Source: an uncultured Desulfobacterales bacterium (GTDB taxonomy: Bacteria; Desulfobacterota; Desulfobacteria; Desulfobacterales; CAFBRK01). Taken from it: a stretch of DNA of 45,510 bases. Where the stretch lies: assembly GCA_965602445.1 (NCBI GenBank), contig CBFCZJ010000001.1, positions 1 to 45,510 of the forward strand. Direction: 5' to 3'. The notes under the pieces are model-generated. The model saw only the letters and a list, made by a program, of their open reading frames with translations. It searched no databases and was not told the origin of the DNA. Below are positions 1 through 45,510 of the stretch, one piece after another. The first letter of the stretch is position 1; each line of letters starts with the position of its first letter. Both the position numbers and the translations under genes were made by a program.

Positions 1-92
1 GCGTGGAAAATATCCGCCGGCATGTGGACGAGGTCTCGGTGATCATCACCCGGGATGAGCTGTTGGCGCAATGGAAGAAGGTGAATGGTTGA
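1..92 (+). CDS. 3' end of an unidentified CDS entering from upstream (...VENIRRHVDEVSVIITRDELLAQWKKVNG*)
   Basis: Frame 3 is open from the window edge to TGA at 90-92. Only 29 codons are visible, too few for a family assignment. Confidence 0.3.
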   Translation, partial: VENIRRHVDEVSVIITRDELLAQWKKVNG

Positions 93-204
93 TTGGGGGA
101 TTGGTGAATTGGTCAAATCGTTGAATGGTCAAGTAGGTAAAACCGATCTTTGATTCCGTTTTCTTTTCCCATTTAACCAATCAACGAATCGACCAATCAA
201 CCAT
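85..204. repeat. Word-repeat imperfect palindrome (element 1) between convergent genes
   Basis: 85-120 is complementary to 168-204 at 29 of 36 positions (hand alignment), with a loop of about 47 nt. The arms consist of 7-8 nt words of the type ATGGTTGA/TTGGTGAA/TTGGTCAA. Confidence 0.7.
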
Positions 205-571
205 CTGCAATATACGTGGCGCAGGCGTCTTCCGACTCCCAGGCAGAGACCCGGCGCACCCGAGTTCCGGCTTCCCGCAGCTTTTCTGCCAGAGCGTCGG
301 CCACGAAAACGGCGATATTCTCCGAAGATGGGTTTCCATCCCTGAACATGTCAAGATCGTTCAAGTACTTGTGGTCCAGCTGGGACATGATCCCGGCCAC
401 ATGGGCCTTGAGTTCTCCGAAATCGATCAGCACACCGGCCTCGTTGAGTCGATTCCCGGCGACGACGACCTCGACCTTCCAGTTGTGGCCGTGCATGTTT
501 TCACATTTCTCTGCGACCATCTTCAGTTGATGGGCCGCGGCGAAATGTGTCGTCACCTTCAGTTCGAACAT
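197..571 (-). CDS. queD: 6-carboxy-5,6,7,8-tetrahydropterin synthase (QueD / 6-pyruvoyl-tetrahydropterin synthase family)
   Basis: MFELKVTTHFAAAHQL...CENMHGHNWKVEV shows the His-rich PTPS/QueD motifs and a typical length of about 124 aa. AAGGGAA lies upstream of the ATG at 571. An alternative upstream ATG is at 595. Confidence 0.85.
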   Translation of the reverse strand: MFELKVTTHFAAAHQLKMVAEKCENMHGHNWKVEVVVAGNRLNEAGVLIDFGELKAHVAGIMSQLDHKYLNDLDMFRDGNPSSENIAVFVADALAEKLREAGTRVRRVSAWESEDACATYIADG

Positions 572-597
572 GGCGGTTTCCCTTCTTTTCCACATCG

Positions 598-1725
598 CTA
601 CGCCTGTGTCTGCTTAGCGGTCTGGCGGCCGTCTCCTTTGAACATGCCTTTGATTCTGGAGGAAATTTTTTTCGATTCGAGGCGGCCGAAATCCCGGAGC
701 AGGGCCTCCTGTTTCTTGGTAAGCCGGGTGGGGGTTTCGATGATCACCTGTACAATCTGATTTCCGCGCCTGCCGTTTCTCAGGGAGGGAATCCCTTCGC
801 CCTGGAACCGGAACACATCCCCGAACTGGGTCCCTTTCGGGATTTCCAGGGATTTTTCACCGTTGAGGGTAGGTACCGTGATCGTGTCCCCCAAAGCGGC
901 CTGAACAAAGCTGATCGGCACCCGGCAGATGATGTCTGTGTTTTCCCTGCGGAAAAATTCGTGCTCCGCCACGTCGATGAAGACGTAAAGATCGCCGGGG
1001 GGCCCGCTGTAGGGACCCGGCTCTCCTTCGCCGGGCAGGCGCAGCCGGCTTCCGCTGTCGACGCCGGCCGGAATTTTCACCGAAACCTTTTTTCTGACCT
1101 TGTGTTTTCCGGCGCCGCCGCAGTCTTTACAAGGAGACGAAATCTGCTGGCCCGTGCCCTGGCACCGGGGGCAGGCGGTGCGGACGGTAAAAAAGCCCTG
1201 GCTGCGGGAAACCTGTCCGGTCCCGCGGCATGCGCTGCAGGGTTCGGGCTGGGTGCCCGGGGCGCATCCACTGCCCTGACACCCTTGACAGGCCTCCAGT
1301 TTTGTCAGCTCGATTTCGGTTTCGGTGCCGAAGGCGGCCTCCATGAAGTCGAGGTGAAGATCGTAGCGAAGGTCTGCCCCCCGCTGCACGCGCGCGCCGG
1401 AGCGGCGGCTGCTCCTGAATCCGAAAAAATCCTCGAAAATGTCTCCGAAACTCGAAAAGATGTCTTCGAATCCGCCGAAGCCGGAAAACCCGGTTCCTTC
1501 CAGGCCCTGGTGGCCGAATTGATCGTAAATCTTGCGCTTTTCTCCATCCCGGAGGACCTCGTAGGCCTCTGCGGCCTCCTTGAATTTGTCCTCGGCGTCC
1601 TTGTTGCCCGGGTTTCTGTCCGGATGGTATTGAAGCGCCAATTTTCGGTAGGCGGACTTGATTTCACCGCTGGACGCATGTCTTTCAACGCCCAGCACCT
1701 CGTAATAATCACGTTTCGATGTCAT
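598..1725 (-). CDS. dnaJ: Molecular chaperone DnaJ
   Basis: N-terminal J domain (DYYEVLGV...[13 protein letters not shown]), G/F-rich linker, and four CxxCxGxG zinc-finger repeats ([32 protein letters not shown]). Confidence 0.95.
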
Positions 1726-1919
1726 GAATGCCCCTGGTTTCGGATCTGTTGTCTTGCATGGCGGCTTATGCTAACAGAGGAATAATGCTTCAATTTAATA
1801 CAAAATGCCGTGCTGTCAACGAAATGCCCGGAAGCATCCCTACATAAGATCGGCTCCGGAATCAATGCCGAATGCGGGAACGCGGCCGGCCCAAGCGGAT
1901 GGGCGGGAGGCTCGGATCG

Positions 1920-2354
1920 ATGAGTGAAATCAATCTGGATGAGGGAACCATTTTCGTGGAAAACCAATGGTTGACCGCCGGGGAAGTCAAACAGCAGATC
2001 GAGGAAAAAATGGCGTCGGGCGACATGAAGTTCGCCGGTTTGGCCAAAGCCCTGGAAGAGCTCAACATGGCCATGGAAGGCGCCCGGACCCTGGAAGTCC
2101 AGACGGTGCTCACCAAGGCGCAGTATGAAAAGCTCAGGTCCCTGGTCGATGGCGACGACCGAGCCTGCGTCAAGGCGGCAATTACCGCATTTATCGGCAA
2201 GGGATCGGGCACGCCCGGGACCGGACGGCAGAAAAAGGCGTTTATCCGCTGCGCGAAGTGTCGGGCCCGCATCGAACTGCCCCAGGGAGAGCGGCCCACC
2301 GAGATCCGATGCCCGGTCTGCAACGCCGTTGGACGGCTGAAAAGCCGTACCTGA
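1920..2354 (+). CDS. Hypothetical protein with C-terminal zinc-ribbon (CAKC...CPVC)
   Basis: ORF 1872-2354. GGGAGG lies about 10 nt upstream of the ATG at 1920 (MSEINLDEG...). The C-terminus has a CxxC-x17-CxxC motif. No family recognised. It lies 59 nt upstream of the cNMP/PilZ gene on the same strand. Confidence 0.55.
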   Translation: MSEINLDEGTIFVENQWLTAGEVKQQIEEKMASGDMKFAGLAKALEELNMAMEGARTLEVQTVLTKAQYEKLRSLVDGDDRACVKAAITAFIGKGSGTPGTGRQKKAFIRCAKCRARIELPQGERPTEIRCPVCNAVGRLKSRT

Positions 2355-2412
2355 ACCTATAGAACGCTTGGCAAAATAACATTCCGATTCTTTCTGCAAG
2401 GAGGGGACAGCG

Positions 2413-3105
2413 ATGTTTCAGATATCCAGCCAGGAGTTTTATGAAGACGGGCAGGTTATCTACGAGGAAAACAGCCACGGAGACTGGGTGTATGTCATCG
2501 AGTTCGGGCAGGTGGAGCTGTCCAGGACTATCGACGGCCAGCGGATCGTGCTCGACACGCTTCAGCCCGGGGATGTGTTCGGTGAGGTCGCCTATCTGAC
2601 CCAGGAGCGCCGGGCGACCACCGCCAAAGCCGTGGGCAAGACCGAACTCGGAATCATCGACCGGACATTTCTCGACGAGGAATTCAACAAGCTCACCGGA
2701 AGATTCCGGACCCCGCTCAGGGGCATGGCCGCAAAGTTTCAGAAGACGACCGAAATGCTCGCCCAGGAAAAGGTCCGCCGAAGAGAACCCAGGGCGCCGC
2801 TGTCGTTTTCTCTGGCGTTTCGGGATCACAAGAGCCTGGTCAAGGCCACCAGTCTCGACATCAGCGGACTGGGGGTGTTCATCAAAACCGCCAAACCGCT
2901 GGATGAAGGGACCCGCTTCAACTTGAAGCTCCAGCTGCCCGGCGAAACCGAGCCCCTTCGGATCGGATGCGAGGTCGCATGGCGCAGGCTCCATACCGAC
3001 GATCCGGAACAGTCACCGGCCGGCATGGGGGTCAAGTTCATCCAGCTCAACAGTGGCGATCGTCAAAAGCTGGAGGAGGCCGTTGCCGCCGGCAAGAAAA
3101 AATAG
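2413..3105 (+). CDS. Cyclic-nucleotide-binding domain / PilZ domain fusion protein
   Basis: The N-terminal half has a phosphate-binding-cassette-like FGEVAYLTQERRATTAKA. The C-terminal half has both PilZ signature motifs: RxxxR (RREPR) and DxSxxG (DISGLG). Confidence 0.85.
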   Translation: MFQISSQEFYEDGQVIYEENSHGDWVYVIEFGQVELSRTIDGQRIVLDTLQPGDVFGEVAYLTQERRATTAKAVGKTELGIIDRTFLDEEFNKLTGRFRTPLRGMAAKFQKTTEMLAQEKVRRREPRAPLSFSLAFRDHKSLVKATSLDISGLGVFIKTAKPLDEGTRFNLKLQLPGETEPLRIGCEVAWRRLHTDDPEQSPAGMGVKFIQLNSGDRQKLEEAVAAGKKK

Positions 3106-3257
3106 CTGCTAAGACGAAAAAGCCGCTGAGCTGCTGAGCTATTGAGCTGATAAGCTGGAAAAACAGGAAAGAGAAAGGCAAAGGTATTTATTTTTTGCTT
3201 AGCGGCTTATCAGCTTAACAGCTGAGCAGCTTGGCTGAGGCGCGAAGCGGCTCAGCC
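3104..3257. repeat. Word-repeat imperfect palindrome (element 2) between convergent genes
   Basis: GCTGATAAGC at 3146-3155 is perfectly complementary to 3205-3214. Extending outward gives 20 of 23 matches. The arms are built from about 8-nt words (GCTGAGCT, GCTGAGCT, ATTGAGCT, GATAAGCT). The loop is A-rich, then T-rich. Confidence 0.7.
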
Positions 3258-4892
3258 AAGGAACGGCCGCCGCAGCACAGTGTCTTTTTGCCACCGTTGA
3301 TCGTCGCGCTCCGGGTACTGGATGTTGAAATGAAGGCCCCGGCTTTCTTTCCGGTGCATGGCGCAGGTGATGACCAGCTCGGCCACCACCGCGATGTTCC
3401 GCAGTTCGACGAGGTCCGCTGAAATCCGAAAATCCCAGTAGTATTGGCGGATTTCGTTTTTGATGATTTCGATGCGGCGGTGAGCGCGATCCAGGCGCTT
3501 GTCGGATCGGACGATCCCCACGTAGTTCCACATGAGCCGACGAATTTCGTCCCAGTTGTGTGCGACCATGATCGCCTCGTCGCTGTCGGTGGTCCCCACC
3601 TCGTCCCAGGTCGGCACCCGGGGGCGGCCCTGGCCGCTCATCTCGTCCAGCTCCTGGAGGGAATTTCGCGATGCCTTTTCCGCATAGACCAGGGCTTCCA
3701 GAAGAGAGTTGCTTGCCAGCCGGTTGGCCCCGTGAAGGCCGGTGCAGGCGGTTTCTCCGACGGCATACAGATGCCGGATGTCGGTCCGGCCGACCATGTC
3801 CGTGACCACCCCCCCGCACATATAATGGGCGGCCGGAACCACGGGGATCGGCTCTGCGGTTATGTCGATTCCCAGCGTGAGGCACTTTGCATAAATTCCG
3901 GGAAATCGGTTTCGGATAAAATCCGGGTCCCGGCCGGAGATGTCGAGAAACACCGAGTCTTCACCGCTTCGCTTCAATTCGGTGTCGATGGCCCTGGCGA
4001 CCACGTCCCGGCATGCCAGATCCTTGAGCGGGTCGTACTTTTCCATGAAGGCCTGGCCCGAGGCGTTGACAAGCACCCCCCCCTCACCGCGGACCGCCTC
4101 GGAAATGAGAAAGTTCTTGGCTTCGGGGTGATACAGGCAGGTCGGGTGGAACTGGACGAATTCGAGATTGGCGACGGTGGCGCCGGCCCGGTATCCCATG
4201 GCGATGCCGTCTCCGGTGGCGATATCCGGATTGCTGGTGAACAGGTAGACCTTGCCCGCGCCGCCGGTGGCCAGCAGGGTGATTCGGGCGGCAAAGGTCT
4301 TTACCGTCTTCATTTTCCGGTCGTACACATAGGCGCCGCAGCATTGCTCCTCGTGGGTGGTGATGACCTGGCCTCGTTTCATCCGGTTTGATTCGATGAG
4401 CAGGTCGACGGCGATGTGATCCTCGAACAGGGAGATGCGGTCGTTTTTCTTGATCATCTCCACCAGCACCCGTTCGACCTCGGCGCCGGTCATGTCCTTG
4501 GCGTGCAAAATCCGGTTGCGCGAGTGGCCGCCTTCCCTGCCCAGGTCGAACGCCGGCGGCCCTTGCTTTTCTATGCGATCGGCTTCGATATTGAAGCGGA
4601 CCCCGAGGTCGACCAGTTCCCGGATTCGGTCCGGCCCCTCTTGCACCACCATCTCCACCACGTCACGGTGGCACAACCCGTCGCCGGCTTTCAGGGTGTC
4701 TTCAATGTGCAGATCGAAGGAATCCAGTCCGCCGAAGACGGCGGCGATTCCGCCCTGGGCCAGGTTGGTGTTGCTCTCCATGGCTTCTTTTTTCGTGACC
4801 AGGGCCACGGTCCCTCGCTGGGCCACCTTCAGGGCGAAGGACAGGCCGGCGATACCACTGCCGATGATCAGAAAATCCGACTCAAAGTCCAT
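3252..4892 (-). CDS. nadB: L-aspartate oxidase
   Basis: N-terminal FAD fold DFLIIGSGIAGLSFAL. Succinate dehydrogenase/fumarate reductase flavoprotein-like core with QGGIAAV and HYMCGGV motifs. 546 aa. Confidence 0.95.
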   Translation of the reverse strand: MDFESDFLIIGSGIAGLSFALKVAQRGTVALVTKKEAMESNTNLAQGGIAAVFGGLDSFDLHIEDTLKAGDGLCHRDVVEMVVQEGPDRIRELVDLGVRFNIEADRIEKQGPPAFDLGREGGHSRNRILHAKDMTGAEVERVLVEMIKKNDRISLFEDHIAVDLLIESNRMKRGQVITTHEEQCCGAYVYDRKMKTVKTFAARITLLATGGAGKVYLFTSNPDIATGDGIAMGYRAGATVANLEFVQFHPTCLYHPEAKNFLISEAVRGEGGVLVNASGQAFMEKYDPLKDLACRDVVARAIDTELKRSGEDSVFLDISGRDPDFIRNRFPGIYAKCLTLGIDITAEPIPVVPAAHYMCGGVVTDMVGRTDIRHLYAVGETACTGLHGANRLASNSLLEALVYAEKASRNSLQELDEMSGQGRPRVPTWDEVGTTDSDEAIMVAHNWDEIRRLMWNYVGIVRSDKRLDRAHRRIEIIKNEIRQYYWDFRISADLVELRNIAVVAELVITCAMHRKESRGLHFNIQYPERDDQRWQKDTVLRRPFLG

Positions 4893-4941
4893 GGTATTCC
4901 AGACGTTGGTGGAGGCCGGGTCGAAATCGACCCTGGCGGGG

Positions 4942-5598
4942 TTATAGAAGAGAGGATCGTCGGCGCTGTTTCTTGGCGCTGAATCCGATCAAAAAACCGA
5001 GCACCAGCACGCCGGCGCCGCCTAAAAACCATCGGATGTTTTTATTGAGCTGGAGCTGGGAAACTTGCTCTTCCAGATTCTTTGCCCGCTCGGTTTTCTC
5101 CTGAAGCTGGCTGGCAGCCTGTTCGTATTGCTTCTTCAGGGAGAAGAAATCGGACGATTCGGATTTGAGGGCGGCATATTCTTTCCCGACGGCCTCCAGT
5201 TTATTGCTGATCGTCTCAAGCTGGCTTCCCAGCGCCCGGTTTTCGGAAACCAGGCGGCTGTTTTCTTCTTCCAGGCGCGCCGCCTTGGTCCTGAGCGCTT
5301 CATAGGCATCTTGAACCCTTTCCAGGGACAACCGCGCCGGTGGGCCGATGGAGACGAACCGGGAAAGAACATAGCCTTCTTTGCCGTCGGGAAGAACAAC
5401 TCGGCTCCACTCGTCACCGGCTTCGGTCACAGTTACCGGTTGGCCGGAGCGAAGCATGGACACGATTTTGTGGTCGATCCCCGGCCCGGTCCTGAGGGTC
5501 ACTTCAAAAACGTCGGTGATAAACGCAGATTCGGCGTTACATACGGATGCCGCGGCCCAAAGGGCGAACACGGCGATAGTGCATCGAATCCATTTCAT
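4942..5598 (-). CDS. SH3-domain, coiled-coil, C-terminally membrane-anchored protein (YgiM/TIGR04211-like)
   Basis: Signal peptide MKWIRCTIAVFALWAAASVCNA, a bacterial SH3-like segment (LRTGPGIDHKIVSMLRSGQPVTV...WSRV), a long heptad-rich region and a C-terminal TM helix followed by KKQRRR. AAGGAG precedes the ATG at 5598. Confidence 0.8.
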   Translation of the reverse strand: MKWIRCTIAVFALWAAASVCNAESAFITDVFEVTLRTGPGIDHKIVSMLRSGQPVTVTEAGDEWSRVVLPDGKEGYVLSRFVSIGPPARLSLERVQDAYEALRTKAARLEEENSRLVSENRALGSQLETISNKLEAVGKEYAALKSESSDFFSLKKQYEQAASQLQEKTERAKNLEEQVSQLQLNKNIRWFLGGAGVLVLGFLIGFSAKKQRRRSSLL

Positions 5599-5840
5599 GG
5601 TCGGAAGAGGCTCCTTGGCTCCCGTTGCAACAGGAAGATTTCGGTCTTGGCGAGGGTCGGTGCAGCTTCTGAGAAAACCGGCTCCCCAGAAGGAATGCAT
5701 CCCCGGCAAAGACCCGTTTGGATTGAAAATTGCCGCCGTCTGTGATATTTTGAGTCAATCTTTCTTGGGTTGTCAATTAATTTCTTATTTCTCCTCCCTG
5801 CGTTCAAGTGGGGAAAATGGATGGTGCAAAGAAAACAGCG

Positions 5841-6266
5841 ATGATTGCCTTCGATCTGCAGTGCAGCCGCGGCCATGTTTTTGAAGGGTGGTTCGACGAC
5901 TTGAAATCCTTTGAGAGTCAACGCAAACAGGGACTCGTTTCCTGTCCGGTATGCAACGACGCCTCTGTATCTCGGATCCCCTCGACCTTTGCGATCCGCA
6001 GCACGGAAGAACTGCCCGCGGGCAAAACCGGCGCCGAATATCTGGAAAAGGAAAGACTCCAGGGCCAGATCGTCGATTTCGTCCGGAAGAACTTCGACGA
6101 CGTGGGCACCGAATTTGCCAAGGAAGCCTTGAAGATCCATTACGGGGTCCAGGAACCACGCAATATTCGCGGCACCAGCACCCAGCAGGAAGAAGAGACG
6201 CTTCGAAAAGAAGGAATCGAGTTTTTCAAGATTCCGATGCCCGCACCACCGGAGACGGACGCCTAA
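5841..6266 (+). CDS. DUF1178 family zinc-ribbon protein
   Basis: MIAFDLQCSRGHVFEGWF...VSCPVCN matches the characteristic DUF1178 N-terminus. The start is uncertain; in-frame alternatives are at 5808 and 5817. Confidence 0.75.
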   Translation: MIAFDLQCSRGHVFEGWFDDLKSFESQRKQGLVSCPVCNDASVSRIPSTFAIRSTEELPAGKTGAEYLEKERLQGQIVDFVRKNFDDVGTEFAKEALKIHYGVQEPRNIRGTSTQQEEETLRKEGIEFFKIPMPAPPETDA

Positions 6267-6287
6267 TAAAATCGCTGCCGCGTTCTG

Positions 6288-6447
6288 ATGATTGGTCAAT
6301 TGGTAAACTGGTTGAGTGGTCAAATGGTCACTTGGTCGATCCGGAAAAATCCCTTCCCAAACTCTTTTTTCGCCCCGGCAGCCGGCAGCTCGTAAAGCCT
6401 GTTGTTCCATTTGACCATTTGACCACTCAACCATTTGACCAATCGAC
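6288..6447. repeat. Word-repeat imperfect palindrome (element 3), same word family as element 1
   Basis: GGTTGAGTGGTCAAATGGTCA at 6310-6330 is perfectly complementary to 6412-6432 (21 bp) across an 81-nt spacer. The flanking words GATTGGTCAA(T/A)T extend the pairing with a bulge. Confidence 0.8.
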
Positions 6448-8619
6448 TTCTGTTATCGCCGCCAGCCGTCCGACCAGGCCGGTCATTCGCTGGACTGAAC
6501 GGTCGTTGGCCACGGCCAGATCCAACGCGCGGCGGCTTCCCACCAGGACCACCAGCGTTCTTGCCCGGGTGACGGCCGTGTATATGAGGTTGCGCTGAAG
6601 CATCGGTCGATGCTGGCGGGTCAGGGGAACCACCACAGCCGGATACTCCGACCCCTGGGATTTGTGGACCGTCACGGCATAGGCCAGCCCGATCCTGTCC
6701 ACCTCCGAAAAGCGGTAGTCGACCCCCCGCCCGTCGTAGACCACCTGAAAGTTTCCCACCGCCGGATCAATGAAGGAGACCACGCCGATCTCGCCGTTGA
6801 AGACCTCCTTTTCGTAGTCGTTTTTCAGGTGCATCACCTTGTCGCCGGTCTTCAACATCAGCCCGCCGAGCACGAGACCCTCCGAATCCGGATTCAGGAT
6901 TTTCTGCAGGCGCTGATTCAAATGAATGGTTCCCAGCAGCCCCTTGTGCATGGGGCAGACGACTTGAATTTCCCGGACCGGATCGAAGCCGAATCGTTCC
7001 GGAATGATGTGTCGGCACAATTCGGCCACCATCGCCTCGGCCGCCTCCTGCCCGTCGGTTTCCAGAAAGCAAAACGGCGCCTCCGGCGACGGCCCGGGGT
7101 CCGGAAAAAATTCCGGAGAGGCCCCGCGGCGGATCCGGTGCGCGTTGAGCACGATGGGGCTCTCCTTTTCCTGGCGGAAGACTTCTGTCAGATGGAAGAC
7201 TGGAACCTTGCCCGATTCGATCATGTCCGCCAGCACGTTGCCGGGTCCCACGGCCGGGAGCTGAAAGATGTCGCCCACGAACACCACCCGGCCGCTTGCC
7301 GGCAGGGCATCCAGCAGATGGTCCATCAGAAGCGTGTCGATCATGGAGGCTTCATCGACGATCACGGCATCGGCCTGCAGGGGGCGGTCCCGGTTTCGTC
7401 CGAAAACCTCCTCCCCCGGTCGATATTCGAGCAGCTTATGAAGGGTCGAGGCGGGCCGGCGAACCACGTCGGCCATTCGGCGGGCGGCGCGCCCGGTGGG
7501 GGCGGCAAGCAGGGTCTGCTTGCCGAAAGATTCGAGAACCGCGGCCAGGGATCGGATCAGGGTCGTCTTGCCGGTTCCCGGCCCGCCGGCGATGATTCCG
7601 ACCCGCTTTTCCAGGATCGAGGAGATGATCCGGCGCTGCTCCTCCGACGGGCAGATGGCATGCCGCCGGACGACGGCCTCTGCGATCGGGTCTGCGGCCA
7701 CGGTTTGCAGATCCGAAGGCGTGGACAGCAGGGCCCAAAGCCGCCGGGCGATGCCGATTTCGGCGTCGAAGTAGGACCGCAGATAGACCGTCGAGCCGGG
7801 GCGGCCATCTGTATTCTGGACCTTCACCACCTCCCCGTCGTCGCAGAGCTTCTCCAGACCCTGGCGGGCCTCTTCTTCGGAGATGGAGAAGCGGTCCCGG
7901 CATTGGGACAGCACCGCATCGGTAGCATCGCACACGTGGCCCTGGTCCGCCCTTAGGTTCAGCAAGTGACGGATGCAGGCGCCGGCCCGTTCGACAGGAT
8001 CGACGAAAAGATCGAATCGACGGATCACGGCGTCTGCCAGGACAAAACCGATACGGGGAAGATCTTCCACCAGCCGCAGAGGGTCTCCGGTCATGATTTC
8101 GATCGATTCCGTGCTGTATCGGCGGAAAATCCGGGCTCCGTATGCGCCGGACACCCCGATTTCGGCCAAAAAATCCATCAGCCGGCGCAGGCCGCGTCTG
8201 TCAAGCCAGTTTTGGTGGATCGCCGCTGCGCGGGCGGCGCCGATGCCCTCGATTTGCCGGAGCCGCTCCGGAGCGGTTTCGATCGTTTCCAACGTCCGAC
8301 TGCCGAACGCGGCGGTAAGACGGTCCGCCATGCGGGGGCCGACGCCGGGAATCGCGCCGGAAGCCAGGTATCGGCGCATTTCACTTTCTGTGATCGGCGC
8401 TGCCTCCCGAATCCCTTCTGCGGCAAACTGCTGGCCATAGCGGGGATGGGATCGCCACCTGCCTTCGATGCGCAGGGCTTCTCCCGGAGCCGGGCCGGGC
8501 AGGTGGCCGGTGACCGAGATTCGGGATCCGGTCTCCCGGACCCGGAAAACAACCACCGTGTAGTGAGACTCGGGCTCGTGGTAGAGAATCTTTTCGATCG
8601 TTCCTTCGACAGTGATCAT
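6427..8619 (-). CDS. recD2: RecD2-like SF1B ATP-dependent DNA helicase
   Basis: N-terminal OB-like MITVEGTIEKILYHEPESHYTV, HhH region, Walker A GGPGTGKTT, Walker B VIVDEASM, and C-terminal SH3/2B plus YAVTVHKSQGSE...TAVTRAR motifs. The ATG at 8619 is chosen over the longer ORF start at 8784, which would overlap gmhB. Confidence 0.9.
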   Translation of the reverse strand: MITVEGTIEKILYHEPESHYTVVVFRVRETGSRISVTGHLPGPAPGEALRIEGRWRSHPRYGQQFAAEGIREAAPITESEMRRYLASGAIPGVGPRMADRLTAAFGSRTLETIETAPERLRQIEGIGAARAAAIHQNWLDRRGLRRLMDFLAEIGVSGAYGARIFRRYSTESIEIMTGDPLRLVEDLPRIGFVLADAVIRRFDLFVDPVERAGACIRHLLNLRADQGHVCDATDAVLSQCRDRFSISEEEARQGLEKLCDDGEVVKVQNTDGRPGSTVYLRSYFDAEIGIARRLWALLSTPSDLQTVAADPIAEAVVRRHAICPSEEQRRIISSILEKRVGIIAGGPGTGKTTLIRSLAAVLESFGKQTLLAAPTGRAARRMADVVRRPASTLHKLLEYRPGEEVFGRNRDRPLQADAVIVDEASMIDTLLMDHLLDALPASGRVVFVGDIFQLPAVGPGNVLADMIESGKVPVFHLTEVFRQEKESPIVLNAHRIRRGASPEFFPDPGPSPEAPFCFLETDGQEAAEAMVAELCRHIIPERFGFDPVREIQVVCPMHKGLLGTIHLNQRLQKILNPDSEGLVLGGLMLKTGDKVMHLKNDYEKEVFNGEIGVVSFIDPAVGNFQVVYDGRGVDYRFSEVDRIGLAYAVTVHKSQGSEYPAVVVPLTRQHRPMLQRNLIYTAVTRARTLVVLVGSRRALDLAVANDRSVQRMTGLVGRLAAITEVDWSNG

Positions 8620-8626
8620 CGATTTG

Positions 8627-9229
8627 TCAGAACCACTGCGAAAGAATCCAGTGGGCGGCGGAGTCGAGGTTTTCGGCGACATGGTCCGGCCGGACGCCGG
8701 AAGCGGCCAATTCCTTTTCGGCGGCGACTCCCTTTCCGGTTTTGACCAGCACGGAAAGGGCGCATCCGGCCCGCCGGGCGGCAAGGATATCTCTGGGGCT
8801 GTCGCCGATCATGGCCGATCGGGAAAGGTCGACGCCGTGAATTCTCCGGGCGTTTTCAAGCATCGCCGGGCGGGGCTTTCGGCAGTTGCAGTCTTCATCC
8901 GGCCGGTGGGGGCAGTAAAAGATCGCTTCGATGCGCCCTCCGGCCTCTTCCACGGCCGCTGTCATGCGCCGGTGCATCTGCTCTAAGACCGGCAGGGGAA
9001 TCAGCCCCCGATTGACCCCGGACTGGTTGGAAACCACAAAAACCCGGATCCCGCTGCGGGTCAGGGCCGCGATGGCCGACTGGCTGCCGGGGATGAAACG
9101 AAACTCGTCCCACTTCTTGATGTAATCGGGGGAATCTTCGTTGATGACCCCGTCGCGGTCGAGAAAAACGGTGTGTTTCGGGAGAAGGTTCAAAGGCAAG
9201 GGTTCCGAGGTTCCAGGTTCAGGGTTCAA
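8627..9229 (-). CDS. gmhB: D-glycero-D-manno-heptose 1,7-bisphosphate phosphatase-like HAD-IIIA hydrolase
   Basis: FLDRDGVIN, VVSNQSG and the zinc motif CPHRPDEDCNCRKPRP are typical of GmhB. The annotated start at 9229 is TTG and lies in a heptamer repeat. A GTG at 9169, immediately before FLDRDG, is an equally plausible start. Confidence 0.75.
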   Translation of the reverse strand: MNPEPGTSEPLPLNLLPKHTVFLDRDGVINEDSPDYIKKWDEFRFIPGSQSAIAALTRSGIRVFVVSNQSGVNRGLIPLPVLEQMHRRMTAAVEEAGGRIEAIFYCPHRPDEDCNCRKPRPAMLENARRIHGVDLSRSAMIGDSPRDILAARRAGCALSVLVKTGKGVAAEKELAASGVRPDHVAENLDSAAHWILSQWF

Positions 9230-9250
9230 AGGTTCGGTGTTCAGGGTCCA
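9187..9250. repeat. Degenerate tandem heptamer/octamer array (RGGTTCN)n
   Basis: GGTTC or near-GGTTC recurs at about 9187, 9201, 9209, 9216, 9223, 9231, 9237 and 9244. Spacing is 6-8 nt from 9201 onward, with a 14-nt gap between the first two. No inverted partner is nearby. Confidence 0.65.
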
Positions 9251-9304
9251 AGTGTCAATCTTTGAAGCTTTTTTGGGTAGTTCTTGGCGGCGCAGCCGCC
9301 TCCT

Positions 9305-9349
9305 ATAAAGGCGCGGTAAAATCGCTTTTTGATTTTACCGCGCCTTTAT
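9305..9349 (-). repeat. Perfect 19-bp inverted repeat (stem-loop) overlapping the rlpA stop codon
   Basis: ATAAAGGCGCGGTAAAATC at 9305-9323, a 7-nt loop, then GATTTTACCGCGCCTTTAT at 9331-9349. Neither strand has a U-tract after it, so it is not a canonical intrinsic terminator. Confidence 0.6.
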
Positions 9350-10122
9350 TCGGCCACGATAAAGACTTCGGAAAAGCCGTCTGCGATCAGGATCCGCTCG
9401 TATTGTTCGGCCTGGTCAAGGGACGTGCAGCGCCCCACGCGAACCCGGTAAAACGTCTCGACGCCGGTGTTGTAAGTCTGGACATGGGCATGCTTGTATT
9501 TTCTGGCCAGTTTGTCCCGAAGCCGGATCGCGTTTTCCCGAACCTTGAAGGCGCCGACCTGGAAGGTGAAGTCTCCCCGTGTGAAATCGACCGTCGCCGG
9601 CTGAGCGCCGCCCGGCGACGCCAGCGCAACGATCTCCACCGGTGCGGTGCCCGGACCCACCACGCCCAGCCGGCTGGCGGCGGTATAGGAAAGATCGATG
9701 ATTCTGCCTTTCACAAACGGGCCCCGGTCGTTGATCCGGACGTCGAGGGACCGCCCGGTTTGCAGGTTGCGGACCCGAACCCACGTTCCCAAGGGAAGAG
9801 TTTTATGGGCCGCTGTGAGGGCATACATGTTGTAGACTTCGCCGTTGGAGGTCTTTCGGCCGTGAAAGTCTTTTCCATACCATGACGCCAGTCCGCGCTG
9901 GGAAAATCCGTGGGCATGGGGCAGAGGATGGTACCAGTTTTTCCCGATCCGATACGGCTTGGAACCGATTTTCGGCGCAGCCGGGGCCTTTGCGCCCGTA
10001 TCCGGCTGCCCCGAAGACGGGCCGGGGGCTGGGCCCGCGCAGCCGAGAATAACTGCGGCGGCAACGGTCGCGGCCAGCCGCGCCAGCGGCAGGCCGGTGT
10101 GCCATTCGGTTCGCTTCTTCAT
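9346..10122 (-). CDS. rlpA: Septal ring lytic transglycosylase RlpA family lipoprotein with C-terminal SPOR domain
   Basis: Lipobox [12 protein letters not shown] core [64 protein letters not shown]-like tail FTFQVGAF...YRVRVG. Confidence 0.9.
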
Positions 10123-12467
10123 TTTTCTAAGGCCAGCTTGAGAACGTCGATCATCTTGTCCACGAAATGGAAGGTAACCTCCTTTTGGACTTTTTCAGAG
10201 GTTTCTTCCAGGTCCTTTTCGTTCTGCTGCGGCAGGATGATGGTTTTGATGCCGGCCCGGTGCGCCGCCAGCACCTTTTCCTTGATGCCGCCCACGGGCA
10301 GCACCTGCCCCCGCAAGGTGATTTCGCCGGTCATGGCCAGGTTCTTGTGGATCCGTTTTGCGGTCAGAAGGGAGGCCAGGGCCGTCAGCATGGTGACGCC
10401 CGCCGAAGGGCCGTCTTTGGGAATGGCCCCGGCCGGCACGTGAATGTGGATGTCCTTGTCTTCGAAAAAGTCTTCGGGGATGCCAAGATTCTTTGCATGG
10501 GTGCGGATGAAGCTCAGCGCAGCGGTGGCCGACTCTTTCATGACGTCCCCCAGTTGGCCCGTGAGCACGAGGTTCTTCTTTCCCTTCATGGCGGTGGCTT
10601 CGATAAAGAGAAGTTCTCCGCCGGTGGGGGTCCAGGCCAGACCGGTGGCCACCCCCGGGGTTTGAATCCTGGACTTGCTCTCCCCCGTGAAACGGACCGG
10701 ACCGAGATACCGGGACAGATCCGCCACCTTGATCGAGGCGCGCTGAATGTCGCCGGTGGCGATGCCGCTTGCCACCGCCCGGCAGACGTTGGCGATCTCC
10801 CGCTCCAGGTTCCGGAGCCCGGCCTCGCGGGTGTATCCGGAGATCATCTGACGAACCGCTCCTTTGGTAAACGAAATCTGTTTGGCCGCGAGGCCGTTTT
10901 CCTCCCGTTGCCGGGGAATCAGGTAGCGCTGCGCGATCTTGATCTTTTCATCCTCGGTATAGCCGAGCAGGCGCAGAACCTCCATCCGGTCCAGGAGGGC
11001 CGGCGGAATCGTATCGAGGATATTGGCGGTGGTGATGAACATGACCTTCGACAGGTCGAAGGCGACATCGATGTAATGGTCCTGAAACGAATGGTTTTGC
11101 TCCGGGTCGAGCACCTCGAGCAGCGCCGACGACGGATCGCCCCGAAAGTCGCTGCCGACCTTGTCGATTTCATCCAGCATGAACACCGGGTTGTTCGATT
11201 CGGCCCGGCGGATTCCCTGGATGATACGACCGGGAAGGGCGCCGACATAGGTTCTCCGGTGCCCCCGGATTTCGGCTTCATCCCGGACCCCGCCAAGAGA
11301 GATCCGGACGAACTTGCGGCCCAGGGCCCGCGCGATGGAGGCCCCCAGAGAGGTCTTGCCGGTTCCCGGCGGGCCTGCGAAGCACAGAATCGGGCCCTTG
11401 GAGTCGGGTTTGAGCTTTCGGACCGCCAGGTATTCGATGATTCTGCGCTTGGGCTTTTCGAGGCCGAAGTGGTCTTCGTCGAGTACCTTGCGGGCCTCCT
11501 TGATGTCGAGGTTGTCCGGAGTGCCCCCGCTCCAGGGCAGTGAAGTGATCCAGTCCAGGTAGGTGGATACGACGGTGTATTCGGCAGAGGACGGATGCAT
11601 CTTGGCCATCCGGTCCAGTTCGCGTTCTGCCTCCTTCCGGGCTTCTTCCGGGAGTTGCTTTTCATTGATCTTGGTCCTGTATTCTTCGATTTCGACGGTC
11701 TCTTCGTCGGTTTCGCCCAGCTCCTCCCGGATCGCCTTGAGCTGCTGTCTCAGGTAGTACTCCCGCTGCCTTTTGTCCATGTCCCCCTTGACCTGGGACT
11801 GGATCTTGTTGCCCAGCTCCAGAATTTCGAGTTGGTGGCTGACCATGCGGGTGACTTCCCTCAAGCGCTTTTTGATGCTTTCTGTTTCCAGGATCTTCTG
11901 CTTTTCTTCGGCAGTGACGTTGAGGGTGGAAGCGACCATGTCTGCCAGGGTCCCGGCTTCCTGGATGGATCCGGCCATCTGCGCCATTTCAGACGGTAGG
12001 CCCGGGGACAGCTCGACGACCTTGGAGAACTGGCTGACGAGGTTGGACGTCATGGCCTCGATTTCCTTGTCCGACTTCTCCGGGGCTTCGATTTTTTGAA
12101 TCTGCGCCTTCAGATACGGCTTGTCCTTGACGAACTTGGCCAGCCGGATGCGGGAGATGCCCTGGACCAGGAGCTGTGCCCGGTTGTCGCCGGTTTTGGC
12201 CATTTTCAGGATCAGGGCGCTGGTGCCGACGGCGGCCAGGTCTTTTTCCGTAGGGGTGTTTCCCTGCTCGGGGCTTTTGGAAACCACCAGGCCGATAATC
12301 CGGTCCTTGGCCATGGCTTCATCGATGAGTTGGATCGACTCGGCCTGCATGACGACCAATGGAAGGACCATTTTCGGGAAAAGTGCGGCGTCAAACAACG
12401 GCATGATCGGCAGCACATCGGGCAGATTGTCGACGTCGATCTGCTCTGGCGCTTTCGGTTCGGTCAT
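10119..12467 (-). CDS. lon: ATP-dependent Lon protease
   Basis: LonA N-domain, AAA+ Walker [10 protein letters not shown], Walker B FMLDEIDK, and protease domain [11 protein letters not shown] with catalytic Ser. GGAGGA precedes the ATG at 12467. The stop overlaps the rlpA start as ATGA. Confidence 0.95.
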
Positions 12468-12626
12468 CGATTCCTCCTGTAGGACAGGGCAGCCTGCACA
12501 CCCGACAAGATCTGGTGCCAAGGCGGAGGCCAAAAGATTTTTTTACGGGCTGAACTCTCCGGTGCCGTGCCGGTGCTGATCTCTGGTGCGTAAAGTACCC
12601 ATTAGCAACTCGCGTCAGCGATTTGA

Positions 12627-13073
12627 TCACCCGTCTTCGACGGCGATTTTCTGGCTTTTCTTCGGCGGCTGTTTGGCCATTCGGATCTGCAGAAACCCGT
12701 TTTCATAAGACGAGCTGACCACCTCCGGGTCGATCGGGGCCGGCAAATACAGGATCCTTTCGAACGTTCCGTATTGAATCTCAGCCAACCGGTAGGCTCC
12801 GCGTTTGTCCCGGCCCGGCTCGCGCCGGCTGCCGGAGATCCGAACGGCGCGGCTGTTGATCTCCACTTCCAGTGCCTCTTTTTCCACCCCGGCGATTTCC
12901 CCCCGGATGATGACCTCATCGGGCGTTTCGTAGATGTCCATCTGAGGGCTCCAGGTCCTATCGGAAAAAGAGAACATCGGATTCATGGAGCGGAACATCT
13001 GGTCGAGGGTTCTTTCGAACCGTGAACCGATGTCGTCCAAATCGTCACCGAATCGAATCTTGATATAATCCAT
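12627..13073 (-). CDS. Hsp20/alpha-crystallin family small heat-shock protein
   Basis: An alpha-crystallin domain pattern (PQMDIYETPDEVIIRGEIAGVEKEALEVEI...GTFERILYLPAPID...YENGFLQIRM). 148 aa. Confidence 0.9.
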   Translation of the reverse strand: MDYIKIRFGDDLDDIGSRFERTLDQMFRSMNPMFSFSDRTWSPQMDIYETPDEVIIRGEIAGVEKEALEVEINSRAVRISGSRREPGRDKRGAYRLAEIQYGTFERILYLPAPIDPEVVSSSYENGFLQIRMAKQPPKKSQKIAVEDG

Positions 13074-13412
13074 GGTCGACTCCCGGCTGGTGAAACGGTC
13101 TCCATTGATCTTCCTGTAGGCGAGGAAACGCTACCATTGTCCTCATGGTTTGTAAAGAATCGGAGAGCAGGAACCTGCAGCGGATGCGACATCCGCCAGA
13201 GAAGGTCGGGCGGCTATGCATTGGCCAAGGACTTTGCTTTTGGGGCGAATTTGGGTAGGAGAGAGCGGCGCTCAAGCAAGAGAGTTATAAAGGAATAGAT
13301 GTCCCCTATTGTGCCTCGTAGTATATATAGTATCGTCTCCTTGCCGGAAATCCGGACTTTAGCCATCCCCACCGCCGTTGCCAGATCGGGGTGTTTCCGG
13401 TAGAGTGAGATC

Positions 13413-14567
13413 ATGTCCGATGTGTCAGATACCCGCATGCGAGGGCTCTTGGCGAGCCAGTACTTTATCTACTTCGGGGTGCTGGGCATCTATCTTCCCT
13501 TCTTCAATTTATACTGCTACCACATCGGCTTTTCCGGGACTCAGATCGGCGCCATTTCTGCGGTGAGGACCATGGCCACGGCGCTGTTTCCGATGATCTG
13601 GGGGCATCTGGCCGACCGGTTCCGCGCCCGGAAGCCGATCTATATCGCCTGCAGTTTTGCCAGTGCGATGGTCTGGTCCCTGTTTCTGCTGACGGCTGAT
13701 TTTTGGCTGATGATGATGATCATGGTGGTCTACGGCATCTTCTACGGCCCGATCATCTCTTTTCTGGAAGCTTTCACCATGGACTACCTCGGATCCCGCC
13801 GGCGGGATTACGGCCGTCTTCGGGTCTGGGGCTCGATCAGCTTCATCTGCGTTGTCGTGGTCGTGGGCCGAATCGTGGACGCCACCTCCTTGAACATCAT
13901 CCTGGTGCTCATCCTGGCCGGCTCCCTGCTGCGGGCGGCGCTTTCCGTCCGGATCCCGGCACGGCGCAGCCCGGCGCGGGAGCCGACCCGCCAGGGACTG
14001 AGGCTGCTGGCCGCCGCACCGGTGGCTGGATTTCTTTTCGCGGCCCTTTTGATGCTGGCCAGCCATGGGGCCTACTACGCCTTTTTTTCGATTCATCTGG
14101 AATCGTTAGGCTACGGAGGCACTCTGATCGGGGTGTGCTGGGCCCTGGCGGTGGCAGCCGAGGTGCTGGTGATGATCCTGTCCCCCCGGCTGTTTCATCG
14201 CGTTTCGCTTCAGTCGGTGCTGGTTTTTTCCTGTGCGGCGGCGGCGCTCCGGTGGTTTACCCTGGCCGCCACCGCATCGCTGCCGGTGATCCTGGCCAGC
14301 CAGGTGCTTCATGCGTTTTCCTACGGCACGTTCCACATGGCGAGCATTCTTCGAATCGACGAGTTGATGCCGGCCGCGTCAAAGACCCTCGGCCAGGCGG
14401 CCAATAACGCGGTAACCTACGGATTTGGGATGATGGTGGGTTTTTTCGGCAGCGGCCTTCTGTACGAAGCCGCAGGGTCTTCGGTGCTGTTTGCCGTCAG
14501 CGGGATCGCGGCGGCCGCAGGCGGCGGCGTTTTGGTGTGGTTTCGCCCCCGGCCCGAGGCACGCTAA
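13413..14567 (+). CDS. MFS transporter (MFS_1-like / HcaT-like subfamily)
   Basis: About 12 hydrophobic segments. N-terminus YFIYFGVLGIYLPFFNLY...WGHLADRF is typical of the PPP/MFS_1_like group. Substrate unknown. Confidence 0.8.
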   Translation: MSDVSDTRMRGLLASQYFIYFGVLGIYLPFFNLYCYHIGFSGTQIGAISAVRTMATALFPMIWGHLADRFRARKPIYIACSFASAMVWSLFLLTADFWLMMMIMVVYGIFYGPIISFLEAFTMDYLGSRRRDYGRLRVWGSISFICVVVVVGRIVDATSLNIILVLILAGSLLRAALSVRIPARRSPAREPTRQGLRLLAAAPVAGFLFAALLMLASHGAYYAFFSIHLESLGYGGTLIGVCWALAVAAEVLVMILSPRLFHRVSLQSVLVFSCAAAALRWFTLAATASLPVILASQVLHAFSYGTFHMASILRIDELMPAASKTLGQAANNAVTYGFGMMVGFFGSGLLYEAAGSSVLFAVSGIAAAAGGGVLVWFRPRPEAR

Positions 14568-14697
14568 GTACATGCAGGCGTAATTATGCCATCGACCACC
14601 AAGGGTGGCCTTGTGCATCCGACACGATCGGGTGCCGTCGAGAAGGTGCGTCGAAAACGGCAGTCTGAGGCTCGCATCGGCAGGGGCTTGCCTCCGG

Positions 14698-15417
14698 TCA
14701 GCCCTTGAGCACGAACTGCAGCTTGACGTTTCCGATTTCGATGACATCGAATTCTTTGAGGGGGACCGATTCCTTGACGGCTTTTCCGTTGACCTTCGGC
14801 TTGGCCATTCCCTCTACATAACTCAGGGAATAGCCGTTGGGTCGTTTGCTGATGGTTGCAGCGGTCTGGCCGGTCATCAATCCGCCGACGACCAGATCCG
14901 AGGAGGCGCTTTTACCGATCTTGAACAGCTTCTTGCCGATTTCCACTTCCCCTTCACCGCCGGCCAGATAGGAAAGAACCCCGCCAGGCTCGCCTTTGAG
15001 CCCCGAGCCGGGATCGGTGGTCTTGCCGGCTTTTTCCATGATCTTTCGATACTGGCCGGTATCCATGACCATGGTCTGGTCCATCGCTCCGGCAGGGGCG
15101 CCGGTCGATGCGGGCCGCTCTTCGCCTTTTTCGTATTTGAACAGGAGGGTATGCTTTCCGATCATGACCCTGTCACCTTGCTGAAGCCAATGGGACGTGA
15201 CCTGCTGGTCGTTTACGAAGGATCCGTTTTTGCTCTGCAGGTCGGTCAGCAGGTATCCATCGCCCACCGAGTCGATTTTGGCATGATGGCCGGAGACCGC
15301 CAGGTTCTCGATGACGATATCGTTGCTGTCCATTCTTCCGATGGTCAGGCCCTTGCCTTTCTCCAGACCATACTCGCCCACGACATTGTCCTTGAATTGC
15401 AGTGTCAATTTCGGCAT
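14698..15417 (-). CDS. Protein with two FHA domains
   Basis: N-terminal FHA (LTIGRMDSNDIVIENLAVSGHHAKI...LLTDLQSKNGSFVNDQQV...GDRVMIGKHTLLF) and a second, more divergent FHA-like C-terminal half (FKIGKSASSDLVV...KVNGKAV...DVIEIGNVKLQF). The ATG at 15417 is chosen. Confidence 0.8.
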   Translation of the reverse strand: MPKLTLQFKDNVVGEYGLEKGKGLTIGRMDSNDIVIENLAVSGHHAKIDSVGDGYLLTDLQSKNGSFVNDQQVTSHWLQQGDRVMIGKHTLLFKYEKGEERPASTGAPAGAMDQTMVMDTGQYRKIMEKAGKTTDPGSGLKGEPGGVLSYLAGGEGEVEIGKKLFKIGKSASSDLVVGGLMTGQTAATISKRPNGYSLSYVEGMAKPKVNGKAVKESVPLKEFDVIEIGNVKLQFVLKG

Positions 15418-15507
15418 CGAAACACCTTTTCCCAAAGTTTGCGGTAATGCAACAGGCTCGATTCTCAGCCGGCCGGGGCTTTGCCGCCGCACCGGCGCAC
15501 CGGCAGG

Positions 15508-16341
15508 CTACAGGTAGCGCTGCAAAAATCCGATGGCTTTGCGGGCCATGCCGGAGCGGAGCTTTCCAAAGAGCCCCCATTGCTTGATCTCTTTGATTTT
15601 GACCACGATGACCGTGATGTTGTCATGACCGCCCCGCTGATTGGCCATATCCACAAGCTTCCGGCAGGCCCGGTCCGCCGTCTGCTCCCCGACCACCGCT
15701 TGTATTTCTTCCGGAGACACCAGATCGCTCAGCCCGTCGGAGCTGATAACCACTGCGTCTCCCCTGAAAAAAGGCAGTTCAAAGACGTCCGGGGAAACGC
15801 TCTCTTCGATCCCCATGGCCCGGGTGAGCAGGTACTTGACATCTTCACCCAGACTGCTCGCCGCCTCAGGATCGAAGGCTGCCTGTTCACTGACCACGTT
15901 GTGGGTGACCGAAAGCTGGTCGATGTGGCCGTCATGAATCAGGTAGATCGGACTGTCGCCCACATTGGCGGTGATCAGGGTCTTGTCCGTGAGCACGGCC
16001 GCCGACACCGTTGCCCCCATTCCGCGGAAGGCGTCTTGGCCGCGGCCGGCTTCGAAGACCTTCCGATTTCCTTCGAATATGGCCCTTACCAGGCGGTCGG
16101 CCACCGGCGAAAGACTGCCATCGACGGCCGCCGGAGGCGCAGCGGCCGGGTTTTCGAATCCGGCCATGACGTCCCGGATCGTTTTGACCACCAGTTCGCT
16201 GGCGACCTCCCCGGCGCGGTGCCCCCCCATGCCGTCTGAGACGAGGTATACTCCCTGCTGGTCGTCCAGATAAAGCGCATCTTCGTTCCCTTTGCGCCTC
16301 TTTCCGACATCTGTCATGCCTGCCGATTCAACGACGACCAT
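15508..16341 (-). CDS. PP2C-family Ser/Thr protein phosphatase
   Basis: MTDVGKRRKGNEDA...LVSDGMGGHRAGEVAS...VISSDGLSD...GGHDNITVIVV are canonical PPM motifs. The start is uncertain (16341, 16317, or TTG at 16410). Confidence 0.88.
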   Translation of the reverse strand: MVVVESAGMTDVGKRRKGNEDALYLDDQQGVYLVSDGMGGHRAGEVASELVVKTIRDVMAGFENPAAAPPAAVDGSLSPVADRLVRAIFEGNRKVFEAGRGQDAFRGMGATVSAAVLTDKTLITANVGDSPIYLIHDGHIDQLSVTHNVVSEQAAFDPEAASSLGEDVKYLLTRAMGIEESVSPDVFELPFFRGDAVVISSDGLSDLVSPEEIQAVVGEQTADRACRKLVDMANQRGGHDNITVIVVKIKEIKQWGLFGKLRSGMARKAIGFLQRYL

Positions 16342-16532
16342 AATCTGGAATTTCGATTTGTCCCCTTGGCGGGAGGGCGGTGTGGTTCTTCGGCGGGGTC
16401 GGCCTGCCAAACCCCCCGCGCTGTTCTTACAGCATAACCATTTGACACGTCAAGCAATTCCTTGCAGCCGGCGGGGCGTCAAACCGGGGCGGCACCCGAC
16501 CTAGGTTCGATCCGCTTCGGTTCACCGAGGAG

Positions 16533-19079
16533 TCAACCCTGGTCTTTGACCCGTTTTTTCATCATCATCTCATCGAGCTTTTTCCCGAGCTCCCGGAGAT
16601 GGGCGGCCATCTGGCCCGCCTTCTGGTAGCGCTTGGATCGGTCTTTTTCCAGGGCCTTGTTCAAGATGAACACCAGCGGCTTGACGATTTTCGGGTTGAA
16701 CTGCCGCGGGTCCGGATGGGCAACGTTCATGATCTGGTGCATGAGGGCGGCGGGATTGTCCCCCTTGAACGGGAGCTCTCCGGTGAGCATCTGGTAGAGC
16801 ATGACTCCCAGCGAGAAGATGTCCGAGCGACCGTCGACCTTTTCCCCGGAGATCTGTTCAGGAGACATGTAATAGGGGGTGCCCTTGACCACGCCGGTCT
16901 GGGTCTGGGAGGTGGCTGTGATCCGGGCGATGCCAAAATCGGTGATTTTCACTACCCCGGATGCAAGCAGCATGATGTTTGCCGGCTTGATGTCCCGGTG
17001 GACGATTCCCTTGTCGTGGGCGTAGCCCAGGGCGTCGGCGATGTCGGCAGCGTAATCGATTGCTTTTCTCATCGGCAGCAGCCCGCCGGGTTTGATGTGC
17101 TTTTCCAGGTCGCTTCCTTCCAAAAATTCCATGGCGATGTAGGCCAGGTCCTGCTCGTCTCCGGCGTCATAGATGGTGACGATATTCGGATGAGACAGGG
17201 TGCCGGCGCTCTCGGCTTCCCGGAAGAATTTCTGTTTGAGCTGTTCGGCTTCTTCGGGCTCGAAGTCGTCGGAAAAGCGGAATGTCTTGATGGCGGTGGT
17301 GCGATGGATCCGGGGATCCTGGCCCAGATAGACGGTTCCCATGGCCCCCTTGCCGAGCTGCTTGATCACTTCATACCGGCCCAAGGTCGGGCGGGTGCCG
17401 GTGGCGGTGCTCATCAGCCCGTCTCCGCCCGAGCCGCTGCCGAACATTCCGTCGCCGAAGACCATGGTCTCGCTGGCCTGAAGAAGCCGCTTTTTGCGCG
17501 TGGTGACGTCCTTGAAGCCGCTGTCTGTTTCTTCGATGAGTTCATATACGGCGGCGGCCTTGTTGAGCTGCCGTTTTCGTTCAAAATCCAGGGCGAGGTT
17601 GTAGAGAATGTTCTTCATCTCATCGTCGACGGGGCACCGGCGGAATTTGTCGAAGGCCATATCGAGCATGCCCTGGCTTTGGAACGAGAGGCCGAGCATC
17701 CGGTTGGTTTCGGCCGATTCTCCCTCCATCTTTTCTTTCCTGGTTTCCGTGACGAAGTAGCTGAGGCTGACGGCGCCGATGTAGCCCAGAATCAGCTGCA
17801 AGGTGGGGTAGGTGACCGGCACCCAAAGTCCCTGCACTGCGAAAAGATAGGCGGAACCGCCGAAGAGGAGACAAAACAGCAAAACAAAGACCAGAGCCGA
17901 ATATTTGGCCTTGATGCGGGGAAGCAGCAGCGCGATGATCGCGCCTACCGCGAGGATCAGAACCAGCTCGGCGGTCTCACTCCAGAACGGCTGGCGGATA
18001 AACTGCTGGTTGAGCATGGCCCAGACGGTGTTGGCGGAGAATTCTCCCACCGGCATGGTCGGGTCGACCGGCGTGCTCAGAGGGTTCAAGATTCCGGTCG
18101 CCGACGCCGCCACCAGGACAACCTTGTTTTTAAACAGGTTTGCCGGGACCTTGCCGTTGATGACGTCAAAATAGGAAAAGCGTTTGAACGACCCCCGGGG
18201 GCCCTTGAAGCTGACCAGCATTTCCGAATAGACGGTGGTCGGGATCTCGATGGATGCGAGTCTGATCCACGAGCCGATTTGGGATTGAATCCGGTCCGGG
18301 GACAGATTCATCACCTTGGCCGCGATGGTCAGGGTATAGGAGGGAACGTATACACCGCGGTATTGATACAGCAGCCGCTCCCGGCGGGCTGTGCCGTCCC
18401 GGTCGTATGCCAGGTTGATGTGGCCGAGGCCGTCTGCCGCTGCCGTAAACTGCTCGATCGGGGCGACGGCTTCGCTGCCTACCGGTGTGACATATCCCTG
18501 TGGATTGCGGACATTGCCGATGGCCGCTGAGCGGATCGCTTCGCCCGGATCGTCTCCTTCGCCGGCGATGGCCGACTCCTTGAAAAAAATCGGCAGCACC
18601 ACCTTTCCCGATCGTTCCATTGCCAGCGCCAGTTTTCGGTCGTTGTCGAGCCGAAGCGTTGCCTTTTGCAATGCCTGCAGAAACGTCTCTGCGGCCGGCG
18701 ATGCCATCGGCAACAGCGAAGCGCGCAAATCGGCCTCCAGATTGCGAAGCTCGCGGAGCCCGGAGCTTTCCTCCGGTTCGCTGAAGACAAAATTGAGTCC
18801 GATGACCCGGGGGTTTCCGGCGTCGATGACGTCGATGCCTTTGGCAAGCAGCGAGCGGGGCCAGGGCCACCGCCCGAGCTTTTCGATGGAATCGTCGTCG
18901 ATGTCGACCATGACGATGTCGCTGGGGGCTTCGGGCTGCGAGCGCAGTCCCATCATCAGATCGTAGCGTTTGAGTTCGAGATTTTCGAAAAAGGAAATGG
19001 GAAAAAGGACGAGCCACAAAAAGAGGAGGGTAATTCCGATGCTCAAAAAAAGCGTCGGGTGGCGTTTCAAAAAGCCCAT
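16533..19079 (-). CDS. CHASE2 sensor domain / transmembrane / Ser-Thr protein kinase
   Basis: N-terminal TM then CHASE2 signature (VMVDIDDDSIEKLGRWPWPRS...VIGLNFVFSEPE). Three to four TM helices follow. The C-terminus is a Hanks kinase (GKGAMGTVY, AIK, HRDIKPANIM, DFGIAR, GTPYYMSPE). Confidence 0.9.
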   Translation of the reverse strand: MGFLKRHPTLFLSIGITLLFLWLVLFPISFFENLELKRYDLMMGLRSQPEAPSDIVMVDIDDDSIEKLGRWPWPRSLLAKGIDVIDAGNPRVIGLNFVFSEPEESSGLRELRNLEADLRASLLPMASPAAETFLQALQKATLRLDNDRKLALAMERSGKVVLPIFFKESAIAGEGDDPGEAIRSAAIGNVRNPQGYVTPVGSEAVAPIEQFTAAADGLGHINLAYDRDGTARRERLLYQYRGVYVPSYTLTIAAKVMNLSPDRIQSQIGSWIRLASIEIPTTVYSEMLVSFKGPRGSFKRFSYFDVINGKVPANLFKNKVVLVAASATGILNPLSTPVDPTMPVGEFSANTVWAMLNQQFIRQPFWSETAELVLILAVGAIIALLLPRIKAKYSALVFVLLFCLLFGGSAYLFAVQGLWVPVTYPTLQLILGYIGAVSLSYFVTETRKEKMEGESAETNRMLGLSFQSQGMLDMAFDKFRRCPVDDEMKNILYNLALDFERKRQLNKAAAVYELIEETDSGFKDVTTRKKRLLQASETMVFGDGMFGSGSGGDGLMSTATGTRPTLGRYEVIKQLGKGAMGTVYLGQDPRIHRTTAIKTFRFSDDFEPEEAEQLKQKFFREAESAGTLSHPNIVTIYDAGDEQDLAYIAMEFLEGSDLEKHIKPGGLLPMRKAIDYAADIADALGYAHDKGIVHRDIKPANIMLLASGVVKITDFGIARITATSQTQTGVVKGTPYYMSPEQISGEKVDGRSDIFSLGVMLYQMLTGELPFKGDNPAALMHQIMNVAHPDPRQFNPKIVKPLVFILNKALEKDRSKRYQKAGQMAAHLRELGKKLDEMMMKKRVKDQG

Positions 19080-19298
19080 CCTGCGATTCCCCCTCGATTC
19101 CGGCGCAAGCGTGTTGGATAGGACGCAAGTCGGGTGGATGCTACTCTGATCGGGCTGATATTGTCAACTGATATTGGTTATTTGCATGGAGAATGCCGCT
19201 TCAGATCCGCGCCGGTCGCGAATCGAGGGTCAGATCTATGCCGGCAGCGGGTTCGACGAATACAAGACCGCGGATCTTCCGCATCCCCGATCCGACGG

Positions 19299-20006
19299 TC
19301 ATATCCCCAGATACGCTTTTCGCACCTCATCGTTGTTGAGCAGGCGGTCGGCTGAATCGGCGAGGCTGATCTTGCCGGTCTCCATGACATAGCCCCGGTG
19401 GGCGACTTTCAAGGCGAGGTTTGCGTTCTGCTCCACCAGAAAGATCGTGGTCCTGTTTTCGCTGTTGACTTTGGCGATGATTTCAAAGATCCGTTTGACC
19501 ACCAGTGGGGCCAGCCCCAGAGAAGGTTCGTCCATGAGCAGGAGACGGGGCCTTGCCATCAGCGATCGGGAGATGGCCAGCATCTGCTGTTCTCCTCCGG
19601 AGAGCGTTCCGCCGGCCTGATGCCGGCGCTCGGCGAGAATCGGAAACAGCTCGAAGATATAATCCATGTCCTTTTTGATCTCCCCCTTGTCCCTTCGAAG
19701 ATAGGCCCCCAGGTCCAGATTTTCCATGACCGAAAGATAGGGAAAGATCCGCCGTCCCTCCGGAACCTGGCAGATGCCCAGGGAGACGATTTTATCCGGC
19801 TTCATGTCGTGAATCGGCTTTCCCAGGAAAAGAATCTCCCCGGACCGGGGCGGGACGATGCCGCAGATCGACATGAGCGTGGTGGTCTTGCCCGCCCCGT
19901 TGGCGCCGATCAGGGTGATGATTTCGCCTTCTTCGACCTTCAGGTCGATCCCCTTCAGCGCCCGGATGTTGCCGTAGTAGGTATGGACGTTTTTCAGCTC
20001 AAGCAT
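19299..20006 (-). CDS. livF: Branched-chain amino acid ABC transporter ATP-binding protein LivF
   Basis: Walker A GANGAGKTT, signature LSGGEQQML, Walker B LLLMDEPS. 235 aa. Positioned last in the liv operon. Confidence 0.9.
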   Translation of the reverse strand: MLELKNVHTYYGNIRALKGIDLKVEEGEIITLIGANGAGKTTTLMSICGIVPPRSGEILFLGKPIHDMKPDKIVSLGICQVPEGRRIFPYLSVMENLDLGAYLRRDKGEIKKDMDYIFELFPILAERRHQAGGTLSGGEQQMLAISRSLMARPRLLLMDEPSLGLAPLVVKRIFEIIAKVNSENRTTIFLVEQNANLALKVAHRGYVMETGKISLADSADRLLNNDEVRKAYLGI

Positions 20007-20811
20007 CGATTTCCTCTCCGAGGTAGGCTTTGATCACCGCCGGATTGCGCTTGATTTCCTCGGGGGAACCTTCGGCGATTTTCTTTCCGTAGTCGACGAC
20101 GTAGATGCGGTCAGACAGGCTCATCACCATTTTCATGTCGTGTTCGATGAGCAGAATCGAGATCTTTTCCTGTTCCCGGAGGCGCAGGATCAGCTCGTCG
20201 AGCCTCCGGGTTTCCTGGGGGTTCATTCCGGCCGCGGGCTCGTCCAGGAGCAGGATGAAAGGATCGGTCGCCATGGCGCGGGCGATTTCCAGGCGCCGCT
20301 GGGCGCCGTAAGGCAGGTTCATGGCCAGCTCGTTGACGAACTGTTCAAGGCCGATCTTTTCGAGCATGGCATAGCTGTCGTCTACCACCTGCTTTTCTTC
20401 TTTCCGGGTGGAGCGGGGGCGGAAGACCGCCCCGGGGATGCCCGCCGACATCCGGCAGTGGCGGCCGATCATGACGTTTTCCAGCACCGTCATGCTCGGA
20501 AACAAACGGATGTTTTGAAACGTCCGGGCCAGCCCCCGTTCGGTGACGCGGTTTGGCTTCAACCCGTTGAGCCGTTGGGTCCCGCTCTGGTTGGGGGGAT
20601 GAACCAGCATCTCGCCCTCTGTGGGGGCGTGAAGACCGGTGATGCAGTTAAAGAAGGTGGTTTTTCCGGCGCCGTTGGGGCCGATCAGGGCGACGATCTC
20701 TCCCTGCCGGACGCTCAGATCGAGCTTGTCCAGGGCCCGGAGTCCGCCGAAGTCCATGGTCAGGGAGCGGACTTCCAGGACTTCTTTTCCGAAATTATGC
20801 GCTGTGGCCAT
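19999..20811 (-). CDS. livG: Branched-chain amino acid ABC transporter ATP-binding protein LivG
   Basis: GPNGAGKTT, LPYGAQRRLEIARA, LLLDEPAAG, and the LivG-type insertion. The ATG at 20811 is chosen; the longer form starts at 20853. It overlaps the livM stop. Confidence 0.9.
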   Translation of the reverse strand: MATAHNFGKEVLEVRSLTMDFGGLRALDKLDLSVRQGEIVALIGPNGAGKTTFFNCITGLHAPTEGEMLVHPPNQSGTQRLNGLKPNRVTERGLARTFQNIRLFPSMTVLENVMIGRHCRMSAGIPGAVFRPRSTRKEEKQVVDDSYAMLEKIGLEQFVNELAMNLPYGAQRRLEIARAMATDPFILLLDEPAAGMNPQETRRLDELILRLREQEKISILLIEHDMKMVMSLSDRIYVVDYGKKIAEGSPEEIKRNPAVIKAYLGEEIDA

Positions 20812-22024
20812 CGGTGGTTGCCTTGCCCTTGAAACGGTAGGTCCGGCGGACATTGGTGATGATGCCCCCGGGGCGAAAGACCATCATCAGAACCAGGATC
20901 GCGCCGAAGAGCAGCATCCGGTATTCTGAAAAGGCCCGAAGATATTCAGGAAGCAAGATGAGGACCATGGCGCCGAGGATGACCCCCACGATAGACCCCA
21001 TGCCCCCGAGCACGACGACGCACAGGATGATCACCGACTCCCATATCGTGAAGCTGGCCGGGTTGATGAAGGTGGTCTTGGCGGCAAACATCACCCCGGC
21101 CATGCCGGCCCAGGTGGCGCCCAGGGCAAAGGCCGACAGCTTGGTCCGGGTCTTGTCGATTCCCATGGCCTGACAGGCGATCTCGTCCTCCCGCAGTGCG
21201 ACCCAGGCCCGGCCGAGGCGGGAGTTTTGCAGCCGACCGACCACGAAGATCGTAAAGATCACCAGGGCGATCATGATAAAATAGATCCAGACGGTGACCT
21301 GCTGAAGAGAGAGGTCGTAGCCGAAAAAAGACGGCCGGGGGATGTTGGCGATTCCGCTGGGGCCGTGGGAAAAATCGTTCCAGTTTTCCAGCACCAGCCG
21401 GATGATCTCGCCGAAGCCGAGAGTGACGATGGCCAGATAGTCCCCCCGAAGGCGCAGCACCGGAAACCCGAGAAGCACTCCGAACATGAACCCGAGGGCG
21501 GCTCCGATGGGAAGAGCCATCCAGAAGCTGATGCCGAAATGGTAGTTGAGCAGGGCGTAGGAATAGGCCCCGACCGCGTAGAAGGCCACGTAGCCCAGGT
21601 CCAGCAGCCCCGCCAGTCCGATGACGATATTCAGGCCCAGGCCGCACATGACATAGATCAGCGCGGTAATCATGATGCTGGTCTGGTACATGGAAAAGAC
21701 AAACGGGTAGATCATGGCAAAAATCGCCACAAGAACGATCCCGGACAGGGTGACGCGGCGGTTTTGCATCAGCCGCTGGATCGGCGTCAACCGGGCGCCG
21801 TCTTTGATTTCGGCTTTTTTCTTGCCTCTTTCCTTTCTGCGGATCATAAACCGCCAGAGCATCGACAGAAAAAAGCTTCCCACCCCCACCAGGGCCATGT
21901 TCAGCCACCGCCACTCCACGGTGTTGTAGATCGTGTTGACCCGGATGACCATGATCGGAAACGTCAGGAACATGAACCAGAGGGACACCAGGGCGGATTT
22001 CTTGAGTTCTTCGGCTACCTGCAT
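20795..22024 (-). CDS. livM: Branched-chain amino acid ABC transporter permease LivM
   Basis: Polytopic membrane protein with a long LivM-type N-terminal extension and a conserved GLLDLGYVAFYAVGAY core. Confidence 0.9.
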   Translation of the reverse strand: MQVAEELKKSALVSLWFMFLTFPIMVIRVNTIYNTVEWRWLNMALVGVGSFFLSMLWRFMIRRKERGKKKAEIKDGARLTPIQRLMQNRRVTLSGIVLVAIFAMIYPFVFSMYQTSIMITALIYVMCGLGLNIVIGLAGLLDLGYVAFYAVGAYSYALLNYHFGISFWMALPIGAALGFMFGVLLGFPVLRLRGDYLAIVTLGFGEIIRLVLENWNDFSHGPSGIANIPRPSFFGYDLSLQQVTVWIYFIMIALVIFTIFVVGRLQNSRLGRAWVALREDEIACQAMGIDKTRTKLSAFALGATWAGMAGVMFAAKTTFINPASFTIWESVIILCVVVLGGMGSIVGVILGAMVLILLPEYLRAFSEYRMLLFGAILVLMMVFRPGGIITNVRRTYRFKGKATTDGHSA

Positions 22025-22025
22025 C

Positions 22026-22928
22026 TCAAACCTTTTCCGCCTCGCTTCTGCCGAGGATGCCGGCCGGTCGGAAGATCAGGATGAACACCAGAAAGACAAA
22101 CGCAAAGACATCCTCATAGTCGCTGGAGACGTAGCCGGTGAAAAACGATTCGGTCCAGCCCAGCACCAGTGCACCCAATACCGCCCCCGGAATGCTTCCG
22201 ATCCCTCCCAGAACCGCGGCGACAAAAGCTTTGATCCCGGCGATAAACCCGATGTAGAAGTTGATCTGCCCGATGTGCGAAGCGATCAGCACCCCACCGA
22301 TGGCGGCCGTGCCCGAACCGACGATAAAGGTGACCGAGATCACCCGGTCGACGTCGATGCCCACCAGGGCGGCCATGGTCTTGTCCTGGGAGGTGGCGCG
22401 CATGGCCTTTCCAATGGGGGTGAACTTGATCAGAATCGTCAGCGCCACCATGACCGAGGCGGTGACCGTGTAGATGACCAACTCCGATGAACGGATGATG
22501 TGCGCATAGGGCTCGAGAAATTCGAACTGGGGGATCAGGCTGGGAAAGGGAAGAAAATCCGATGTCTGGGCCAGCAGGACGTAGTTTTGCAGAAACATCG
22601 ACATGCCGATGGCGCTGATCAGCGCCGAAAGCCTCGGGGCTTTGCGGATCGGTTTGTAGGCGATTTTCTCGATGGTAAACCCGTAGGCCGAAGAATAGAT
22701 GACGGCAACGATCGAGGCGATGACCAGAATCGCGATCGCATTCCAGCCCATCAAGGTCAACACGCCGGCCACGATCAGCGCGGTAAAGGCGCCGATCATG
22801 TAGATTTCACCGTGGGCGAAATTGATCAACTCGATGATCCCGTAGACCATGGTGTAGCCCAGGGCGATGAGCGCGTAGATGCTTCCCCGGGTCAGCCCAC
22901 CGAGAAACAGCTCGAGAAAGTAGTCCAT
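22026..22928 (-). CDS. livH: Branched-chain amino acid ABC transporter permease LivH
   Basis: MDYFLELFLGGLTRGSIYALIALGYTMVYGIIELINFAHGE is a canonical LivH N-terminus. 300 aa. Confidence 0.92.
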   Translation of the reverse strand: MDYFLELFLGGLTRGSIYALIALGYTMVYGIIELINFAHGEIYMIGAFTALIVAGVLTLMGWNAIAILVIASIVAVIYSSAYGFTIEKIAYKPIRKAPRLSALISAIGMSMFLQNYVLLAQTSDFLPFPSLIPQFEFLEPYAHIIRSSELVIYTVTASVMVALTILIKFTPIGKAMRATSQDKTMAALVGIDVDRVISVTFIVGSGTAAIGGVLIASHIGQINFYIGFIAGIKAFVAAVLGGIGSIPGAVLGALVLGWTESFFTGYVSSDYEDVFAFVFLVFILIFRPAGILGRSEAEKV

Positions 22929-23058
22929 AAACGGTTTCCAGAACGTGCCTTCGGGTTCTTGACGCTGATGTTTTGCTTAAATACGGTCTGGTGTGAATAA
23001 ATCAGGGGGCAGGCGGATGCCGCCTGTCCCCCTGAACCGGTAAACGGGTCCTCATCGG

Positions 23059-24237
23059 CTACTTGATCTCGACATATGCCCCGTTTTGAACCTGATACAT
23101 GGCAAATCCGACGCCGATGGCATCGCCCCGCTCGTCAAAGCGGATGATCCCCAGAGGGGTCGCCACATACTCGGTGCGAAGGGCGTTGACGATGTCGTCG
23201 TAGTCGGTGGAGTTGCTCTTTTCAACGGCGTTGAGCAGCGCAAGCGCCGCTGCATAGGCGTTGAGGAAAAACGCGCCCGGATCTTCACCGTACTTTTGCC
23301 GGTGGGCCTCGGTGGCCATGACCGCCATGGGGTTGGCGGTGGTGTCCATGGGACCGGTGGCGTAGACGCCTTCGGCGTATTCGCCGGCCACCTTGATGAA
23401 GGTGTCGTCCTTGACGCCGTCATCGGAGATGAAGATGGTGTCCATGGCCTTTTTGCGCATCTGGGTGACGATCTTGGAGGCTTCCGGATGGTAGCCGCCG
23501 AAGATGACCGCCTGGGCGCCGGAGTTCTTGATTTTCTGAACCACGGCCGAGTAGTCCACGGCGCCGGGGGTGACCCCTTCATAGAGAACGACCTCGGCTT
23601 CGGGCTCGGCTTCCAGGAACGTCTTGGCAAATTCGGCCAGCCCCTTGCCGTAGTCGCCCTTGTCATGAAGCACTGCAATCTTGGAAAGCTTCAGGCGGTC
23701 CAGGGCGAAGTCCACCTCCAGACGGGCCTGGGCGTCGTCCGAGGCGATGGTGCGGAAGAAGTTCGGGTAGTCTCCGCTCTGGGTCAGGGCCGGGTTGGTC
23801 GCCGACGGTGACATCACCGGGATGTTGGAATCCTTGTAGATGCCCAAGGCGGCCTTGGTCGCACCGCTGCAGATGTGGCCCAGCACGAAATCGACCTTGT
23901 CGCCCACCAGCTTGGTGGCGGTGTTGGTGGCGACCTCCGGCTTGCAGACGTCGTCTTCCACGATCAGTTCGATCTTTCGGCCGCTGATCCCGCCCATCTC
24001 GTTTCGATGTTCAACGACCAGTTCAGCCGCCTTGACGGTGGGGATCCCGTAAGAGGCGAGGTCACCGCTGTGGGGACCGGCGACGCCCATCCGGATCGGC
24101 GCCGCTTCTTTGATGGGTGCAGCTTCCTTGGCCTGTTCGGCGGGCTTTTCGGATTCCCCGCAGGAGACAAAAACCGCCCCGGCCATCACCAACGCCGCCA
24201 TGACTGCCAGAGCCTTTGCAGATCTCGATTTCAGCAT
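23059..24237 (-). CDS. livK: Branched-chain amino acid ABC transporter substrate-binding lipoprotein (LivK/LivJ family)
   Basis: Signal peptide plus lipobox (AVFVSCG). Type I periplasmic binding fold motifs (IRMGVAGPHSGDLASYG, VLGHICSGAT). GGAGGA lies 9 nt upstream of the ATG at 24237. Confidence 0.9.
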   Translation of the reverse strand: MLKSRSAKALAVMAALVMAGAVFVSCGESEKPAEQAKEAAPIKEAAPIRMGVAGPHSGDLASYGIPTVKAAELVVEHRNEMGGISGRKIELIVEDDVCKPEVATNTATKLVGDKVDFVLGHICSGATKAALGIYKDSNIPVMSPSATNPALTQSGDYPNFFRTIASDDAQARLEVDFALDRLKLSKIAVLHDKGDYGKGLAEFAKTFLEAEPEAEVVLYEGVTPGAVDYSAVVQKIKNSGAQAVIFGGYHPEASKIVTQMRKKAMDTIFISDDGVKDDTFIKVAGEYAEGVYATGPMDTTANPMAVMATEAHRQKYGEDPGAFFLNAYAAALALLNAVEKSNSTDYDDIVNALRTEYVATPLGIIRFDERGDAIGVGFAMYQVQNGAYVEIK

Positions 24238-24442
24238 TGCCTTTTCCTCCATTTCATCACGCTTGTACGATAATAAATGAACGATTCACCAATATGAACC
24301 TACGCTATATACCCAAGGCGGAGTTTGCGCGTCAAGACAAAAAAATCTTGCTGCAGCTGGCAGATACCGATATGGAAGTGCCAGAAAATCCCGGAAAGAG
24401 GCACCTGGATCGTCAGGCGAACGGCAGAGGCAGGGATTTATC

Positions 24443-25318
24443 ATGGCGGAGTCACCCATCACCTTTCGAAACATCGGCATCGTGGTCAAGCCGGACGCCG
24501 AGGCCAGGGCCAAGGCCGACGAGCTTGAAAAATGGCTGGGGCGAAGGCAAATCCGGGCGTTTCGCATCCGAAGCCCGATGCCGAGCCAGGGGCGCTCGAG
24601 CCTGCCCGGGCCTGCGCCTCCCCAGGAGCTCGACGCAGTTTTCGTGCTGGGCGGCGACGGCACCTTTTTAAGCGCCGCCCGATGGATCGGCGACCGGAAT
24701 ATCCCGCTGCTCGGCATCAAGTTCGGCCAGGTGGGGTATCTGGCGGCGGTTGCCGCGGAAAATCTGTTTTCCGCCGCCGAGGCGGTGCTGCAAAACGCCC
24801 TGGTGACCGAAACCAGGATGCGTCTTTGCGTGGAAATGTTCCGAAACGGCGATGCGGTGCTCCGGGAAACGGTTCTCAACGACGTGGTCGTCAACAAGGG
24901 GGCGCTGGCCCGGCTGGCCCATATCCAGACGGATATCGACGGCCGGTACCTGACCACCTACAGTGCAGACGGCCTGATCATTGCCACGCCCACCGGCTCG
25001 ACGGCATATTCTCTTGCCGCCGGAGGCCCGGTGATTCACCCGGCGGTACCGGGGATCATTCTAACGCCGATCTGCCCCTTTACCCTCACCAACCGCCCCC
25101 TGATCGTGCCGGACCAGGCGGAGATCACCCTTCGGTTGGGCGAAAAATCTTCGGACATCATGCTCACCATGGACGGTCAGGAGGGCTTCGAGGTCCGAAG
25201 AAACGACGTCATCCGCGTTCGAAAGCACGCCCACCCCCTTCAGATGCTTACCCCGCCGGGACAACGATACTACGACGTGCTCAAGGCCAAGCTCCGGTGG
25301 AGCGGCGGACGGGTGTGA
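24443..25318 (+). CDS. nadK: NAD(+) kinase
   Basis: [43 protein letters not shown] are canonical NadK motifs. 291 aa. Confidence 0.92.
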
Positions 25319-25449
25319 TATGGAAACCAGACTGTTTCGCCCGATCCGGCCAAGCCGGCGATCCAAGGTCAATTGGGCGGGTCCCGATCTGGTTGACTTC
25401 CCGCCGCTATTACAATATAAGAAGCTGAAACGATAACACATTTGTCCCG

Positions 25450-27726
25450 GTGCGAAAGCATTTCATGGCCCTGTTTCAGAATCGGAAAAGGAATGTCAAG
25501 CTGCATTCCGCCCTCATCTCTGCGGCAATCCTCCTGGCCGGGATTCTGGGCTATTTCATTGGGTTTACCTTTTTAGACACCATCGAACTGAAGACCATGG
25601 ACATGCGGTTTTTGGCCCGGCAGCGCATTGCGCCCGGACCGGAGATCGTTCTGGCCGTGATCGACGAAAAGAGCATCGCCCGGGAGGGCAGGTGGGTCTG
25701 GCCGCGGACGAAGATCGTCCGCCTGGTTGAAAAGCTCTCCGATGCCGGAGCCAGGGTGATCGCCTTTGATATCGGTTTTCTGGAGCCCGACGACCAGCGG
25801 GTCATTCGCGTGCTGGAACAAGTCGAGTCGACGCTGTCTGATCTGAAGCCCGGCGACGAGCGGCTGAAAAAGCGCGTGGAAGCCCTCAAGTACGCTTCGG
25901 ACAGCGACCGGCAGCTGGCCGCCGCCATCCGCGATTCCCGATCCGAAGTGGTCCTCGGCTATTTTTTCCAGATGGATCCGGAGGTTCTGGACCACATGAC
26001 CGCAGAGGAGATCGACAGTCACCAGCAAAACATTCAAGGCTCCGCCTACAAGACGGTTCGTTTTTCATCCGCCGATGCCCAACGCGTGCCGTTGATCCGG
26101 GCGGTGGCCCCGCAATCCAACATCCGGGTGATTTCAGAGGCGGCCGACTACTCCGGATATTTCAATATGTACCCGGATCCGGACGGAGTGGTGCGCTGGA
26201 TGCCCGGCGTGCTCCGGTTCAACGAGGCGTATTATGCCCCGCTTTCCCTCGCGGCCACCAGCGCATACCTAAAGGAGCCGTTGGGGCTGGAGGTGGCCGA
26301 ATACGGCGTGGATCAGATCAAGCTCGGAAAACTGAACATTCCCACCGATGAATTCGGGCGTATCCTGATCAACTATCGGGGAGAAGAAAAGACCTTTCCC
26401 CACATTTCAATCACCGACATTTTACACGACGACGTCGACGCCGATGCACTGGCCGACAAGATCGTCGTGGTGGGAGCGACCGCAGTGGGCATCTACGACC
26501 TGCGGGTCACCCCCTTCGGAACGGTGTTCCCGGGTCTGGAAATCCACGCCAACATCATCGACAGCATCCTTTCCCAGGATTTCATGTACCAGCCGGCCTG
26601 GGCGGCGATGTTCGACGTTCTGGTAATGGTGGTCAGCGCAGCGATCCTGGGGTTTTTGCTGGCGCGGGTCGGCGCCCTGTCCAGCGCCCTGGCCGGCGGG
26701 TCGCTTTGCGTCCTGTATGTGATTCTCTGCCAGTTTCTGTTTTCCTATCAGGGGTGGGTCCTGAACCTGGTCTATCCCCTGACCGTCATTTTGCTGATCT
26801 ATGCGTCGGTGACGGTCTATCGTTATCTGGTCGAGACGCGTCAGAAAAAATTCGTCAAGGAAGCGTTTTCCACCTACCTGGCGCCGTCGGTGGTCAACAA
26901 CCTGCTCGATTCACCCGAAAAACTCGTGCTGGGAGGGGAAAAGCGGGTCATCACCGCCTTTTTTTCCGATGTCCAGGGGTTTACGAGCATCTCCGAGACG
27001 CTTCTGCCTGAAGAACTCGTCGAACTGCTCAACGAATTTTTAACGGAGATGACCGATATCATCCTCCGCCACGAAGGAACCGTGGACAAGTTCGAGGGAG
27101 ACGCCATCATCGCCTTTTTCGGCGCCCCCAACGACCTGGAAAACCAGGCGGAGGTCGCCTGCATGGCGTGCATCGACATGCAAAAACGGCTGGCCGAGCT
27201 TCGGAAAAAATGGCAGGGGCAGGGCCGGCCCGACCTTTACATGCGCATCGGCCTGTGCACGGGCCCCGCGGTCGTGGGGAACATGGGTTCCCGGAGCCGG
27301 ATGGATTACACCATGATGGGGGACACCGTAAACACCGCCGCACGGCTCGAGGGCGTCAACAAGGTCTACGGCACGTACACGATGATCAGCGAATCGACAT
27401 ACACGGCCGCCGGCGGATGGATCCGGGCTCGGGAACTGGATGCCATCAACGTGGTGGGCAAAAAAGAGCCGGTCAAAATCTATGAACTGATCGGATATCC
27501 CTCAGACGTGGACGAGCACATGCAAAAAGCCGCCGCGATCTACAGCCGGGGACTTTCCGCCTATCGAAGCCGCCAGTGGGACCAGGCTGCCGCCTATTTC
27601 AGCAAGGCAATGAAGTTTCGACCGGAGGACGGGCCGAGCCGCATCATGGCGGAGCGATGCCGGCGATACAAGGCAGACCCTCCCGACGAAACATGGAACG
27701 GCGCCTTTACCATGACGACAAAGTAA
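25450..27726 (+). CDS. CHASE2 sensor domain / transmembrane / class III adenylate-guanylate cyclase
   Basis: CHASE2 (VLAVIDEKSIAREGRWVWPRT...VIAFDIGFLEPD), then TM helices, then a cyclase catalytic domain (VITAFFSDVQGFTSISE...KFEGDAIIAFFGAP...GDTVNTAARLEG), then a TPR-like tail. 25450 is GTG; an in-frame ATG is at 25465. Confidence 0.9.
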   Translation: MRKHFMALFQNRKRNVKLHSALISAAILLAGILGYFIGFTFLDTIELKTMDMRFLARQRIAPGPEIVLAVIDEKSIAREGRWVWPRTKIVRLVEKLSDAGARVIAFDIGFLEPDDQRVIRVLEQVESTLSDLKPGDERLKKRVEALKYASDSDRQLAAAIRDSRSEVVLGYFFQMDPEVLDHMTAEEIDSHQQNIQGSAYKTVRFSSADAQRVPLIRAVAPQSNIRVISEAADYSGYFNMYPDPDGVVRWMPGVLRFNEAYYAPLSLAATSAYLKEPLGLEVAEYGVDQIKLGKLNIPTDEFGRILINYRGEEKTFPHISITDILHDDVDADALADKIVVVGATAVGIYDLRVTPFGTVFPGLEIHANIIDSILSQDFMYQPAWAAMFDVLVMVVSAAILGFLLARVGALSSALAGGSLCVLYVILCQFLFSYQGWVLNLVYPLTVILLIYASVTVYRYLVETRQKKFVKEAFSTYLAPSVVNNLLDSPEKLVLGGEKRVITAFFSDVQGFTSISETLLPEELVELLNEFLTEMTDIILRHEGTVDKFEGDAIIAFFGAPNDLENQAEVACMACIDMQKRLAELRKKWQGQGRPDLYMRIGLCTGPAVVGNMGSRSRMDYTMMGDTVNTAARLEGVNKVYGTYTMISESTYTAAGGWIRARELDAINVVGKKEPVKIYELIGYPSDVDEHMQKAAAIYSRGLSAYRSRQWDQAAAYFSKAMKFRPEDGPSRIMAERCRRYKADPPDETWNGAFTMTTK

Positions 27727-27823
27727 AAAGGATGCTGAAAATAATCCTGCTGGTCCTGAAGGCAGGAAGCCAGGGGGAAGCTTTTTTAAACGAGCCGGAG
27801 ATCGGGTATGTGCGCATTTCCCG

Positions 27824-27852
27824 TTGACAACCCATAGATATTTTAATAAATT
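27824..27852 (+). promoter_or_regulatory. Possible sigma-70-type promoter (TTGACA-17 nt-TAAATT)
   Basis: Perfect -35 hexamer at 27824-27829, a 17-nt AT-rich spacer, and TAAATT at 27847-27852. It sits in a long non-coding, lower-GC stretch. Confidence 0.3.
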
Positions 27853-28216
27853 TTAAATCGCTTTTCCGTTCCGCCGCCCGGGTAGACATCCCCGGGCGTG
27901 AAATTTTTTCCGGCCCCGGCCCCCCAAGACAATGTAAGGCAAAACCCCCATGCTCGGCGTCCCGAGAATGAGGGAGGTCGCCTTTTTTTCGGCTCTGCTC
28001 TTGCCGGCGATTGCCGGCTGTTCCCCTTTCTGTATGGGCCACATCGCTATTGGCACAAATTGCTGCAAAAACGAGCGGTCAACTCGTCGACCTACAAAAA
28101 ATGTGGAAATTGATTTCATGCTCGAAAAAATGACGGGTTTTGGCTTCGGACCGTCCGATTTGCCCCCATGGCCGGAAATTCGGTCTGGCGGGCGTATCGG
28201 ATCAAGTTGCTGCGGT

Positions 28217-28238
28217 TATTTGATATTCTATTTGATAT
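28217..28238 (+). repeat. Direct repeat TATTTGATAT-TC-TATTTGATAT abutting the -24 element
   Basis: Two identical 10-mers at 28217-28226 and 28229-28238 (12-nt period), 7 nt upstream of the TGGCA of the sigma-54 match. Confidence 0.6.
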
Positions 28239-28245
28239 GCTGTCT

Positions 28246-28261
28246 TGGCATTTTATTTGCT
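28246..28261 (+). promoter_or_regulatory. Sigma-54 (RpoN) -24/-12 promoter match TGGCAT-TTTAT-TTGCT
   Basis: GG at 28247-28248 and GC at 28259-28260 have the canonical 12-nt offset. It matches the consensus TGGCAC-N5-TTGCW at all but one defined position. It lies 48 nt upstream of the ATG at 28309. Confidence 0.55.
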
Positions 28262-28308
28262 TGATTTTCGGCGTTGACGTGTCATCAGCGCATCAAGGAA
28301 GGGCGGGT

Positions 28309-29439
28309 ATGGATGTGATGGAAATGGAGTTTATCGGCGGCCGGGGCAGAGGACACACGGCGAACAAGGCAATTTCAGCCGCCTTGCTTTTTTTCTGGAT
28401 CTTTTTACTGGCGCCGCCGTCGTCCCGTGCCGAGATCGTCACTGCCAAAGGCTTCAGTTTTTTCGAGCCGGGAAGAGAGATGATCGCACGGGAAAAGGCC
28501 CTGGACGAAGCCAAGCGGGCCGCCATCGAAGCGGCCATGGGCACCATGGTCGAATCGAGGACCGTGGTGGAAAACTTCGAGGTGGTCAAGGACCAGATCT
28601 TCAGCCGGGCCGCTGGATACCTGACCGGCCTTCAGATCATCGAGGAGACCAAGACCGATCTGGGCACATACGAGGTCACCATCCAGGCCGATGTGAAGGT
28701 CTCCGTGCTCGTGGACGACCTGGACCGGTTCCGGAACATGATCCAATGGCAGCAGAACCCCCGGATCAGCATCGGTCTGGAGCCGGGCATCGATTCGGAA
28801 GTCCTCCCGACCGCGTCCAAGACCGTCAATCTTCTCAGCGACAAGCTCAAGAAAAACGGATTCAAGGTGTTTCGGCATGGGGAGGATGGCACGGCGCTGC
28901 AAATGGGCTTTCTCATCGCATTGTCCCTGGATATGTCGACCCGGCAAACCAAATATCAGGGCATCGAGCTGACGCTCAACGAAGTCGGCCTGACGTCGAA
29001 CATATACCGGCCCGGTGACGGAGAAGTCGTCGCCACGGCCAGCGCGGTAGAGTCGATGCCGGGGGAAAACCGGCTCCAGGTTCTGGACAAGGGAGCCCGG
29101 GCCTGCGTAGACGCCGTGTGGAAGGACCTGAGGGATAAACTGCTGCGGCTGTGGGAAAAGGAGCTGTACAGCGAACGGGAGATATTTCTCGTTGCAAAGA
29201 ACGTCGACAGCAGCGCCCAGGCCCACGAGATCGCCGGCGTCCTTCAGTCCGATGTCAGCGGCATCCTCGGTGCGCGGATCATCCGGTATGAGGAAGGGGC
29301 CGCAGAAATGAGCGTCCGCTATCGGGGCTGGCCTGAGCAGCTTTTCAACGAATTGCAGCTCTCTTATTTTACGAGTCGGTATTTTGATTCGCAACTCGAG
29401 TCGATGGCCGGAAACAAAATGACAATCCGTATAAAATAG
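28309..29439 (+). CDS. Exported protein, FlgT-like layout (LPP20/FlgT_N-like N-domain plus TolB-N/CsgG-like middle domain)
   Basis: AAGGAAGGG precedes the ATG at 28309. Hydrophobic signal AISAALLFFWIFLLAPPSSRA. KGFSFFEPGREMIAREKALDEAKRAAIEAAMGTMVES...GYLTGLQIIEE...YEVTIQADV resembles LPP20/FlgT_N. 376 aa, similar to my recollection of the size of Vibrio FlgT. Assignment by eye only. Confidence 0.7.
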   Translation: MDVMEMEFIGGRGRGHTANKAISAALLFFWIFLLAPPSSRAEIVTAKGFSFFEPGREMIAREKALDEAKRAAIEAAMGTMVESRTVVENFEVVKDQIFSRAAGYLTGLQIIEETKTDLGTYEVTIQADVKVSVLVDDLDRFRNMIQWQQNPRISIGLEPGIDSEVLPTASKTVNLLSDKLKKNGFKVFRHGEDGTALQMGFLIALSLDMSTRQTKYQGIELTLNEVGLTSNIYRPGDGEVVATASAVESMPGENRLQVLDKGARACVDAVWKDLRDKLLRLWEKELYSEREIFLVAKNVDSSAQAHEIAGVLQSDVSGILGARIIRYEEGAAEMSVRYRGWPEQLFNELQLSYFTSRYFDSQLESMAGNKMTIRIK

Positions 29440-29468
29440 GTGTTTTCGGAGGCACGGGAGGAAGAACC

Positions 29469-31478
29469 ATGAGAATCGTCAGACCGGTGAAGATTGGACT
29501 GGCCCTGCTTTTCCTGATGTTGATGTTCGCATGTGCTGCAGGGCAGAAGCAGTTCGACGTTGGAATGCAGCTTTCTGCGGCGGGCAAGTACAAAGAGGCG
29601 ATCGCCTATTTTGAGCAGGCGCTGGAAAAAGAGCCGAACAACGAAAAATACCAGCAGGCCCTGAACGAACTCAAGCAGAAGCTGGTCGGGCAGTTCGTGG
29701 GCGAGGGCAGGACCGCGCTCAAGTCCCAGACACCGATCACCATCGGCGCCATCTCCAAGGCCAAGTCGGCCCTTTCCGAGGCCAAGGGAATCGACGCCGC
29801 CCATCCGGACGTCAAGGCGTTGGAAGATACGATTGTAGGCCAGGAGCAGGCGCTGGTGACTGAAATCGAGAGTTTGTACAACGCAGCCCGTTCCGCAGTG
29901 GACGCCGGCGATTGGCTCAAGGCCTATTTCAGCCTGCAGCAGATTCAGAGCCGCTATCCCAATTACGAAAACAGCTACCAGATGCTGAACACTGTCAGCG
30001 AACAGGGATCGCAGGCGCTGTTTGCCGAAGCCAAGAATCGTTTCGATGCGGAAGACTTCCGGGGAGCCAAGGACCTGCTCCGAAAGGTGTTGGCCCTGAA
30101 ACCCGACAGTGCAGAAGCCCGGGAGCTGTTGGCGATGGCCGAAGAGCGTGACAGCAAAGCCTACTTCGTGCAGCAGGCCCGGGAGGCAGTGATGGCCCAA
30201 CAGTGGGACCGGGCGGTGAAGACCTATGAGCGGGCCCTGGAGTACGATCCGGAAGACCAGGATCTGCGAAAGCTCATCGGCCACGTGCGCACCAAGGCCG
30301 GGCAGTTCTACATCCGCAAAGCCACCGGGCAGATGGACGAAGGCTGGCTGTTCAAAGCCATTGGAACCTACAACGTGGCCGCCGAATACATCAATGATCC
30401 CACCGACTACCAGATCAACAAGCTCCAGCGCGATCTCGTCTCTCGCGCCAATTACGCCGCCGGCCAGTTCAAGGAACAGGGCCGGTATGGGGGGGCCTGG
30501 TTCTGGTACAGCCAGATCAAGAAAATCGACCCGGACTATCCGGACATTTTCTTTCTGTCCCAGGCCATGGAAGACCGAATCAAGGAACGGGTGCAAAAAT
30601 CGATCGCCGTTTTCGACTTCGGAAGCCCCTCGGACAACAAGGACGCCGGCATCATCGTGGCCAACAACCTGATCACGTTTCTGTTCAACAACGCCAGCGG
30701 AGACATCAAAATCCTGGAGCGGGAAAATCTCAAGTCGATCTTGGAAGAAATGAAACTGGGCCAGATCGGCGTCGTCTCGGCGGCCAGTGCAAAGGAGATG
30801 GGACGCGTCTATGGCATCGACGTGGCCATCATGGGAAGCGTGCTGCTGTTCAAGGTCGATTCGAGCGTCTCGGACGGGACCAAATCGGTTCGCTACCAGG
30901 TCGGCGAGAAGATCGAGGACAACATCGAATATCTGAACTGGAAGGCCAAAAACCCGAATCCGAAACAGGAGGAGCTGGACGCCGCGCCTCCGGCGAAAAT
31001 CAAGATTCCGGAATTCAGCGAAAAGGACTACGCGGTATCCAACCACAAGAAGGTCGGGTTCGTGCAGCTTTCGTTTCGCATCGTCGACGTGCGAACCGGC
31101 GAGAACATCCAGGTGCGCACCGTGGAGCGAAAAGAGACCGTGGAGGACATCACCAGCGCCGGACTTCCGGAAGCCAAAGTCAAGTTCGATCCGCTGGAGA
31201 TCTCCACCGACACGGAGCTGCTTCAGAAGATGACCGCCGAAGTGGTGGCCGAACTCGGCCGCGAAGCCCTCCGGCCCCTGCAGAACCTGGAGCAGACATA
31301 TTTCAACGAGGGAGAAAAGCTGCAGCGGCGGCGGGACAAACTCGGCGCCGCAGAAAGTTTTGTCGACGCCGTATTCGACGAAAGACTCAAACAAATCCAG
31401 GACTCCCCGATGACGAAAAAGGCCAGCGAGAACCTGGACGAAATTTTCAGGGAGTACAGGGTCAGCCTGGGAGGGTAA
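29469..31478 (+). CDS. Lipoprotein with an N-terminal TPR region fused to a CsgG-like domain
   Basis: Signal plus lipobox-like LMFAC. TPR-like helical repeats run from about aa 30 to 350. A CsgG/LpoB-like pattern follows: IAVFDFGSPS...IIVANNLITFLF...IKILERENLKSILEEMKLGQIG...GIDVAIMGSV...FVQLSFRIVDVRTGENI. Confidence 0.8.
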   Translation: MRIVRPVKIGLALLFLMLMFACAAGQKQFDVGMQLSAAGKYKEAIAYFEQALEKEPNNEKYQQALNELKQKLVGQFVGEGRTALKSQTPITIGAISKAKSALSEAKGIDAAHPDVKALEDTIVGQEQALVTEIESLYNAARSAVDAGDWLKAYFSLQQIQSRYPNYENSYQMLNTVSEQGSQALFAEAKNRFDAEDFRGAKDLLRKVLALKPDSAEARELLAMAEERDSKAYFVQQAREAVMAQQWDRAVKTYERALEYDPEDQDLRKLIGHVRTKAGQFYIRKATGQMDEGWLFKAIGTYNVAAEYINDPTDYQINKLQRDLVSRANYAAGQFKEQGRYGGAWFWYSQIKKIDPDYPDIFFLSQAMEDRIKERVQKSIAVFDFGSPSDNKDAGIIVANNLITFLFNNASGDIKILERENLKSILEEMKLGQIGVVSAASAKEMGRVYGIDVAIMGSVLLFKVDSSVSDGTKSVRYQVGEKIEDNIEYLNWKAKNPNPKQEELDAAPPAKIKIPEFSEKDYAVSNHKKVGFVQLSFRIVDVRTGENIQVRTVERKETVEDITSAGLPEAKVKFDPLEISTDTELLQKMTAEVVAELGREALRPLQNLEQTYFNEGEKLQRRRDKLGAAESFVDAVFDERLKQIQDSPMTKKASENLDEIFREYRVSLGG

Positions 31479-31481
31479 TCC

Positions 31482-33488
31482 ATGTGTCGAGCCCGGAGCC
31501 TGGGTTGGTGCCTGCTGCTGGCAGCCGTGCTGCTGCTGATCAGGACGACGGCCTGCGCCGCGCCCCCTGCCGAGAACACCTTGGCGATTTTGAACCTGAG
31601 GCCGACCAATTTCGAGGCCATGGGGTACAACGGCGAGATTCTCTACGCGCTGATCTCCGCCTTGGAAAAGGAAAAGTCGGTAAAGCTGGTGCCCCGCCGC
31701 CAGATGGAAGACAAACTGTTTCAAGCGGGGCTGGTCCAGGGGGATTCGCCGGATATGGCGATGGAGGCGGCCGGGGTTCTTGGAATTCGCTACGTGCTGT
31801 TTGGAAACGTCACCAAGGACGGGTCGCGGATCCTGGCCAACATGAGCCTGATGGACGCCCAGCGCCGCAGGGTTGCCGAATCGTGGACAGAGAATTACGG
31901 GTCCCGGCAGGACATCTTGGCGAAGATCCCCCAGTTTGCCGCGGCGCTGGCCGCAGCGCTGGTACAGGCGAACAGCGACAAGGGCGGTGCCGAAATTGTC
32001 CAAGCAACGCCGATTGCGCCGAAGGTGACCCTCGAGACGCTGGGGGCCGCCGGGGAAGGGGACAATGTCGTCGTCCGCTGGAAGATCTCGGCAACGGAGG
32101 CGATCGCCGGCTACCAGTTATACCGATCCGAGAGTACGGAGGGGCCTTACCAGTTTCTCGGCCGCAGCGAGGAGGCGGAGTTTGTCGACAAGGCTATTAA
32201 AAAGGGGCGCACCTACTATTACCGCGTCGGCGTCGTGCTTGCCTCCGGCCGGGAAATCACGATCGACCGAACCGCCGCAATTCGCAATGCCGGAGAAAAA
32301 CTGCCGCATCCGCCGCTGATTTTGGGTGCTACGGGGTCCGTACGGCGGACCGAGGTCAAATATGTCCCCAACCTGCTCAACGACCAGGAAAAGTTCTCCA
32401 TCGTCGAGTACCGGGTCCATCGCAAGGCCGGCCCTTCCGACCCCTGGACCGCTATTGCCACCGCCGGGGCAAAACTCAGCTCCCAGCAGGAACTGGGGTT
32501 CACTTTCGAAGACACGGCAAATCTGGAAGACGGAAGCACCTACTTCTATGCCATTTCCAGCGTGGACCGGAAAAAACGGGAAAGCCCCCTGTCGGATCCG
32601 GTTTCGGTGAGCACCGTTTCCCGCCCTCAGCTTCGTTTGGAAAAGGAGCACCAGCTGCGGAAAATCGATCTCGCCTGGCAGCTCATCGATCAGGCGGAGG
32701 GCTATTACCTGTACCGTAAACAGGCCGCGGAATCCTGGCAGCGGGTCGAAAAGGTCCGCGCACAACCGTCTTTTCCATACACCGACAAGGATGGTCTGGA
32801 AGACGGCCAGCATTACGAGTACCGGATTACCGCCTACGATGCCAAGGGAGAAACCGGACCCAGCAATGTGATCACCGCCAGGACCAAAGCACTCCCCCCG
32901 CATCCTGCGGACATCGTCGCCCAAAGCGGGATGGTCAAGTCGGTGGCGCTGGCCTGGACGCCGGTGGACGACCCGGACGTGGGCGGCTATGCGATCTATC
33001 GGGGCGCGGCCGCGAACCGTCTCGAGGCGTTGACCAAGCTGAAAGGATACCGGAAAAACAGTTACCAGGACAAGGGATTTGGCTTTTCCTCACTCGATGA
33101 CGGCACCGATTATCATTACGCGGTGGCCAGCTACAACCTGTTCGGTGCCGAAGGGCAGAAAACCCCGGCGGTCAGGGCGCGGACCAAGCCCCGGCCGTCT
33201 GCCGTCTCCGGACTTCGGCTCTCGGCCCTTCCAGACCGGATTCTGGTCCAATGGGATTTGAACAGCGAGCCCGACATTGACACATACCGTTTGTATCGAA
33301 GCCGCGGGGGCGGCGGCTGGTCCAAGATTGCAGAGATCGGACCCCGGGAATTTTCCTATTCCGACACCGATCTGAAGCCGGACACCGAATACCGGTACCG
33401 CATGATTGTGAAGGATTCAGACGGGCTCGAAAGCGATCCGGCGGAAAGCCTGCCGATCCAAAGCCCGATCGTCGCTCCCAACTCCTGA
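31482..33488 (+). CDS. Exported protein with an N-terminal CsgG/LpoB-like domain followed by five FN3-like repeats
   Basis: GGGAGGG precedes the ATG, which lies 3 nt after the previous stop. The N-terminus reads LAILNLRPTNFEAMGYNGEILYALISALEKEKSVKLVPRRQMEDKL...GIRYVLFGNV. Five repeats of about 90-100 aa carry a W-x(n)-GYxLYR-x(n)-YxYxV/I-x-A/S-xD-x-G-x-ES/GP pattern. Confidence 0.8.
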   Translation: MCRARSLGWCLLLAAVLLLIRTTACAAPPAENTLAILNLRPTNFEAMGYNGEILYALISALEKEKSVKLVPRRQMEDKLFQAGLVQGDSPDMAMEAAGVLGIRYVLFGNVTKDGSRILANMSLMDAQRRRVAESWTENYGSRQDILAKIPQFAAALAAALVQANSDKGGAEIVQATPIAPKVTLETLGAAGEGDNVVVRWKISATEAIAGYQLYRSESTEGPYQFLGRSEEAEFVDKAIKKGRTYYYRVGVVLASGREITIDRTAAIRNAGEKLPHPPLILGATGSVRRTEVKYVPNLLNDQEKFSIVEYRVHRKAGPSDPWTAIATAGAKLSSQQELGFTFEDTANLEDGSTYFYAISSVDRKKRESPLSDPVSVSTVSRPQLRLEKEHQLRKIDLAWQLIDQAEGYYLYRKQAAESWQRVEKVRAQPSFPYTDKDGLEDGQHYEYRITAYDAKGETGPSNVITARTKALPPHPADIVAQSGMVKSVALAWTPVDDPDVGGYAIYRGAAANRLEALTKLKGYRKNSYQDKGFGFSSLDDGTDYHYAVASYNLFGAEGQKTPAVRARTKPRPSAVSGLRLSALPDRILVQWDLNSEPDIDTYRLYRSRGGGGWSKIAEIGPREFSYSDTDLKPDTEYRYRMIVKDSDGLESDPAESLPIQSPIVAPNS

Positions 33489-33595
33489 ATCGAGGGATTG
33501 GGACCGGAAGGAAACACCCTCTGTGGATCCTGAGCCGCCCGTCTATCTGCACGGCCGCCGGGGTTGCAGGACGATGCGGAAAGGAACCTGTGGAC

Positions 33596-33940
33596 ATGGA
33601 CCCATTTTCTCCAAATCGACGTCGAGATCCCGGGGTTTGGCGGCGGCGGTTTTTTCCGCGGCGCCGGGCCTTGAATCGCGGCGTCCTGATTCTTGCCGTC
33701 GTTTTGCTGATGGCCGCACCCCTGGGGGCTGCCGCGGCAGAACCGGAGCAGCGATTCATCTTGTTCAACGCGGAATACAACTCGAGTCTCAAGCAGCTGA
33801 GCAAGACCACGGTGTTCATGGAAAAGCGCCTGTTCAAGCTCGACACGCGAACCGGTGAGACCTGGGTGCTGATCGACGTGCTCCAGGATGGGGAAGACAT
33901 CCGCTACTGGAAAAAGATCACCAATTCCCCGGAGAAATAA
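33596..33940 (+). CDS. Small exported hypothetical protein
   Basis: AGGA lies about 10 nt upstream of the ATG at 33596; an in-frame GTG is at 33590. It has an Arg-rich N-terminus and then a hydrophobic signal, VLILAVVLLMAAPLGAAAA. The mature part is about 65 aa with no recognised family. Confidence 0.55.
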   Translation: MDPFSPNRRRDPGVWRRRFFPRRRALNRGVLILAVVLLMAAPLGAAAAEPEQRFILFNAEYNSSLKQLSKTTVFMEKRLFKLDTRTGETWVLIDVLQDGEDIRYWKKITNSPEK

Positions 33941-34100
33941 GGTCGGGTGCGCGATTTTCATTCGGTTTCGTGCTGCGCGAAGCACGGCAAGGGTTGCAAT
34001 CAAACCCCGGAGGCGGCTAAGATGCCGGTCGGCCGCTGCCCGGGGCCAAATACTTGGATGCGGTTTTTTTGAAATCAGGCTTGCTCAAAGGAGACGTGCC

Positions 34101-34940
34101 ATGAAGAATCTTCATTTACCGACGGCATGGGTGCTGGCCGTTCTGCTGCTGTTTCCCCTGGCGGCGTCGGGAGCCGATTCCGTTGCATTGATCGAAAGCA
34201 GCGGCGCCGGAAGCGTCAACTGGACCGAGGGATATATCGAGGCCAAAGGAATCGGCGCGCCCCCGGAAAAGTACTACGGAAAACCCAATGCACGGCCGCT
34301 GGCCATGCGGGCCGCCAAGCTCGACGCCCTCCGGAATATTTTGGAGGTGATCAACGGAGTACGGGTGGATTCCACCACCCTGGTGCGGGATTTTACCATC
34401 CAAAGCGACCTGATCCGAACCGAAGTGGAAGGAATGGTCCGGGGGGCCCGGGAAGTGGACACGCAATACATGTCCGACGGTACCGTCGAGATGGTCATGA
34501 GGGTTCCGCTCCACGGCGGATTTTCCGAGATCGTGCTGCCCAAAGACATCCAGCAGGTCGGTTCGATCACCACGGCCGTCGCGCCCAAACAGGACACGGG
34601 GATCTATACCGGCCTGGTGGTCGACGCACGGGGGCTCAACGCGCGTCCGGCGATGGCGCCCAAGGTGGTTGATGAAAACGGCCAGGAGGTCTACGGATCG
34701 GCATTCGTCAGCCGGGAGTTTGCAGTTCAGCAGGGCATGAGCGGATATGCCAAGGCGATCGAGGCCGCCGCGGAAAATGAACGTGTCACGGACAACCCCT
34801 TGACGGTAAAGGGGCTCAAGACCGAAGGCCCCGGGAGGTGCGATATCGTCATCAGCAACGCGGATGCATCGCGGATCCGCAACGCAGCCGAGCATTTGTC
34901 TTTCATGAAAAAATGCCGGGTGATGATCGTCGTCGATTGA
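34101..34940 (+). CDS. Exported LPP20-family-like protein with a second uncharacterised C-terminal domain
   Basis: AAAGGAGA precedes the ATG at 34101. Signal MKNLHLPTAWVLAVLLLFPLAASGA. GYIEAKGIGAPPEK...ARPLAMRAAKLDALRNILEVINGVRVDSTTLV...VEGMVRGA matches the LPP20/FlgP-type pattern by eye. Confidence 0.75.
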   Translation: MKNLHLPTAWVLAVLLLFPLAASGADSVALIESSGAGSVNWTEGYIEAKGIGAPPEKYYGKPNARPLAMRAAKLDALRNILEVINGVRVDSTTLVRDFTIQSDLIRTEVEGMVRGAREVDTQYMSDGTVEMVMRVPLHGGFSEIVLPKDIQQVGSITTAVAPKQDTGIYTGLVVDARGLNARPAMAPKVVDENGQEVYGSAFVSREFAVQQGMSGYAKAIEAAAENERVTDNPLTVKGLKTEGPGRCDIVISNADASRIRNAAEHLSFMKKCRVMIVVD

Positions 34941-35025
34941 GCCGGTTTCCGATGCGGCGGGTAAACGCCCGGCCCGGAATCCCATCGAATACGGGTCCGA
35001 TGTTTTTCGTGGACAAGGAGGAATC

Positions 35026-36192
35026 ATGATTTCAAATAAGTGGATCATCGGCTTGGCGGCGATTCTGCTGCTGACATTCACCGCTTGCGGGCCCAAGCCA
35101 ATGGCGCCGAAGGCGGAACTCGACACCCCCGAACATCATGTCGCAAACGGCAACAAGCTGCTGAAGGCAGGCAAGCTGGAAGGCGCTTTTTCCGAGTTCA
35201 ATCGGGCAAAGGAGTTGGACCCGAAACATTCGCCGGCTTACCTCGGAATGGGAGTCGTATACGGCCTTCAGGGAAATTTTGAAGAGGGGCTTGAGGAGCT
35301 GAAGACCGCCGATCGTTATGCCAAGGGCGACGCAGAAAAGCTCAACGTGGATGTCGGCTACATGCGGGTGTACCTGGCCGGCAAGGAAATCATCGACGAA
35401 AACTGGCTCAGGCGGGTGGAAAACGCCTATCGGGACGCGATTCGCATCGACGACCAGCGGCCGGAGCCGTATTATTACATGGGGCTGGGATACAAGGATT
35501 CCTATGAATTCAGAAAGGCGGCCGTCGAGTTCACCCGCGTGCTCGACTTGAACAAAGACCTGGCCGCCGAGGCCGACAGAGAATATGCGGTTATTCAGCG
35601 CATCGAACGGGCGATGCCCGGCACCAAGGTCGGAAAGAAAATCGCCCTGCTCGATGAGATCACAAGAGCCGACGTGGCCGCGCTGTTTATCGAGGAGCTG
35701 GAAATCGACGAGATATTCCGGCGGCGGATGCCGCGGACCTACGATACCGCTTTCAAGAGCCCGGAAAAGAATTTTCAATCCGGACAGTACGTGAAAACCG
35801 CCCCGGCGACCGATATCGAAGACCATGTGCTCAAAACCGACATCGATGCGGTGATCGAGCTTGGGATCAAGGGCCTGCAACCGTTTCCGGACCACACCTA
35901 TCGGCCCTACCAGCCGATTACCCGGGCCGAGTTTGCCATGATGATCGAAGATATTCTGATCAAAATTACCCGGGATGAAACCCTGGCGACCCAGTTCATC
36001 GGAAGCCCGTCTCCCTTTCCGGATCTGAGAAGCGATCTGCCGTACTTCAATTCCGTCATGGTCTGCACCACCCGCGGCATCATGGAGACGACCGATCCGG
36101 GTACAGGAGAATTCCAGCCGATGAAACAGGTCACCGGCGCCGATGCCCTGCTCAGCATCCGGACCCTCAAAAACCAGGTCGATAAGTTTTGA
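35026..36192 (+). CDS. Lipoprotein with N-terminal TPR repeats and C-terminal SLH-like repeats
   Basis: Lipobox LTFTAC. TPR-like segments include GNKLLKAGKLEGAFSEFNRAKELDPKHSPAYLGMGVVY. The C-terminal segments ITRADVAALF, ...GLQPFPDHTYRPYQPITRAEFAMMI and ...GEFQPMKQVTGADALLSI resemble S-layer-homology domains. Confidence 0.78.
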   Translation: MISNKWIIGLAAILLLTFTACGPKPMAPKAELDTPEHHVANGNKLLKAGKLEGAFSEFNRAKELDPKHSPAYLGMGVVYGLQGNFEEGLEELKTADRYAKGDAEKLNVDVGYMRVYLAGKEIIDENWLRRVENAYRDAIRIDDQRPEPYYYMGLGYKDSYEFRKAAVEFTRVLDLNKDLAAEADREYAVIQRIERAMPGTKVGKKIALLDEITRADVAALFIEELEIDEIFRRRMPRTYDTAFKSPEKNFQSGQYVKTAPATDIEDHVLKTDIDAVIELGIKGLQPFPDHTYRPYQPITRAEFAMMIEDILIKITRDETLATQFIGSPSPFPDLRSDLPYFNSVMVCTTRGIMETTDPGTGEFQPMKQVTGADALLSIRTLKNQVDKF

Positions 36193-36206
36193 CCGGGGGA
36201 GACGCC

Positions 36207-37001
36207 GTGAAAAGACGAGCTGGAAAAAGCGCCGTTCTGTTGGCCCTGACGATGGTTTTTTTGTTCGGGACCGGTGCCTTGGCGTCTTCGGATTCGGCCA
36301 TAACAGTGAAGATCGGCGGAGAATCGGCCGCGGTGTCTCTGCTGGAAGGAAGCGCCTGGTTGAAAAAGCAAGGCAAAGAGCCGGAGCAGCCTCTTAAAAG
36401 CGGCAGCCGGGTCTTTGCCGGGGATGTCGTTCGAACCGGCGGCGGCAGCCGCCTGGAGCTGGCCCTGCCCGAGGGAAGTTTTCTCCGGTTCGATGAGAAC
36501 ACCTCCTTTACGATGATGGCAAGCACCTATCAGGAGGCCGAGGAAAGCCGCAGCATCCGGATCCGGATGATTCTCGGAAAAGCCTGGGCGAGGGTCAGCC
36601 GACTGTTCAAGGGGCGGGGGGGGTTTGCCATCGAGACCCCGACGGCCGTGGCCGGCGTGCGGGGGACGACCTACCGCCTCAACCTGGAAAGGGATCGTTC
36701 GGCCATGGTAAAGGTCTACGACGGGGAGGTGGAAGTCCGACGGCGGATGATCGAATACCGCCCCGCCCAGGGGCCGGCGCCGCTGAAAACGCCCCATCCG
36801 GTGGCCGGACCGGAGCCGGTGGCCGGGCCCAAGGCGGTGACCATGGAAGAGTGGGTATACATCGTCGGTGCGCTGCAGCAGATCGACATCCGCGCGGACG
36901 GAACGGCCACCGAACCCTTTCGCTTCGACATCCAGGCCGACCTGGACGATTGGGTCCGGTGGAACCAGACGCTCGACCGGATGCACGAGGAAAAGCAATA
37001 A
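36207..37001 (+). CDS. Exported FecR-domain protein lacking the anti-sigma and TM parts
   Basis: GGGGGAG precedes the GTG at 36207; the ORF opens at TTG 36189. Signal AVLLALTMVFLFGTGALA. FecR-like beta region: LKSGSRVFAGDVVRTGGGSRLELALPEGSFLRFDENTSF...TPTAVAGVRGTTY. Confidence 0.75.
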   Translation: MKRRAGKSAVLLALTMVFLFGTGALASSDSAITVKIGGESAAVSLLEGSAWLKKQGKEPEQPLKSGSRVFAGDVVRTGGGSRLELALPEGSFLRFDENTSFTMMASTYQEAEESRSIRIRMILGKAWARVSRLFKGRGGFAIETPTAVAGVRGTTYRLNLERDRSAMVKVYDGEVEVRRRMIEYRPAQGPAPLKTPHPVAGPEPVAGPKAVTMEEWVYIVGALQQIDIRADGTATEPFRFDIQADLDDWVRWNQTLDRMHEEKQ

Positions 37002-37038
37002 AAAAGGGCGCCGGCAAAAATGCCGGCGCCCTTTTTTA
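37000..37038. terminator. Bidirectional intrinsic terminator
   Basis: A6 tract, GGGCGCCGGC at 37006-37015, loop AAAAAT, GCCGGCGCCC at 37022-37031, then T6 at 37032-37037. It sits directly after the FecR-gene stop and 34 nt from the ahcY stop on the other strand. Confidence 0.88.
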
Positions 37039-37071
37039 TTGCATGAAGATCAAGACCGCCGGGCGCGTGGA

Positions 37072-38328
37072 TCATGTGCCCATTTGCCATGAGGCCAGAT
37101 ACTTTTTTTGTTCAGCGGTCAGCCGGTCCATCTTGACCCCCATTGCCGCAAGCTTTTCCCTGGCAATGGCCATGTCGATTTCCTCGGGGACCGGGTATAC
37201 CTGGTTGTCGAGGCGGTCGCCGCCCTTGACCATCCACTCGATGCTCAACGACTGGTTGGCAAAGCTCATGTCCATGACGCTGGACGGATGGCCCTCTGCG
37301 GCCGCCAGGTTGATCAGTCGGCCCTCTGCCAGCACATAGACCCGCCTGTCGTCTTCGATCTGATGCTCCACGACAAACGGTCGAATGGTGCGTGTGGCAC
37401 GGGTCAGTTCGCCCAGGCCCGGCAGATCCAGCTCCACGTTGAAATGGCCGGAGTTTGCGACGATGGCCCCGTCTTTCATCACCTTGAAATGCTCTTTTCG
37501 GATTACGTTGATGTTGCCGGTGACGGTGCAGAAAAAATCCCCGATCCGGGCGGCCTGGCTCATGGGCATGACCGAGAAACCGTCCATGACCGCTTCCAGG
37601 GCGGCGACCGCATCGATTTCAGTGACGATGACGTGGGCGCCCATACCCCTAGCCCGCATGGCAAGACCCCTTCCGCACCAGCCATAGCCGGAGACCACGA
37701 AGTTGCTACCGGCAATGAGCCGGTTGGTGGCGCGGATCATTCCGTCAATGGTGCTTTGACCCGTTCCGTACCGGTTGTCGAACAAATGTTTCGTTTTGGC
37801 GTCGTTGACGGCGATGATCGGATACCGAAGCACGCCGTCTGCAGCCATGCTCCTTAACCGAATGATTCCGGTGGTCGTCTCTTCGGTGCCGCCGGAGACC
37901 GACTCGATGAGCTCCGATCGCTCCGAATGGAGGGTGGAGACCAGGTCGGCTCCGTCGTCCATGGTGAACCGGGGGCGGGTGTCGATCACGGCATTGATGT
38001 GGCCGTAGTAGGTTTTGTGGTCTTCTCCCTTGATGGCGAAAACCGGGATTTTATCGTGTTTGACCAGGCTGGCGGCCACGTCGTCCTGGGTGCTCAAAGG
38101 ATTGGAAGCGCACAGAGCCACCTTGGCACCGCCGGCCTTGAGGGCCTGCATCAGGGCCGCCGTCTCGGTGGTCACGTGGAGACAGGCCGCGACGGCCACC
38201 CCCTTGAGGGGCTTTTCAGCAGAGAATCGCTCCCGGATCCGGTTCAACACCGGCATGCTCTGGTGGGCCCACTCGATTCTCAGCCGTCCATCCTTTGCCA
38301 GCTTCAGGTCCTTGACATCGTGATTCAT
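37072..38328 (-). CDS. ahcY: Adenosylhomocysteinase
   Basis: [10 protein letters not shown]...[15 protein letters not shown]...[13 protein letters not shown] and the NAD-binding GYGWCGRG motif. This is the short 418-aa form. Confidence 0.95.
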
Positions 38329-38348
38329 CTTGCCACCTCCAAGGTTCG

Positions 38349-39518
38349 TTATAGCCCCGCTTTTTGACGAAGCACATCGGCCATGTTGATTTGTTCCCAG
38401 GTAAATCCCGGTTCGTTTCGACCGAAGTGACCGTATGCCGCGGTCTGGCGGAAAATGGGGCGAAGCAGGTCCAGGTACTCGATGATGGCCGCCGGCCGGA
38501 GGTCGAACACTTCACGGACGATTTCTTTGACCCGTTCCTTGGAGATTTTTCCGGTTCCCATCATGTCGATCATGATGGAAACCGGCTCGGCGACGCCGAT
38601 GGCGTAGGCGATCTGGATTTCGCATTTTTTGGCAATGCCGGAGGCGACGATGTTTTTGGCGATGTGTCTGGCCATGTAGGAGGCACTCCGGTCGACCTTG
38701 GACGGGTCTTTTCCGGAAAAGCAGCCCCCGCCGTGGCTTCCCTGACCGCCGTAGGTATCTACGATGATCTTTCGACCGGTCAGACCGCAGTCTCCCATGG
38801 GGCCGCCGATGACGAAGCGGCCCGTGGCGTTGATGTAGTAGCGGGTGTTTTTGTCGGTCATCTCCACCGGGATGACGGTCCGTATCACCCTTTCCAAGAT
38901 ACCGTCGCGGAGCTCTTCGTATTCGACGTCCGGTTTGTGCTGGGCGGCGATGACCACCGCATCGACCCGCTGGGGAGCGCCATCTACGTATTCGATGGTT
39001 ACCTGGGCTTTGCCGTCGGGGCGCAGAAAATCGAGGCTGCCGTCTTTTCGGGCGGTCGCCAACTGCCGGCAAAGCTTATGGGAGAGGATGATCGGCATCG
39101 GCATCAATTCGGGAGTTTCGTCGGCGGCGTAGCCGAACATCAGCCCCTGGTCGCCCGCCCCCTGCTCCTTGAACAGGCCTTCTCCGGTGTTGACGCCCTG
39201 GGCGATGTCCTGGGACTGATGGTCGATGCTGGTAATCACCGCACAGGTTTTCCAGTCGAACCCCATGTGCGAGGAGTGATATCCGATATCCCGGATGGTC
39301 TGGCGGACGATCTCCGGTATCTCCACATAGGTGGTGGTGGTGATCTCTCCAGCCACGATGGCCATGCCGGTGGTGACCATGGTTTCGCAGGCGACACGGC
39401 AGTGCTTGTCTTCTGCGATAATCGCGTCGAGAATGGAATCCGAAATCTGGTCCGCCACCTTGTCGGGGTGTCCTTCGGTGACCGATTCAGAGGTAAAGAA
39501 AAAACGCTCGCTGCTCAT
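38349..39518 (-). CDS. metK: S-adenosylmethionine synthase
   Basis: [27 protein letters not shown]...[12 protein letters not shown]...[23 protein letters not shown] precedes the ATG at 39518. The longer ORF running to 40526 is a spurious upstream extension. Confidence 0.95.
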
Positions 39519-39595
39519 CGGTATTCTCCTGTTCGGGTTGCGGCGTCGGGGAAAAACGCCCGTCAGTTGCCCACGCCGGTGAAGCGGTTTTGAGT

Positions 39596-40426
39596 TTATC
39601 GGGCCGGATCCAGCAGGTCGTTGTCGATCAGCCGCGTCGTTCCGACGCGCACGGCCAGTGCCATCCGGACCGGACCGTTGATTTCCTGCCGGTCTTCCAG
39701 GGTCTCCGGGTCGAATATCCGGATGTAGTCGATGTCGGTTTCCGGAAAGGAGGCGATCACATCCTTTGCGGCCGAAACGATGCACGCCGCGGTTCTTTCT
39801 CCAGACGAAACCATCTGCTGGGCCTCGATCAGCGCTTTTCGAAGCGACAGCGCCGATCGGCGCTGATCGTTGCTCAGGTAGCTGTTCCTGGAGCTCATGG
39901 CCAGCCCATCCGGCTCCCGCACGGTCGGGCCGGCGATGATGGTAACGTCCATGTCCAGGTCTCGGACCATTTTTTTTACCACCATCACTTGCTGGTAGTC
40001 TTTCTCGCCGAACACCGCCGCATGGGGCTTGACGATGTGAAAAAGCTTGGTGACCACCGTGGCGACACCCCTGAAAAAAACCGGCCGGGAAAGGCCGCAA
40101 AGGTGCCGGGGAAGCCGCTCGAGATGGACATAGGTCTCGAATCCCTCCGGGTAAAGCTCGGCTTCCGAGGGCGTAAAGACAATGTCGACCCCTTCTTTTT
40201 GGGCCAGTGCAAGATCCCGGTCCAGCGCCCGGGGATAGTCCTGAAAGTCTTCTCCAGGTCCGAATTGAGCCGGATTGACGAAGATACTGACCACCACCAC
40301 ATCTCCGACGTGCCGGGCGAGACGGATCAGGGACAGGTGCCCCTCGTGGAGAAATCCCATGGTGGGAACAAAAACAATCCGGCGGCCGGGGCGGAGCCGG
40401 TCCGCCAGTGCCTGCATCGAGTTCAC
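39596..40426 (-). CDS. panC: Pantoate--beta-alanine ligase
   Basis: [16 protein letters not shown]...[15 protein letters not shown] are canonical PanC motifs. 40426 is GTG; an ATG lies 9 nt downstream. Confidence 0.9.
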
Positions 40427-40809
40427 GTTGCGGACGACGTCGATGATTTCCTCCGACGCAAGATGTTTCGGCAGCCGAAAAAACGCCGGCCGCCAGCGGT
40501 GAGTCCACCAAATTTTTGTAGATCAACCGGGGGATGTTGTCAACTAAAGGAAATGCCTGTCAAAGGGGTCCGGGCGGCTTGCTTCGGTTCGTTTTATTGT
40601 GATACAGATCCGAATATCGGTTGCATTCATGTCGACATTTCCGCCATTTTCCGGAATGGGTATTACAAGAGCGGGCCGCTGCCGATGCCCGCTGTGGGCA
40701 ACGCAGGGGCCCGGCGCTACGGATGCCTCCGTTTTTTGCCGGCGCGCAGGAGCGGAACTCCTTGGCGTCTGAACCAAAAGTCGGTTGCCTCAAGGAAGGG
40801 AAAAGGTCC

Positions 40810-42321
40810 ATGGGCGTGAGCGCTCAGGTGCGATCCACATTTGTCGTCTTGCTGCTGATGCTGGCGATGGCCGCCGCCCTGCCGGCGGTTTGTTCGGGGG
40901 CCGGCACCGGCGCTGCCGCCGCCCTGGATGCCGAAACGGCCGGACACCCTGTCGAGGCTGAAGCCGCCGACCACGGCCACGGAAACCTGGGGGAGATCCT
41001 TCCGCTCTGGAGCTGTCTACCGTTTGCGGGGATGCTTCTTTCCATCGCTTTGTTTCCCTTGTTTTCGCCGGCCTTCTGGCACCACCACTTCGGAAAGGTG
41101 TCTGCCTTCTGGGCCGCCGCTTTCGGGATTCCATTCCTGTTTTTCTACCGCGGAATCGCAGTGTACGAAATTTTGCACATCATCCTGGCCGACTACGTTC
41201 CGTTTATCATTCTTCTCTGGTCTCTGTACACCGTGTCGGGGGGGATTATTTTGCGGGGCTCACTTCGGGGAACCCCCCCGGTCAATGCCGGCATGCTGCT
41301 GCTGGGAACCATTCTCGCCTCCTGGATGGGGACCACCGGCGCGGCCATGCTTCTGATCCGCCCGTTTCTCCGGGCCAACAGCTACCGAAAGAGCCGAACC
41401 TTCATGGTGGTGTTTTTCATCTTCCTGGTGGCCAATATCGGCGGCTCCTTGACCCCGCTGGGCGATCCGCCCCTGTTTCTGGGTTTTTTGCGGGGGGTGA
41501 ACTTTTTTTGGACCCTTCATATCTTTCCCCACATGCTGCTGACGGCCCTGATTCTTCTGGCCGCCTACGTTGCTATCGATGTCTATTTCTATCGCAAGGA
41601 AAAGGACGCCAAGCCCGACGACGGCCCCGGGGAGCCGATCCGCCTGGAAGGCACCTACAACTTTCTCTTTTTGGGCGGAATCGTCGGTTCGGTGCTCATG
41701 AGCGGAGTCGTGGAATGGGGGGATGTCAACGTCCTGGGGATCCACCGGGCGGTTCAGGACTGGGCCCGGGACGGTCTTCTGGTGCTCATGGGGGTGTTGT
41801 CCCTGGTGGCGACGCCCTATCGGATTCGTGAGGACAACGAGTTTACCTGGTTTCCGATTATCGAGGTGGGTTATCTGTTCATCGGCATCTTCATCACGAT
41901 GATTCCCTGCCTGCTGATTTTAAAGGCCGGCAGCGCAGGGGCCCTGGCCATGCTGATCAACGCGGTAAAAGAGCCGTACCACTACTTTTGGATCACCGGG
42001 TTTTTGTCGGCCTTCTTGGACAATGCGCCGACGTATCTGACTTTTTTCAGCACCGCTTTGGGCCGCTTCTATCCGGGGATGGCAGAGGCCCAGGCCGTGC
42101 CGCTGTTGATGACCGAGAGCAGCATCTATTTGATGGCGATTTCAACCGGGGCCGTGTTCTTCGGGGCAGTCAGCTACATCGGAAATGCGCCAAACTTCAT
42201 GGTCCGTTCCATCGCCGAGGAAGCCGGCACGCCCATGCCAAGCTTCTTCGGGTACATCTTCAAATACGCCCTGCCCCTGCTGGTGCCGGTTTTTCTGGCA
42301 GTGACGATCATCTTCTTCTGA
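40810..42321 (+). CDS. Ion transporter superfamily permease (ArsB/NhaD/CitMHS-like, usually annotated as sodium:proton antiporter)
   Basis: About 12 TM segments. Motifs include LIRPFLRAN, FLVANIGGSLTPLGDPPLFLGF, and FLSAFLDNAPTYLTF...GNAPNFMV. The ATG at 40810 is preceded by AAGGAAGGGAAAAGG. Confidence 0.78.
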   Translation: MGVSAQVRSTFVVLLLMLAMAAALPAVCSGAGTGAAAALDAETAGHPVEAEAADHGHGNLGEILPLWSCLPFAGMLLSIALFPLFSPAFWHHHFGKVSAFWAAAFGIPFLFFYRGIAVYEILHIILADYVPFIILLWSLYTVSGGIILRGSLRGTPPVNAGMLLLGTILASWMGTTGAAMLLIRPFLRANSYRKSRTFMVVFFIFLVANIGGSLTPLGDPPLFLGFLRGVNFFWTLHIFPHMLLTALILLAAYVAIDVYFYRKEKDAKPDDGPGEPIRLEGTYNFLFLGGIVGSVLMSGVVEWGDVNVLGIHRAVQDWARDGLLVLMGVLSLVATPYRIREDNEFTWFPIIEVGYLFIGIFITMIPCLLILKAGSAGALAMLINAVKEPYHYFWITGFLSAFLDNAPTYLTFFSTALGRFYPGMAEAQAVPLLMTESSIYLMAISTGAVFFGAVSYIGNAPNFMVRSIAEEAGTPMPSFFGYIFKYALPLLVPVFLAVTIIFF

Positions 42322-42358
42322 TCGAACCGCCCCAGACGGAGGGCTTCAAGAGATACGA

Positions 42359-45349
42359 ATGAAAAGAAGGTTCACAGGAAAACGAATCGCCTTTGTCGGC
42401 GGCGGCAAATTTTGCACCAAGCTGCTGGAGTTTATCGCAGACGAGGCGTTTCCGGGTCCGCGCCCCGAGGTGCTGGCCATTGCCGATATCGACATGGAGG
42501 CCCCGGGGATCCGTGCGGCAAGGAAGATGGGTATTTTCACCACCGCCGACTACCGGGAGCTGTATCGTATCGAGGGGCTGGAGGCCCTCATCGAGGTCAC
42601 CTACGACCTGTCTCTGGCCGAGACGATCCGAAAGCAAAAGCCCGAGCACATCGACCTCATCGACCATTTCGAGGCCCGTTTCATCTGGGATTCGCTGCAC
42701 GTCGAGCACGTGAAGAGAAAAACGCAATGGGAGCTTGACGAGCGCGGCAGCGACCGGGAAACTGTCTTTACTCTCTTTGAGAACCTGGCCCGGCAGGTGA
42801 CAGACGTCATCGAGCGGCGCCATGCCCGCTACCAACAGATCGAACAGGAGCTTTTCCGCCAGAAGCGCACCGCGGCCCAGATCATCGAGGGGAGCACGAT
42901 TCCGACCTTCGTCATCGATCAGGAGCACGTCATCACCCACTGGAACCGGGCCATGGAGCGGCTTACCGGGCTTCGCGCCCAAGAGATGGTCGGTACCCGG
43001 AAACAGTGGATGCCTTTTTACGAAAGCGAGCGGCCGTCCATGGCCGACGTAATTCTGGACCGGATCGACGAAGCCACCATCGAAAAGCTGTACGGTGGGA
43101 AATGGCGCAAATCGGTGCTGATCGAAGGGGCCTACGAGGCTGACGGCTTTTTCCCGAACCTCGGCGGGGATGGCAAGTGGTGCTGGTTTACGGCAGCCCC
43201 GATCGAGGCCCCGGACGGCAGCTTCATCGGGGCCATCGAGACCGTTTGGGACAAGACCGAGGAAAAGAAGGCCGAAGAGGAAATCGAGCGCCACAACCGG
43301 CTCATGACCGAAACCGCCCGCGCCCTGGGAAAGAGCGAGGCGGTGATGAAGCAGATCATCCAGGGCAGCACCATCCCGACCTTCGTCATTGACGAAACCC
43401 ACACCGTCACCCACTGGAACCGGGCCCTGGAGGTCCTTTCCGGGGTGTTCTCCCAGGACATCATCGGTACCCGTAAGCAGTGGACACCCTTTTACCGCAG
43501 TGAACGGCCCACCATGGCCGACCTGATCCTGGACCAGGTCGATGAAACCCGGATCGAACGGCTCTACAGCGGGCACTGGCGGCGTTCGGAGCTGATCGAG
43601 GGGGCCTACGAGGCCGAAGGGTTCTTCCCGAACCTGGGCGGCGAGGGCAAGTGGTGCTGGTTTACGGCGGCCCCGATCCAGGCGCCGGACGGAACCCTGA
43701 TCGGGGCCATCGAGACCCTCTGGGACAAGACCGAGGACAAGCGGGCTGAAGAGGAAAAAGAACGCCACACCCGGGAGTTGAGCACCCTTTGCAGCATCTA
43801 CACGGCCCTGAGCGCCACACTGAATATCGACACCGCCCTTTTCATGACCGCCGAGGAGCTGCAGCGGTTTTCCGAGGCCGACGGCGTCTGCATTTATCTC
43901 AGGGAAGACGACGGACGCTACCGGATGCGATACGGCACCGGCCTTTCGGCGGACGCCTGCAAAAAGGTACGCCTGGTGGACGACACCAGCATCATCGCCC
44001 AGGTGGCCGGGGAAAACCGGTTCACGCTCTTTGAGGATTTGCCGGAAGGATCCTCCGATGAGATCCGGTTCCTGGAAGAGCAGCACTTCGTCTCTTTGGC
44101 CTACATTCCCATCAGCTCCAAGGAGCGCCAGAATTTTGGCGTGATTCGGATGGCAAGCCGCCAGCCGAACCAGTTCTCCCACAGCCAGAAAGACATCTTT
44201 GAACTGATCGGAAACCGGGTCGGCGTCGCCTATGAAAACACGATTCTGCAGGAGCGGTATCGCAAGTCAGAGGAAAAATACCGCACCCTGTTCAACAGCG
44301 ATCCGCATCCGACCTTCATTCTCGACAGTGCGACCTTTCAGATCCTCGATATCAACCAGCGGGCCCAGGACAGCTACGGGTATCGCCGGGAGCAACTCAT
44401 CGGCTTGTCGTTTCTGTCCCTCGGCGACAAAGACGACCCGGAGATCGCCCAGGGGCTCGATCAGTTGGAGGAAGACCATTCGGCGATGTTCACCAAGAAG
44501 CGCCACTACCGAAAGGACGGGGAGGCCTTTTTCGTGAACATCAACATCAGCCATGCCCGCATCGATGAAAACACGGTGATTATCGCTTCGACCACCGACA
44601 TCAGCGAATCCGTGGAAAAGGAAACCCAGTTGATCCAGGCCAGCAAAATGACCACCCTGGGGCAGATGGCGGCGGGCATCGCCCATGAAATCAACCAGCC
44701 GCTGAACGTGATGCAGGTCACGGCCGACTATTTGAAAAAAATGCTCGGCCGGGGCCGGGCGCTTTCCGGGGAGGATCTGGCTTCCATTGCCGAAGACTTT
44801 CAAAGCAACGTCCAGCGCGCCTCGGCAATTATCCAGCACATGCGGGATTTTTCCCGGCAGTCCGATGTGAACCGGGCCCGGATCGACATCAACGCACCGA
44901 TCCGGGACGTCTTCAAGGTGCTCGGCCATCAACTCGAAGTCCACCAGATCGAGCTTGATCTCGATTTGGGAAAGGACCTCCCCCCCATTTATGCCGACCA
45001 CAACCGGCTCGAGCAGGTGTTCATCAACCTGGTGACCAACGCGGTGGACGCCATGGACACCAAGGCCGCCGCCTCCGGAAATGCTTTCGACAAACGGCTG
45101 ACCATCCGCTCAGGCTTTGAAGACGGCATGGTGACCGTGACGGTGACAGACACCGGCATCGGCATGAGCAAGGCAGTCCAGGAGAAGATCTTCGAGCCGT
45201 TTTTCACCACAAAGGAGGTGGGCAAGGGAACCGGGCTGGGGGTGAGCATCAGCTACGGCATCGTAAAGGACTACGACGGAACCATCGAGGTCCGCAGCAG
45301 TGAAGGGGAAGGGACTACCTTTACGCTTTGCTTTCCGGCTGTGAGGTGA
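42359..45349 (+). CDS. Cytoplasmic multi-domain sensor histidine kinase (Rossmann-like N-domain, 2 duplicated PAS-like domains, GAF-like, PAS, HisKA, HATPase_c)
   Basis: No TM segments seen. The N-terminus reads KRIAFVGGGKFCTKLL...VLAIADID. Two units of about 138 aa are about 74% identical. The H-box is GIAHEINQPL, the N-box is NLVTNAVDAM, and the G-boxes are DTGIGM and GKGTGLGVSISYGIV. Confidence 0.9.
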   Translation: MKRRFTGKRIAFVGGGKFCTKLLEFIADEAFPGPRPEVLAIADIDMEAPGIRAARKMGIFTTADYRELYRIEGLEALIEVTYDLSLAETIRKQKPEHIDLIDHFEARFIWDSLHVEHVKRKTQWELDERGSDRETVFTLFENLARQVTDVIERRHARYQQIEQELFRQKRTAAQIIEGSTIPTFVIDQEHVITHWNRAMERLTGLRAQEMVGTRKQWMPFYESERPSMADVILDRIDEATIEKLYGGKWRKSVLIEGAYEADGFFPNLGGDGKWCWFTAAPIEAPDGSFIGAIETVWDKTEEKKAEEEIERHNRLMTETARALGKSEAVMKQIIQGSTIPTFVIDETHTVTHWNRALEVLSGVFSQDIIGTRKQWTPFYRSERPTMADLILDQVDETRIERLYSGHWRRSELIEGAYEAEGFFPNLGGEGKWCWFTAAPIQAPDGTLIGAIETLWDKTEDKRAEEEKERHTRELSTLCSIYTALSATLNIDTALFMTAEELQRFSEADGVCIYLREDDGRYRMRYGTGLSADACKKVRLVDDTSIIAQVAGENRFTLFEDLPEGSSDEIRFLEEQHFVSLAYIPISSKERQNFGVIRMASRQPNQFSHSQKDIFELIGNRVGVAYENTILQERYRKSEEKYRTLFNSDPHPTFILDSATFQILDINQRAQDSYGYRREQLIGLSFLSLGDKDDPEIAQGLDQLEEDHSAMFTKKRHYRKDGEAFFVNINISHARIDENTVIIASTTDISESVEKETQLIQASKMTTLGQMAAGIAHEINQPLNVMQVTADYLKKMLGRGRALSGEDLASIAEDFQSNVQRASAIIQHMRDFSRQSDVNRARIDINAPIRDVFKVLGHQLEVHQIELDLDLGKDLPPIYADHNRLEQVFINLVTNAVDAMDTKAAASGNAFDKRLTIRSGFEDGMVTVTVTDTGIGMSKAVQEKIFEPFFTTKEVGKGTGLGVSISYGIVKDYDGTIEVRSSEGEGTTFTLCFPAVR

Positions 45350-45352
45350 TTC

Positions 45353-45510
45353 ATGAACCGTCTACTTCTCATCGACGATGAACCGGATATCCTGCGGGTG
45401 CTTTCCCGCTCGCTTCGCGCCGACGGATACGAGGTGCTGACTGCTGAAAGCGGCGAAGAGGGCCTGGCGGTATTTCAAAAGGAGCGGCCGGCGATCATCC
45501 TCACCGACAT
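45353..45510 (+). CDS. Response regulator receiver domain protein (5' fragment, continues beyond the window)
   Basis: MNRLLLIDDEPDILRVLSRSLRADGYEVLTAESGEEGLAVFQKERPAIILTD is a canonical REC N-terminus. It starts 4 nt after the kinase stop. The output domain is not visible. Confidence 0.85.
   Translation, partial: MNRLLLIDDEPDILRVLSRSLRADGYEVLTAESGEEGLAVFQKERPAIILTD

Follow-up and report, generated by a model that had tools for sequence, protein, structure and literature searches.

A conserved gene triad with LPP20-type partners, built from the folds of the flagellar H-ring, forms an undescribed envelope gene set in Desulfobacterota and marine Alteromonas

Three genes, here called G1, G2 and G3, form the conserved core of an envelope assembly and are joined by one or more LPP20/FlgP-like proteins (g5 in the present genome). 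Together they make up an undescribed gene set built from H-ring folds; our literature search found no publication describing it, in agreement with an earlier sequence-only reading that could match the seven-gene set here to no named system. The core was analysed in a 45,510-nucleotide stretch of DNA from an uncultured Desulfobacterales bacterium (‘the window’) and in related loci, and reaches beyond the Desulfobacterota, from sulfate reducers to marine Alteromonas. Our preferred explanation, offered tentatively and at somewhat less than an even chance, is a periplasmic ring scaffold, anchored at the outer membrane and made of H-ring-like parts, that serves a trans-envelope assembly for lipid transport or envelope maintenance. 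The features of the locus are:

25450..27726, + strand: separate upstream gene, CHASE2 / class III adenylate-guanylate cyclase / TPR sensor (Pfam)
27875..27898, + strand: terminator-like GC hairpin 3' of the cyclase gene (8/8 GC pairs, then a T-run)
28092..28108, + strand: conserved upstream block CTACAAAAAATGTGGAA, ~140 nt upstream of the sigma-54 site
28246..28261, + strand: sigma-54-type promoter match TGGCAT-N5-TTGCT; the start codon of G1 follows 48 nt downstream
28309..29439, + strand: G1, secreted FlgT-like three-domain protein (AF2 model, Foldseek, orthologs)
29469..31478, + strand: G2, lipoprotein with TPR repeats and a CsgG-like C-terminal domain (Pfam, Foldseek)
31482..33488, + strand: G3, secreted, N-terminal TolB_N/CsgG/LpoB/FlgO-like domain and five FN3 (Pfam, motifs)
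33596..33940, + strand: g4, small secreted protein (iterated HMM)
34101..34940, + strand: g5, secreted, LPP20/FlgP-like and carrying a further domain (LPP20, FlgP PDB chains)
35026..36192, + strand: g6, lipoprotein with TPR and three SLH repeats (Pfam, motifs)
36207..37001, + strand: g7, secreted, with FecR as its sole domain; start also possible at TTG 36189 (FecR profile)
36995..37042, no single strand: bidirectional intrinsic terminator, common to the convergent ahcY (20-bp stem, A-run and T-run flanks)

All seven genes are open reading frames on the + strand, co-directional across 28309–37001 and separated by 29, 3, 107, 160, 85 and 14 nt, with coding-like GC3 throughout; an independent gene caller returns the same products from the source contig (376, 669, 668, 114, 279, 388 and 270 aa), starting g7 at TTG 36189 with a 4 nt overlap with g6. 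This layout, the export of all seven products (signal peptides are visible in 7/7) and the domains assigned to them (from profile and structure matches) bear out what had been read from the letters, as does the scaffold-type, non-enzymatic character of the families involved: FlgT, LPP20, CsgG, TPR, FN3, SLH and FecR. The lipoboxes proposed for G2 and g6 also stand, but a possible one in G3 is not conserved in its orthologs and G3 is therefore probably a plain secreted protein.

The signals said to bracket the set fare unevenly. The terminator is real (Rfam matches at 36995–37042 are sub-threshold look-alikes of its hairpin only), and the window's sole 1-mismatch match to a sigma-54 site is TGGCATTTTATTTGCT at 28246; however, comparison of the relatives' loci finds this site kept, as a footprinted island, in the two closest relatives (L006 and L007) and absent from the wider family beyond them. 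The upstream block CTACAAAAAATGTGGAA does not vary between the window, L006 and L007, with diverged sequence on its flanks, and a role as an activator or IHF site would be no more than a guess; no sigma-54 activator gene is found anywhere in the 45 kb window.

G1 scores 19.2 bits against the FlgT_N profile (cut-off 28.8), and the two top Foldseek matches of its AlphaFold (AF2) model (pLDDT 79) are both FlgT structures: 3w1e (best full-length match, E = 4e-10) and 8z5n, where FlgT is a chain of the LPHT ring. The model comprises an LPP20/FlgT_N-like N domain, an M domain of LptE/PelC/CsgG fold (structural matches to LptE, PelC, CsgG, GNA1162 and DUF330) and a C domain; orthologs are present in all related loci. 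In G2, some 340 aa of TPR repeats precede a highly conserved CsgG-like C-terminal domain (Pfam TPR families, and CsgG at 42.7 bits, over cut-off), this domain being 70% identical to its counterpart in Desulfovibrionaceae and the full-length protein 44% identical to that of Alteromonas. The lipobox, L-F-A/S-C, is conserved across orthologs—G2 is presumably anchored in the outer membrane—and Foldseek places CsgG at the top of the matches to its model, followed by PelC, GNA1162, FlgT and LpoB. G3 combines five FN3 F-strand motifs (fn3, 65.5 bits) with an N-terminal domain that, across 22 orthologs, gives weak matches to TolB_N (11), CsgG (9), LpoB (6) and FlgO (3); the number of FN3 repeats differs among orthologs, which run from 660 to 1235 aa.

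The order and strand of G1-G2-G3 are kept in 33–40 of 43 Desulfobacterota loci, and the same order recurs in L047/L048 and L050, which are distant lineages, as well as in Alteromonas sp. I4 and Paraglaciecola sp. L3A3. Identity between the window's triad and those of Alteromonas and Paraglaciecola is 25–44%; against Alteromonas, G1, G2 and G3 show 34%, 44% and 30% (E = 6e-58, 8e-180 and 5e-91). The triad is together and in order in essentially every related locus, which is more than chance would give; many Desulfobacterales loci, however, come from close relatives and do not count as independent observations. LPP20/FlgP-like proteins usually go with it, as they do in Desulfovibrionaceae, Alteromonas, Paraglaciecola, L047 and L050. 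Here that part is taken by g5: its LPP20 score is just under the cut-off (25.8 against 25.9 bits), and its matches include solved chains of FlgP (E ~1e-5) as well as Tp0624 (E = 0.008). Conservation elsewhere thus holds for the triad with its LPP20-like partners but not, as first supposed, for the seven genes as a unit: g4 is found in 9 other loci of ~33, g5-g6-g7 in ~8 related loci and the cyclase beside the triad in ~9.

The lineage-specific add-ons comprise g4, g6 (a TPR-SLH lipoprotein) and g7 (a FecR protein), together with the CHASE2 cyclase and the sigma-54 promoter. With a mature form of ~67 aa and no family match by profile search, g4 is an accessory gene of one sub-clade, where iterated HMM searches always find it right behind G3. 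Pfam assigns TPR and SLH (38.1 bits) to g6, the latter visible as the motifs TRAD, TRAE and TGAD at residues 213, 299 and 370, and the protein, whose lipobox reads L-T-F-T-A-C, is a probable cell-wall tether. g7 (FecR, 68.8 bits) resembles LipL45 and Lsa33; in L049 a FecR protein is paired with G1-like and g5-like proteins. The likely signalling partner of g7 is the cyclase upstream (CHASE2 211.8 bits, Guanylate_cyc 77.6 bits by Pfam).

The neighbours of the triad in other genomes suggest what the scaffold might serve. The triad shares one co-directional cluster with MlaE/MlaF/MlaD and a lytic transglycosylase in Alteromonas and in two more lineages that are likewise distant; in L050 and L051 MlaE-MlaF-MlaD run in the same direction as the triad, and in L047 MlaE follows the triad at the locus end. 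Eight Desulfobacterales loci carry the Mla-like trio immediately upstream, either whole, divergent and in the same E-F-D order (L004, L009, L011, L016 and L030) or in part (L007, L008 and L012); in both phyla the MlaF-like protein is without a Walker A motif. SLT lytic transglycosylase genes lie within or beside the cluster in several lineages, a TPR-amidase (Amidase_3) gene lies near the triad in relatives, AsmA/YhdP-like genes stand 3' of G3 in 4 loci, a GNA1162-like beta-helix lipoprotein recurs in both phyla, and a small secreted protein almost always follows G3. The 45 kb window itself holds no flagellar, curli, EPS, Mla, SLT or AsmA gene, and none of the ~50 triad loci adjoins flagellar, curli or Pel genes, so that the cluster does stand outside such loci, as had been claimed. 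Given the relatives' Mla, wall-enzyme and AsmA-like neighbours, however, the description ‘self-contained, scaffold-only’ holds for the window only.

Because the same folds build the Vibrio H-ring, itself a FlgT ring with lipoprotein rings of FlgP and FlgO (bioRxiv 10.64898/2025.12.02.691832), and the lipoprotein rings of PelC, PqiC and CsgG, we propose that, with no flagellum involved, G1, G2, G3 and the LPP20 proteins would assemble against the outer membrane, on its periplasmic side, into scaffolds shaped as concentric rings or as a lattice. We infer ring formation from the fold families, and monomers (LpoB, TolB_N) also occur within this fold. From such a scaffold the FN3 stalk and TPR arm may then reach towards the cell wall and inner membrane. 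From the lytic transglycosylase, MCE-module and AsmA-like neighbours we further suggest that the scaffold could be the portion nearest the outer membrane of a complex that spans the envelope and either transports lipids or maintains the outer membrane, with wall-cutting enzymes opening a peptidoglycan passage for it. This second step draws entirely on the relatives, where neighbourhood of genes need not mean interaction of their products, and the degenerate MlaF counts against it insofar as it bears on the energetics of the proposed transporter. In the window's lineage, three accessories (g4, g6 and g7) would have been added: g6 may pin the complex to the wall and g7 probably reports its state to the neighbouring CHASE2 adenylate cyclase, transcription being predicted to start from the sigma-54 promoter.

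Among known systems, the H-ring and the Campylobacter-Helicobacter FlgP basal disk come close in parts: the three-domain FlgT fold of G1, the LPP20/FlgP-type domain of g5 and of the small partner proteins, the FlgO/TolB_N-type domain of G3, and the placing of exported proteins and lipoproteins under the outer membrane; in the H-ring such parts make concentric rings. On the side of the differences, G1 falls below the FlgT_N cut-off by sequence, g5 has no lipobox, TPR and FN3 arrays are joined to the CsgG-like and FlgO-like domains, and the partners are Mla-like, SLT and AsmA-like rather than flgH, flgI or motXY, with flagellar genes never linked. The MCE systems (Mla; E. coli PqiABC with its PqiC octamer) share MlaE, MlaF and MlaD with the relatives' cluster, the LptE/DUF330 (PqiC-family) fold class with the G1 M domain and, in concept, a lipoprotein ring that docks a periplasm-spanning lipid transporter, as the PqiC ring docks the MCE tube at the outer membrane (PMC10897342). 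They differ in that the window has no Mla or Pqi gene, the relatives' MlaF-like subunit is without Walker A, no equivalent of MlaA, MlaC, PqiA or PqiB is recognised, and the cluster has many more scaffold proteins (FlgT-like, TPR, FN3, LPP20) than any described MCE system.

Of the alternatives, we regard as unlikely that G2 is an oligomeric outer-membrane channel of CsgG/HfaB type and the cluster a curli-like or holdfast-anchor-like export system, its substrates being G3 itself or the small secreted proteins behind G3 (g4 here; 119–145 aa elsewhere), with G1 and the LPP20 proteins as periplasmic accessories. Like CsgG, G2 is a lipoprotein; CsgG is matched both by Pfam and, over ~285–297 columns and including its membrane-bound form 4uv3, by structure; two long beta-hairpins stand out in the G2 model, and the first of them is cleanly amphipathic; genes for small secreted proteins lie close by; NCBI names its orthologs ‘CsgG/HfaB family protein’; and HfaB, of the Caulobacter holdfast anchor, shows that CsgG homologs can serve non-curli export (PMC6707917). 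Against this, no csgA/B/E/F-like or hfaA/D-like gene is found in the window or related loci, the G2 CsgG-like domain carries its 340-aa TPR region as an N-terminal fusion, and the small proteins are not one family, some being LPP20-like and structural rather than amyloid-like substrates. The counterpart of the first CsgG transmembrane hairpin is also longer (68 aa against 26), far more charged (35% against 19%) and not Gly-rich, and that of the second is 38% charged against 19%; this composition makes a CsgG-type membrane barrel less likely. The earlier statement that the set lacks a beta-barrel component overlooked that a CsgG-type oligomer is itself the barrel.

Rather less probable again is a peptidoglycan-linked structural or regulatory layer with no tie to lipid transport, be it a tether from outer membrane to wall or a group of proteins that, like LpoB, activate or organise the synthesis and remodelling of the wall, acting with the neighbouring transglycosylase or amidase. 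The LpoB/TolB_N-type fold in G1, G2 and G3, the three SLH repeats of g6, the SLT and Amidase_3 genes of several lineages and the peptidoglycan binding of LysM-FecR precedents (PMC5192318) would suit such a layer, but g6 and its SLH repeats are missing from most loci, including all gammaproteobacterial ones, no penicillin-binding protein or synthase gene is seen in any flank, dedicated lytic enzymes are more typical of large wall-spanning machines, and the recurrent Mla-like trio is left unexplained.

A primarily sensory function, the proteins forming a periplasmic receptor scaffold that feeds the CHASE2 adenylate cyclase, we judge improbable. LysM-FecR proteins are encoded beside CHASE2 kinases in Burkholderia and P. 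aeruginosa (PMC5192318), and the window likewise pairs an exported FecR protein and a wall-binding domain with a CHASE2 sensor; here, however, the output is a class III cyclase rather than a histidine kinase, the wall binder is SLH on a separate lipoprotein rather than a LysM-FecR fusion, and FecR and CHASE2 stand six genes apart. In favour of a sensory role, a CHASE2 cyclase adjoins the triad here and in ~9 loci, a FecR gene lies directly 3' of it in L012, and the window also encodes a cNMP-binding PilZ protein. The interval of 580 nt between cyclase and G1 includes the terminator-like hairpin, which argues for a separate transcription unit, and in most triad loci, all gammaproteobacterial ones included, neither CHASE2 nor FecR is encoded within 10 kb. 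The coupling to the cyclase suggested earlier for a ring, lattice or sensory scaffold has a published precedent but is therefore lineage-specific at best.

That the set serves the flagellar motor as a remote accessory, a true equivalent of the H-ring or basal disk whose genes lie apart from the flagellar ones, has a very slim chance: the FlgT fold of G1, the FlgP match of g5, the weak FlgO match of G3 and a sigma-54 site, of a kind that often drives flagellar genes, speak for it, but flagellar genes adjoin 0 of ~50 loci, the sigma-54 site is lineage-specific, the neighbours are Mla, SLT and AsmA-type genes, and the triad occurs in MAGs assigned to Desulfonema, a gliding, non-flagellated genus per its original descriptions.

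Pel export offers a last comparison. Our set showed no pelA-G genes and neither a synthase nor a porin domain, unlike PelB/PelC, but both combine a TPR array with a PelC-type lipoprotein fold, which in PelC makes a dodecameric ring under the outer membrane, and some relatives encode a beta-helix (CASH-type) protein and GT4 glycosyltransferases.

This set of genes is deeply conserved, encodes exported proteins with folds of the H-ring type, and repeatedly adjoins MCE, AsmA-type and wall-remodelling genes. Working along the window from its 5' side, we see the following order:

25450-27726, + strand: gene for a CHASE2 cyclase, followed by a terminator-like hairpin
28309-37001, + strand: the seven-gene cluster, being G1 (FlgT-like), G2 (TPR and CsgG-like lipoprotein), G3 (TolB_N/FlgO-like domain and five FN3 units), g4 (small secreted protein), g5 (LPP20/FlgP-like), g6 (TPR-SLH lipoprotein) and g7 (FecR-only)
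36995-37042: strong bidirectional terminator

All seven plus-strand ORFs have coding-type GC3, and an independent gene caller, as applied to the source contig (ENA: ERZ27241918), returns the same products; in agreement with the seven co-directional genes and intergenic gaps proposed in the sequence-only reading. The strong terminator is likewise found, as is the proposed signal peptide on every product, all seven N-termini being signal-peptide-like. An Rfam scan of the intergenic gaps detects no RNA element. The remainder of the window consists of housekeeping and signalling genes, with no flagellar, curli, exopolysaccharide or Mla genes elsewhere in it.

The families first assigned to the seven products are borne out by Pfam, NCBIfam and fold searches, with G1 (FlgT_N) and g5 (LPP20) marginal by sequence score. 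For G1, the Pfam FlgT_N match reaches 19.2 bits, below the gathering score of 28.8, with some distant relatives scoring 32-36 bits; its AlphaFold model (pLDDT 79) finds Vibrio FlgT as the best full-length Foldseek match (PDB: 3w1e; E=4e-10, 394 columns) and also matches FlgT in 8z5n, a structure of the LPHT ring. The three-domain fold of FlgT (N, M, C) is present, the global TM-score of only 0.30 indicating that the domains are arranged differently, and the middle domain matches LptE, PelC, CsgG, GNA1162 and DUF330 in the model-based fold search. G2 combines TPR with a CsgG domain (PF03783, 42.7 bits versus a cut-off of 20.8); the model of its C-terminal domain (pLDDT 75) matches the fold of CsgG best, then those of PelC, GNA1162, FlgT and LpoB. 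Among the orthologs, a lipobox (L-F-A/S-C) is conserved in G2 only; of the lipoproteins proposed previously, G2 and g6 (which has a lipobox of its own) stand, whereas the cysteine in the signal peptide of G3 is not kept in its orthologs. A precomputed match to PF27421 is present on G2 orthologs P0348, P0353, P0378, P0382 and P0466, and absent from our own Pfam scans of G2.

Pfam confirms fn3 in G3, where five FN3 units follow an N-terminal domain that gives weak matches in 22 orthologs (TolB_N in 11, CsgG in 9, LpoB in 6 and FlgO in 3). Profile searches of this domain and of the G2 C-terminal domain against PDB sequences returned nothing useful, so that fold searches and per-ortholog Pfam scans were needed for both proteins. 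Aligning G1 and these two domains with hhalign, we see only a weak similarity between the G3 domain and the start of the G2 domain (P=0.009); consistent with, rather than proof of, a shared fold. Amongst the remaining products, g4 has no match in Pfam or NCBIfam; g5 scores 25.8 bits for LPP20 against a cut-off of 25.9, its domain matching solved FlgP chains (E ~1e-5); g6 contains TPR and SLH by Pfam, with three SLH motifs; and g7 is an exported FecR-domain protein (PF04773, 68.8 bits, plus signal peptide).

G2 could be read as a membrane pore of the CsgG type, given its above-threshold CsgG domain, conserved lipobox and top Foldseek match, together with the beta-hairpins predicted in the model of its C-terminal domain. 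A G2-CsgG profile alignment anchors the protein on E. coli CsgG just ahead of the first transmembrane hairpin, and the regions equivalent to the two transmembrane hairpins of the published CsgG structure differ markedly in composition: the first is 68 aa long in G2 versus 26 aa, with 35% charged residues versus 19% and 3% glycine versus 19%; the second is 38% charged versus 19%. The insertion in G2 also carries a motif, DNIEYLNWKA.NPNP, that is conserved from Desulfobacterota to Alteromonas. Longer and more highly charged hairpin equivalents, taken with this motif, speak more for a soluble ring than for a barrel in the membrane, and we regard a pore as unlikely.

A scan with a G1 profile, taking one genome per species and tabulating flanks by tblastn and by clustering of all flanking ORFs, yielded 41 loci, all in Desulfobacterota. 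The triad G1-G2-G3 occurs in the same order and on one strand at every locus with room for it; this synteny persists across 25-44% identity, and on that ground we reject a chance juxtaposition of exported genes. The syntenic unit does not, however, extend to all seven genes: just 9 loci have g4 after G3, including those found by iterated HMM, which excludes a four-gene core of triad plus g4, whilst g5-g6-g7 are found in ~8 loci and the CHASE2 cyclase in ~9. Conservation is unusually high in the C-terminal domain of G2 (70% identity to Desulfovibrionaceae). An exhaustive profile search shows that G1 has a small close family, of 56 representatives at E<=1e-30, nested within a large, unannotated superfamily containing FlgT_N (1,229 representatives at E<=1e-10; 5,388 at E<=1e-3), one member of which comes from Ca. 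Firestonebacteria.

Some related loci depart from this arrangement. A compact trio of LPP20 (g5-like), G1-like and FecR genes, lacking G2 and G3, is seen at L049:3941-6812, and directly links the FlgT-like and FecR families. At L010:5294-9941, a paralogous mini-module (G1-like, GNA1162-like beta-helix lipoprotein, LPP20-like) lies directly 5' of the main triad, from which it seems that components duplicate and recombine as sets. In a Desulfonema-like lineage (L018, L022, L024, L027), G3 is followed by a different small secreted protein (ORF cluster c21, ~131 aa) and then by a convergent gene (c22, ~495 aa) whose product looks, from its sequence, like a trypsin-like/PDZ (HtrA-type) protease.

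No MCE-domain protein or MlaE permease is encoded in the window; both are encoded with the cluster in relatives L004, L009, L011, L016, L030, L050 and L051 (Alteromonas). In 8 loci of Desulfobacterales a divergent trio of MlaE, MlaF-like and MlaD genes, in the same E-F-D order as in Alteromonas, sits immediately upstream. The Walker A motif (GxxGxGK[ST]) is absent from the MlaF-like proteins of both the Desulfobacterales clusters (ORF cluster c12: L004, L009, L011, L012, L016, L030) and that of Alteromonas (L051:20337-20993), which suggests a catalytically dead ATPase within a non-canonical MCE module; that the motif is missing in both phyla argues for the same dedicated module. Other envelope genes adjoin the triad according to lineage: an AsmA/YhdP-like gene directly 3' of G3; a gene for a 1,230-aa protein, with DUF1318 next to it on the 3' side; a TPR-amidase; or a GNA1162-like beta-helix lipoprotein that is partnered by an LPP20-like protein. 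Two GT4 glycosyltransferases adjoin it in a further lineage, the Desulfovibrionaceae, where GT4 genes lie immediately 5' of G1 on the same strand (L042/L045, ~7500-9770; two in L045, by scan, and one in L042, by homology); together with a downstream CASH-type beta-helix protein they hint at a link to glycans in that lineage.

The same triad recurs in L047/L048 and in L050, two distant lineages known from metagenomes. Behind it come genes for small proteins, a lytic transglycosylase (SLT), LPP20-like proteins and a TPR protein, and then MlaE, with MlaF additionally in L050; these clusters are co-directional with tiny gaps. A search with a distant G2 further identified full-length orthologs in cultured Gammaproteobacteria (Alteromonas, Paraglaciecola, Glaciecola, Colwellia, Catenovulum, Rheinheimera), for which the sole NCBI annotation is 'CsgG/HfaB family protein'. 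We looked at the gene order in three of the genomes. Alteromonas sp. I4 has the order G1, G2, G3, two small proteins, SLT, LPP20, TPR, lipoprotein, MlaE, MlaF, MlaD, beta-helix protein; Paraglaciecola sp. L3A3 has the triad, small proteins, SLT, a GNA1162-like beta-helix lipoprotein and an LPP20-like protein; and Rheinheimera has G2-G3 only, adjoining a type VI secretion cluster (in R. maricola, L053:10001-21995, G2 and G3 without G1 are immediately 5' of TssA, VipA/B, TssE/F/G and ClpV). Between window and Alteromonas the orthology is significant: identities are 34% for G1 (E=6e-58), 44% for G2 (E=8e-180) and 30% for G3 (E=5e-91), and g5 matches the 346-aa LPP20 protein (E=5e-22); BLAST detects no relationship of g6 or g7 to the TPR and 239-aa proteins at the matching Alteromonas positions.

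The cluster is not embedded in a flagellar, curli or Pel locus. Neither the window nor any of the ~50 related loci contains flagellar genes; G1 has the three-domain fold of FlgT, but the cluster stands apart from the loci that encode the flagellar H-ring (FlgT/FlgO/FlgP). G2 likewise shares a CsgG domain and conserved lipobox with the CsgG-HfaB channel, yet the curli and holdfast partner genes (csgA/B/E/F, hfaA/D) are absent from window and related loci alike. Likeness to PelC, for G1 and G2, is at the level of fold only, and no pelA-G genes or PelB porin were found. Given the absence of partner genes at these loci, we reject membership of all three systems. A literature search on Desulfonema flagella found nothing relevant.

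PelC is among the precedents for a lipoprotein ring under the outer membrane. The rings of FlgT, FlgP and FlgO provide one for a ring scaffold (bioRxiv 10.64898/2025.12.02.691832), and the PqiC lipoprotein ring caps an MCE tube (PMC10897342). We propose that the exported proteins would assemble beneath the outer membrane into rings, or a lattice, anchored by lipoproteins; a scaffold that may work for a trans-envelope complex of lipid transport or envelope maintenance, which would in turn need its own wall-cutting enzyme. In the window's lineage, where Mla genes are not adjacent, g4, the putative SLH wall tether g6 and the FecR protein g7 would be additions. More tentatively, the triad and its LPP20 partners might form a multi-ring organelle that stands by itself beneath the outer membrane, independent of any flagellum—an evolutionary sibling or precursor of the flagellar H-ring/basal disk—capping a non-canonical MCE bridge with a degenerate ATPase. 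Were this possibility true, it would represent a new class of trans-envelope machine common to Desulfobacterota and marine Gammaproteobacteria.

All the parts fall into fold families already described, and the closest analogues in function, namely the H-ring and those MCE systems that have a lipoprotein ring, are known too; a literature search for this combination of families found nothing relevant, and we see a substantial chance that it constitutes an envelope machine of a new class. The proteins of the H-ring and basal disk are generally seen as inventions of the flagellum, and a conserved non-flagellar cluster made from the same folds would show the origin of flagellar accessory rings. To the question of how the machines for lipid traffic and outer-membrane homeostasis are organised in the periplasm, a scaffold tied genetically to an MCE module and to AsmA-like proteins offers a new entry point; the cluster is directly testable, being present in Alteromonas and Paraglaciecola that can be cultured and in an isolate of Desulfovibrio.

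The sigma-54 promoter match previously proposed, a GG-N10-GC site (TGGCATTTTATTTGCT) at 28246, 48 nt 5' of the G1 ATG, is the sole one-mismatch match in the window but is not kept across the wider family: it persists, amid diverged flanks, only in the two closest relatives (L006 and L007), which rules out sigma-54 control as a family trait. No protein with a Sigma54_activat domain, as expected of the cognate enhancer-binding protein, is encoded in the window; one could be encoded outside it. Another sigma-54-like string (TTGGCACAAATTGCTGC) at 28050-28066, ~190 nt upstream of the 28246 match, has the wrong spacing (GG-N8-GC) and is only partly conserved in L007.

For CHASE2 sensors, which have no known ligand or input, the window's variant of the cluster suggests an envelope-state input via the FecR protein. 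In the window the cyclase gene lies 8.5 kb 5' of g7, on the same strand and with the terminator-like hairpin between. In L012 a FecR gene is directly 3' of the CHASE2 cyclase, and genes for a LysM-FecR protein and a CHASE2 kinase share an operon in a published case (PMC5192318). From this operon and the L012 adjacency, we infer that g7 may couple the complex to the cyclase. A second CHASE2 module, separate from the cluster and ~9 kb upstream of it (14698-19079, - strand), comprises:

16533-19079, - strand: second CHASE2 protein, fused to a Ser/Thr kinase
15508-16410, - strand: PP2C phosphatase beside the CHASE2-kinase
14698-15492, - strand: FHA-domain protein beside the CHASE2-kinase

Further upstream (2413-3105, + strand), a cyclic-nucleotide-binding domain is fused to a PilZ domain; a possible effector linking cAMP from the CHASE2 cyclase to c-di-GMP-type outputs.
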